From the NCBI RefSeq assembly GCF_002113885.1, contig NW_018408856.1, positions 506,247 to 570,245 on the forward strand: a stretch of DNA of 63,999 bases, given 5' to 3'. A program made the position numbers and the translations under genes. This DNA comes from Mizuhopecten yessoensis (Eukaryota). The notes below the pieces were generated by a model. The model did no database searches, was not told the origin of the DNA, and saw nothing but the letters and a program-made list of their open reading frames with translations. Position 1 is the first letter of the stretch; every line of letters begins with the position of its first letter. Positions 1 through 63,999 of this stretch are shown piece by piece.

Positions 1-1164
1 AGGGGAAGGAGTAACGTCATCTCTTCACAATGTGCTGCAAGTTTTGGTGGTGATTCATGTGTATTGTTCAGTACTATTGTTACAATTTTTGAATGACGTA
101 CAATCAATAAAGTATGCAACAAACCTACTTAAAGCATGGACAGTGATTATATAATTGTATCATGTTCTTGTAGTAATTGTTTGACACCATCTTGTTCCAT
201 TTTATGTCAACCCACGTTGTGTCGTATGGGGAAATATTCGACACAAAATCGACTTTCTGCCGAATTCGTTGGCCCACATGGCATGTTTCCTCTTCAACTA
301 TACTGTCTCGGAGGCTATTATTTGAACATCGTATATTCCAATATCTGTCACTCAAACAAATATCACTCTAATTATTATGAAGGAGTACAGTACTGTACAA
401 CGTGTCAATATTTTACCTCAGGTAACTCTACTTGTGTAGCCATGTTGTCCGAAATCCAATATGGGTTCCAGTCACATGGGGTACCGGCATTGAAAACGAG
501 GCTGTGAAAGCTTTTGCCTCTATATAAATTGAAGAAATTGTTGAAAATATTGTAAAATAGCTTATAAAATCGGAAATTGTGTAGATTTCCTTCCTTGGGT
601 AAATGTGAGGTTTTTGCTAACTAATAAAATTGCTTTATATGCAATTACATTATTTCAGGAAATTCAAGGTTAACAATGTTAATCAAATATAGTGCAAGGG
701 AAGTAATCCAAATGATACAATATAATATACCAAAGAACCGCATAGAAAATCAAATCTTAAATCGGCATTTAAAATTGTTTTATAGCTGGTAGATAAAATA
801 ACCTTGTATGTTATCAAAATCTTAAGGATTTGATAGCTTACCTTAAGTGCTTTTTTCGTTCAAATTCTTTTAGAAAGAATAATTGCAAATCGATGCTGCG
901 TCACGCTTGGTAATTTTCATTGAAAACAGATGCCGCATGCAAAACCGTGTTATTCAGTTTTTATCATTATTTATTGTTTTTCATTACATTCCGCCCCTTT
1001 ATCCACCTCCCCATCGCACACACTTTCAATATATTTGATCATTTTTTCGCAGTTTAATAGTCCACTACCCTTGCGGTAATGGAATCAAATGTTACTTTTT
1101 TTTGTCACGGAATGATAAGCACCCTCTAACCCTTTCTTGGTCCTTCATCATAATTTAGTACGAA

Positions 1165-1202
1165 CACGGACTTAGATAGCAGAGGACTTATCTAATTCCG
1201 TG
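1165..1202. mobile_element. 38-bp micro-MITE with 7-bp TSD
   Basis: GTACGAA|CACGGACTTAGATA..TATCTAATTCCGTG|GTACGAA. Confidence 0.7.
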
Positions 1203-2179
1203 GTACGAACAAGCTTGAACAAATAGTGTTTATAATGTTACAAGATCATTGTAATTATTTTAAATTTCTGTCTAAGCTAGCGCACGTGGCACTTATTCGG
1301 TCAAAAACGGTAATATATGTGTTACTGCATGTAGATATATAGACATCGTACGTGAAGCAATTAACATCTTCCAGAAGGTGTCGCCATAATTAAGGTTACA
1401 GCTGCATGTGTGGTGTTCAACTGGCATGAGTGGTTTTGTTTTGTTTTTATTGGATTTTGCGTCACAACTTGTGACAACTCATTAATAAAGACATAAATAA
1501 AATGTATGCGTGTACTTGTGTGCGCTACGGACGTATTTCACGTGTTTTTTTCAAATAAAAGGATCAACATTTTCTCAAAATCATTTGATTCGTAAATTCA
1601 ACAGAGTTGTATTAAATAATCATAATTGGCACGGCATTATGCATACCTACACATATATAAGCAAATGATGTTTCTATAGTCGGAAAATTAATAAATAAAT
1701 TAGCTAATTAATGTTTTTCCTTCCTGTCGATCGCATTTTTCAAGCCAAAACAGGAAACAAACAAAAATAAGTATAACATTGAGGACTTATATAAGCGTGG
1801 GTATGGATATATTTGCCCAGTCACTCATTCATAAAACAGCGATCGATAAAATGTGACATTTGTAAACACATTACAGCTTAAGCAGACTACGATATGTGCC
1901 ACATAATTGTGGCCAGAATTTGAAATTTAAATTGAGGTTCGATCTGTGTCGGCTTCGTTGTTGTCATGCGTACGCTGTCTTTTAAGAAGATGCATATAAC
2001 AAGTAAAACCGACCCCTGAGTATTCTGACATATTGCTATATCCGACATTCCAATAAAATGCTAATTCTGATAATGATACCTGTGTATTAAGATACCCGGT
2101 CTAATATAACCGGCATGTTAAGATTCCATGTGAGGTCGGATAAGCCGAGTTCCACTGTACAGTGAAACCTAGTTAAACT

Positions 2180-2447
2180 CATCCTCCATACTCCAGGGGC
2201 TACACTCACTTTCGCTCAGTGCAGAGAGCGAAAGTGAGCGTAACCCCTGGAGTACTCTCGCTCAGTGCAGAGAGCGAAAATTAGCGTAACCCCTGGAGTA
2301 CTTTCGCTCAGTGCAGAGAGCGAAAGTGAGCGTAACCCCTGGAGTACTCTCGCTCAGTGCAGAGAGCGAAAATTAGCGTAACTCATGGAGTACTTTCGCT
2401 CAGTGCAGAGAGCGAAAGTGAACGTAACCCCTGGAGTATCGAGGATG
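2180..2447. mobile_element. Internally deleted CATCC-TIR MITE expanded into 5 x 46-bp palindromic tandem units
   Basis: Ends CATCCTCCATACTCCAGGGG / CCCCTGGAGTATCGAGGATG. Units start at 2209, 2255, 2301, 2347, 2393. 9-bp TSD AGTTAAACT/AATTAAACT. Confidence 0.85.
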
Positions 2448-3388
2448 AATTAAACTTGACTCTTGACGTTATTCCTACATACAGCCATATCTGGCATTGA
2501 ATGTTCATACAATTTCTTATAAAAGTTACAGTTGATGCGTGTATTTTTCTAACACCTGTCTACTCCAAACCATTCGTTGGATTCCACAGGGTGTCGGATT
2601 AGAAAGGTTTATTGAATTTAAAGATGTTCCGCAATACCATGTCGTAATGTTATAAGTAAAAGATATGACAAACAAAAGTGTTCAGTAAAATTTTACTTTG
2701 AACAGTGTAAATTTTCAATAAATTGACAACAGTGTCCATGTTTCTTGAATTCAAATAATAATTTTGAGGTCTTTTTTTATGTTTTGGAAAACGATGAAGT
2801 TAAATTACTCATGTATTGCTTTCAAGCAGCAGTTTAACACTGTTTGATAATATTTTGTATACTTGTACTTTTAATATAGATTACAGTGCTGAAATACGTT
2901 TCAGCATAAGAAAGAATGATAATACAATGAAATAGCTAATGAAAAATTCTCTGAATTATTAGAAAATTGAGCATACTGCAGGAATATTTATAAATTAAAA
3001 AAAAGACCGACATATTCCATATATCAGTAAAAATATTTATATATAAAAATGTATAAATGACAGATTATTGTCGTTTGTCAGAAACTTTACACACAAAAAT
3101 ATCGTTAAAAAATCCATATTTAAAACATTTTTAAAAAATCTGAATTTTTAAAAATTACCTAGAGTTTTCTCCAAATTCTGAACATACTCAAATATATATT
3201 TTGTAGATGGAAATATCTGTAATTGCTAAAAACTCATTAAAATCTTAACGTCCTCCATTATATTTTTATGAATTTCCGAAGGTGGTCCACAGGGTGATCC
3301 CCCTTCGCCCTAAGTGTCGCTAAGCAGCCAAGTCCGATCGAATATCTAAATCTTTCGTCATTGTTGAACGGAAATAAATACATCCTCT

Positions 3389-6300
3389 TTACACAGTCTC
3401 CATAATGTCTTCGAGTTTTTCCAGAACAGAGTGACAGGACGATCGGCCATTGGGGTCCTCTACCGTGCATTCCTGAGCAATAGGGTCAATCTCCACGATA
3501 TGGAAGGTTTCGGAAATCTTGTCAACCAAGTAGCCGACGGCGTACAGATCCGAGGCTGGCGTTGAATGATATCCTTGACGTATTTCCGGAGCGTAGTTCT
3601 CAAACTGTTCTAGATAGGCTGGGTCGTTACAGAATTTATATCCTCTTCTGTACGATGCGAGCCCAAGGTCGATGAACCTGTTCGCACACAGAGAAACAAG
3701 TAGTTTCAATCACAGGGATTTGAGAATTTGTTGCAGCTATATTTGGACCAAAAAAAGTGTTCAGAGTAATTTTACACTTTTTAGGGGTTAACCGAAAGTT
3801 GACTCTCGTTTATATCATCATTCGGGTGGCATTTTTATCGAAAGTTTATATAAACCACTAAAACGTGCAAAATTACTCTGAACACATTAGTTTAGGTCCA
3901 AATATATCTGTAACAAATTCTCATGCCCCTGTGTTTCAACAGACATATTTTGATTTTTGGTCTTGCAATTTTTTCTGGAAACCACGGCCAGTGAAATGCA
4001 TTGTTAATATCTTTTCTGATATATTACTATATCTGTCAGGCATTGACAATAAATTAAATTTGTACATGTTTTTTTTTCATTGTCTAAAACATAGAACTGG
4101 AATTGGTACTTTGTAGATGACATTTAATAATATTGAAAGGTAATGTTAAGTAAGCACACATGAACATAACATTCTTTACAGTCAAAATCAGCGAATTTAT
4201 CTTAAATTAAAAAAGAAGGATAAACAACATGAAATAAAGCTGGACAGAAATAAAAAGAATATAAGGAAAGGAAGATAAAAGAAGAATTAGCAACATGAAC
4301 AACAAGTTGATGCCAAAACGTAAGGGGATACAACATGAAAAATATTCCGGCACCAAAATAGTATAGAAAACAACATGAAAACAGTGTTGCACTTTTGTCT
4401 TTACCTGATATTGTTCATATGGTCATTCGAATTGTAGTCGACCAAAATGTTGTCACTTTTGATGTCGTTCAACAACACCTGTTTCTCGTGAATCATTTTG
4501 AGGCCCCAGAACAGCTGGTAACATATGGCTATCCACTTTCTCTTGACAAACACTTCAGACTTATTCCCGAGCAACATTCTAAGGGTGCATCCCCGCGCAA
4601 AGCACTCCTGGATAAGCGAAAGGTCGCTGGAGACAAAAGGCGACTCCATGAGACCAAGACAGAATGGCACGAATTTTGTCGTCTGCAGATAAATTAAAAG
4701 TTTGGCCTCGTGGTAGACGTCGTAAATTGTAGCGGAATCCATTTCAAATTCTTTCACGCAAACATCAAACGGACACTGCTGGTGTTTTGCTAGGTAGACG
4801 CAGCCGAAGCTTCCTCTGCCCAGAACTTCCGTACCGTTTTGGCCTTTTTGGAGTGTGACGTCTTTGGGGTATATCACGGGAATTCTAATATCTGTTAGCG
4901 ATTGAGGTATAGTACCAATGTTGTTGTACCCAAACCTGCTGAACGGAGAGGACGTTGACAGGAACTTCTCGTTGTGGTTGTGGAATGGTAGTTCTGCATG
5001 GTATCTACAAAATAAATCATAGTCATGACGATGCAGTATATTTATTTAGTTTCTTGAAGAATGATCAGATTTTCAAAATAACTGCTTTTATTTGTTCACA
5101 TAGCTGCAGTTTAGATTCAATTCATAAACGCGCTCATCCTCGATACTCCAGGGGTAACGCTCGCTTTCGCTCCATGCATCCCTCGAATATGTCATAGCAA
5201 AATCGAAGGCTCAGTCTGCATTGTGAATGAGACAAGGATACTAGTTTGATCCTTTGAAACGAATCTTGCGGTCGCGTAACGGTAAGACTGACTGGCTTTA
5301 AAATCGCTCCTCTGTAATCTTCAAAGGACATGTATTAATCTAGCGATTGGTCAGGTTATTCACATGAGACTAATCAAATAGCTACATTCTTGCCTTCAAT
5401 TTCGCTATGACATATTCCAGGGGTGCAAAGAGCCAAAGTGAAAACAACCAATTTTTGAACCAAGGGAGTTTTTCTGTAAATATTTTCAATGCATTCTTAC
5501 GGTATATAATGATAAATTGAAAAATAATTGGAAGTTCAAAAATATTTAGTAAGAAAAATATTCTTTCATAAATACATTATTTTCACTGTTCATTCATTTG
5601 CTATGAAGGATTGCTTTTTCATCACGACATGTCAAATAATGAACGTGAACGTAGGAAAATGTGGATAAAAACGGTGAATTTTGAAAAATAGGGGAAATTC
5701 AAAGGTAAATTTTTTGATGAGAAAGTACCTATAGAAATGGTGTACATTAATCCATTAAACCTAAAAAAGGTCTAGTTCTGTATTTTTATTCAACAAAAAT
5801 ATGTCAGAACCTGCCACAAAAAAACACACCTTGTGGAGCCTTTTCAAGGCATTGTGATCTTAGTGGTACCGGTATACATGGATTTTACCCTTTATTCTTT
5901 AAGCTGTGAACTGGCTGTCAAATCCTTAACAATCGATTTCATGTGTTTTTGTATGACCATTGTTGTTATAATTATTGAATAATATATTTTGTTGAATTCA
6001 AATATTCTTCATTTACATATTGTACCTGATAATTCCCTCCCCTTCCGACATCTGTCCAGCCTTGCATTTATCTGATTTCTGCAAGAACTCCTGGCGTTTT
6101 TCTGTGTTGCTACCAACGTTTTGTCCCGCCCCGTGACAAGTTGGCCCCGGGAGGTCGCCGCTACCACATTTCTGGGGCTGAAAATCCCCATAATATACAT
6201 TTATTGGTCCCATCGCTGAGGCATGAGGGGCCAGGCCAGTGTCTCCGGAAGATTCCCTATAAACAATTAAAGCATATATTTCAAATTTTAAAAATCCATG

Positions 6301-9300
6301 ATCAAACTGTACCAAGATTACTTTTTCAGCATCAGCATTAGACCACCTATCTCCATGAAACAAAATGCATCAGTATGTCAGTATCATTAAGATAAGAAAA
6401 GGTCAATATCTGGAGAGAAAAAAAACTAAATAAATACTGATTATTTAAATATCAAATCATAAAATGAAGATGGTATGTAGTAATTTAGTCTTTAAGATTC
6501 CTCAAAGATTGCAAGCCTGTCAGCGAAAATTCTTTTGATCATCACGAAAGGTCAAATATACCGTTATGATGACGACCGACACGTGACGAAATTTACCATT
6601 ATAGCGGTCTATTTAAAAGTTTATCAAAGTTTACACATTTTCGGCCAATGTTTATAGACTTTGAAGAACCCGACTTCTAATATTCATCATTATGAATTTG
6701 ATAAGTTTCATATATAAATATAAAAAAAATCCAACGCCGTAATCGAAGTATGAATATATGTCACCGTTTTTATCAATCAAGTTGTCCTATTAAAATGTTG
6801 TTTTTTTTTCAAAAGATAACTCAATATGTGCTTTTTAAGCAGAGACTTATTATATATACTACGTTAATATATACGTCTCTGCTTTAAGCAACGAAATTAT
6901 TCGGTGAGAGTACAAATTTATCGGTTTCCAGCATTGTTTACAAACACACACTGATTCTCCTAGAGACCCTCATACCACTGTCAAAAACTGTAACTAAGTG
7001 TTGGAAACTGGGTTTTTTTCTGGCATTACTATAACTGTGATAAATCATTTCCGAAAAGAAAACCATACCTTCCGGGACTTTTATAAAAATAAAGAATGGA
7101 GATGAAATTTACAAATATAATCATCAAACGTGTTCTGAATGTAAACATTTCGTGGTGGGCTAGACCGTGTTTCGAACCCTGGACCTAAGACTGTGTCGTT
7201 CTTACTTGATTTGAGCTACCTAGCCAACGGACATGTACGGGCCCAATTTTGGTACAGTATAGGAAAAACCACAGTGCAGTGGGACAGAGATCCTTAATAT
7301 CATTCACCCCTGAAATTTCTTAACGAACTATTCCAACCTTTGAATTGGAAGAGCTCAAATGTGTCTTCAGGGGTGAATGAGTTAAGATCATTTAATGAGT
7401 ATATACCCTGTGCGGACTCCTGCCAATCTCAGCTCCTCTCTTATAAGGTTTTTCACAAAGGCTGATTCCTCCTCGTTTAGCGGCACATCCTTGCCGCCAA
7501 TTTTTACCACAACTGGTTCATTACTGTTCAACTAGGGAGATAATAATACATACATAGATAAATAAATAAATAATAAGATTATCGCATTAAAGGATTGTCT
7601 CAATATTTCTTTTGCTTCTGTGTCCTTTGATTGGAGAACTTTACACTGGCGGTATTATCCACTTTTGCCTTTGCATCCTTCAAAGTTCTACACAATATGT
7701 CGAAGAATTAATTTTCAAATCGCGATTTGATAACATCGAACGGGTTTTTTTGCGTTTCATATCTTTGGATTATAAAATGATTACGAGGAAACCCAACACA
7801 ATATTCTCTGCTTTTGCAAACATCGTTTAAAAGTTTACTTCACAACAATTACTGATATCTTAAAAAAAAAATCAAAATTCATACAAATATAGAATTTTTA
7901 ATCTTTACGACCCATTTATGACCAACAACTGTATACCAATCACAGGGACTTGATAATTTGCTACAGATATAAGAACTCGTATACATATCATCAATTGGGA
8001 TGGCATTTCTACCAAAGTGTGACCTAAACCCCCAAAACGTATAATATTTCTCAGTTTAGGTCCACACCTAATAATAACATTTACAAATTCTCAGGTCCCT
8101 GTGGTGAACTTTTATGGAAGTCAATGAACATGCAAAATCAACCTTAACAACCAGATGATGATCCACAAGGCTATCGGCACCTGAACTAGGTCGGTCACTC
8201 TGGTGAGGTGGGGTCATACGTATCCCGGAGTCCGTTAGTATCCGTACTGGCGATGTATTTGTCCCGAACTCTTCGGTCATAGGTTTAGCCTGGACACCAC
8301 AATCCACGGTTTGTTTAAATACTGCCTGTGACGCGGCGTCTCGGGTTTTAAGGCCAGACCAATAAGTCTGTGATCCACATTCGGTCATGGGTGACGCTGA
8401 TTGAGTCCCGTTGGTGGATGTTGCTGGCCTCATCTATAACAAACACGGACATGAAACAAATCTTGAAAGTCTGTAGACCTAATAAATGATCCTCAACCTC
8501 TAGTTTTGCAGCTGAATACAGGCCTCTTCCCCTGGCTAAAAACGCTATCTATTCTTAAAGCAGGAAAATCTTCCCGTTACTGACAACAAATAACCCACAT
8601 TTTTTTTAAATAAAGTAAGCCTTGTGAATTATTGATTTTAGTCAACTGCCCGTTGATGTTAGTTTGGATTAACTGTTCATGGATTTGAAACAGTAACGGA
8701 AAAAATGCACGGCCTGACCGGGGTTCGAACCCGGGACTCTCCGAATTCTAGACGGCCGCTCCACCAATTGAGCTACCTGATCGCCGACTATCGACCCAGT
8801 CTAGTTCCGCTACGTATTTATATGTGGATGCCGGAAAATAACTTTTGGGTTTTATAATTGGCAGGTAACTATTGTTTCACTCAAATAACACTTTTAGTAG
8901 ATCTTGAACCGCTGAACTGCATTTCGTTTACGGCAACCAGGTGGTTTTAGTTAACGATCCATTAGTTTCTACCTCATTCTCAGTGAATTGTGGTGAAATC
9001 CTTGGAAAGTGAAGATGATACTGCTATAAAATAATCTAAAAAATAAAATTGAATAACCTTACCCTTTTATAAATAGCTTTCTGAACATATTCTGGTATCT
9101 TCTCCTCGGGTGTTCCAACTCCAAGGGTTGTGAGACATTCCTCTTGGCGGGCCCTTTGCCTGAGTTCTTCGTGAAGTCCCTCTCCGGGTTTAGAAATACA
9201 TTTCCATCGGACGACATCGGGTTCGATTTCATTGTCGTCAGGTCCACATAAGTTAAATAGCCCATCTTCACATCCATAATACAACTCGATGTCCAATTCA

Positions 9301-9389
9301 TCGTCGTTACAGGGAGAATATGACGACAGGATGTCATTCATAAAATGGTGTTGTTGAGGCTGAAACCGGCGAAAACATTCATCAGCCAT
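3389..9389 (-). CDS. Divergent non-RD serine/threonine protein kinase, isoform B (~620 aa, 6 exons)
   Basis: Exons 9389-9063, 8433-8143, 7531-7407, 6256-6026, 5004-4405, 3677-3389; all GT-AG, phases 0,0,2,2,2, total 1863 nt. C-terminal kinase domain: LGRGSFGCV (Gly loop), VCVKE (VAIK Lys), alphaC Glu in YHEAKLL, LNDIKSDNIL (catalytic loop), IDLG (DFG position), YAPE, SDLYAVG. An in-frame stop lies just upstream of ATG 9389. Confidence 0.85.
3738..3906. mobile_element. MITE with ~40-bp TIRs in the last kinase intron
   Basis: TATATTTGGACC..GTGTTCAGAGTAATTTT vs AAAATTACTCTGAACAC..GGTCCAAATATA. Confidence 0.75.
5135..5441. mobile_element. CATCC-TIR MITE family copy (long TIRs)
   Basis: Starts CATCCTCGATACTCCAGGGG; inverted arms ..GAATATGTCATAGCAAAATCGAAGGC / GCCTTCAATTTCGCTATGACATATTCC. 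Homologous to 26629-26988 and 17720-18125. Confidence 0.75.
7140..7256 (-). mobile_element. tRNA-containing solo-LTR-like (or SINE) repeat
   Basis: Minus strand TGTACC...GGTAGCTCAAATC...GGGTTCGAAAC...TTTACA. Confidence 0.5.
8692..8814 (-). mobile_element. tRNA-containing solo-LTR-like (or SINE) repeat
   Basis: Minus strand CGTAGCGG...GGTAGCTCAATTGGTGGAGCG...GGGTTCGAACCCCGG...CCGTTAC: A and B boxes embedded ~35 nt from a TG..CA-like terminus. Confidence 0.55.
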
Positions 9390-9897
9390 TTTTCATAGAT
9401 AATGAAACGTTACAATAGATATATTGGTTCAGAATTTGACAGTCTCTCTAGTGAACTAGTTGGAGCTCTCTTGAAAATCTTTGGCCATGGTGAGCATGAT
9501 TTCTCCTTGGGCAAAGCCAAGCCAAGCCCAAGTCTCACAAAGAACGAGGGAGTGTAAGCGATGAAATGTACAGATTGAAGCTAATTTGGTTTGGGGGCAT
9601 GCTTCTTAAAAAAAAAATGAAATCTAGATCTGCTGGGAATTCTGAACTATTTTAGAGTATTGTTCAAAAGCCTTTTCTTTGTTAAATTTATATTGTAGTT
9701 TGTTTAAATTATTTTCCAAAATATATTGTCCCAAGGGAACACTTCTAAATGACATCATGCCAGAAATCGCTGCTGATATTTTAGTTTTGACAGCAGGCCA
9801 TCAAGCCACAGAAGCTAAAGGGACATATTCCCAGTTTTAGGGGCCTTTTGTCACAGGATTGACATTAGTGTCAGAGCTGGTGGAAACGGTAACTTAC

Positions 9898-10184
9898 AAT
9901 TCGATTAGTGACCTGAAACTGCAAGTAATTTATTAAAACTAAACATTCACTGAACAATAAAACAATAATAAAAATATCCTCAATTACAATAACAACAACC
10001 ATGGCGGACTTGACAGTTGATTCTATTTAGAACAGCTGGTCATCTTATATATTCTTACCTGGTTTTGAATCCAGCTGCTTCCAGATTTAGCATATTTTGA
10101 TGGAACAGAAGAAGGCAGTGAATTGACGGAACCATCCGACTGGTTGTCACTACCTTCAACTAACTTTTTCCACATCAAATCCAT
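9898..10184 (-). CDS. Putative alternative 5' coding exons of the kinase (10184-10059 and 15-nt micro-exon 9912-9898)
   Basis: MDLMWKKLVEGSD...WIQNQ ends CAG|gtaaga (phase 0). Then tttcag|GTCACTAATCGAATT|gtaagt (VTNRI, phase 0), compatible with the phase-0 acceptor at 8433. Confidence 0.55.
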
Positions 10185-11292
10185 TTGTCGATTGACATCT
10201 TGCACCTCACACTATTTACTTTAGTTGTCATGGCGTCGTTTGTATCTAAGCGCCTGTGGAACTAACATCAGTATCAATAAATCGCTTAAATAACAAGGAA
10301 ATTCCAAATCAGTGTAAAGCGTCAATGTGACATTGACGTGTTACTAACAAGGATCACTTCGCCCTTTTCCGTCACATTTCACGGAAATGTCCGAGAGCTG
10401 TCTGATACCCACACAGACTGGGCTATCTGCCTTAGGCTACCATTTTTTGCTCCTCTCGACTTCATTTGATACATAAACTCGGTTACTTGTTTAGTATCAT
10501 TTCTCTCCGAAAACTTTCTTCTTTGTTTCACGGTATCATAGTGTCACGGTATTTATGGAACACCGAATTAATATATATCAGTAGTGCCTGCAATGTTCTG
10601 TTCAGATCAGGTGAATATTTGAAGTAGGCCTATATTGGAAATATTATCAGTTACTTGCGCTTAATAATTTCAATTATTTACAGATAAGGCAAATAGAAGA
10701 TATTTTAAATGCAACTGAATATTTCTCTCAATTTATTTGAGAAGACATATAGGTCCATATACTATCTCACATGAACTGGAACTAGACTATATGTTACAAA
10801 AAGTTCTAAAATGAATTGAACTTATTCAAACAAATTGACTCTACCCTGATATGTATTATTCAATTTCAAATAATTGAGTAACAAGAAGTCGATTGACGCT
10901 ATAAGGCATAGACTTTTAAATTGGCGGATAGATAGACGTTCTTATAGTGCAATTTGATTCAAGTATTAGTGAAGATATCTTCAATATTGGAGATAGGTTA
11001 AAAACGACTGCTCAGGATTAATTAAGTTATTAAGTGAGTTACAAGTAAAACATGGCCGTTAATTGATTTAACTTGCATCGAGGGCAGAATATTTTATTTC
11101 ATTAAATATTAAGGCAAAATTGTTTTTTTTTCATTAAAGCAGGGCTCTAATATTAATACTCCATTTATTTTTTGCTAACGATCTACCTCTGAAGCAACCC
11201 CCTACCTCTAAAATCAATGCGTTTATATATATAAGAGTTGTCGAACTTAATGGAAATCTCTAGTCACTGAGGCGGGAAATCCAAACCCAACA

Positions 11293-14200
11293 ATGATGGC
11301 AAGTCAATCCTGTGTAAAACAAAACTTCAAAGTGCCAGTTGGTCATATAATTATTTGTGGGAAATGGCGAGGTTCTGATCTTTCGTCTGTCCTTCAAGGT
11401 AAATGTCAAAACAAAATCCAGACAATAGAATAATGCCTTACTAACGTCAAAGTACAATACTTTGTGAGTTTCTGGAATATTGGCACATCTTGGTGCGATA
11501 ACGTAACTTTCAGACGCCGAGAGATTTTTTTTTTATATATGGCCGGGGCAGAGGAGGCCGGGTATTAATATTAGTACTACTTGGAATCTGATCTAATGAC
11601 ACTTCAAATGTTTCTATGTTAAAAGAACAGGATTTAACCAACGTAGTTTCCGTTGTTATATTGATTGTTTGGTTTATTGAGTTCATGTGGTCTTATATCA
11701 GCCTGTCTTGATTTTTATATGTGTATTGTCTTGACACTTTGATGAGGCTAGTATCAGGTCCAGAACACTCTGCCGATTGAGCTATATAGCTATAAAGACC
11801 TATATAGCTATATACACCTATTAATTATAGCTGTATTGAGCTATATTTTCTCAGATTTCAAATTTCATTAAATTAAAGCAAAGTCGCATAAAACAATAAG
11901 GTTTATGGTAATGTTGACTACAAAGAGCATACAGTTAGATGTTTATTTTCATTTTTCATAAATGTAAAATTTCCGATTTTTTTACATCATTATTTTTTAA
12001 AAAGAATACTTATATTTAATGTCTTTTGTTATCAACCTAATGATACAATCTTCTTTTAAAAGCGACTTTGTTTCGTTTTCTTTAAAAAAAGAAAATCACT
12101 TGAAAATAGCTCAAAAGACCTATTTCAGATAGGTCAATAGAGCTATAATAGGTCTTTACAGCTATATAGCTCAATCGGCAGAGTGTACTGGACCTGTATA
12201 TTGCATTGCAATAAATGAATAATCATATATTTAAGTCTGTAAGAATAAGTATAATTTCGTAGAGACTCATGGACAATCGTGTAGCTTAACATGACAGTAT
12301 ATATGTTTTACATTATTGTCGAACATAGTGTTCACTGTATTATGTATTAAGAAATTACTAATATCTACATTTTCATGACATATTTGGTTGAATAAGAACT
12401 GGGTTAAAATCTAGCTTTTTTCTAATAAAATGCTTATTTTATTTCCATAGAAGGTGTACAAGTTTTATATGAAGATGACCTTGGGTTGATTGACTTTTAC
12501 CCGTCCGGGAACATGGGTGTTGTGTACCTTCAAGAGGCTGATCTTGTTGCCAGTGGTACCTACAAGAGGAAGTTAGCCAAGCTGAGAAAGGTCTATCCTG
12601 CTACATCTAAGTCTGTGATCTAAGAATCATTTTCATTCTGAATTATGAGTCATTGTTGAAAAGGAGAGTTGTATATAGAAAAAATATATAATCCTGCTTA
12701 CTAATCTTATATTATATTAAATAAAATATTGAATTTTTAAAATAATTATTGCATATAATACAGTTTTCAGTTTCAAAGAATGTTGTCACAATCTGTATTT
12801 TTAAAGAATTGAAGTTTGGAACAGTGCAACCTTTCTATAATGCCCCTATTCTCAATAGCCACATTGTTTATAGCCATTGTGTTTCAGGGTCTCCATTTGG
12901 TCATCAAATTATTTTTTCTGGAACAAAACTCTATGAAAACTTTGTATCCTTGAATTTTATTTCACACATTTTTACCAAATAAAGCATGTAAATTATGAGT
13001 TGTGATGCTTATCTGATTCCCCTTTGCATTAATTGCTATTTGACAATTTCATCTCTTTGACAGGCCAACAAAGTCTGTGTGCTAGTGATGGCTGAACGGA
13101 CCACAACCAGTCAACAGTACTACTCCCCACTACAGAACTTTTGTATGCTGGAGCTCGGCTTCTCCCTGCTGCCTGTCCCCAGTCAGAGGGAGGCTGCTAG
13201 TCTGCTGATACAAATGGTAGGTATTAAGACATCTAATGTCCATTCCTCAGGTCAGAGGTAGAGGTTGAAGCTCATACAAATAGTAATGCCAAGTAAAATG
13301 GTAGTTGTATTTACCTTTTCCTATGACTGTTCCTATTTAGGTATTAACTCTGACCCTAAAACATTAATATTTGGTAAAATATTTTTTCCAAAATTTTTGA
13401 TAGAATTGTAGGTATGTTTTGTAACTAACTTCAGTATTGCTACAATATTTGACCAGACTTAACAAAATCATTTTCTCATATCTATGGGGTAATTCAACGG
13501 ATAGAATTGCTAGAAAACAAATAATTCAAAGTAAGGAGGAGGGTGGTTTGGACATGCTTCATTTAGAATCGTTTTTAAAATCCTTAAAACTTGGGTGGAT
13601 AAGAAGATTTATGAAAAGTCAAGCATATACATGGGCATATGTCCTGTTAGAGGATCATAATCATGAAGTAGAACTCCATTTGTCCAATGCGGGTGACCAA
13701 TTCTTTAAAATGATGTCAAAAAGAACAAGTAATTTATTTTGGAAGGAAATTTTCCATATGTTAGCGGAAATAAAAAAAATCTTTCATCCTCAGGATAAGT
13801 ATATATTGACAGAGCCATTGTGGTTCAACTCTCTCTTTACCATTGACAAAAAAACAGTTTATTGGAGGGATTGGTATGAGAGAGCCATAATAACCGTCCA
13901 AGATATGATGGACAAAAATGGAGACATTTTCTCTTATCATGACTTTTGCCAGTTTTATCAGTTTCAACCCCCATTCACTTCATTTGAAGGATTAAAGAAG
14001 GCTTTAGTCAAATCTTTCCCTAGTTTGAAAGAGAAGACCAATGTGACTGATACCCCCACTTTTCCATATTTCCTGGAAAGCATAGTCTCCGACAGGCCTG
14101 GAAAAAGAGTAATATATAAAACTTTAATTCAAGCATATGGGTCAACAATTAACTATTCATACAAGTTAAAATGGGCATGTGATCTGGGACTAGAAGATGA

Positions 14201-17200
14201 TGAGTATTGGTGGAAGAAAACTCACAAAGAGATTTTTAAACAAACAAATGATACAAAACTACGATGGCTGCAATATCGTCTGGTCCATCGAATTTTACCA
14301 ACCAATATTTTTCTATTCAGAATTAAGGCGGTGGATTCTCCGCTATGTACATTCTGTAGGGAAGAAAAAGAAACCTATATACATTTATTTTATGAATGTT
14401 CAAGGATAATCAAGCTTCGAAAGGAGTTAGAGAAGTGGTTTCTCGATAAAACCATGTTCAACTTTAGTATATCGCCAATATCGATACTGCTAGGGCTTCA
14501 TGGTCGCCATAATGGTATGATTAATATGATGTCGCTGCTGTTTAAGCAATATGTCTATCACTGTAGAATTAAGAAAATTTATGTGTGTTTTGAAGTCTTA
14601 AAATCACACATATGTCAATACTATGAGGTAGAAAAGATTGTGTATAAATCAAGAAATGAATACACAAAATTCCTTACAAGGTGGGGAGGATGGCATGCTT
14701 TATCCGAAAGGGAGGAACAAAGTAAAATATAAACAAAGTCTTTGTCGGTATGGTAATGAATATTGCACTGATGATGGAAATTGGTCTTGCTGTATGTCTA
14801 TTCGTCTAAGTGTACTTATCTATAGCAAAAGCTAAGCTAAAAATTAAATTTAATATGGGCGCTGCTAAAAAAACTTGGAAGAAACTAGGTGAACAAATTG
14901 CTTCAAAATGAACTTGCATATTTTATTCTGAAACTATTGTGTTTAGATCCAACTAAATCACCGATGAAGGTGGAGGTATGTGAGGGCATGTTAATAAATA
15001 TGTATATTTAAGAGAGAAAAAATCGGTGCAGAGTGTAATTTCTGATGTTCCCAAATTTAGCAGTGCGCATGTTAAACTCAAGCATGTATATAATCCTATG
15101 GGTATTGTAATGTAATGAATTGTTATGTAATGTCATGTTTTGTCTCTGGTCTTAATGTAATTGTTCACATGAAAATCAATAAAAAAATTGAAATGTAAAA
15201 AAAAAAAAACCTTCAGTATTGCTGACAGCAACATGTATAGAGACAACACCAGTGTAGCATCAAGGAGGCACACTAGTCTAGTGGTAGGACACCATACTCT
15301 TGACTGAAGGGTTGCGGGTTTGAGTCGCTTGTTCCTGTTGACACAGCTGTAAATGAGTACACGGCTGGGCAGTGCTAGAATTGTTGAATGCTAGCTGTGA
15401 GCATCGAAATGGCAGCACAGACTGTATGCTCCCCAGGGAGATGAGAAAGATATTGGCTGGTTGCAAAGGCCCTATAACCACGGATAATAATTTGTGAACC
15501 GCTTTGAGACGACCTACGAACTAGGTTATGATAAAGCGGTATACAAGAATATCAGAGAAAGTGTTTTTCTCCTGCCCACACAACTCCAACAACCCAGGTG
15601 GAGTATAAAATGGTCTGGGGTGGATGTTGCGGTATCTGTGATGTAGCATTTAAGTGAGGTGGCACTATAAAAGATGCCGTTGGAAGCACGGTCCCACTAC
15701 AAACAGAACACAATACATCTCCAGCACACACGCAGGCATACACCCATAGGGAGATATTAGCCAGGTGGCATAGGACTAGTAGTTAGCGCCTGATAAGGCA
15801 GCTCCTGCAAATTCCTCAAAAATTGTATATCTTAATTGTATTAATTGTATATATATATGTACTGTAAAGCGCTTTAGAGTGGCTTATGTTAGCTAGATAG
15901 GGCGCCATATCAAATGTTGTATATTATTATTATTATTAAAGTAAATTAAATTCAAAAAGAATTATTAAGGTGTGGTTGACGTTTTCCTGATTGCAACAAG
16001 ATGAGGTGTGTTTACAGATTTAGTACAAACACACTTTATTGTGATTTCGTGGGTATTGCGAACAGATTCAGATTTCCCTACTCATCTCCCTCTTACTTCT
16101 ATGTAAATATATGATCACATTGGGAATTTTCACATCGCGAATTATTCTCTGTTATGACGTAAATCAGCTGTCCCCCTATGAGTTTTGAGTGCTTCATTGT
16201 AATGCTTTTAGGTACATTGTGAGGGAAAACCTGCAGATATGAATCCTTTCTGTAAGAAGAAGAAAAATGTCCCTCTGGATCCTGCCATCCTCACCACTCT
16301 ACAATGTGTTCCAAAGCTTGGAGAAGTCAAGGCCAAACTTCTACTTCAAACGTTCAAAAGTTAGTATTGAGCAACAAATAATACGGTAATTGTATCTCCC
16401 AAGAGTTTCGATTTTGTAGAGATTTCTGAAACAAGTCTAATTATGATTTCATTTTAGCACACCTGACAAGTTTCATTTATCTCATTCAAAAGAAACCCAT
16501 ATAAGATCTTTTTCATATTAACTATTTTCGCAACTACTGTAATGTATATAAGATAAATGGTGCATCAAAACCAACATGATATTAACCAAAATGAGACATT
16601 AAGTGACATGATATTAGGTTGAAAGTACTGTGTTGGGAAAAATATGACTTTTCAGGGCGTCCTTAAAAGTTGAAACCACTGCACAATGGCTGAAACAATC
16701 AAATAGTAATTTTTTTTTCAGTCAAAATACAAAAGAAAATCTTTCCTAATTTCTGCTTCATTATATCCTAATTTCTACTTCACCATATCTACAACTGTTT
16801 GAAAGTGTTTATAAATTATATGTGCATTGTACGTCTGCCATGATAATACTGTTTAACATAATGTTGTAACCTTTTTAGATATTCAGAGCATTTCAGCTGC
16901 ATCTGTTGAGGTAAGTGTAGAAAATTGTTTATGTCTGATTAGGATATGATTTGGAGGTGAAAGTCACTAAAGTAAAAAGGTAGAAAAATGTGTTGTTTTG
17001 CAATATATTTTTTCAAATGTTACAGAGAGTCAGAATTTCTGACTTTAACTCTGTTTGTTCAAATAGGGTAGAAATTTTAGTCTATGGTAAAAGGAAAGTG
17101 AAAATAAGGTTTTACCTCACAAATGCACCTGTCAATATAAAGGTACTGAAACATTTTTGAAAGAGATTAATATGTACTCTTAACTCACCCCCCCCTGAAA

Positions 17201-17493
17201 TTTCCTAATGAACTATTCCAACCTTTGAATTTGAAGAGTTCAAATGTGTCTTCAGAGGTGAATGAGTTAAACTTAATTCTGGATCTACAATTCAGTTAAG
17301 GGCCCCATGTGTGCCTAAATCTATAAAATCAAAACTTTGATAGCTTTTCATTTTAAAAGACCTTGACAGACTGTTTTCAATTTAGTAGCAAAGTCATGAG
17401 TATTTTCTTTTTGTCTGATAGGAGTTGACTGCTGTCATTGGAAAGGCAAATGCTGCACAAGTAAAGACATTTTTTTCGGAAGGTGTTACTTGA
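11293..17493 (+). CDS. FAAP24: Fanconi anemia core complex-associated protein 24 (216 aa, 6 exons)
   Basis: Exons 11293-11398, 12451-12590, 13064-13216, 16212-16359, 16879-16910, 17422-17493 (651 nt, GT-AG, phases consistent). Translation VPVGHIIICGKWRGSDL..YEDDLGLIDFY..VYLQEADLVA..QYYSPLQNFCMLELGFSLLPVPSQREAASLLIQMV..NPF..LQCVPKLGEVKAKLLLQTF..ISAASVEELTAVIG follows the ERCC4-like + (HhH)2 architecture and the recalled human FAAP24 motifs (VPLGHIV..KWRGSQL, EADLVAG, LLPVASQMEA, IPGVGKVKAPLLLQ). Confidence 0.95.
11755..12196. mobile_element. MITE with ~50-bp TIRs in FAAP24 intron 1
   Basis: CAGGTCCAGAACACTCTGCCGATTGAGCTATATAGCT.. and its reverse complement at 12150-12196; flanked by TAT on both sides. 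Confidence 0.85.
13442..15210 (+). mobile_element. 5'-truncated non-LTR retrotransposon (L1/Tx1 clade) in FAAP24 intron 3
   Basis: Stop-free ~430-codon ORF2 C-terminus (FSYLWG..RIARK..KEEGGL; zf-RVT CTFCREEKETYIHLFYEC), 3' UTR, AATAAA ~15178, poly(A) 15197-15209. 13-bp TSD CTTCAGTATTGCT at 13429-13441 and 15211-15223. Confidence 0.92.
15263..15550 (+). mobile_element. SINE with Nin/Deu-like central domain
   Basis: tRNA-like head TAGTCTAGTGGTAGG..GGGTTTGAGTC, GTAAATGAGTAC, CTGTATGCTCCCCAGGGAG, L2-like tail GTGAACCGCTTTGAG. Confidence 0.55.
15590..15918 (+). mobile_element. SINE/L2-type 3' end with (ATT)n tail; inverted second copy at 42983-43210
   Basis: ~220 bp is closely similar to the reverse complement of 42983-43210; ends GTAAAGCGCTTTAGAG..TATCAAAT..(ATT)n. 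Confidence 0.7.
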
Positions 17494-17814
17494 AAAGATC
17501 CTGAGCAAAATCTACCACAAATCCCTCAACAAAGAAGTGCTACATATGAACTACCCAGCAGGGTGGTCATCCACCATATCTGTCCAGCTCATCGCCCGAC
17601 AGCTGTATGAATAGTTTGATAGTCAGTCGGTGTAATGTTCAGACATGTTGTTCTGTTACTGATGAACACCATCTTGTGACTAAACGAAGCCAGTGGTGCA
17701 GGCTGCTGGTAGATGTTACCCATCCACGATACTCCAGGGCTTACACTCACTAAGGCTGCTGGTAGATGTTACCCATCCACGATACTCCAGGGCTTACACT
17801 CACTTGCGCTCCCT

Positions 17815-18056
17815 GGTCTGGTTGCTCAGTGGTGGACACACACTCCTTTTACGCAGGAGGCAGTGGTTTGATTCCCTGATCAGACTTGGAAAAGTTATGG
17901 TGTCACCTGCCCAACCACATGGGTTTTCTCCGGGTATCCCAATTTCTCTCACATTAAGACCTCCCATGTGTTAACGTCCAGGCCAATAGGAATTATTAAT
18001 ATAAGTTGAAATAATTTGTTTCAGTATTGTGGAAAAGAAATAAAGGTTATTTTATA
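17815..18056 (+). mobile_element. tRNA-derived SINE (V-domain-like) in the FAAP24 3' region
   Basis: A/B boxes (GCTCAGTGG..GGTTTGATTCC), core GGGTTTTCTCCGGGTA, tail shared with 38496-38712. Confidence 0.75.
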
Positions 18057-21000
18057 CTGTTTACACCCCTGGAATATGTTGGGACAAAATTGAAGGCTCA
18101 GTGTGCGCCACCTTGTGGATGATTTGTGTGGTCATGCAAGACTGAGAAATTGTATACACATATGATTATGATTATCTATTATGTGTATGACCTGTAATAG
18201 CATCTTTTTGGAAAATAAACAAGTATAAAAGGTAATTAGAGCCGTTGTGTTCTTTTTATGGATTAACAAGATAACAAAATATATTATAGTCCAAGGGAGA
18301 TAATTAATGAGCTTACTTAATGTATCACTTCTCAATCTGACAATAGGCTTACTATATAAAAAAACGATTTTTTTCTCTAAAATTTCATATGTATGCATAC
18401 GTGAAATTAGGTTTAGTTTACAGTTGTCATTTGGAATGAGATTTATTAGTTTTGTATGAATAATGAATGCTAAGCTTGTTTTGAACACAAATAGTCATTG
18501 AAAACTTATTTTGGGAGCTTTAGAAAACGTCTCTTTCCTTTGTGAAGTAATGAGTGCAAATGACTTGTGTCTCGACTCTAAAACTGCTGAATACAACTCG
18601 TATACCCACAATGTGCAGAGTCAGTAAAGTAAGCTGTCAGAAAATATTGGGACATTTCACCAAATAACTGTACACTAATTATATAATAGTGCAGGCAATC
18701 AGAGGAATGGGTAATAGGTTTACCCATTCAACCCCTTTAAAAAGTGAGAACATCCCGTGTTATTTTACAGCTATATATAAAACTACTTGCTCCATATTCA
18801 ACCGTCATATAATTTACCGACTCGCTGTCTTTTCAGACAAGCGGTCCCTCTTGATGGCAGTAAAGCTACCCTATATAACTTTATCTTTTGTCTTTTTTGC
18901 CCTCCATACCGAGGATGGAATTTTCATTACAGCAAATATAAGTACACAACATGCAATATATATCATATAGTAATTTCATCCTTGAACACTTGGGGAAATA
19001 CATATTTTCTAATGTAAGGCAAATACATGTAGTTAACTGGGCAAACGTTTCCCTGTATACAGTAAGCTCTGCTGTACATAATAACGTAAACACTTTTTTC
19101 TGGAAATATTTTTATTTTGTTTTATAAACTTTCTTTTTGTTACAAATTGACATTAAATAGCATATTGATGTCTTTAATAATCATAAGAATTCTCAATTAT
19201 TCTATTCATAAATTGAGAAGCAAAAATAATTGTAGGCACGGACACTTGTCAACAACAATAAAAGTTGAGTGCCTTAAAATTTGTCTTGCTCAATTCACAT
19301 AAGTTTTGTACCTGAGCTTGAGCATAGTAATAAATAATCAACAAGTACAGTCAGTCAAACCTGCTCAGGAGACCACCTCTATTAAGAGACCACCTGTGTT
19401 AAGAGACCATACTTTTCATGTTAACTCTTTCACCCCTATGTAACATCAGTAAACTTGACCATGCATTGATCTGGATGAGTTCATTATGGTTTCCAGTGAT
19501 GAAAGGGTTAACTGAACCTGTATGGAGAAACCACTTGCCATATAAGATACCACTTCACCGACTCTCCGAAGGTGGTGTCTAAATAGAGATTTAACTGTGC
19601 CACACCCTCTCTCACCCCCCTTACAGATCCTCGAACAACTCTTTATAGTGACCCAACAAGCAAGTCAATGAGACAAACAAAACGTGGACTTCATTTATAG
19701 TTCCATGATCAGCTAACTTACAAAAAAGTTTTATGTATTACTGGTGTATCATCGTCTTCATTTGTGCATTCATACAACTACATTTTCAGTCGGGAATACC
19801 AGGTCTTGGGACATTCCAAGCTATATAGATAACTGGGGCTATTCTGACACATGTATCTAAGGGCAGTTTCAATGAATCCAGGTATCTTTGGGGAATTTCT
19901 CCATAAAAATGCACCTTAGATATTTAGGGTATCAGGTATTTTGATACACATTCCGGTATCTAGATCTAAGGCAATTCAAACATATCTAGATCACTAGGGT
20001 GCATTCTAGCTAAGATATCTGTGATTATTTCAACACAGCTTGATATTGGGGAAATTCCAATATACATAGATATGTGATTATTTCAGCACAGCTATTTATT
20101 TGGGGATATTCTAGTCTAAGATATCTAGAGGCATTCCAATATACATCGATATCTGTGATTATTCCAACACAGCTAGACATCTGGGGACATTCTAGTCTAA
20201 GTTATCTACACTATATCTAGGTATCGGAGTATTCTAGCCTAAAATAACCAGGAGAAGTCCACCAAAATATAAAATTCAGATACCCATCACTATTGTTGCA
20301 CACTTCACTGTCTGCCATTATTATTACAACATACCTAGATATCATGGATTATCCAAGCATCACTGGCAGCTACAAGTACAGTACCTAAACAACCTTTACA
20401 ACGTCATCTAGATGTCTACCTTAGTAAGGCTGTTACACAAATCTAGATAAATATCAACACATGATAAAATTATCTACTTAATCAAAATCTAATGGAATTA
20501 AAACTAGTTGATCCAATATAATAATATAAACAAAAATGTCTTTTTTTTTTTTTTTTTTTTTAATGCAAATTTGCAATACTTTTAAGAACTTGTGTAATGA
20601 ATGTTGCTTTTATAAAGCTGATGAGTATGGAGTATGGAAATACTTTATTGGGACAAAAAAAATCTAGAAGGAAAAAAATATATATGAATATCTCTACACA
20701 CATCTAATGGGTTTTCAAATGTATCAAGTTGGTGCTTATATTACCATATTTATCCGGTAATAAGCCCATGTCTGCTAATTAGCCCGCCCATATCTATTAC
20801 AGTTTAGTAGAAATACCAACAAACAATATTTCTTTGCTCTGTAAATTAATAAGTCCACCTCATGCTTTGAGTAAGAGATTATGTGCCACCTGGGCTTATT
20901 GCAGGATTAATATGGTAAGTAAAAACTTGATGCAAAATTCCTTCTGTTAATCCTTCTGCATGTTTGAACTCTCATTCTTTACCAATTTTACATTTTAAAT

Positions 21001-21908
21001 ACAAAAAGTTTTAAATGTCATGAAAGATTGAAAATTGGCAAATTTTGTTAAAAAATCTTAAATTGTAAGAAATGACATGAAAAAAAAAGAAGTTTCAACA
21101 GTTTTAAGGTCATTTAATAAATTACCATTTTTGTTGGAGATTTTAACGAATATGATTTCATATAAGGAAATGATTCACCCTTTTCTACCGAGCCTACCCT
21201 GGTGTAAGTCAATTTTCAGGATAATAATTATGACTAATCCCTCATTTGATTTCCTTTCTAAGGGCTTCACCCCCTGGACTTAAGCGAGGTAAAATACAGC
21301 TAATGCTACTTTTAAACTTGGGTCCAATACTGTTAACGTACTAATTTTAGTGCACTGAAATTTTAGCGCATTATCAAATTTCAAACAGATTAGTGCATTC
21401 ATGAATTGGTTCACCCCATAAACATGCCATAGAAAACAATATACTGAAACTTCAACTGGCGCATTTATAATTTAGCCCAGGAAATTAAAACCACTAAAAT
21501 AAGGCCACCACTAAAATGTGTACGCTTACAGTATAGAGTAGGTTTGACCCACAGATTTGAAAGCAGTTTTATAGCCATACAGGAATATTTGAATTGTCTA
21601 TATTAAGTTCAATATCATTGAAAAAAAATCTTAACAGTAGTTGCCATCTTTTTCATCATTACAGCAGTCATTTATGATAGAGAATATGTACAGACAACCC
21701 TGAAATGATCTTAAACCATTTCACACCTATACTATATTAGTAGACTCTACCAGGCATTCATCTGGATGAGTTCATTATGGTCTACAGCATTGAAAGGGTT
21801 CAGTGATCGATCAAAACATTTTTTACAACTTTTCACTTTGTGATAGGAAAAAAAACCTAAAAATTGATCTGTATAACTACATGTACCCATTAGGGGTCCT
21901 ACATACAT

Positions 21909-22117
21909 TTGCAGAAATAGGAATCAACAAAGTAGTTTCATATTGCAGAAATGGGAAACTACAAAATAGTTTCACATTGCAGAAATGGGAATCTACAAAG
22001 TAGTTTCACATTGCAGAAATGGGAATCTACAAAGTAGTTTCACATTACAGAAATAGGAATATAGGAATCTACAAAGTAGTTTCACATTGCAGAAATGGGA
22101 ATATAAAAAGTAGTTTC
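21909..22117. repeat. ~34-bp minisatellite (~6 copies)
   Basis: Unit TTGCAGAAATGGGAATCTACAAAGTAGTTTCACA. Confidence 0.85.
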
Positions 22118-24533
22118 TCTCGACACTGTTTGGCACAAATGATTGAAACCTCAACTTGTACCCCATTTTCACTACTATCCTTTGCAGACCTTAATTTCTC
22201 TCAATAAATTAGCAAAATTTTATAATAATTTAACTGAATAACAAGAGGCCAAGCGGGCCTGTACAAACAGGTGAAACAAGAAGGTACCATGATTCAGATT
22301 ATATTTTGAGACCACGTCCAAGGGAAAACCAAACATCCAATTTTTTGTTTGATCACTTAGTTCACATAGCATTAGAACAACCTAGTTAGTTAAAATTTCC
22401 AAAAAGGACTGAGTCACGTGATCATGACAGTACTATGGGAATTTGTTTCAAAAGATATCCGAGTACAGTTACAGCAAGAAAGTACAAAAATCTGCAGCGA
22501 AAGAAAACTATATAAATAATTGAAATAGATACTGTATGCATGGTAAAACAATAAGGATAATTTAAATACCAGACACATTATTACAGAGTAACATAATGAA
22601 TACAAGTGACCACCTGATATTGATGATCATCAAAGGAACTGACATGTTTATAGCAAAAATAGGTCACACATTTTTCGAGTTGGGTCTAAACTGTCTTTTT
22701 GATCTGTGATTCAAACAAGTCCTGCTTGTTCTAATCAGAAAGTGAAACTGTTAAGGATATATGCTACCTTACACATTAATAAAGCATTATCTCCCCTGGC
22801 TTTATAAAAGATTTCTCTAATCATCAATAACTACTTACATGTTATCAATAGGTGCATTCTTGAGTACCTTTCAAATGCATCATCAATTCTCGTGTACCTT
22901 TTAAATGTGTCATGAATTCCAGTGTACCTTTTACCTTTACAAGTTTTTTGGTGTGAAAACCTTTTGAAGAGATGCAAATCCATGAAATGAACATTGTAGC
23001 ATACAGCTTTAAGTTCCAACTAACTAATTAATTTTCCTTCATTTGAGACTGATGTTCCCAAATAACATTGATCTTTGGTTTACAACAAATATGATCAACT
23101 GAAATATATTGTCTCTTCTATTTTTCTTCCATGATTTAAATAATGATATCAAAAGATCATTTTTTATGCAAATCACCAAAAATGACCATAATAAAGCAAA
23201 TTTGAATTGTACATTTGGTAAGGAAGGGTGAATGATTATTTTCTTTACAAATAATAGGCTATTTGACTAAATAGGTATATGCAAATGTGCTATCTGAATT
23301 ACGTCAGATATGATCAAGTTGCTAGTTAGATTCTGTGGGGATATATCAAATTCCTGAAATCAAGGTACATGTTATGAATTTTCACATAATGACCAAACAT
23401 ACTGTCACATTTGATGATGAGTGTGTGATCTTAGACAGGTAAGATTACAGGTACATGTAGAAACAGGAAACACACCTGTATTTGTGTATTTACTACAAAT
23501 TACACATTACTATATGTCATGATACCTCATAAATCTGAACTTCCCAAAATTGGGATTTTTTTCCAATGGTAACAAAATTTTAATGGGAGACAAACCATAG
23601 TTCTATTAAATTTAATCCAGAAAATGAGTTTCAGTATATCAGCCATTTGTTCGGACACAAAGCGTAATGATAAAAAAGATATATAAATAGGTTTATGATA
23701 CAATGTGTATGGTTTAACAGGTTCATATCTATCTATGTCTTTAAAAGTTTAAAATGAAAATTCCCCAAAGCGAAGATGAAGTTTACAGAATTATACCATT
23801 GGGTATTCAATACCCAACACTTCGTAACTGGATCGAGTAAACATATAGACAATATAGACCATACAGTAAAACCTTGATATAATGCCCCTCCTTTATTTGC
23901 CATTTCACTTACTGCCAGCACATTTCAATGTACCCTTTTCCATTTGCCTTAACTACTTTTTGTACATACTTCCTCAATGTATAATCAAAATCCCTTTATA
24001 ATGCCATAACTATTCATAATGCCAATTCAAATTGGCAGCATAATAAGGCTTTATTGTATGGCGATTTCAATCCTGATTTTTTCCCCCTCTTATCCCTTTC
24101 ACCCCTGTGTAACTTTAGTAGACTCTACCATGCATTGATCTGGAAGAGACCATTATACTGTCGTACCTATATTAGATACAGACAATATGCATCAAATCTA
24201 AATTGGCTTTTTGATCATACCAACATTTCAAAATTCCTTACACTGAGAATAGAGATATATAAAGTATAATCAAATGTGGAAATTCATCAACGTATATATA
24301 CTACCATTACATCTGAACAAATTTCATTTTTGACATGCATTTAAAATTCAGTCATTAAAAAAAAGGATAAATCAATGTAAAATTACAACTAATCAATCAA
24401 ATATACACACATATCGTAAAAGCACACCATTAAAATATCTCTTATTCGGTAAAGCACTCTTCCTCTTAAAACTGTAGAATCATTCACATTTCAAAGAAAA
24501 AATACCATGCAATTTCCTTATAACTTGGATATA

Positions 24534-24682
24534 CAGTGAAACCTGTCTAATCTGACCCTTTAGTATTCTGACATCTTGTCTAATCTAACCTAATGTTGTA
24601 ATCCCATTGCTAATCCAATCAGAGCTGTGTATTCTACCATTATGTCAGGTCCCACAGGGTGTCAGTTTAGACAGGCTTCACT
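24534..24682. mobile_element. TA-flanked CAGTGAAACCTG MITE (Tc1/mariner-like; relatives ~2000-2160, 2159-2612, 19351-19598, 33478-33643)
   Basis: TA|CAGTGAAACCTGTCTAATCTGAC...GTCAGTTTAGACAGGCTTCACTA. Confidence 0.65.
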
Positions 24683-24844
24683 ATTAATATATACCTATCT
24701 ACTGTGAAGATGAACGAGCCTTGAGTTACTCGCAAAGTCCTCTTCAATCCAGAAATTAACCAGAAATATCACTTTACAAGCAACCCAGAGTTTTGCAAAA
24801 CTTCTCTTTGTTAATGTTGACATCCAGAGTTGATCAAATAAGCA

Positions 24845-25060
24845 CCCGTGTTTTATGTTCTATTAACAGTAATGGTCATTTAAGAACGCGTCATGCAGAT
24901 ATTGGGGGTGGAGGAAAACCAGCGTGCTCTGATAAAAACCCAACCAACCTGCAGCTAGTACCTGGCGACTGCCCCACGTAGGCCTAAAACCCACAACCCA
25001 GAGGTGGAGGGCTAGTGATTGTAGACGGTCAGATGCCGTGACCACTCAGTCACCGTGGCG
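24845..25060 (-). mobile_element. tRNA-derived SINE
   Basis: Minus strand GGTGACTGAGTGGTCACGGC..GGTTTTCCTCCACC..TTAAATGACC..TGTTAATAGAAC. Confidence 0.6.
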
Positions 25061-26628
25061 CTTAACAATCTGAGAAAATCAGAATGACTTCAGACCTTTC
25101 CGATGTTTTCAAAATAACAGCCATAATAGACAGGTACCAGGTAAATCATTGCTAAAGGATGGAAAGCTCGTCATAGACGAGAACAGTGCAGCTTATATTT
25201 GGGAATGGGGCATTTATAGAGTCCCATATGGTATCAGTATTGAACTTTGGTAATATTGAAATTTTGTATATATATACAATTCCATTACATACTTTTTGAA
25301 CTATGTATAGTAATATAAATAATTTAATATAAACACATCATTGGGTGATACATATCATAATAACAATTATTTAACTGCCGGTCAATTATTGTTGTGATTA
25401 TGGGCGATTCTACTTGAGTAACAAATAAGCTCATTGGTCGATAGACTGGTCTCATAGCTGTGATACGCTACTGGGTAGTTATTGTTACAATTCAGACTAA
25501 TTAACGATTTTAACGTTAAAAGATTCTGTAGAAACGGCTGACACTTAGGAATAGTTCTCTTGTAGCAATGTTAACATGGAAAGGTCATTAGATGATCTTC
25601 AATGAAAAGAACCGAGTACCTTATTAAGACCAGAAGTAATTTCAGGAGCCATAAATCGTTGCTAAATTGACTTTAACTGAGGTTTATTCTGCAAAAGGGA
25701 TATACAGTATCCTGCCCATTTAAACATTGTGATTCCGCAACCTGGGAAGATGTCGCGAAACCAAACATTATATCTACATATATACACCACATACTGGTAT
25801 ACAGAGGATATTTGATGGTTTCTCATTGAATACCAAATAGATTTCACGAATAAGGCAGAATACCAATATCTTTTCCATGAGTGTGAAGCTGATTTTCCTC
25901 AATACATGTTCCATTTCCAAACAGTCAACACTGACCAGCAATAATGAAGATATTTTTATATTGCATATTAAAAACATGTTATGGTGTTTGGGAATATCGT
26001 GTAAGAAATATATATCTTACAATGTTAGTGTCTATTTTGTTGACTCTTTGAAAATAAGAATGATGACATAATTACAAGAATGGTGATGGGGCTTGATTTA
26101 ATAGAGAGCTTCGAAGGACGAAGTAAAATGGCCAACACAAAGTATATACCAACAGCTCCCCCCCCCCCCCCCCCCCCCCCCCTCCTAGAATAGAGATTTC
26201 AATATATGGGGTACATGTCTTGATAGGAAATTGCATAATTTCCCTAATTCATATACAATATTTATCCGGAAATAAGCCCATGGATACCAACTGCAGTTAA
26301 GCTAAAATGCCAACTATGTTATTTTTATTGTCTTGTAATATTATAAACCCACCTTATCACTTTGAGTCAGAATTAATGTATTGGTCCTCTGAGCATATTA
26401 CAGGATACATATGGTATTTTCTTTCTTCCCCCCCCCCCCCCCCCCCCCAAACAAAAGTTGCAGATTGCGATTAGTAAATTAGTGAGACTGGTAAGGTAAA
26501 TTCAGTGAAATGTAGGCAGCCCTATACAAGAAGTGTGATATCGTCTTCGCAATAAAAATATGTGAAAATATGTTTAATTGATAAAGTAAATATGCTAAAA
26601 GACAATTTCATTCCTCTTAATAGTAGCC

Positions 26629-26988
26629 ATCCTCAAAATTCCAGGTGTTTCGCTCTCTTACATTCTCTGCATCTCTGGAATATGTCATAACGAAATCAAA
26701 GGCTCGGTGTGTGCCAGTTTGTGGATGATTGAAGAAGAGTATTTTGATTCCTTGATGTCCATCAAAAGAACCACGAAGCAGCCTAACGGTAAAATCCACC
26801 AGCAATGAAGCCGGGTGTCGCCTCTTGGTAATCTTCAAAGGACAGGTATAATCCAAGCAATTGGTCTGTTTTTTTAAAAACTGGAACCAATCAAATACCT
26901 TTCGTAGTGTCTTTGATGTTGTCATGACAAATTCCAGAGGTGCAGAGAATGTAAGCGAGTGTAACGCCCGGAATTACGAAAATGGATC
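26629..26988. mobile_element. CATCC-TIR MITE family copy (degenerate)
   Basis: Shares GGAATATGTCATA, TAATCTTCAAAGGACA and the inverted termini with 5135-5441. Confidence 0.65.
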
Positions 26989-27896
26989 ATAGTACAATGC
27001 ACTGGGTACCTCTAGATTCAGTCTTACTCTTCAAGAAAGATTAAAACACATCTCCATAGAACTTACATAGCCATAATTTGCTGATTATTTCTTTACACAT
27101 GTATTTAATACTGGCAATGCCTGTGCCTAATCCAATTGTGTTTTTTTGAATACAATAAAATTGATTTGAAATGAAATTTAATACTGACGTAAGAACCAGA
27201 AAAAAATTGTACTATTACTAAGAAAATAAAAAAACAGGAGAACCATAATTCAAGGTCAGGTCATGAAAGGTTTTTGAGTAAACCAAAACGCCATTAATCT
27301 TCCCTCATCTTACAGAATAAAAGTTTTTAAGGATTTTGTTTTATCTACGAATAATCATCTAAAATTACATATCTCCAGGAATTTTTATCAAAGTTTTTTT
27401 CTGGATTATCGGAATCTGGATTACAGAGTTTTCAATGTACACATGTACTGGTACTGGTATTTGTGGGGAATGAAATGTATTATTAACTTTGTGACCTATT
27501 AACAATTTAACAACAAAGCCCACAGTCATCTCCATACAACATGTTTGAGATGACGGCTTTCTGATATATATATATATATACTTACATAAATAATGATATA
27601 ATACAACAATGCTCTAAATGTCATTGGCATATTTCTCTATGTAACTTAAATTACAAGACAAATTTCAAACATAAATCAGTTAAAACAACTGTTCACATGA
27701 CACCAGCATAATCTGTCGCTGGAGAATCGTTCTACGTCGCCTTGTCATGACGTCATTTACGATGGCGTGACACGTATGAGTCTCTTCTTCACGTCGCTTT
27801 TTTCTATGGGGTTGTAAGCACCTCTCCGAGACACTATTTTCTATCGAGTTATAGCTGAATAAGATCCCTAGAATTTTTTATTGTGCGCAAATCAGC

Positions 27897-28150
27897 TTCC
27901 CACAATGCTGTTTCCTATACTGATGTTGGTGAATTGACTACCCACAATGCTGTTTCCTGTGGCGATGTGGGCGAATCGACTACCCACAATGCTGTTCCCT
28001 GTGGCAGGGGGGGGAATCGACTACCCACAATGCTGTTTCCTGTGGCGATGTGGGCGAATCGACTACCCACAATGCTGTTTCCTGTGGCGATGTGGGCGAA
28101 TTGACTCCTCACTATGTTGTTTCTTGTGGAGATGCGAATCGACTCCCCAC
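27897..28150. repeat. 42-bp minisatellite (~6 copies) just after the MKK3/6 stop codon
   Basis: Unit CCCACAATGCTGTTTCCTGTGGCGATGTGGGCGAATCGACTA. Confidence 0.9.
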
Positions 28151-28243
28151 GTTGTCATGTTTACGCGACGTTGTCCGCAAGAGTTTGTGCAGGTGTCACT
28201 GGAACCTCATAATACAACAATACAAGCTAACAGTTCCCTGTCA

Positions 28244-31200
28244 TTAGCTGGTTTCATTTGGGTCACCAAATTTCTCAAACACTCCCTGTACATAAGTTGC
28301 CAAGGTAGCCGAGTCCATAATTCTCTCCTCTGCCACAAACGGATGCGTCAGGAGCTCTGCATAGTTGGAGCGATACTTAACATCCTTCAGCAAACTGTCA
28401 ACAAATAAAAAATAAAAATATTACCATCCTTCAGCAAACTGTCAACAAATCAATACTTTTTTTAGAAAAAAGGTAAAATCTGTTAAGTGTCAACATCACC
28501 TTTTCTATATTTTTTTTTTGAGTATTTGCCAAATACATTTGTACAAATCAAAAGATAAATATATCTTAACATAGTTTTGATTAAGTAGATGCAACAAAAG
28601 AAAATGAATTGTAAAGTGTTTTGACTTAAGGATATATGTAACCTTATTTTGTGATATTTTGCTCCTTTCCAAAGAGTTCCATCTAAAAAAAACCCACCTA
28701 AATCATTTGGCATTGGTAATTTGAACTTTTGAATTATTTATGGGTAATATGGTGATATAAAGTAAGGGAAATAACTCTCGCTTAAATTGCAGTTTCAAAG
28801 GGAAAGATACTTGTAGCCTTAAATATAATTAAGTTTAAAGACTATTATCATAAAAGTGGATTTTTCACGCCTGGTAAAGTTTGCGTCGTCACCATTTAAA
28901 CAAATTGCAGTACAGGATTTTATTTTTTCTGGCCGTAGTTCTGAAATCTATACATCTGATTTATCTATAATCTGTACCATCTACAAAGAAATATTTGTGT
29001 GTGGATATTTTGGTACTAATTTACAAAAAACAAAAAAGGTGAACATTTCCACACCATGAAAATAGCCATTTTTACAGTATATTTTCAGGGGCAAACATCT
29101 ATTTATTCAATAGTTCACACCAATACAATCTGGAAACAGATACAAGGTACTTCCATTTTGTGCTTTGAGCTTAGGCCAAACAAATTTGATTATTTGGTTC
29201 TCAGGCCCGCATGATTATATTTAGGGCACTGCATTGCCGATTTTATCATGAAAGTAATAAAAAATAATTGGTCCACATGCCGTTTTTGCTCGTTAGTCAC
29301 CCAAGTCCCGAAAACGTTTGAATAAAGATAAGGATTGATATACAGGCAAGCGTTAAAATGATATGACTTATTAGTCTTGTGTACAAATGGCGCTCATTTC
29401 GGTACAAATAAGGAATGGGGGGTTCGTGATTCTCGTCTGAAACATCATGGGGGGATTTTCGGAGGCTTGCTCTATGACAGGTCTCTACACAACTATAAAA
29501 AGACAAGGTAATGCCCACAATGAACGTTTTACAAACTACACAATAAAAACACCCTCGTCTCGTTTTTGCAATGTAAAATGAAAAAAAAATAATACCGCCC
29601 TGCCGCATCTCTTTTGAAAACAAGAGGCCCAGGGGCCTTAATAGCTCACCTGGTATTTTATTTTTCAATTTAAAACCTGCTGAGTACCATTCAGGTTTAT
29701 CAAAGGAGTACAAGTAACAAAGTTGCATCTTCCATTTATAAATATTCAATTCCCTTTGCCCAAAGATTCTCTAAAACAAGTTTGGTTAGGTTAAAATCCC
29801 TTCAACGGTACAGAAGGAGAAGGATCTTTAATGTTTTCCTCTATTTCCCCTAATGGGCCCCACTAATCTGCCCCAAAGAAGGGGAATCCACACACCTCAG
29901 TTTAAACAAAATTGATTCTTTTCTCCCTAAGCATGCTTCAGACTGCATTTGGTTTAAATCCCTTCACTTGTATAGTAGGAGAAAAAAAATCCTCTATTTC
30001 CCCTATTGGGCCCCGCTCCTATGCCGCCAGAAGGCCCACACCCTCCGTTTATACAAACTTGAGTCTCCTTTGTCCAAAGATGCTCTAGGACAAATTTGGT
30101 CAAAATCCTTCAATTGGTTGAGGAGAAGATTTTTAAAGATTTACCTATTTTCCCCTATTTGGCCCCGTCCCTCTGCCCCCAGGGGGACCATACCCTCCGT
30201 TCATACAAAACTGAGAACCCTTTGGCCAATGATGCTCCAGACCAAATTTGGTCAAAATCCCTTCATCGGTACAAAAGGAGAAGGATATTTGATGTTTTCC
30301 TCTATTTCCCCTAATGGGCCCCACCCATCTGCCCTTAGAAGGAGGCCCACACACCTCAGTTTATACAAAATTGATTCTTTTGTCCCTAATCATGCTTCAG
30401 ACTGCATTTGGTTAAAATCCCTTCACTTGTATAGCAGGAGAAAAAAAATCCTCTATTTCCCCTATTGGGCCCCGCCCCTCCGCCCCCAGAGGGGCCACAC
30501 CCTCCGTTTATACAAACTTGAGTCTTCTTTGTCCAAAGATGCTCTAGGACAAATTTGGTCAAAATCCTTCAATTGGTTGAGAAGAAGAACATTTTTAAAG
30601 ATTTACCTTTTTTCCCCTTATTTAGCCCCGCCCCTCTGCCCCGAGGGGGGGCTATACCGTCCGTTTATACAAAACTGAGAACCCTTTGGCCAATGATGCT
30701 CCTGACCAAGCTTCAGACTGCATTTGGTTTAAATCCCTTCACTTGTATAGTAGGAGAGAAAAAATCCTCTACTTCCCCTATTTGGCCCCGCCCCTCTGCC
30801 CCCAAAGAGGCCACACCCTCCGTTTATACAAACTTGAGTCTCCTTTGTCCAAAGATGCTCTAGGACAAATTTGGTCAAAATCCTTCTATTGGTTGAGAAG
30901 AAGAAGATTTTTAAAGATTTACCTATTTTCCCCCTATTTGGCCCCGCCCCTCTGCCCCCAGGGGGGGTTATACCCTCCGTTTATACAAAACTGAGAACCC
31001 TTTGGCCAATGATGCTCCTGACCAAATTTGGTCAAAATCCTCTGAGCCATTCAGGACAAGTAGCATTTTAAAGGAAAAAGTTGCCGGACGCCGGACGCTG
31101 GACGCTGGACGCTGGACGACGGATGCTGCACCATGGGATAAGCTCACTTGGCCCTTCGGGTCAGGTGAGCTAAAAATTGGCCTGAGAACCAAGTCATTCA

Positions 31201-34200
31201 TTTTATTTTGCCTTATGAGATTGGGGCAGCATATTATTGTAAATGTTCTGCCTTACCATTTTTTGACAAAATCATCAAACTCTGGCGAGAACTCATCAGG
31301 GGGCAGATTTGGTGGAGGATCCTGTACAACCTGCTTCAGCTGTTCAAATGGTGTCTTCCACGAGGGGTAAGGGAACTTTCCTGTCGCTAACTCAATCTGT
31401 AACAAAATACATTGATATCTAAACAAATGCCATCTTCCATGATATTCAGGGGAAAATTTCCTGTTGTTAACTTAATCTGTAACAAATTAACTGATACCTA
31501 AACGAACAACATCTTCCATGAGATTCGGTAAAAATTTCATTTTGCTAAAATAAATCTGTAAAAAAACCATATTCCTATCTAGAGAAACAGCATCTTTCAT
31601 GTGATTTGGGAATTTTTTTCTGTTCCTAAATCAATCTCTAACAAAATAAAGATAACTAGACAAATTGCATCAATCAAGTACCGGCAAGTTGGGGTTTTCT
31701 TCCCAAAGCTAAGCAAATCTGTACATATTCTCCCATAAGGAATACAGGGAAATTTCCAGTTGTTTCACTTCCCACAATCTGTGACAAAGCCATTTCCATA
31801 TATCTTATTTTAACAAGTGGTCTCTTAAGAGAGTTTGGTCTCTTGAGCATTACTTACCAGTGTTATACCCAGACTCCATACGTCTGATTTGATATCGTAA
31901 GCCCTCTGACCCTCTCCTGGGTTGATGCGCTCGGGCTGTAAACAAGAAAAGAAGTTTATGTGTATATGTAAACAAGAATGCATTGGTAAGTGTGCTTATG
32001 GTCTGTGCATTGTAACGCTGAAACGGGTAAACTTTTAGTTTGTTACATTTGAAGAGATATAGAGTAGATACTTAACACTTTCAATCACATAACTGACCAT
32101 TTTTTTATAACTAATTTGGATTACTGCAGATTGCAAGTTGTGTCCTTGAGCAAAATATTTTACCCTTATTGCTCAACCAGCCTGTAATGGAGTTCAATAT
32201 CATCTGGGTTGGGCACTACAGTATCTGTGCTGTAGAGTTCAAATGGTATGGCACTGTAAAAGAGCTGGTTGAAAAGCAGAACCACAACAAGAAGAATACC
32301 AATACAGTCTGCAGTAGACATATAATATAAGCCCACTCACATATCGTGTGGTCAAACAGTACAATGAGCCTAAGCAAGGCATTCCCTACTCTCTCTTCAT
32401 TGTATTGAATGCGTATTTCTCTTACCCTGTACAAGGGTACCTACACTTTACTGGGCGAGATATCCTTGTCTCACCCTTAGAGTTGAGATGGGTGGGTGGG
32501 GGGGGGGGGGCCCNATCATGACGTCACGTCAACCCTGAATTTAGCATGTAACGTTATCATTACATTGTGTATATGATACACAATGGGAGAACAGGGTAAG
32601 AGAAAAAGAATTATTCACCCCCTTTTGGGTGAGATAGGGGAATCTCAAACTCCGGGAAAGATTCTTAAGTTGCCAAACACTTGGCAAAGCCTCATATTTG
32701 ACAACTTAAGAATCTTCCCCCTCAGGTTGAGATTCCCCTATCACCTCCCCCAAGGAGGTGAGGGATTCTATTATTCTCTTACCCTGTACCAGGGTACCTA
32801 CATTTTCACTGGGTGAGATATCCTTGTCTCACCCTTTGGGTTGAAATGAAGAGATTTTTATGTCTTAACAACTGTACAACATCATGTCAACAATGTATTG
32901 ACCCTGATAAGTAACTGTTGTTTCTATTTATGACAGGATAAACAGGGTAAGAGATAAGGAATCATTCAACATTTAGGGGGCAAGATGCGGGATCTCAACC
33001 CTAAATCACTCCTAAAGTCACCAAGCACTCAGCAAAAGCCTTTTGTCTTGCAACTTCAGGATCTTTCTTCTCAGACTGAGATCCTTCTAAATCAACCCCA
33101 AGGTGGTGAAAGATTCTATAAGTCGAAATTCTTGGATAGAATCCGCCTTAGAGTAATATTCTTAAAAGCAGATATGGCACTACATAAATGTTGTGTTAAC
33201 AAATCAAATACATTTCAAATGTTCTATTTCAAAAAAGGAAACAAAAGTTTTCACTTACAGCCATATAGGGCTTGCATCCAGCATCCATTGTTTTGGCAAC
33301 TGAATCGACAAGGTATCCACTGATCCCAAAATCACAGATTTTCACCTGGCCTTGCTTGTTAATAAGGATATTTGATGGTTTAACGTCACGGTGTATCACA
33401 CCCAGTTCTTTCTTCAGGTAATCTAATGCTTTCACAACCTGCCACACGATAAATAAACAATGTATTATGTTCATAAAGTCAAACCTGCCCAAGCAACCAC
33501 CTCAATCAAGAGACTACCTGTGTTGAGAGGCCACTTTCAATGATCTCTATTGCAGTGATTTCATTGTGATTTAAACCTGTATTATCAGATCATCTGCATT
33601 AAGAGACAACTTTTTAGGTGGTCTCTTGATTCAGGTTTGACTATGTTTTGTATTTTTACACCACCGAAAAATTATATAACTTAATAAAGGTTGTTTGCGT
33701 AATTTCTATGTTGGTACAACAAGCATTTTTTTTTAAAAACTGGATCCAAAGCATAAAACAATAGCTATCATATAAGAACAAAAGACATCTTTCAAATTCT
33801 TGGGTGTCCATTTTTTTTTTTTGTCTCCAGCTTCAGATATTAACTTACGGTAGTGTCAGGGTGAAAAATGATCCCTACAATTTCACACAATTTCAAACTT
33901 AATAGATACTGGAGCCATATCCGATTTAACAAAAGTCTCTAACAGTTATTTACAGCAAATGTTCTTTCTGACATAAGAATTTCCTTAAAGCAATGAAAAA
34001 CGAACCGATTTCATAACCGTTTTTTTTTTTTTAACCCATTTTCAAAATTGACTTTGTCTGCCAATAGAACACATTGAGGTTTATCAAAACCTAATAATCA
34101 CCTCATTAAAAGTTAATAGCAGTGGAAATAGATAATGTATAAACACTTACTGAAAAGGCAATGACACGCACCACGTCCTCAGGTATTCGGTCACCTTTCT

Positions 34201-37200
34201 CACAAATTTTCTTGTAGAATTTATCTAACGATGCATCCATTACCTCCATACATATCCATACATCCCCCTGGAACAAGTCAAATCAATCATGTAACTAATA
34301 CATCTCATAATTTTTTTCTTAAGGAAAGGTTTTGCTTATTTTTGTTTGGTTTTTACTTCTTCACAACACCTAGAGTCATATAAAGACGGATGTCTATAGG
34401 GAGACATCCTAAAAAGACAGAAGATGGAAAAGACCGAGAAGATGGAAAAGATGGGAAAAGACAAGGAAGGGTTAACTGCCTAAATGTATCTTCTACTGTT
34501 TCTTCACTTAACCTTTTCATCACTGTAGACCATTATAGACTCATCCAGATCAATGCATCGTTGAGTCTATTAAAGTTATTCAGGGGTGAATGGGTTAGTT
34601 TCATTTTACACATACAGTAATTTGATTTGAAGATTTAGACATGAAAAGCAATATTGCTTAGAGACACACTATATTAATATAAATCTCTGGCAAAAGATCT
34701 GGTGCAGTTTATAATTAGGTTCTAGATTTTGAACCTTCGCCTATCAGCCAGGAAGGGGAGACAATTCAGGTGAAATTCACCAACTGAAGAATATCTAAAG
34801 ATGTAACCAAATATACAGGTACATGTAATTGAAATTATTGGTTCTATTTACTAATAAGAATTATTTATGGATAAGAACAAACAGTTACATAGGAAAGAAA
34901 CCAACAACATTTCATGATAACCTATTCAAAAAGGTATGCATTTCTTCCATCCACAAAAATTGAACACTACAAAATATTACATACGCTACTTACAGGTTAA
35001 AAGTAAGATGAAAGGAAAATAATCATATTTTACTAATCAGAAATAAAGAATCTAAAAGTAATTTGAAAAAAAATATGCAAATTTTGTTTGCAGCTCCTTC
35101 ACTTTGAAACAAATATTATATTGCTGTTATATTTCTATGAGTGGTGCCACAAAAATTTATTACACACTATAAAACGTAAAACAACACATAATATGGGCCA
35201 ACCAATATGTCGAGATATATAAATGATTTCTTAAAGAGTTGCATGAAAATATTGGTCAGTTTCCCGTTAAATAAGAAGCAAATTTTCAGTTTGATAAAAA
35301 ATTCTTCCGAAGCTAACTTTGGTAAAGTAGCTACCATGAAAAAGTTTATCTGGTCAGTTATCTCCCTTTACCTACCTCACGGAACAAAGCACCATAGAAG
35401 GTGACTGTGTAAGGGCAGGATCCACTCCGCATGGAGATATCCAGGTCCATTAATAAACGCTTCTGTTCCTGGCTGTTCACTGTTACTGTGATTCTCTGTA
35501 AATCATCAAAATTGCCTTAGTGTACTTGTCCTCAAATGAGCCCAAGGGGGCTAACACATCATATCTGCCCCAAAATAGGGGGCCCAAATAAGCCCAGGGG
35601 GGCTAACACATCCTATCTGTCCCAAAGTAGGGGACCCGAATAAGCCCAGGGGGGGCTAACACATCCAATCTGCTCCAAAGCAGGGGGCCCAAATAAGCCC
35701 AGGGGGGCTAACACATCATATCTACCCCAAAGTAGGGGGCCCAAATAAGCCCAGTGGGGCGCTAACACATCCTATATGCCCCAAAGTAGGGGGTTTGGTT
35801 AATTACAGGACGATGAAATAGCACTTGTTTGCATTTCAGCTCAATTGTAATAGATATGGGTGGGCTTATTAACAGGCATGGGCTTATTGCCCGATAAATA
35901 CAGTATAAATATGCATGTTTTAGTGACGGTACATTACCTCATTCACTCCTGAAATTTCATAATGAACTATTCAAACTTTGAATTGGAAGAGTTGAAATGT
36001 GTCTTCAGGGGTGAATGAGTCAATAAATCTGTGACAATTTTACCAATCCATATTTTTGAAAGCAGGCGTTAAGACTTCCTCAAACTTACTCACTAAATCT
36101 GGTCAAAACAATACCTAAGATTCCCCTTCTAACACAGGATATTATTCTTATATTTTGTATAATGTAATACATACTGCGAAATCACTAATTCGTTGGTTTT
36201 TTAATTTTGTTGATTTTATGGGTACTCTCCATCCACAAATTCATAGGTGCACATGTACAAGGTATTTACAAGTTTGACACAAAGTTATTCTCTATATGAG
36301 CGAGTACTCGTAGTTCACGCGTTCATGTACACATGCAATGGTGTCTTATCCTTTAGGTCCCAAAAAAATCTGATTTCACAGTAGCATTTATATTATTAAA
36401 AGACAAAATAACTTTCCATAATACATCTCTATGAAATCATCCCACAAACTTTAATTACCATTACATTTTTTTGTATTATGCATGGGATGAAGTATTAAAT
36501 ATAGTAGCTTTCATTGGACTTACCTTAACTGCTAAAATTGTGTCACTTTTAACATGTTTCATTTCATCTACCACCCCATAAGCTCCGCGACCTAGATTCC
36601 TCTTGAGTATAAGGTCGCTGGCCTCAATCACGAATTCTTGATCCCGAATCTTGATGGTTGCCTTAGAGTCAAGGTCACGTGGGGGCCTACAAAAAAGAAA
36701 CCATTAAATACACCAAATAATCAATCAGGTCATGGTTTAGTTTGTTTTATTTAGTTTATTTAGCGCTGAAGCACCGTTAGGAAACTTTTTAACAATCTGC
36801 ACTGATGCGCACGCTGCACAGAGTACGCGAGAGAGGACGCTACATTATACAACGATAGGTAGTATATCGTCCTTTTAAAAGCAAAGATAATTTAAGGATG
36901 TGTGTAAAGTATATGTGTGTGATGGAAGCAGTAGGTCAAGAGTATTTGCCTCCGTTGTGAAAGTACAGGTCTGATGCCGACATAAAGAGTGCTTCCTCAC
37001 TGTTATACTGTGCTGAAGGCACCCAGCACAGCACACTACCCTGTCACATTACACTGACAATGCACTAACCCTAATGCTGTTTAGCAGGGAATAACACCTA
37101 CACTGTACCATTTGTAAGGACTTTGGTATGTCCTGTCAAACAGAATAAACAAGGGTTAAGTAGAGTAAGATCCTATATCCTCCCTCTATTTGTATAATGA

Positions 37201-40200
37201 TAGGCTTTTACACCACTCGACCCTCAATGTGGGTATGATATTTACACTGCAAAGCATACTTGTATTTTCAAGCTACCTTTAAGTTGGTAACCTAGCTTCA
37301 TAGGTTGGCCTGACTGTTAGCATTCTTTGAAGTCACCCAAATAAAGCAAATACCTGTCTTTAGAGGGAAGTAAAAGTCACCCATATAAAGCAAATACCTG
37401 TCTTTAGACGGAAGTAAAAGTCACCCAAATAAAGCAAATGCCTGTCTTTAGAGGGAAGTAAAAGTCACTCAAATAAAGCAAATACCTGTCTTTAGAGGGA
37501 AGTAAAAGTCACCCAAATAAAGCAAATGCCTGTCTTTAGAGGGAAGTAAAAGTCACCCATATAAAGCAAATACCTGTCTTTAGAGGGAAGTAAATGTCAC
37601 CCAAATAAAGCAAATGCCTGTCTTTAGAGGGAAGTAAAAGTCACCCAAATAAAGCAAATGCCTGTCTTTAGTGGTAAGAAAAACTATGTTCATTACAAGA
37701 ATAAAGAAAATGTGCCTTTTCTGTATAGATTTGACTGTGTGCTAAAACTTTGATAATGCAGGCCACTCATGAGCCAGTTTTCATCAAAAGTGGCAGAATT
37801 GTGAGATACCTGGGTCCCTGAGATAGTTTTGTACCAGAAAAGTCTGATATGTCCCGTAAATCACTGGTCAGATATATAGTGGGACAACTGGATTAGTGGT
37901 ACCGGGAAGTTGGATCAAGTAACGAGGACAGTTGACAACTGGATTAGTGGTACCGGGTAGTTGGCTCAAGTAACAGGGACAGTTAGACAACTGGATTAGT
38001 CGTACCGGGTAGTTGGATCAAGTAACGAGGACAGTTAGACAACTGGATTAGTGGTACCGGGTAGTTGGATCAAGTAACAGGGACAGTTAGACAACTGGAT
38101 TAATGGTACCGGGTAGTTGGATCAAGTAACGGGGACAGTTAGACAACTGGATTAATGGTACCGGGTAGTTGGATCAAGTAATGGGGACAGTTAGACAACT
38201 GGATTAGTGGTACCGGGTAGTTGGATCAAGTAACGGAGACAGTTAGACAACCGGATTAGTGGTTTCGGGTAGTTGGATCAAGTAACGGGGACAGTTAGAC
38301 AACTGGATTGGTGATAGCTGGGTTTGCATTGCATACTGTGTATTTCAGCCATTGTTTAACTTTCGCGTATTTCGCCCTCCATTTATTATGTGGGCAAATT
38401 TATCATTATAGCAATATGCAAACATCAGAAGTATAAACATATCAAACATGATTATCAAAGGTGATCAAAATAAAATCTGATCACCAAGGTGATAGGGTGG
38501 TCGGGTGGCGCAGTGGATAGCGCACTTGCCTTTCAGCAAGGCGGTCGGGGTTCTATTCCTCGATCGGATGTGAAAAGTGGGTTTTCTCCGGGTACTCCAG
38601 TTTTCTCCCACATTAAGACCCCCGCGCGCTAACATCCGGGCCAACAAGAGTGATTAATACAAGTTGAAATAACTTGTTTCATAATTGTTGTAAAATAAAT
38701 AAAGGTTATATTTTAAAGGTGAAGGGTGAAGTTAAAGCTTGGCAATAAAGTCTGACATTTTCCCAGTGTACAGTATTACTGAAAATGTACATCTAACTGC
38801 AATCATTTTGTAGTCCTTTATCTTTAAGAAATATTCAGCCCTAATGGATTATCTACAGAATTATTCCCACAGTTTTAAAAAGAGGCCTTTGGGAGTTTTC
38901 ATTGTCAATTCTAGGAATAAGGTTAACTCATTCACCCCTGAAATTTCATAATGAACTATTCCAACCTTTGAATTGGAAGAGTTCAAATGTGTCTTCAGGG
39001 GTGAATGAGTCAATATCATCTTGCAAATAAGTAATGCCAAACAAAGTTTACTCGACTGATATCACATTGTAATAACAATTATTGTATTTTGAATATTATT
39101 ATTTACTAGTTTTTATTTTGGGGACGTTCGCCCCCCTAACCCCCTCCACCCCCACCCCCTATATATAGACATCTGGCAGCTGCCTGAATTATTGCATTAG
39201 TAATTAGGACAAATACACCCTGTATACAAATTTCACTGGTAACCAAACATAGACAATTTCCCCACATACACAAATGGTACCATGCATACAGATATATACT
39301 AGTGCATATGTATGCTGCGTAGCTCACATAAATGGATCTATATATATACCTGTTAATTGCAGACATCTGATGTCAATATTTTAGGATCGTAAGAATCACA
39401 CCCAGTCTCTACATACATATTTAAATTACCTGGTGAAAAGTTTAGATGGCACTGACCCCTGAAGACCTTAAAATGAAGGTTTACGCGACTGAACTCCAAT
39501 GCACATTTGTATATCGATTCAACAGCTTTACGACAAATTAAACAACAACAAAAAAAACCATAACAAATTAAAAATTAAATGAAAAGAAAACTTTTCTTAC
39601 AATTGTAAATGACTACCTTCAAATGATATACGAAAAAAAAACCAAAAATAAACCAAAAACAAAACTATCTTTAAATTTGAAAATTTGACTTTACATACAT
39701 TAAGCTGATTATATAAACACACCCACATGTAAACCACAAGTATGTGCAGTCTTATATCTTCACCGACACTGGCGGCAAGCTTAAGGAAGGTGTTGATCAC
39801 ATATTTTGTAAATGGTTTTGCTGAACTTCACATTCACTACAATCAATCAATCTGAGGACAAATCAAAATAGGGTCTAACATTTTTTTTTAATTCAAAAAT
39901 TTGAAGTCTACAAATGAGTGTTTATACTTACGTCGGGTTCGGTGGAGGTTCAGGTGTCTGCACAACAAACCCTGGGGGGCGTCTTTTACCTGTTAAAATT
40001 GAAAGATAAGAAAATATTTCACACTGATTTTTAACACAAATATTTACTATCTTAAACAATTAATATAGATCATAAGTATATGCAGAGTTGTTTTTTTGCA
40101 CAATGCTAGTACGTCAACACCTGAACTCATTTACCCCTGAAGACACATTTGAACTCTCCTAATTCAAAGGTTGGAATAGTTCATTATGAAATTTCAGGGG

Positions 40201-43200
40201 TGAAAATAGTCGATACCTGAAATAGATGAAGTATTTCTAGGAAATCTCCATTGTTTTAACTTCAGGCTGTAACTGTGTAATTTATTCCTGAGTCTACTTC
40301 GTCATGATGGGGCTATATCCATATATCACTCTTTTAAACAATTAAATGTACATGTTTACATGGATCTAGAGTATAATTCCAGGAAAACAGGTTTCCTATG
40401 AGGCCCTAACTATATTATATAATACAATAACACAGAGTGGTAGCTGTCAGGAAAACAAATATCTGGAAATTTTTGCAAACAAAAAACGTAAATGATGTTT
40501 GTGTGTATACACAAATAAATAAATGACCAAAAGACCCAGTTTCTTGAGCTTAATTAATAAGCTCATCTTTAAGGGTCTTCATGAGGTAACAGTAATTTTT
40601 GTAGATTTTTTTCAGGCAATACCTGACCATCTCCCCCAGCCCNGGAGTCCAACAGAAAAATGTGCGAGTCCAGGAATATGATCCAAGTCCTATAAATCTC
40701 TGTAATGTAAATGTTGCCTAGACCCGTGTACCTTATGGTCTTAAATCAAGTGTCAGTTCAAACGACATACTGTATTTCTACTTTATACCTTGTACTGTAT
40801 TTCTACTTTATACCTTGTACTGTTTTTCTACTACCTTGTACTGTATTTCTACTTTATACCTTGTACTGTATTTCTACTTTATACCTTGTGCTGTATTTCT
40901 ACTTTATACCTTGTACTGTATATCTACTTTATACCTTGTACTGTATTTTCTCCTTTATACCCTGTTTGCGGCTTATTTTCACAAGGGCTGAGGATTTTCA
41001 AATTATTTTGTTAAGATTTATCCTTCTGCATAAATTTGTCGCCCAGTCGATTTCACTTTCATCAGTTCAACAAATTAAAATATAGAGTATTTATGATCGG
41101 TAATGTACTACAGGAACTAAATCCTGTGGCCAGACCATAAAACTTAACCAAATTGTAGATACCGTAGGTAAACCTCTGTTTATAATATAACTATACCATT
41201 GACAGGTCAGCAAGTGCAAGGGCCCCGCAATATGTGCCAGGCCATAGCCCCTCAGGAACAGTATAACTTATACCTGAAAAAATCTTCTGTAATCCATATT
41301 GCACATCTACATTTCAGTGTATCCCTTTGTCAAATTTCAGAATGATTACCTGGTGTAGTCTTTTGGATTCCAAGATAATCTCTGTGATCGAAAGTGTGGA
41401 CGACAGACAGACAGACAGACAGACAAGACTTTTAGGAAAAAATAATAAAGATGAAATATTCAAATAAACAAAATATTTTAATTAACAATAGTGTTCGGGT
41501 CGTTCAGTGGATAACGCACTTGCCTTTCACCAAGGCGGCTGGGGTTCGATTCCCAAATCGGACATGAAAAGGTGTGGGGTCACCTTCCCAACCATCTGGG
41601 TTTTCTACGGGTATAGTCTGGTGTTCTGAGTGTGAGGATTCCAACCCTGGACTTCAGATTGTTATACTATCACTCTAACCGACTGGTCTACAGAAGTAGT
41701 CTGGCTCAACTAGTACTGTGCTATATATAGTCATATCCAAAATGAAATTAAGGGGAGGTAATTACTGTATACGGAGATCCACTGTACAGGGATCCTTAAA
41801 CATTTATAAGAGACCATTACATAACAAATAGTAAAGGTTTTCCTGGAATCTGAACTTGGCATTGAGAATTTCCACATGAATGGACAAAGAATGCAGAAAA
41901 CCAATGCAGACTTCAATGATATGATTGTTAGCAGATGTTACGCAAGATCTCTACACCATAATAGGATAATAACACCTCCACAATACTTTTGATAAGTAGC
42001 ATGTTGTGTCAGTTATTTCAACGGTTTTTTTTGCTTAACCCTTTCAACCCCATGTAACTTAAGTAGACTCTACCATGCATTGATCTGGATGAATCCATTA
42101 TGGTCTACAGTGGTGAAAGGGTTAAGGATTCCTGTACCCCTGCCAAAAAACCCCCTTTAACACTTTGGAAACTTTTTTCTCTCATGATGACGACTTGAGA
42201 TTTAATAAATCATATCTGAAAAGGACACCCATACCATACCTTCAATTTCTGGATTGATAGGTTTTATACCATAACTCATAATTGTGATGTTGTAGATTGT
42301 GGTATAAAACTTCCTTTTTGAATGAAACTGCACATTAGACCTACTGTATTAATGTACGTAACAAAAGATATTCACTGAAGTTAAAAACCACTTGCCAAGG
42401 CACTTGTGATAAGAAAGTCGACAGGATTTTGTTTGCATCAATCAATTCCTTATTATCCTTATTAAAAAAATCTTCTTTATGATTTTTTTTCATGAAATTT
42501 CTGCAAGGTATGGTTTTCTTTTCAGAAATATTTTTATGGTGAAAATATTTGTTCCATAAAAAAAAAAAAAGATTTAAATTACTCTTTTTTTTGCATGGTA
42601 TTGGGATCCTTAAATGAACAGATTTGATGTTCCAAACATGATCAACTTGTTGTTATTTTAATACTACTAGGTATTTTCTTTTTTGAAGTTTTGTAAAGGG
42701 AGTACTGAATCTGCAAGCTTAAGTCCCTTACAATTTCCGTTTTGTCAGATTTCACAGATTATCACAGAACAAAGATTATAATTCATTCTTGATCATGAAA
42801 TAAGTCCTGAAACTGTTGCATATACATTGGGTCAAGATAATATGCTAACTGCATGATATACAATATAGTTATCAATTACAAGATTGATACAATTATAGAT
42901 TAACAGCAACGTTTTCATAGTGCCACCTCTCTTGAATGTCACTGTAGCTCCCATTCCTGACCATTTTACACTCAGCTTGGGTTAATATAATAATAGTATA
43001 CAACATTTGATATAGCGCCCTATCTAGCTAACATAAGCCATTCTAAAGTGCTTTCCAGTACGTATATATACAATTAATACAATTATGATATACAATTTTT
43101 GAGGAATTCGCAGGAGCTGCCTTATCAGACGCTAACTACTAGTCATATGCCACCTGGCTAATATCTCCCTATGTGTGTATGCCTGCTTGTGTGCTGGAGA

Positions 43201-46200
43201 TGTATTGTATTGGGTTACTTTAGACTTGACGGCATGAGAAAAGTTCCATGTTTTGATGACTTCTGGCATGGAACCCTAGTCACCTGTGTTGAAAGCCAGA
43301 AAGTTGACTAACTTGGGTGGATTTAGCCGAAATCGAAATCAATCTGACCTCTGACCTCTTTTGTATAACCTTCACCTTATGATGAGGGGCATTGCATGTT
43401 TAAAAAGTATTACTATGCATGCGTGACATACAGGCTGATATCTTGTGTTGATAAATATTTATCAGATTTCATGAAAATGTTTTCACAGCTGTTCAGGTGT
43501 GACAACCATAATACAATTGCACAAATGCAACAGACACCCACATGCAGACCATATCACTATAAACATGTCTAGTGCATGTCTAGTTTTCCTGCTAGAGGAA
43601 CAAACTACACTGCAGATGTTCTGTGGGAACTTCCCTACAGAGGCTTCAGGACCTCGACCTGTTGATCGCAACACACGGCTGGTTAAATAGTAGGTTAGGT
43701 GAAATCCCCACAAAAAAACATTTGAGTGATTCAGCACTTTTTGTTATACGGAGGTGAGTTAAAGTACAAAAGGAATCATGATCGGTAGTAAATCTGAAAA
43801 GTTATTTTTAGACAGACTTTTCATTTACAGGGTACGTACCGTGTAGCAAATATGTTATATTTCATTTTAAAAACTTCAAATGGTATAAGAAGTAATATCA
43901 AAGTTATACTATATATACAAACACTGTACGTATTAAACATGTGGCAATGTTTCAAGACCGACTGGTTCCTTTGTCAAGCTTGTATATTTCCAAACTGATA
44001 AATCTTATTGAAGGTGAAAGACAATTTATTTTCTGTAAAGTAATAATATTGTACACTTAGTCAATATATATATATATATGTACCAGGTCCATTGTATTCA
44101 CATATATATTGCCATAACATGGGCATCCAATTACCGTTTTGAGTAAGACAGGCAGATTTGAAAATAGAAATCTAAGAACCCCACCCCTACTTCATAGTAA
44201 ATAATGAACATTATTACTTCTAAAATTAGCACTGTAATATATACTCTGGGCGTCGGCTAGCTGGTATTGCATACCGGTATGCCAATGAAATTCTTAATTG
44301 AGAGTTTTTTTGTTTTTTTTATATAGCCGAATCATTTAATTCTGTGAAACTTATGCAACTATTACACAATTCAATAATCATAACAATATTGGTGAATCAC
44401 ATGAATCTCCAACGCGCAAAACATCTCTCGTTTATAAATAGCCGTGACACATTATCTTCCAGGCGTGTTAATCATGACAATAAGAGTTGGGTCCAAAGGA
44501 TGACTCCCCCTAGCTAGTACTGCTACCCCTGTATCTATATATATAAATGGTAGCCATGTATAGCGCAATCATTGAAGACCCTCTGGATCTGGTATATAAA
44601 TCTTACTACAAACAGCCCCTTATTGAACTTAAGTAGCCATTTCCTGTAGCCTGGCCGGGCAGGGCCAGGTGTAACCACTGTAAAATAACTTCATAATCAC
44701 TCACGTTGTTTGGGTTCCATATTAGAGCCTTGGGTCGAGTGTGACCTGGTTTTTAAACTTTCATGTCCCACTTTTAGGTGTTGATATAAATGATCTGGCA
44801 TCATGGTGGTCTCATCACAGAGAAAAATATCGGACAGATTACTTAATGAAAGTCCTTTTCTACACGTAATTCCAAAATACCAGCACAGCACACAAGTCAA
44901 AGATTTGCAAAGGAATTCCACTGTTTACTACACATCACACAATACAGCATGCCTGGCCTGCCTGGGCTACTAGAAGTCATTACACACAATCACATCCGGA
45001 TGAATCATCCCCGCTGATTGGTTGAAAGCAAATATGTATAATACACAGGCCATGAATCCCATTCATAGAGTGGCGTGACTCAACAGGCTGCCGTAATCTG
45101 ATTGGATACTACAAGTCTGGTTTGTACAGCCCGGGATTCCCCAGTCATACACATGTACATGTGATCTGCGATTATCTGCTACAGGTGATACCCACCGGCA
45201 AACTCTACATAGCTGGTTTCACTGGCTATATATAACTGACACATAGGGGAAGAAGGAAAGAGGAATGTGAAAGAAAGAAGAAGAAAGAAGAAGGGTTGAT
45301 GACTGGGACTGGTTTTTTTTTCACAGAGTGCACTTTCGCTTGTACAGCTTTAGAAAGCATTTAGCTCTGAACTAGGCAGTTCAGGTAATGATTGAAGGAA
45401 AGAGAGAAGAAATGAAAAAAAGATGGGTAGATTCTTTATAAGTCCACCAGTCTAAAGGAAGCCAGCTGGCTCTGAACTCCAAAATGTAGGCACAAGGCAT
45501 GCAGCAGAATTAAAGAAAGAAATATTGAAAAAGGGATGTGAAAGAAAGGAAAGAAGAAGGGGAAAAATGAAGACACTGAGGATTCTCAGTTCTCATATCT
45601 TATAAAAGCCACTAGCTCTGAACTAGGCAGGGCAGATATAATGAACACGTGAAATACTGAAAGAGTAATATGAAAGAAAGAAAGGAGAAAGAAGAAAGGG
45701 ATAGATGAGAATAATGAGGGACAAAAATTCACCAGTTCTGGACAGGCAGGGCCAAGGACGAATGTCAGGAATGGTTAATGGGGAAAAGAAGAGAAAAGGA
45801 AGTGAAACGAGAAGAGAAAAGTACCAAGTAGGAACAATTCTGTTCTGTACAACCATATAGCCCTTCAACAAGTCAATGAAGTCATTTTGGTCCAAGAAGG
45901 AAGAATGAGAGGAATGAAGGAAAGGAGGGAAAGTAAGAAGATTGACAGCAGGTATGGGAGAAAGAAAGAGGAATAAAGAATTCGAAGGAATAATTAGATC
46001 AAGGTATGGGAAGAAGAGACATAGCAGGACGAAGAGATGGAAGGATTGAGAAAGCAGGAAAGATAAAAGGAATGAAGAAAGAAGGAATGAAGGAAACAGG
46101 AAATAGGAAGAAGGAAAATAGGAAACTTCTATACCATTCATCATTGTGTTGAGGATCATAAAAAACATACGATATGTGGTTAAATGGATGGGAAGATATA

Positions 46201-49200
46201 TAGAGGAGGGCATACAGAGACCGTATGATAAGGACTGAACTTTGGAAGGGAGATGGCTATATAGGTACAAAGTAAATGTATGCTTGCACAATGTTGCATA
46301 TACATGTACATACTACAATGTATATTTACAACATATCTAGTACACTCAGGATAACTTGCATTTATTTCTCTTACATTTCATTCATTTTCAAGAAACATCT
46401 CTTCATAAAAGTACTGAAATGAAAAGAATATTGTGTTATATATTGCCTCCTTTTCTTCATCGTGTCATTTAAATTCGGTATATACTGGTAAAAATGTTCT
46501 GTGAAAATAGTTATTATTTCTTCTGAGCAACCATCTTATAACTCCAGCAATTAGTGATTTATAATTAATCTAAAGGTAATTTTCATTGTGTTATACAGAA
46601 ATTATGTCTTGGTACATGTACAATAAAGCTATTTTTGAGAAAACAGTAAAATTATCTGAACAACGAAATTAGAACTCCAGTCGTCACCAAATCATAATTA
46701 ACCCTTTCACCCCTATGCAACTTTAGTAAACTCTACCATGCATTGATCTGGATGAGTCCATTATGGTCTACAGTGGTGAAAGAGTTAACCAAAAGGTGAT
46801 TATATAAACTTCTCATTAGGACTGATCATGTGACGTCTGTTCAGGAAATTGACTTTTGACAAAATATAAATACATGCATGTTTGAGATGATTTTAAGACC
46901 CAGTACTTTTGAGAAACAAACTCATCAAGTGATTAAACTAACAATCTTGTTCAAGTATGAAAACAAGGGAACAAATTCCTGATTTCAATTTCAAAAGTTA
47001 AAGTCTTTAGCATGATGACTGATCTGCCCTATAATTCAGTGATACTGTCAGGACTTCTGCAGCCCCTATAGTTTTCGCTAATTTGCTGATATATATAAAG
47101 TCAACGATGTGGGATCCATTTAATTTTACGAGGAGTTCAAGTCTAGTGACCGTGCCACAATGCAATATGAGGAAGTATGAATTACATGTAATTTACCATC
47201 AATTTCGCGTAACACCAAAATAAACTTTGGCTTTTGGAATCTAAAAGAATATATCAGAATCTTTATAAAATGTGCTATGACCTTTAATATTTCAGGTTAA
47301 TTAAAGGCGATATATTTCTGAAATTGCTCAACATCAAGGGTCAAATGCATACCAAGATTTTTCTTCTTCTTCTTCTTCAAATACAGACCTTACAAATACC
47401 AATTGTTGCCTCACAATTATTTTAGAATTTTCATTTTCATTAAATCAAAAGTACCACACGTTAATTTGTGGTTTAAGCCTAAAAACAATTTAATAAATTT
47501 ATACTGAATTTTGTTGTAATTTAATTCTTTAAAACCCCTTTACTAGTATCAAAAACCTTAATAAACTATGAATTAAAAACATTTCATCGGCATGACAAAA
47601 GCATTAATAAAATTATTTTTTTGAAATGAAACCCGAAACCTGCTGAGCTTTTTACAAAGTAATAATACAGATGAAATAAACAACCAAACAAATTTAATCA
47701 ACAGTGTCCTGGGAATGGAATGAAAATGCAAGGAGGCCAGAATGGGATTCGAACCCTGAACCTCCTCTCACAATAATGAATAAAGTCCCTCTAACCAACT
47801 AGGTATATTGATATATGTAGGGTATAGGCAAGAGTTTCCCGGCTGTTAGTCTATATATATGGTCCCAATGATATATTCAAAACAGAATTAAGGGGACATT
47901 ACTCCTTGCATGAAAACCTACAGTGGAATTCTCTAGTGTTTTGTCTAGTGGGTTGGGGATCCTTAAGTAGACACAATAAAATGTCAGTTTTATATTTTGA
48001 ACAATGGACTTTATCAGATTATTGAACTACGGTACCATCAATATGTAGATAGGATTGCTAGATCTATGTATTTAGTTGTTACCATCCTATTGTTTGGCGT
48101 ACCTGTTTCAAACATCTCTTCTTGGTCATGATCACTGCCCCTAACCTTTATTTTTTGTGAAAATTGAATTTTCCAAAAAAATACATATCAAGTCTAGAAT
48201 TCTACTCTATCCTGAAGATACCATTGAATTGAAGATAGTTAACAGAAAATATCAAACAAATAACCTCCTTGGTCTACTTTTCGAAAGCTATATAATAAGG
48301 AAAAATAATTTTCTTATTTGGCCTATATATAGAAATGGATAAGCTGAAGAATGCCTAGGTGTGATAGCTAGGAGTGGAGTCAAAGCCCTATACTATGTAG
48401 GTCAACCTAAATCAATACTACTATGGACTCTCTATTTATGGTGCAGCTTTACTTACATAAGTACATGTATGCTAGATATCTTATATATAAAAGAAGAAAA
48501 GGCTTTATAAATGCAACTTTGTGAAATCATATAGGGAGGTAGAATTCACAAACTGGAAACAATTTATATTAATTCTTTCACACTGAATAGACATACATGT
48601 ACAAGGTACTTTGTGATTTAAGATACTATTTTCAGAATTCTAGTCCACAGACCGAATGTTTCAAAATCTTATCAGCTGAACTATACATACACTGTTAAAT
48701 AGTAAATACAATAACTTCACACAAACTTTCACACTATCATCAAACCAACACGTGGATAAAATCAATCTATTGCAAGCCGTATAGTATAGTTCATGTACTG
48801 TACAAAACGGCATCATCGGAGTAGCCTTGACTGGATCCGGGTCAACTATGTTCACTTCTGCAAACCAAACCCTCCCTAAACCGACCAAATGTTTCTATCC
48901 CTTGCATATCAGGTTTAGAGAAATTCTATTGTACTTAGAATTGCCACTATATAGTGCTTAAGCCCTGATATAAAGTTTACAAGTCCTTGACATTGGGCTA
49001 GTTGATTTGTGCACCCGTGATATGCATGTTGAATTCTTTTAACAAATTCTGCCACATTCACCCTAGCCTTCCTTATTCTGGTAAAAGAATTCCAGAAAAG
49101 TACATGCAAAATTATTTTTATAATTAACCTTTTATTTATCACACAGATTAAATGCAGCAGCTGGTTGCAGGGTTTGACAAAAATACAGACCACCAATTTT

Positions 49201-52200
49201 CTGAACGGTTATATTAGAGGGATGTGTATTGTATTGAGCACAAGAAGTCACCTGTCGATACACAATGCTATTAATACATGAGCTATATACACAGCTTATG
49301 CGATGCATTCCAATGTTGGAAAGTTCACTTCTATCAAGGTCACGCACGATTGCATTCCAATCCCTGTCAATACAACAGACCTCTATATTTGAAGCCTGCC
49401 TCATTAGATACAATCTGCAATGTACACTTTTTCTAAGACTTGATCTCTGAGAAGAAATAACGGAAAAACTGGCTGAGACTGATAGTGTAATTGCAACATT
49501 TTGCATCCACTTTCTATATATATTGCTTTGCATGATGAAAAATCTCAATTATTTCTTTGAACGACACCACCAGGTTCTTTTATTACTAAAAAAAAAATGT
49601 ACTACTTGTAAACAAAACAAATTATAATTTTAAGATTGTCTGCATATTGTCATAACCAGACACACTTTATCACAGCCTAATGCTTTAATGTATTTGAATA
49701 CACAGGGCTACCATGCGTGCTATTCATTGAAAACTTCACATGCATAAAGAGTTTTCACTCAATCTAAAGCGAAGTCATTAATAATCCATGATGCACTTCA
49801 ATGTGTTTTGTACAGAAAGTTCTCGCTAATTAAAATCTGCAATTTTTTAATTGTTTAACATGCATAAACCTGCATCTTCGCCTGACCATATAGACATACA
49901 TAATCGTCTGGTTAATGGGGAGTATGTACAACTGGGTCAGTGGGCCAGACAGCGTACAAGGTGTATATAGGCAATGGGGGAACTTGACTGGGACAGGGCG
50001 ACAAGAAAACATAAGGCACACACACATAGCATTTATCTCGCGATGACATACGGCTATATATATATATAATAAATGTATTGCTATATATAAATCGCCGGAA
50101 ACTAAATTATTTAAATGACATTAATCAATTTGCCAAAGAAGCTTCAAAGTTTAAAGATTATTCAAATTAATTTTACTTGCAGATATCTAGATACCACAAT
50201 GCAACCTTTTGATGTTTTATTGAATTTAAATACATGAAATTAAATTTCCATATATATATATATGTGTGATTACATAATTTGGATAAAATTTCAATAAATA
50301 CTTCACCTGTATCATATATGTTGAATGTTTCTACCCTATTAATTTTGCCATGTAATAGTTAGGCAAATCTTAGCCTATAAGTTAGTTACCACATCCCAGG
50401 AACCTTTCCTTTTGACATACGTATACACAGCCAGTTATTACAGGAGCATTGATGAGCAGTCAGTGGTGACAACACTTCTATCTACAATGCATATATTTTT
50501 CATATTCCATAATTTTAGACAATCGTGTAACAATTTCCAGATCTCCCATTGTACACCGTGTATAACTCCCCCTGGGTCAGTCTCCTGATCTCCCATTGTC
50601 CACACCATGTATAACTCTCCCCCTGTGTCACAGTCTCCTAATCTCCCATTGTACACCATGTATAACTCTCCCCCGGGTCACAGTCTCCTGATCTCCCATT
50701 GTCCACACCATGTATAACCCTCCCCCTGGGTCACAGTCTCCTGATCTCCCATTGTGCACCATGTATTACTCTCCCCCCCCGGGTCACAGTCTCCTGATCA
50801 CCCATTGTACACCATGTATAACTCTCCCCCTGGGTCACAGTCTCCTAATCTCCCATTGTGCACCATGTATTACTCTCCCCCCCCGGGTCACAGTCTCCTG
50901 ATCCCCCATTGTACACCATGTATAACTCTCCCCCGGGTCACAGTCTCCTGATCTCCCATTGTACACCATGTATAACTCTCCCCCTGGGTCACAGTCTCCT
51001 GATCTCCCATTGTGCACCATGTATTACTCTCCCCCCCGGGTCACAGTCTCCTGATCTCCCATTGTGCACCATGTTTTACTCTCCCCCCCGGGTCCCAGTC
51101 TCCTGATCTCTCATTGTACACCATGTATAACTCTCCCCCTGGATCATAGTCTCCTAATCTCCCATTGTGCACCATGTATTACTCTCCCCCCCGGGTCACA
51201 GTCTCCTGATCTCTCATTGTACACCATGTATAACTCTCCCCCTGGGTCATAGTCTCCTAATCTCCCATTGTGCACCATGTATTACTCTCCCCCTGGGTCA
51301 CAGTCTCCTGATCTCCCATTGTATACCATGTATTACTCTCCCCCTGGGTCACAGTCTCCTGATTCCCCATTGTGCACCATGTATTACGCTCCCCCTGGGT
51401 CACAGTCTCCTGATCTCCCATTGTGCTACTGCACCATGTATTACTCTCCCCCTTGGTCACAGTCTCCTAATCTCCCATTGTACACCATGTATTACTCTCC
51501 CCCTCGGTCATAGTCTCCTAATCTCCCATTGTACACCATGTATTACTCTCCACCTGGGTCACAGTCTCCTGATCTCCCATTGTACACCATACCATGTATA
51601 ACTCTCCCATTGTACACCATGGATAACCTCCATTGTACACCATGTATTACTCTCCCCCTCGGTCATAGTCTCCTAATCTCCCATTGTACACCATGTATAA
51701 CTCTCCCCCTGGGTCACAGTCTCCTGATCTCCCATTGTACACACCATGTATAACTCTCCCCCTCGGTCACAGTCTCCTGATCTCCCCTTGTATACCATGT
51801 ATTACTCTCCCCCTGGGTCACAGTCTCCTGATCTCCCATTGTGCACCATGAATTACGCTCCCCCTGGGTCACAGTCTCCTAATCTCCCATTGTGCACCAT
51901 GCATTACTCTCCCCCTGGGTCACAGTGTCCTGATCTCCCATTGTGCACCATGTATTACTCTCCCCCCTTGGGTCACAGTCTCCTGATCTCCCATTTTGCA
52001 CGATGTTTTACTCTCCCCTCCCTGTGTCTGAGTCTCCAAACCTCCCATTGTCCACCATAGTCTCCTGATCTCCCATTGTGCACAATGTATTACTCTCCCC
52101 CTGGGTCACAGTCTCCTGGTCTCCCATTGTACACCATGTGTTACTCTCCCCCTGGGTCACAGTCTCCTTATCTCCTATTGTACACCATGTATAACTCTCC

Positions 52201-55200
52201 CCCTGGGTCATAGTCTCCTAATCTCCCATTGTGCACCATGTATTACTCTCCCCCTGGGTCACAGTCTCCTTATCTCCCATTGTACACCATCCCATTGTAC
52301 ACCATGTATAACTCTCCCCCTTGGCCACAGTCTCCTGATCTCCCATCCCCCTTGGCCACAGTCTCCTGATCTCCCATTGTGCACCATGTATTACTCTCCC
52401 CCCCGGGTCACAGTCTCCTGATCTCTCATTGTACACCATGTATAACTCTCCCCCTGGGTCACAGACTCCTGATCTCCCATTGTGCACCATGTGTTACTCT
52501 CCCCCGGGGTCACAGTCTCCTGATTTCCCATTGTGCACCATGTATTACTCTCCCCCTGGGTCACAGTCTCCTGATCTCCCATTGTGCACCATGTATAACT
52601 CTCCCCCGGGGTCACAGTCTCCTGATCTCCCATTGTGCACCATGTATAAATCTCCCCCTAGGTCATAGTCTCCTGATCTCCCATTGTACACCATGTATAA
52701 CTCTCCCCCTAGGTCACAGTCTCCTGATCTCCCATTATGTGCCATGTATTAGTCTCCCCTAGGTCACAGTTTCCTAATCTCCCATTGTACACCATGTATT
52801 TCTCTCCCCCTGGGTCACAGTCTCCTGATTTCCCATTGTGCACCATGCATTACTCTCCCCCTGGGTCACAGTGTCCTGATCTCCCATTGTGCACCATGTA
52901 TAACTCTCCCCCGGGGTCACACTCTCCTGATCTCCCATTGTGCACCATGTGTTACTCTCCCCCTGGGTCACAGTCTCCTAATCTCCCATTGTACACCATG
53001 TATTACTCTCCCCCCTTGGGTCACAGTGTCCTGATCTCCCATTGTGCACAATGTATTACTCTCCCCCCGGGTCACAGTCTCCTGATCTCCCATTATGTGC
53101 CATGTATTCCCCTCCCCTAGGTCACAGTTTCCTAATCTCCCATTGTGCACCATGTAATCCTCTCCCCCTGGGTCACAGTCTCCTGATTTCCCATTGTGCA
53201 CCATGCATTACTCTCCCCCTGGGTCACAGTGTCCTGATCTCCCATTGTGCACAATGTATTACTCTCCCCCCGGGTCACAGTCTCCTGATCTCCCATTGTG
53301 CACCATGTATTTCTCTCCCCCCTTGGGTCACAGTCTCCTGATTTCCCATTGTGCACCATGTATTACCCTCCCCCTGGGTCACAGTCTCCTGGTCTCCCAT
53401 TGTGCACCATGTATAACTCTCCCCCTAGGTCACAGTCTCCTGATCTCCCATTGTTCACACCATGTATTACTCTCCCCCTCGGTCATAGTCTCCTAATCTC
53501 CCATTGTCCACCATGTATAACTCTCCCCCTGGGTCACAGTACACCATGTATAACTCTCCCCCTGGGTCATAGTCTCCTAATCTCCCATTGTCCACCATGT
53601 ATAACTCTCCCCCTGGGTCACAGACTCCTGATCTCCCATTGTGCACCATGTATTACTCTCCCCTTGGGTCACAGTCTCCTGATCTCCCATTGTGCACCAT
53701 GCATAAATCTCCCCCTAGGTCATAGTCTCCTGATCTCCCATTGTACACCAAGTATAACTCTCCCCCTGGGTCACAGTCTCCTAATTTCCCACCATTGTAC
53801 ACCATGTATAACTCTCCCCCTTGGTCACAGTCTCCTGATCTCCCATTATGTGCCATGTATTACTCTCCCCTAGGTCACAGTTTCCTAATCTCCCATTGTA
53901 CACCATGTATTACTCTCCCCCTGGGTCACAGTAGTCTCCTGATCTCCCATTATGTGCCATGTATTACGCTCCCCTAGGTCACAGTTTCCTAATCTCCCAT
54001 TGTACTCCATGTATTCCTCTCCCCCTGGGTCACAGTCTCCTGATCTCCCATTATGTGCCATGTATTAGTCTCCCCTAGGTCACAGTTTCCTAATCTCCCA
54101 TTGTACACCATGTATTACTCTCCCCCTGGGTCACAGTAGTCTCCTGATCTCCCATTATGTGCCATGTATTACTCTCCCCCTTGGTCACAGTCTCCTGATC
54201 TCCCATTGTGCACCATGTATAACTCTCCCCCTAGGTCATAGTCTCCTGATCTCCCATTGTACACTATGTATACTCTCCCCCTAGGTCACAGTCTCCTGAT
54301 CTCCCATTGTACACCATGTATTTCTCTCCCCCTGTGTCACAGTCTCCTGATCTTATTGTACACCATGTATTACTCTCCCCCTGTGTCACAGTCTCCTGAT
54401 CTTATTGTACACCATGTATTACTCTCCCCCTGTGTCACAGTCTCCTGATCTCCCATTTTGCACGATGTTTTGCTCTCCCCTACCTGTGTCTGAGTCTCCA
54501 AACCTCCCATTGTCCCCCATGTGTTACTCTCCCCTAGGTCACAGTTTCCAGATCTCCCGTTGTACACCATGTATAACTCTCCCCCTCGGTCACAGTCTCC
54601 TGATCTCCCATTGTACTCACCATGTATAACTCTCCCCCTGGGTCACAGTCTCCTAATCTCCCATTGGACACAATGTATTACTCTGCCCTTGGGTCACAGT
54701 CTCCTGATCTCCCATTGTGAACCATGTATAACTCTCCCCCTAGGTCATAGTCTCTGAGTCTCCAAACCTCCCATTGTCCACCATGTGTTACTCTCCCCTA
54801 GGTCCCAGTTTCCAGATCTCCCATTGTACACCATGTATAACTCTCCCCCTCGGTCACAGTCTCCTGATCTCCCATTGTACACTATGTATACTCTCCCCCT
54901 AGGTCACAGTCTCCGGATCTCCCATTGTACACCATGTATTACTCCCCCCCTGGGTCACAGTCTCCTTATCTCCCATTGTACACCATGTATAACTCTCCCC
55001 CTTGGCCACAGTCTCCTGATCTCCCATTGTGCACCATATATAACTCTCCCCCTAGGTCATAGTCTCCCCCTTGTATACCATGTATTACTCTCCCCCTCGG
55101 TCACAGTCTCCTCATCTCCCATTGTACACACCATGTATAACTCTCCCCCTTGGTCACAGTCTCCTAATCTCCCATTGTACACCATGTATTACTCTCCCTC

Positions 55201-58200
55201 TGGGTCACAGTCTCCTAATCTCCCATTGTACACAATGTATTACTCTGCCCTTGGGTCACAGTCTCCTGATCTCCCATTGTGCACCATGTATTACTCTCCC
55301 CCTGGGTCACAGTCTCCTAATCTCCCATTGTGCACCATGTAATACTCTCCCCCTGGGTCACAGTCTCCTGATCTCCCATTGTACACAATGTATTACTCTC
55401 CCCCTGGGTCACAGTCTCCTGAACTCCCATTGTGCACCATGTATAACTCTCCCCCTGGGTCACAGTCTCCTAATCTCCCATTGTACACCATGTATTACTC
55501 TCCCTCTGGGTCACAGTCTCCTAATCTCCCATTGTACACCATGTATTACTCTCCCTCTGGGTCACAGTCTCCTAATCTCCCATTGTACACAATGTATTAC
55601 TCTGCCCTTGGGTCACATCTCCTATTGTACACCATGTATAACTCTCCCCCTGGGTCACAGTCTCCTGGTTTCCCATTGTGCACCATGTTTTTCTCTCTCC
55701 TTGGGTCACAGTCTCCTGATCTCCCATTGTGCCAAATGTATTACTCTCCCCCCGGGTCACAGTCTCCTAATCTCCCATTGTGCACAATGTATTACTCTCC
55801 CCCCGGGTCACAGTCTCCTGATCTCCTATTGTGCACCATGTATTACTCTCCCCCTGGGGCACAGTCTCCTGATCTCTCATTGTGCACAATGTATTGCTCT
55901 CCCCCCGGGGCACCGTCTCCTGATCTCCCATTGTGCACAATGTATTCCTCTCCCCCCGGGTCGCAGTCTCCTGATCTCTCATTGTACACCATGTATTACT
56001 CTCCCCCTGGGTCATAGTCTCCTAATCTCCCTTTGTACAACATGTATTACTCTCCCATTGGGTCACAGTCTCCTGACCATGTATAACTCTCCCCCTGGGT
56101 CATAGTCTCCTAATCTCCCTTTGTACAACATGTATTACTCTCCCATTGGGTCACAGTCTCCTGATCCCCCATTGTGCACCATGTATTACTCTCCCCCTTG
56201 GTCACAGTCTCCTGATCTCCCATTGTACACCATGTATTACTCTCCCCCTGGGTCACAGTCTCCTAATCCCCCATTGTGCACCATGTAATACTCTCCCCCT
56301 GGGTCACAGTCTCCTGAGCTCCCATTGTGCAGGATGTATTACTCTCCCCCTGGGTCACAGTCTCCTGATCTCCCATTGTACAACATGTATTACTCTCCCC
56401 CTGGGTCATAGTCTCCTAATCTCCCATTGTACAACATGTATTACTCTCCCATTGGGTCACAGTCTCCTGATCTCCCATTGTGCACCATGTATTACTCTCC
56501 CCCTGGGTCACAGTCTCCTGATCTTCCATTTTACAGCATGTATTACACTCTCCCTAGGTCACAGTCTCCTGATCTCCCATTGTGCACCATGTATTACGCT
56601 CCCCCTTGGTCACAGTCTCCTGATCTCCCATTGTACACCATGTATTACTCTCCCCCTGGGTCACAGTCTCCTGATCTCCCATTGTGCACCATGTATTACT
56701 CTCCCCCTTGGTCACAGTCTCCTGATCTCCCATTATGCGCCATGTATTACTCTCCCCTAGGTCACAGTCTCCTGATCTCCCATTGTGCACCATGTATTAC
56801 GCTCCCCCTTGGTCACAGTCTCCTGATCTCCCATTATACGCCATGTATTACTCTCCCCTAGGGCACAGTCTCCTGTGATCTCCCATTGTACACACCATGT
56901 ATAACTCTCCCCCTGGGTCACAGTCTCCTGATCTACCGTTGTATACCATGTATTACTCTCCCCCTGGGTCACAGTCTCCTGGTCTCCCATTGTACACCAT
57001 GTATTACTCTCCCCCTTGGTCACACTCTCCTGATCTCCCATTATGCGCCATGTATTACTCTCCCCTAGGTCACAGTCTCCTGATCTCCCATTGTACACCA
57101 TGTATTACTCTCCCCCTGTGTCAGTCTCCTGATCTCCTATTGTACACCATGTATTACTCTCCCCTAGGTCACAGTCTCCTGATCTCCCATTGTACACCAT
57201 GTATTACTATCCCCCTGTGTCACAGTCTCCTGATCTCCCATTTTGCACGATGTTTTGCTCTCCCCCCCTGTGTCTGAGTCTCCAAACCTCCCATTGTCCA
57301 ACATGTTTTGCTCTCCTCCTGGGTCACAGTCTCCTGATCTCCCATTGTACACCATACCATGTATAACTCTCCCCCTGGGTCACAGTTTCCTGATCTCCCA
57401 TTGGACACACCATGTACAACTCTCCCCCTGGGTCACAGTCTCCTGATCTCCCATTGGACACACCATGTATTACTCTCCCCTAGGTCACAGTCTCCTGATC
57501 TCCCATTGTACACCATGTATCACTCTCCCCCTGGGTCACAGTCTCCTGATCTCCCATTGTACACCATGTATTACTCTCCCCCTGTGTCACAGTCTCCTGA
57601 TCTCCCATTATGCGCCATATGTATTACTCTCCCCTGTGTCACAGTCTCCTGATCTCCCATTTTGCACGATGTTTTGCTCTCCCCCCCCTGTGTCTGAGTC
57701 TCCAAACCTCCCATTGTCCACCATGTTTTGCTCTCCTCCTGGGTCACTGACTCATGATCTTTCATTGTGCAGTTTGTTTTGCTCTCCCCTTGTGTCTGAG
57801 TCTCCAAACCTCCCATTGTATCCTGTGTCTGAGTCTCCAAACCTCCCATTGTATATATGTATTACGCTTCCCCTTGGGTTACAGTCACATGATCTCTATT
57901 AATGTGCACTCCCCCTGGTTCACAGTCGCCTGATCTCCTATTGTGCACCACATGTACATATTACAATGTACCTAGAACTCAATATCTTGTCTGGGTCAAT
58001 CAGCACTTTTTTCCATTGTTTTTTTATCTGTTCTGATAATTTATCAATCGTATATATATATATAATTGTATATAATTGAAACTTTATTGGACATATTATT
58101 TTAAGTGATGTCAGAAAAATTATTATAACATACTTCTCTAGATCAACAAACCTGACGCTACGTTAGCAAATGTTATGCCCGAGTTAGCCTGAGTTTTCAA

Positions 58201-60804
58201 TATTTGAGTACTATAAAACTTAAGTTTCAGCTTGAAGGAAAATTTTCAAAACCTGTTTTCAGGTGTATATAACATAATCTTAATATGAAATTGCACACCT
58301 ATGAAATCGAACGATATACACAAAGGCTAAAACACTTACATCTCCCAGCGGGGGTTTCTCAAATGCAGAGGAGATCTAATTGAGTGTAAATTAATTAGTA
58401 TATATATACTATATATAAAACAACCTATATATACATGTAGCTGTAGAAAGCTGCCTTTCCACTAAGCCTTCACCAGATTAATTTCATATTGGTTTCTTCC
58501 TTTGGACTTTTTGCATTTGTTAATAACTATCTTCGTTACATCGGGTTTTCATAGAATACATGTATAGCTAATCAACACTGCAATCCCATTTTCACCTCAA
58601 ACTGCAGTTGTAATTATGTCACAAGCCCAATGTTCCAATTAATTAATTTAATATTGCTGACTTGAAGGGTTTCTGGCTAAAAAGACGCAGGATACATAAT
58701 TTTGGACAGAAAAGGGACTTAATAAGACTACGAGTTGACAATAATACAGTGCAACTAGAACATCTGAACATTTGTTTTTAAGAGTCTTGGAACTTTTCCC
58801 CAGAATTGCATTGGAAGAGCCGAATTAACTTACATCCGACACATTGCTATACTTGCCCTGTTTAAAAATTGATAGCATTACAACCACCACCCACATGGCA
58901 AAATAACAACGTTATTTTCAGCATGAATGCAGGACTCATGTTTTTGAGGTGTGACTTCCCGACATTTCGAAAACACACTGTCAACGGAATCAACACTTTT
59001 AAAAACTGATGCTCAGAACTCGCCTTAAAAATCCTATAAAAATCACTGCAATATATTAAAAAAAAAATCAATCATATTCTCTGGTTTCTCACTGACGACG
59101 ATACAATAGGTAAAAAATACCTTGGGCTTGCAAAGAATGGAATGACTTGTACTACTAAAATTAGAAGAAAAAAAAAAAGTTCTGGAACCAACTTGTGTTC
59201 GTCGTCATGTGATCAAATGCATGAATCAGGTGAATGCCCGCCCTCTTGGGGTTATTTTTGTACATATTTCTTTTAACAGTTGATCAAACTCTGCTGGCAA
59301 AAAAAATGACCGTTTTTTCATCAAAATACACAGTCAAACAAAACAACTGAAGGATATATTGTTACCCTATGTAATAACAATTATTTACAGATAAACAGAA
59401 GAATGATAATGCATTTTTTTGTATAAACATCTCTACTTGTCTGAGTATACAGGTTTCAATTTTTGTTACACTTTGATGTACTGTACAATGATTTATTTTT
59501 GTTTATCATTATATACAATGTTCCCATTAAATTTAAAATTTGATACATTTTCAATATTCTATATAACTCCAGATTCTTAGTTTCAAAAGAAAATTCTTGA
59601 GAACTTTGGGTACAACCAACTGTTTTGGAATTGGGGTAAAGAAATCTCATTTGGAGGCTTTCGGAAGCACTGACGAATAATCTAAATTATTGAATTAGAT
59701 TAAATTTATGTAATTCAATAATTTGAATAAGAATAAAGTTAGACCAACAACTATGTGTTTTCATTTTTTTCAGATGAACGTGTTGCCAATTTGTCATTGT
59801 TTGCAAACTTTGATAGAACCATGCAGGAACGTACTTTACAAAAGTAAACGAGACTTTCATATTATGTATCCTGTCCAGAAACTTGCCTTGCTATTATTCA
59901 CGCAGAAATCGGGACTCATCCTATCCGTTCATGTCAATTTATGAATCATAGTGCAGACTTTATGTTGTAATAAATCAGATTGCATCATAATAATATTTCA
60001 ACATTACGAAAAAAAAAATCAGACATTGAAACCTACGTACATTGACTTAGACATTAAGTTGAATTGTGGTATTTCAGACGGTAATAAAACTACATATAAT
60101 TTATTACATAAAAATAGTTAAGCATACTCGGAACATTATTAATGGTTAAGAAAAAAATTACAATCTGATAACAAGAGATTAAAAGTTTTTTTAAAGTCAT
60201 TGACATAATTATTTGACTAAATATTTGTATTTAGGTCAATTATATATTGTTATTGCTTCCTAATTTGCTTCGAATAACATGCTGGTGACCAGTTTAAAAA
60301 CCGATTTACCTTCACTAATGAACATAATTTACAATCATGTAAACATAGAATTTAGTGACTTAAAGTAAAAAAAAACTAAAACCTTATTCCCAGAAATAGG
60401 AAGAAGTTTATGCAGCAGGTCTGTTTTGTGCGATTGTAAAATTTCGATTGGCATGCCTATAAACTTATTATTTAGTAGAAAAAAAAGTGCGCTTGTAGAG
60501 TTGGTAAAATGAGTATATAGTTTCCAATTGCAGTGCAATTCAAAGATTACAGTTTGTTCATTGACAGAGACAGTGCGCAAAAGTCAGGGTGTGCGCACAC
60601 GCCACACACACTCAGTGGGTCACTGATCCTGACCTAAAAAAATGGTGATCTTCATTCATCTCGTGGCCAAAGTCTCGTCTCCTTTTGCAAGAATGAAACA
60701 GAGATTTGTGCAAATTCAGAGCTTGCAAAGTCATCTATGCTTAATAAGAGTTGCAAATTAGCGTAATTCGAGCGTGCAGCTTAGCCACTTCTCTTACCTG
60801 GCAT
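28244..60804 (-). CDS. MAP2K6: Dual-specificity MAP kinase kinase 3/6 (p38 activator, licorne/MKK6-like), 337 aa, 9 exons
   Basis: Exons 60804-60798 (MP-G), 39989-39932, 36686-36524, 35495-35376, 34267-34151, 33438-33259, 31935-31858, 31396-31257, 28394-28244 (1014 nt). Motifs: D-site [82 protein letters not shown] (SVAKT activation loop typical of MKK3/6). Exon 1 is less certain than exons 2-9. Confidence 0.93.
29174..31212. mobile_element. MITE (PIF/Harbinger-like) hosting the HINE
   Basis: TIR GGCCAAACAAATTTGATTATTTGGTTCTCAGGCC vs GGCCTGAGAACCAAGTCATTCATTTTATTTTGCC; TTA duplicated on both sides. Confidence 0.65.
29619..31175. mobile_element. Helentron-associated non-autonomous element (HINE/DINE-1-like) with internal ~150-165-bp tandem repeats
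   Basis: Left end AACAAGAGGCCCAGGGGCCTTAATAGCTCACCTG. Right end has (GGACGCT)n microsatellite, AGCTCAC, hairpin TGGCCCTTCGGGTCA and GGTGAGCTAAAAA. Internal repeats are anchored by TTTGGTYAAAATCC. Confidence 0.8.
31355..31670. repeat. Degenerate ~80-bp tandem repeat spanning the MKK3/6 exon 8 acceptor
   Basis: CTTCCAY..TTTC..TAA..AATCTGTAACAAA..CTA recurs at about 31355, 31435, 31513 and 31594. Confidence 0.7.
32410..33120. repeat. Tandem dimer of a ~355-bp hairpin-rich element
   Basis: TCTCTTACCCTGTAC..GAGATATCCTTGTCTCACCCTT at 32419 and 32776; inverted ACAGGGTAAGAGA at 32591 and 32942. Confidence 0.7.
35533..35793. repeat. ~52-bp minisatellite (5 copies)
   Basis: Unit CCCAAATAAGCCCAGGGGGGCTAACACATCCTATCTGYCCCAAAGTAGGGGG. 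Confidence 0.9.
37330..37670. repeat. 44-bp minisatellite (~8 copies)
   Basis: Unit AAGTCACCCAAATAAAGCAAATACCTGTCTTTAGAGGGAAGTAA. Confidence 0.95.
37883..38310. repeat. 52-bp minisatellite (~8 copies)
   Basis: Unit GACAACTGGATTAGTGGTACCGGGTAGTTGGATCAAGTAACGRGGACAGTTA. Confidence 0.95.
38496..38712 (+). mobile_element. tRNA-derived SINE (V-domain-like)
   Basis: GGTGGCGCAGTGGATAGCGC..GGTTCTATTCC..GGGTTTTCTCCGGGTACTCCAGTTTTCTCCCACA; truncated copy at 41495-41612. Confidence 0.8.
38927..39009. mobile_element. 83-bp TTAA-flanked MITE, subfamily 1 (other copies ~7300-7381, 17184-17266, 35938-36019, 40126-40205)
   Basis: CTCATTCACCCCTGAA..TTCAGGGGTGAATGAG inverted ends, TTAA-type flanks, at least 5 near-identical copies. 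Confidence 0.85.
40768..40963. repeat. 25-bp minisatellite (~8 copies)
   Basis: Unit TACTGTATTTCTACTTTATACCTTG. Confidence 0.9.
45245..46130. repeat. Purine-rich (GA) low-complexity tract
   Basis: Strong A/G strand bias (GAAAGAAAGAAG..), with AGCTCTGAACTAGGCAG repeated at ~45363 and ~45614. Confidence 0.7.
46702..46784. mobile_element. 83-bp TTAA-flanked MITE, subfamily 2 (other copies 19425-19507, ~21715-21800, ~24093-24160, 34511-34593, 42039-42121)
   Basis: TTAA|CCCTTTCACCCC..TAGACTCTACCATGCATTGATCTGGATGAG..GGTGAAAGRG|TTAA; piggyBac-like termini. Confidence 0.85.
50541..57950. repeat. 51-bp satellite/minisatellite array (~7.4 kb, ~145 units) in MKK3/6 intron 1
   Basis: Unit CCATTGTACACCATGTATAACTCTCCCCCTGGGTCACAGTCTCCTGATCTC. 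The ORF track shows a 17-aa periodicity. Confidence 0.97.
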
Positions 60805-61074
60805 CCTTCACGTCAGACCTAATGTCCCAAGTCATCCGAACCGACACGAGCAGCAGGTTCTTTCCTGGTTTCGGTTTTTCGCCGCACAATCAGCGAGTTG
60901 ACCTCAGATCGTCTCCAAATGTGACGATGGCGTTGTTGAATGTCTATCGAAATCAGCTAGTGGATGCGATTGTGCAAAATCCGCTTCAAATTTGTAAAAT
61001 ATTGCCAAATAGCGAGTGACCTCGGCGGCTCTGTTGCAAACGGATGCGCCAGTGCTCTAAAGAGGGAAATCCAC

Positions 61075-61093
61075 TGACGTCACGCATGACTCA
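61075..61093. promoter_or_regulatory. Adjacent CRE (TGACGTCA) and AP-1 (TGACTCA) sites upstream of MKK3/6 exon 1
   Basis: Perfect consensus sites at 61075-61082 and 61087-61093 in a CpG-rich patch ~270 bp upstream of the ATG. Confidence 0.55.
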
Positions 61094-63139
61094 CGCGATA
61101 GACGGGCTTGCCCTCCTTAGCCGTCATGGGTTGCCTTAGCACTTGCATCAACAAACACTACTTTTTCATGTTTATTTCCTACTACTTTTTCAAACCAGAA
61201 ACTTACGAACATCTACGATAAAGATAATTTTATTAAAATTGCAATCAAAATTATTTTTGTTTACATTTCTTGTTTTCAACCACGCGCACCTAAAGGAAAT
61301 AATATCTGTCACGTGATCACAAAATGGACGACAAGGTTTTGTCAGTCGTCTGAAAACAGAGCTGTGACCGAAGAGTCAACATATAGGAGTTTTGTAGGAA
61401 CAAAACAGATTTATAAGGAATCTTTTATTTATGTGTATTATGATAACATTGTAATTATGTCTTTTCTGGATTTTACGGACTCCGAAACGTACATACGAGA
61501 GTGGTTTGTCGACATTCTTCACCAGTTTCCTCATGTGAACTTTTCATTCAAAACAACAAATTCTACATTCAACCCAGACAGTATCAATTATAGAGAGGTA
61601 AACTATTTATATATTTAAATGTACATCTTTATCTTATTTATTGATATGTTTACAATGTGATCTCTAGAATTTGTTTGGAAAGAAACGATAAAGTTATATC
61701 GTTGCTATTAATACCCTAGCCTAGTGTTCTTTTTAACTGTTTTTGGAACCCCTGTTTTTGTACTTTCATAACAAAACCTAGTACAGTTTAAACCTGTAGA
61801 ATGGCTTCTATCCAAGTACAGTATGGTATCATAGATTTCTAGCTTACAGTGGTTACAAATGAATCTAAGCAGAGTCTCTGTAAACACTATTCAACATAAT
61901 ATTATGAAAACAATCAAACCGAAAAAAAACTGCTTTACAAGATCTACTGAAGTACAGTAAAATTATGAGTCAACCAGGAAATGAGTACATCGTCAAACAA
62001 TTCAAACACATAATGGGATTGTCATATAATGTCTCGACTAGTTATTGTGATGTATCAGCGTAGTTCTGAATGGCATTGTAATCAATATATAATTACATGG
62101 ACTTGCTTGTGAATGCTATATATATTGTCATAAACCTGGAGGAACATGTCTGCAGTTTGAAGAATTCATGCATGGTTAACCCTAGTATGAATATGCAGAT
62201 GATTTGGATCTAGAATTTAGTGGAAAGGCAGCTGGTCCACAGGGCTATCAAAGTCCCAGTGGGGGTGGGTATAGATATAGGAGAAGGCTATATATATGCC
62301 TGTTGTCAAATCCTATTGTTGAAAAAAAAAATGTTGAAACTAAATATAGGAGACGACAAAACATCCTAAAAGCTATGGAAATATGATATATATATATGGA
62401 AACTTCCATTTAAATATGTTTATTCAGATTTCAAAATATGTTAAAAATCTTAATAATGTGTTCAATAGAAAGCCAATAAGTGATAGTTTTATAACTTGTA
62501 CATTATACCTGTAATCTCATACATTGTATATCTGTGGTTGATTATCAACAGATGCAATGTCTATGACTTATAAGCAGATGTACTATTATAATTAAAATAA
62601 CAAAATCTACCTGTCAAAATTTATCGAAAATGTGTAAAATTTGACTAATTGTTATAATGATTTCATATAATTTAATTGTGATGATGTTCAAAGTATAAAT
62701 GACATATAATATGTTACAATATCTTAAGATTGATATGCAAAATTAATTAGGTAAATAATATTAATGGAGCCATTTATTTTCAATTAAAATGAAATAGCCA
62801 CTACCTCAACGTGAATGCTTGGTGAGATTCTACTTTATCTATTTAATGGTACCTGGAAAATATAACATGAAGTTATCATTTGATTGGAAAAGTGTTGAAG
62901 AATTGAACTAACTCAAATGGTTTGTTTTTTGTATGTGAGATCAAGTCCAAAAATGGCCATCTTCTTGGCAGAATATACCATCACCAGTTCAGGTTAAGAT
63001 ACTTAATTGGTTCAAGGAAAATGGTTCAACAAACTATATAGGCAGTAATAAATTCTTTATGGGTTTTGATCAATTTAATCTAGTATTTCACACATGTATT
63101 TAATTTACATGTTACTGTTACATTATAATATGAAACTAA

Positions 63140-63812
63140 GGCCAGACAAAAAAAAAAATGTTTGTGTGGCAGTTTTTATTTTTTTTACATACTGTATGGT
63201 TAGGGTTGCCTTCTTGCTCCACACCTGGGGAAATTTCCCTTCATAGCTCAATTGGTAGAGCGCCAGACTGGGAAGCTTGGGTCACGGGTTTGATCCCAAC
63301 TGGAGGCATACCACTCTGTTTCTTGTTACAAATGGTGTCTGTGTGGCCCTCCTGGTGGTGACAGGGATCCAGAGTTAGAACCGGGTTGTGGTATTCGAGG
63401 GCGAACACATTTTAAAACGTTTAAAGTAGTGTGGCAGATTTAATGGTACATTGCTAAAGTATTATGATTGCCTTCTAGCTTCGAGCTAGAGGGAAACTTC
63501 CCTCAATGGATAAATTAAGCAACAGATTGGGAAGCTGGAGGTCAAGGGTTTGATCCCTGCTGGAAACCACAGTACTCTCTTTCCTGTCACATTTTCTTCC
63601 TGTTACATGTCTGAAAAATAGGGTCTGTAGCTATATATAGGTTGATAATCAATTTTATTTTTCATTTTACTTACTAAGGTAAATAAAGGAGAGTTATCAT
63701 AACTTTAAAAGTGTTTTCTTGAAAATTGCCCCCTAAAATTGGGGTCATCACAAGACATCAGGGTACATGTAGGTTTCGGTAACCATAAACAAACAACATT
63801 TTTTATTTGGCC
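63140..63812. mobile_element. MITE (GGCC.. TIR, TAA TSD) hosting the LTR element
   Basis: TAA|GGCCAGACAAAAAAAAAAATGTTTGT ... ACAAACAACATTTTTTATTTGGCC|TAA. Confidence 0.6.
63165..63607 (+). mobile_element. Non-autonomous LTR element (TRIM-like) with tRNA-derived sequence inside both LTRs
   Basis: LTR1 63165-63330 TGTGGCAG...TGTTACA, PBS-like TGGTGTC 63333-63339, ~100-bp internal region with TTCGAGGGCGAA, LTR2 63430-63591/63607 TGTGGCAG...TGTCACA. LTR1 has A box TAGCTCAATTGG, and both LTRs have the B-box-like GGTTTGATCCC. Confidence 0.7.
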
Positions 63813-63999
63813 TAATTAATTAATTAGTTCCAAATAAAAACACCCATGGATGAGCCTCAATATCTCAGTCATGAATTTTACTTCAGTGATTATTTTGTGA
63901 ATATTTTCATTTTGATATTTGAATGTAACAGATATATACAGTCTTTATATTCATATATATATGCATGCTTGTATGCTATTCTTGGCAAAGTTACCAGTA

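What the first reader, a model, noticed from the sequence alone, without database searches (positions are those of the whole stretch)
8254..8421. Kinase exon encodes a multivalent LC8 (dynein light chain)-type motif array, like ASCIZ/ATMIN but fused to a kinase
Seen: the phase-0/0 exon 8433-8143 encodes five evenly spaced motifs, TSTNGTQS, MTECGSQT, TRDAASQA, TVDCGVQA and TEEFGTNT, with anchor residues at exon positions 11, 22, 36, 48, 59 (spacing 11-14 aa) in a low-complexity Ser/Thr/Pro-rich stretch. Established: LC8/DYNLL binds short extended motifs anchored on TQT/SQT/VQ/TNT-like triplets, and arrays of them form polybivalent dimerisation scaffolds (ASCIZ/ATMIN, Nup159, 53BP1). Three anchors are also TQ/SQ, the ATM/ATR consensus. 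Inference: LC8 loading, possibly tuned by DNA-damage phosphorylation, dimerises and controls this kinase. I do not recognise this kinase-plus-LC8-array architecture.
Basis: partly seen in the sequence, partly recalled or inferred. Interest (0 to 1): 0.75.

Follow-up and report, generated by a model that had tools for sequence, protein, structure and literature searches.

The report
Conserved Q-motif ladder in scallop kinase
A transcribed exon of a scallop-specific protein kinase encodes an evenly spaced row of short glutamine-centred motifs that are the only conserved residues in an otherwise fast-evolving linker, so it probably docks a partner, but whether that partner is the dynein light chain LC8 is untested.

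Summary
Exon 8433-8143 (minus strand, 97 codons, phase 0/0, AG/GT sites) encodes the five listed motifs with anchors at exon residues 11, 22, 36, 48 and 59. Spliced contigs from two studies contain it with exactly these limits. It is exon 3 of 7 of a 652-aa kinase that NCBI lists as uncharacterised (LOC110465112, Mizuhopecten yessoensis).

The array is not chance. Three paralogues in the same genome and orthologues in two other scallop genera have Q anchors at the same positions. In a six-sequence alignment the only invariant exon residues besides the initial Arg-Pro are Q11, Q22 and V-Q-A at 47-49. Paralogues have expanded the unit [DE]-F-G-[TV]-Q-A-[KR]-P in tandem.

The LC8 reading is plausible but unproven, about 0.3.
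- For: spacing of 11-14 residues, acidic -4, Gly -2, T/V/I at -1, Q at 0, a conserved [ST]QT anchor, and GIQV/GVQV/GIQM variants resembling nNOS and GKAP sites.
- Against: the dominant conserved anchor is [TV]QA. I saw no such anchor among validated LC8 motifs. None of the window's five motifs passes all published positional rules.

Tuning by ATM/ATR is not supported, because V or I replaces S/T before Q in relatives. The joined-exon step was left out. The full-length sequence I used is the database protein.

The parts
8143..8433 (-). Exon 3 (97 codons, phase 0/0): disordered Ser/Thr/Pro/Ala-rich segment carrying the Q-centred motif array. Equals residues 142-238 of the annotated 652-aa protein P0152.
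   Evidence: splice sites; spliced contigs in X1 and X5; exact substring of P0152; no Pfam family.
8398..8421 (-). Motif 1, TSTNGTQS (anchor TQS, Q11). G9 and Q11 are invariant in 3 orthologues; Q11 is invariant in 6 of 6 family members. Relatives have TQV, IQV, TQA, VQA.
8365..8388 (-). Motif 2, MTECGSQT (anchor SQT, Q22, followed by Y-W). [ST]QT in 6 of 7 family sequences. S-Q-T-x-W-x-G-L is invariant in the 3 orthologues. This is the most LC8-like site of the family, but the window copy has Tyr at +2.
   Evidence: rules
8323..8346 (-). Motif 3, TRDAASQA (anchor SQA, Q36). The least conserved: SLA in Pecten maximus (which has TQT five residues upstream instead), CQA in Argopecten.
8287..8310 (-). 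Motif 4, TVDCGVQA (anchor VQA, Q48, then K-P). DCGVQAKP is identical in the 3 orthologues; V-Q-A is invariant in 6 of 6 aligned members. It is the founder of the tandem unit [DE]FG[TV]QA[KR]P in paralogues.
8254..8277 (-). Motif 5, TEEFGTNT (anchor TNT, N59). The flanks G-T-x-T-S-P are invariant in orthologues, but the centre is N/C/C, not Q. Paralogues have GTQA here.
8212..8235 (-). Pecten maximus has DSGVQVTP; paralogues have DTGIQMTP and DVGIQMTP.
10059..10184 (-). Coding exon 1 (ATG at 10184; 42 codons; donor CAG|gtaaga).
   Evidence: (loose end of contigs beyond 9362)
9063..9359 (-). Exon 2: family-specific N-terminal domain (99 codons), no Pfam match. Present upstream of the repeat exon in all 4 paralogues.
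7407..7531 (-). Exon 4: short module (predicted beta-hairpin plus helix, low confidence).
6026..6256 (-). Exon 5: second poorly conserved linker.
4405..5004 (-). Exon 6: kinase N-lobe up to the catalytic loop (GRGSFG, VCVKEF, LNDIKSDN).
   Evidence: Pkinase 3.1e-16; best PDB matches ASK1, TNIK, NIK, PAK1 at about 1e-7
3389..3677 (-). Exon 7: kinase C-lobe (DLG, APE) and stop codon.
   Evidence: no PDB match by sequence

Best explanation
Exon 3 encodes an unstructured linker that works as a multivalent ladder of one short linear motif. The consensus across the family is [DE]-(F/C/S)-G-[T/V/I]-Q-[A/T/V]-x-(P): an 8-residue, strand-like core repeated every 11-14 residues, five to six times in this gene and up to about twelve times in paralogues.

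Shown:
- The exon is in the mRNA.
- The anchor positions and cores are conserved across orthologues and paralogues while the linkers drift.
- Unit number changes by tandem duplication.

Inferred:
- The ladder binds, by avidity, a partner that offers several identical strand-accepting sites.
- That binding holds two kinase chains in register between the N-terminal domain and the kinase domain, controlling self-association and hence trans-phosphorylation or localisation.

LC8/DYNLL is the only known hub whose motif class and spacing resemble this, and it is my leading named candidate (about 0.3 overall, lower for this gene's own decayed copy than for its Pecten orthologue). The conserved Ala after Gln makes either very weak LC8 sites or a different, still unknown partner at least as likely.
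For: - Transcription and exact exon limits: spliced contigs in 2 of the 4 runs laid; exons sum to the 652-aa annotated protein.
- Same anchor positions in relatives: Q at 11, 22, 36, 47/48 and 58 in paralogues C1046 and C3587, and at 11, 22, 34, 45 and 57 in C5457.
- Orthologue alignment: 30 of 97 exon columns are invariant, 28 of them in residues 143-203, in islands G-x-Q, SQT-x-W-x-GL and DCGVQAKP-x-T-x-E-x-GT-x-TSP.
- Six-member alignment: 7 of 97 exon columns are invariant (R, P, Q11, Q22, V-Q-A). The other non-kinase parts have 4 of 100, 1 of 42 and 1 of 77.
- Within the paralogue arrays, core codons differ mostly synonymously (GCC/GCA, AAA/AAG, CCT/CCA/CCC, GGG/GGA/GGT), while the 3-residue linker changes amino acid.
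- Arrays are 33-nt repeats (5.9 and 8.4 copies, 83-85% matches) and a 69-nt repeat (4.4 copies, 93%).
- Points favouring LC8: acidic -4, large -3 (F), Gly -2, T/V/I -1 and Q 0 match the rules. Validated non-TQT sites LSIGIQVD, QSVGVQVE and MKDTGIQVDRDL resemble TNGIQVQ (Argopecten), DSGVQVTP (Pecten) and DTGIQMTP (paralogue). The shortest functional linker in Drosophila ASCIZ is 3 residues. There are 12 full-length canonical LC8 ORFs in this genome.
Against: - No binding, structure or interaction data exist, and no complex prediction was possible with these tools.
- Ala at +1 is the conserved state: 29 of 56 Q-centred windows, and invariant at anchor 4. The LC8 rules ask for a mid-sized T/V/I there. 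Changing nNOS I-1 and V+1 to Asn abolishes binding. I found no TQA, VQA or SQA binder in the texts read; the one SQA peptide seen was a non-binder.
- Lys/Arg at +2 is not among the preferred P/D/E.
- The conserved Trp at +3 of anchor 2 and Pro at +3 of the repeat unit are not LC8 features.
- Part of the repeat similarity in paralogues reflects duplication history rather than selection.
- The sample is small: 3 genera, 4 paralogues.
- The disorder claim rests on composition and on a poor AF2 model (mean pLDDT 35; exon region 23-26, no secondary structure).
Confidence: 0.55

Rival explanations
1. The five motifs are LC8/DYNLL sites forming an ASCIZ-like polybivalent scaffold that dimerises the kinase, with TQ/SQ phosphorylation by ATM/ATR tuning LC8 loading.
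For: - Motif shape and spacing as above.
- Anchor 2 is [ST]QT in 6 of 7 family sequences, with favoured D or P at +2 in Pecten, Argopecten and paralogue C3587.
- Pecten maximus carries SQT, TQT and VQV anchors, plus two TQV, within about 70 residues.
- Non-TQT anchors make up 42 of 91 known LC8 motifs, and weak sites are rescued by neighbours in ASCIZ and Bassoon.
- Canonical LC8 genes are abundant here.
- Kinases that bind LC8 exist: Nek9, PAK1, MARK3.
Against: - 0 of the 5 window motifs passes all published rules.
- The conserved anchor is [TV]QA, which is not a validated type in what I read.
- The only TQV peptide I saw (SCRN2) was a non-binder.
- S/T at -1 is replaced by V/I/M in relatives, so PIKK control cannot be a conserved feature.
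- There is no homology to ASCIZ.
Confidence: 0.25
2. A neutral low-complexity spacer. The periodicity is left over from minisatellite-like duplication of a 33-nt unit and has no binding function.
For: - Paralogue arrays are DNA tandem repeats.
- The window copy gives no TRF signal and has decayed units (TNT, IRM).
- An in-frame 3-nt deletion allele exists in the linker at 8317.
- Unrelated 11-residue STQA repeats occur elsewhere in the genome.
Against: - Anchors are invariant across members that are only 34-63% identical overall, while the linkers vary.
- DCGVQAKP is identical in three genera.
- Synonymous changes fall in the core and non-synonymous changes in the linker.
- In the 3-orthologue alignment the exon is as conserved as the N-domain (0.31 against 0.32) and more conserved than the other linkers (0.12, 0.19).
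Confidence: 0.12
3. An S/T-Q cluster domain. The exon is chiefly a substrate region for ATM/ATR/DNA-PK-type kinases.
For: There are three S/T-Q (TQ11, SQ22, SQ36) within 26 residues in the window copy, and many TQ in paralogues C1046 and C3587.
Against: The residue before Q is V in anchor 4 of all 7 sequences. It is I or V in anchor 1 of two of them. It is V or M at every repeat-unit anchor of paralogue C5457, where only three C-terminal non-repeat Qs follow I, T or S. What is conserved is Gly -2, Q and Ala +1, not a phospho-acceptor.
Confidence: 0.04
4. A self-associating strand motif. G-[IV]-Q cores recall the RHIM of RIPK1/RIPK3 (recalled from memory, not checked by any search), so the array could drive amyloid-like kinase clustering.
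For: The cores are SGVQ, TGIQ and CGVQ, the motif sits beside a kinase domain, and it is repeated.
Against: Lys/Arg-Pro directly after Q-A, and a Pro every 11 residues, argue against a stacked beta core. The second half of the recalled RHIM core ([IV]-G) is absent. The region is polar (mean hydropathy -0.45 to -0.84).
Confidence: 0.04

Closest known systems
Multivalent LC8 clients: ASCIZ/ATMIN (7 sites in Drosophila), Nup159, Chica, 53BP1, KANK1
   Same: A row of 8-residue Q-centred strand motifs in a disordered region, with short linkers (3-6 residues here; 3-41 in Drosophila ASCIZ). Weak sites are tolerated within arrays.
   Different: Those arrays are mostly TQT-anchored. Here the conserved anchor is [TV]QA, with K/R-P after it. 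There is no sequence relationship. The array is fused to a kinase, not to a transcription factor or scaffold. Binding is untested.
Non-canonical LC8 motifs of nNOS (MKDTGIQVDRDL) and GKAP (LSIGIQVD, QSVGVQVE)
   Same: A G-[IV]-Q core with acidic or polar -4. Family members carry TNGIQVQ, DSGVQVTP and DTGIQMTP.
   Different: The validated sites have Val at +1 and Asp/Glu at +2. The window copy has none of these variants (its unit 6 is GIRM), and its conserved site is GVQAKP.
Protein kinases with one LC8 site: Nek9 (residues 940-949), PAK1, MARK3
   Same: A kinase regulated through an LC8-type linear motif outside the catalytic domain.
   Different: Those have single sites, and the kinases belong to other families. 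This kinase is a scallop/bivalve-specific divergent type (best PDB matches only about 1e-7; catalytic loop LND, DLG).
S/T-Q cluster domains of PIKK substrates
   Same: Clustered TQ/SQ in a disordered stretch.
   Different: The S/T is not conserved; V/I/M substitute.

Membership tests
LC8/DYNLL-binding linear motif (LC8Hub / ELM LIG_Dynein_DLC8) | Anchor triplet: Gln at 0 flanked by mid-sized T/V/I at -1 and +1 | tested here: not met
   Window anchors are TQS, SQT, SQA, VQA and TNT. Only SQT (1 of 5) is an anchor type I saw validated or weak in the literature. Across the family, +1 is Ala in 29 and Thr in 9 of 56 Q-centred windows. Some relatives do meet the feature (TQT, SQT, IQV, VQV).
LC8/DYNLL-binding linear motif (LC8Hub / ELM LIG_Dynein_DLC8) | Flank preferences: polar/acidic -4, large -3, no bulky aromatic -2, P/D/E and no hydrophobic at +2 | tested here: inconclusive
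   -4 is D/E in 4 of 5 window motifs and -2 is G in 4 of 5. However, -3 is N/C/A/C/F (large only in motif 5) and +2 is A/Y/V/K/S (hydrophobic in motifs 2 and 3). Rules; GSQTF and TQTY peptides were non-binders.
LC8/DYNLL-binding linear motif (LC8Hub / ELM LIG_Dynein_DLC8) | ELM regular expression [^P].K.TQT | tested here: not met
   There is no K-x-TQT in the exon. This expression matches only 13 of 67 known sites, so failing it carries little weight.
LC8/DYNLL-binding linear motif (LC8Hub / ELM LIG_Dynein_DLC8) | Motif lies in an intrinsically disordered, accessible region | tested here: inconclusive
   No Pfam domain. Polar composition, mean hydropathy -0.59. AF2 gives no secondary structure and pLDDT 23-26 for residues 142-238, but the whole model is poor (mean 35).
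LC8/DYNLL-binding linear motif (LC8Hub / ELM LIG_Dynein_DLC8) | Spacing allows adjacent LC8 dimers (linker of 3 residues or more between 8-residue motifs) | tested here: met
   Anchor gaps of 11, 14, 12, 11 (and 13) give linkers of 3-6 residues. Drosophila ASCIZ works with 3, 6 and 9.
LC8/DYNLL-binding linear motif (LC8Hub / ELM LIG_Dynein_DLC8) | The organism has LC8 with the canonical groove | tested here: met
   14 PF01221 matches over the cut-off, 12 of them full-length single ORFs. Six were translated and are near-identical canonical 89-residue LC8. Comparison with human LC8 is from memory.
LC8/DYNLL-binding linear motif (LC8Hub / ELM LIG_Dynein_DLC8) | Physical binding to the LC8 dimer groove | not testable with these tools
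   No complex prediction or binding assay is available. Structure prediction takes single chains only.
ASCIZ/ATMIN | Zinc-finger transcription factor with a C-terminal TQT/SQ-TQ array; sequence homology | tested here: not met
   Pfam finds only kinase families on the gene product. The relatives found are all kinases.
S/T-Q cluster domain (PIKK substrate region) | At least three S/T-Q within about 100 residues (definition recalled), conserved as phospho-acceptors | tested here: not met
   The count is met in the window (TQ, SQ, SQ), but the acceptor is not conserved: V/I/M at -1 in relatives.
Eukaryotic protein kinase domain | Pfam Pkinase match with Gly-loop, VAIK Lys, catalytic Asp and a DFG-like motif | tested here: met
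Exon 6: PF00069 3.1e-16 and PF07714 6.2e-12. GRGSFG, VCVKEF, LNDIKSDN, DLG and APE are seen.

The most novel reading that the evidence does not exclude
A scallop-specific kinase family carries a tandemly expandable ladder of non-canonical LC8-type (or new-hub) strand motifs between its N-terminal domain and the kinase. Unit number ranges from about 5 in this gene to about 12 in paralogues and would set the avidity with which a dimeric hub zips two kinase chains together. This occurs in a genome that has itself multiplied canonical LC8 to at least 12 intronless copies. If the partner is LC8, [TV]QA would be a new, deliberately weak anchor class that works only in arrays. If it is not, [DE]FG[TV]QA[KR]P is a new linear-motif class with an unknown reader.
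Probability: 0.25. Interest if true: 0.65.

Novelty: new variant of a known kind. Interest (0 to 1): 0.45.

Why it matters
Multivalent linear-motif ladders are known as duplex-forming scaffolds for transcription factors, nucleoporins and adaptors, not for protein kinases; the kinases known to bind LC8 use single sites. Here selection has kept only the motif cores in a fast-evolving linker, and paralogues differ mainly in unit number. This gives a natural series for testing how valency and weak anchors set kinase self-association. It also gives a concrete, cheap test of whether an Ala at +1 can serve LC8 in an array. The gene is otherwise unannotated ('uncharacterized protein'), so any partner found would give a first functional handle on a bivalve-specific kinase expansion.

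Tried and rejected
- **Pfam on the exon:** no family found, likewise for the N-terminal exon and the last exon.
- **PDB sequence search:** nothing for the last exon. The kinase exon gave only distant hits at about 1e-7 (ASK1, TNIK, NIK, PAK1), so no precise kinase family could be assigned.
- **Direct join of exon 3 to the kinase exon:** rejected, because the phases do not fit. The reads then showed two intervening exons.
- **AF2 of the annotated protein with a six-sequence alignment:** mean pLDDT 35, pTM 0.22. This is unusable for domain folds or intramolecular docking, so I ran no fold search on it.
- **Own-genome search with the expanded paralogue exon:** 175 matches, nearly all low-complexity or satellite hits. 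No second protein family with the DFGTQAKP unit was found. One mucin-like ORF has STQA repeats.
- **The search for homologous proteins with the paralogue P0156:** only same-species paralogues. With P0001: only the three orthologues. Conservation therefore rests on 3 genera.
- **Apparent repeat-number polymorphism (P0004/P0005 against the genome):** rejected. These are alternative gene models on the same contigs, and the RefSeq models P0156 and P0157 carry all units.
- **Raw polyA run X24:** no exon coverage, so no strand or level information.
- **The search of earlier findings by words:** nothing.
- **Literature on xQA anchors:** searches 'LC8'+'TQA' and in-text searches for TQA/VQA/SQA found no validated xQA anchor. 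The motif tables are in supplements, which are closed (Jespersen 2019 LC8Hub lists, Erdős 2017 S1 Table, GKAP paper Table S1, the 91-motif list of the 2023 preprint). They may hold such anchors.
- **Other readings considered from memory and set aside:** FG-nucleoporin-like repeats (the Phe is not conserved in orthologues), transglutaminase Q/K substrate (K is replaced by R in one paralogue), TRAF and LIR motifs (the patterns do not fit), and 11-mer amphipathic helices (a Pro in every unit).
Full report
**1. What is in the sequence**

On the minus strand, 8433-8143 is an open 291-nt stretch bounded by ...gttatag|ATG and AAG|gttgat. It translates to 97 residues containing TSTNGTQS, MTECGSQT, TRDAASQA, TVDCGVQA and TEEFGTNT. 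A sixth, decayed unit follows 13 residues later (TDSGIRMT, with R where Q would be). Pfam finds nothing in the exon.

Shuffling the 97 residues 100,000 times gave these frequencies:
- at least 4 [TSVI]Q[TSAV] triplets: 0.0033
- at least 4 G-prefixed anchors: 0 of 100,000
- a run of 5 anchors at gaps of 11-14: 0 of 100,000

The patterns were chosen after seeing the motifs, so these figures are generous.

**2. The gene and its transcripts**

I laid contigs of three runs and raw reads of one polyA RNA run on window:3400-9399. Contigs of X1 and X5 (two studies) are spliced with GT..AG introns. One X5 contig of 1067 nt joins 6035-6255 / 7406-7531 / 8143-8433 / 9063-9362. Further joints link 3675|4403 and 5004|6026.

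After resolving the ambiguous bases at the joints, the coding exons are 10184-10059, 9359-9063, 8433-8143, 7531-7407, 6256-6026, 5004-4405 and 3677-3389. They sum to 1959 nt. So the finding is exon 3 of 7 and is phase 0/0. A direct join would be out of frame.

Exon 3 depth in X1 (2017) is like that of the other exons (983-1509). No exon-skipping joint is among those listed; 20 joints were not shown. X9 has only low-depth unspliced contigs, and the raw polyA run X24 has no exon coverage. The evidence therefore shows presence in mRNA, not expression level or tissue. X1 also carries an in-frame 3-nt deletion allele at 8317, in the linker between anchors 3 and 4.

A search with the kinase exon alone, followed by a search with its best hit, returned the database protein P0152. 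NCBI calls it 'uncharacterized protein LOC110465112 [Mizuhopecten yessoensis]', 652 aa. Each exon translation is an exact, contiguous substring of it.

Exon 6 matches Pkinase (3.1e-16). The closest solved kinases are only distant, at about 1e-7 (ASK1, TNIK, NIK, PAK1).

**3. Relatives**

The same genome holds three paralogues with the same layout of N-terminal exon, repeat exon and kinase exons. They lie on C1046, C3587 and C5457. Their repeat exons have canonical AG/GT limits at homologous places and are 155, 165 and 144 codons long.

They carry tandem arrays:
- C1046: [DE]FGTQAKP + 3 residues, 5 units (33-nt period, 5.9 copies, 85% matches).
- C3587: DFGTQARP + 3 residues, 7 units (8.4 copies, 83% matches).
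- C5457: a 23-residue unit, DMQDFGVQAKPVETSEMNVQASV (69-nt period, 4.4 copies, 93% matches).

The window copy gives no tandem-repeat signal at the DNA level.

Orthologues were found in Pecten maximus (P0001) and Argopecten irradians (P0151). A further Argopecten paralogue group has [ST]VQAVQDTM units. Shorter repeat counts in two older gene models (P0004, P0005) are model differences on the same contigs, not polymorphism. The RefSeq models P0156 and P0157 carry all units. More distant relatives of the kinase occur in other bivalves with different N-terminal repeats, for example Solemya velum P0008.

**4. Conservation**

Q anchors sit at 11, 22, 36, 47/48 and 58 in C1046 and C3587, and at 11, 22, 34, 45 and 57 in C5457.

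Among the three orthologues, 30 of 97 exon columns are invariant, and 28 of those lie in residues 143-203. They form islands: G-x-Q; S-Q-T-x-W-x-G-L; T-x-D-C-G-V-Q-A-K-P-x-T-x-E-x-G-T-x-T-S-P. By this measure the exon (0.31) is as conserved as the N-terminal domain (0.32) and more conserved than exons 4 and 5 (0.12, 0.19).

In the six-member alignment (34-63% identity to the window protein), the only invariant exon columns are R143, P144, Q152, Q163, V188, Q189 and A190. These are the first two residues, Q11, Q22 and V-Q-A of anchor 4. The N-domain has 4 of 100 invariant columns and the other linkers have 1 of 42 and 1 of 77.

Anchor 3 is the weak one: SQA, SLA and CQA in the orthologues. Pecten has gained TQT five residues upstream. 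Anchor 5 is N/C/C at its centre, with invariant flanks.

Within the paralogue arrays, core codons differ mostly synonymously while the three linker codons change amino acid (small numbers).

**5. Is it LC8?**

I read sections 9 and 12 of Jespersen et al. 2019 and passages of its peptide table (PMC6607443). I also read passages of:
- Erdős 2017 (PMC5746249)
- Walker 2023 (PMC10046861)
- the 2025 AlphaFold/LC8 paper (PMC12057147)
- the 2025 GKAP paper (PMC12797016)
- the 2023 preprint 10.1101/2023.09.15.557927
- Haq 2015 on Nek9 (PMC4632185)

The published rules are:
- Q at 0, with mid-sized T/V/I at -1 and +1
- polar/acidic -4
- large -3
- no bulky aromatic at -2
- P/D/E at +2, and no hydrophobic residue there

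The family consensus is -4 D/E (35 of 56 Q-centred windows), -3 F (19), -2 G (22), -1 T/V (33), Q, +1 A (29; T only 9), +2 K/R (20) and +3 P (23). It therefore fits on five positions and misses on +1 and +2.

For the window's own five motifs:
- STNGTQSA has Ser at +1 and Asn at -3.
- TECGSQTY has Tyr at +2.
- RDAASQAV has Ala at -3 and +1 and Val at +2.
- VDCGVQAK has Ala at +1 and Cys at -3.
- EEFGTNTS lacks Q.

None of the five passes every rule. In the paper's table...TGSQTFDD (EFL1)...SQTQTYGD (KCNQ2) and ...TSSQANLS (PPP2R3A) were non-binders, and ...FGSQTECT (TOGARAM1) was weak. I found no TQA, VQA or SQA binder in any text read or searched. The full motif lists are in supplements I could not open.

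On the other side:
- 42 of 91 known sites lack TQT, and the ELM expression matches only 13 of 67.
- Weak sites bind when flanked by others.
- Validated non-canonical sites LSIGIQVD, QSVGVQVE (GKAP) and MKDTGIQVDRDL (nNOS, Kd 5.4 uM) look much like TNGIQVQ (Argopecten anchor 1), MDSGVQVTP (Pecten unit 6) and TDTGIQMTP (paralogue).
- Anchor 2 is [ST]QT in 6 of 7 sequences, with D, D or P at +2 in Pecten, Argopecten and C3587.
- The 11-14-residue period leaves linkers of 3-6 residues. In Drosophila ASCIZ, 3 is the shortest working linker and 6-9 give homogeneous ladders.
- The genome has 14 Dynein_light matches, 12 of them full-length intronless ORFs in three clusters. The six I translated are near-identical canonical LC8.

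My reading is that the shape and spacing are those of an LC8 ladder. But purifying selection has held Ala, not Thr or Val, at the buried +1 position through more than 25 units and three genera. I put LC8 at about 0.3 for the family, and lower for this particular gene, which has lost Q in two units and has poor +2 residues.

**6. The ATM/ATR suggestion**

The residue before Q is V in anchor 4 of all seven sequences. It is I or V in anchor 1 of two of them. It is V or M at every repeat-unit anchor of paralogue C5457, where only three C-terminal non-repeat Qs follow I, T or S. The conserved features are Gly -2, Gln and Ala +1, not a phospho-acceptor. PIKK tuning may happen in individual copies, but it is not what is conserved.

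**7. How it most likely works**

Shown:
- A transcribed exon that is unstructured by composition (AF2 gives no secondary structure there, but the model is poor).
- Conserved content consisting of a periodic 8-residue core.
- A unit number that evolves by tandem duplication.

Inferred:
- The cores are strand-forming docking sites read by a partner with multiple identical sites.
- Avidity aligns two kinase chains, bringing the N-terminal domains and kinase domains together.

Known single-site precedents for LC8 control of kinases are Nek9, PAK1 and MARK3. A multivalent ladder on a kinase was not found in the searches made, which covered open-access text only.

**8. Verdict**

The novelty is a new variant of a known kind: a multivalent linear-motif ladder on a lineage-specific kinase, with an anchor not yet validated for any hub. 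Interest is moderate (0.45) until a partner is shown.

Noticed in passing
G000:C5510:682243-724729, C5434:1518547-1542804, C4518:547650-564043 (loci L011-L016): The LC8 (Dynein_light, PF01221) family is multiplied in this genome. There are 14 matches over the cut-off, 12 of them full-length single-ORF (intronless) copies in three tandem clusters. The six I translated are near-identical canonical 89-residue LC8.
   Followed up: partly
window 50536-57820: A 7.3-kb satellite with a 51-bp unit (about 140 copies, 80-85% matches). GC is 0.45-0.51 and GC skew is strong, about -0.44.
   Followed up: partly
window 13437-14732 (+): A 431-aa ORF with a zf-RVT match (PF13966, 7.1e-07). It is probably the tail of a non-LTR retroelement ORF2.
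   Followed up: no
window 7200-7399: An intronic stretch with extremely deep coverage in all four runs, with many loose ends at 7297-7300 and 7383-7387. It is a short, highly repeated (SINE-like?) element that is also present in RNA.
   Followed up: no
window 8317: An in-frame 3-nt deletion allele in run X1 (depth 712 of 2250). It removes one codon in the linker between anchors 3 and 4.
   Followed up: no
L022 1474-2676 (G000:C3883:573380-574582): A 400-aa ORF made of about 36 copies of an 11-residue unit TENSTQA[YS][PS]T[VT], mucin-like. It shares only the STQA core with the kinase arrays and is probably unrelated.
   Followed up: no
G000:C3587 and C5457 (P0004 vs P0156; P0005 vs L010): Older gene models of two paralogues, named 'Spindle assembly checkpoint kinase' and 'ribosomal protein S6 kinase alpha-1', lack 55 and 69 residues. 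These are whole repeat units (5 x 11 and 3 x 23). Both the names and the deletions look like annotation artefacts.
   Followed up: partly
P0006, P0007, P0008: Distant relatives of this kinase type (catalytic loop xND instead of HRD) include proteins with apparent signal peptides and 3-4 tandem kinase-like domains. A Solemya velum protein has about 10 copies of a different 27-residue repeat upstream of the kinase. Repeat array plus kinase may therefore be a wider bivalve theme.
   Followed up: no
L005 (G000:C3587:263000-272999) about 4640-4840 and 4137-4448: The last kinase exon of paralogue C3587 appears twice. A second, partial copy of its C-terminal coding part lies about 400 bp upstream. 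This is either a local duplication or an assembly artefact next to a 445-N gap.
   Followed up: no
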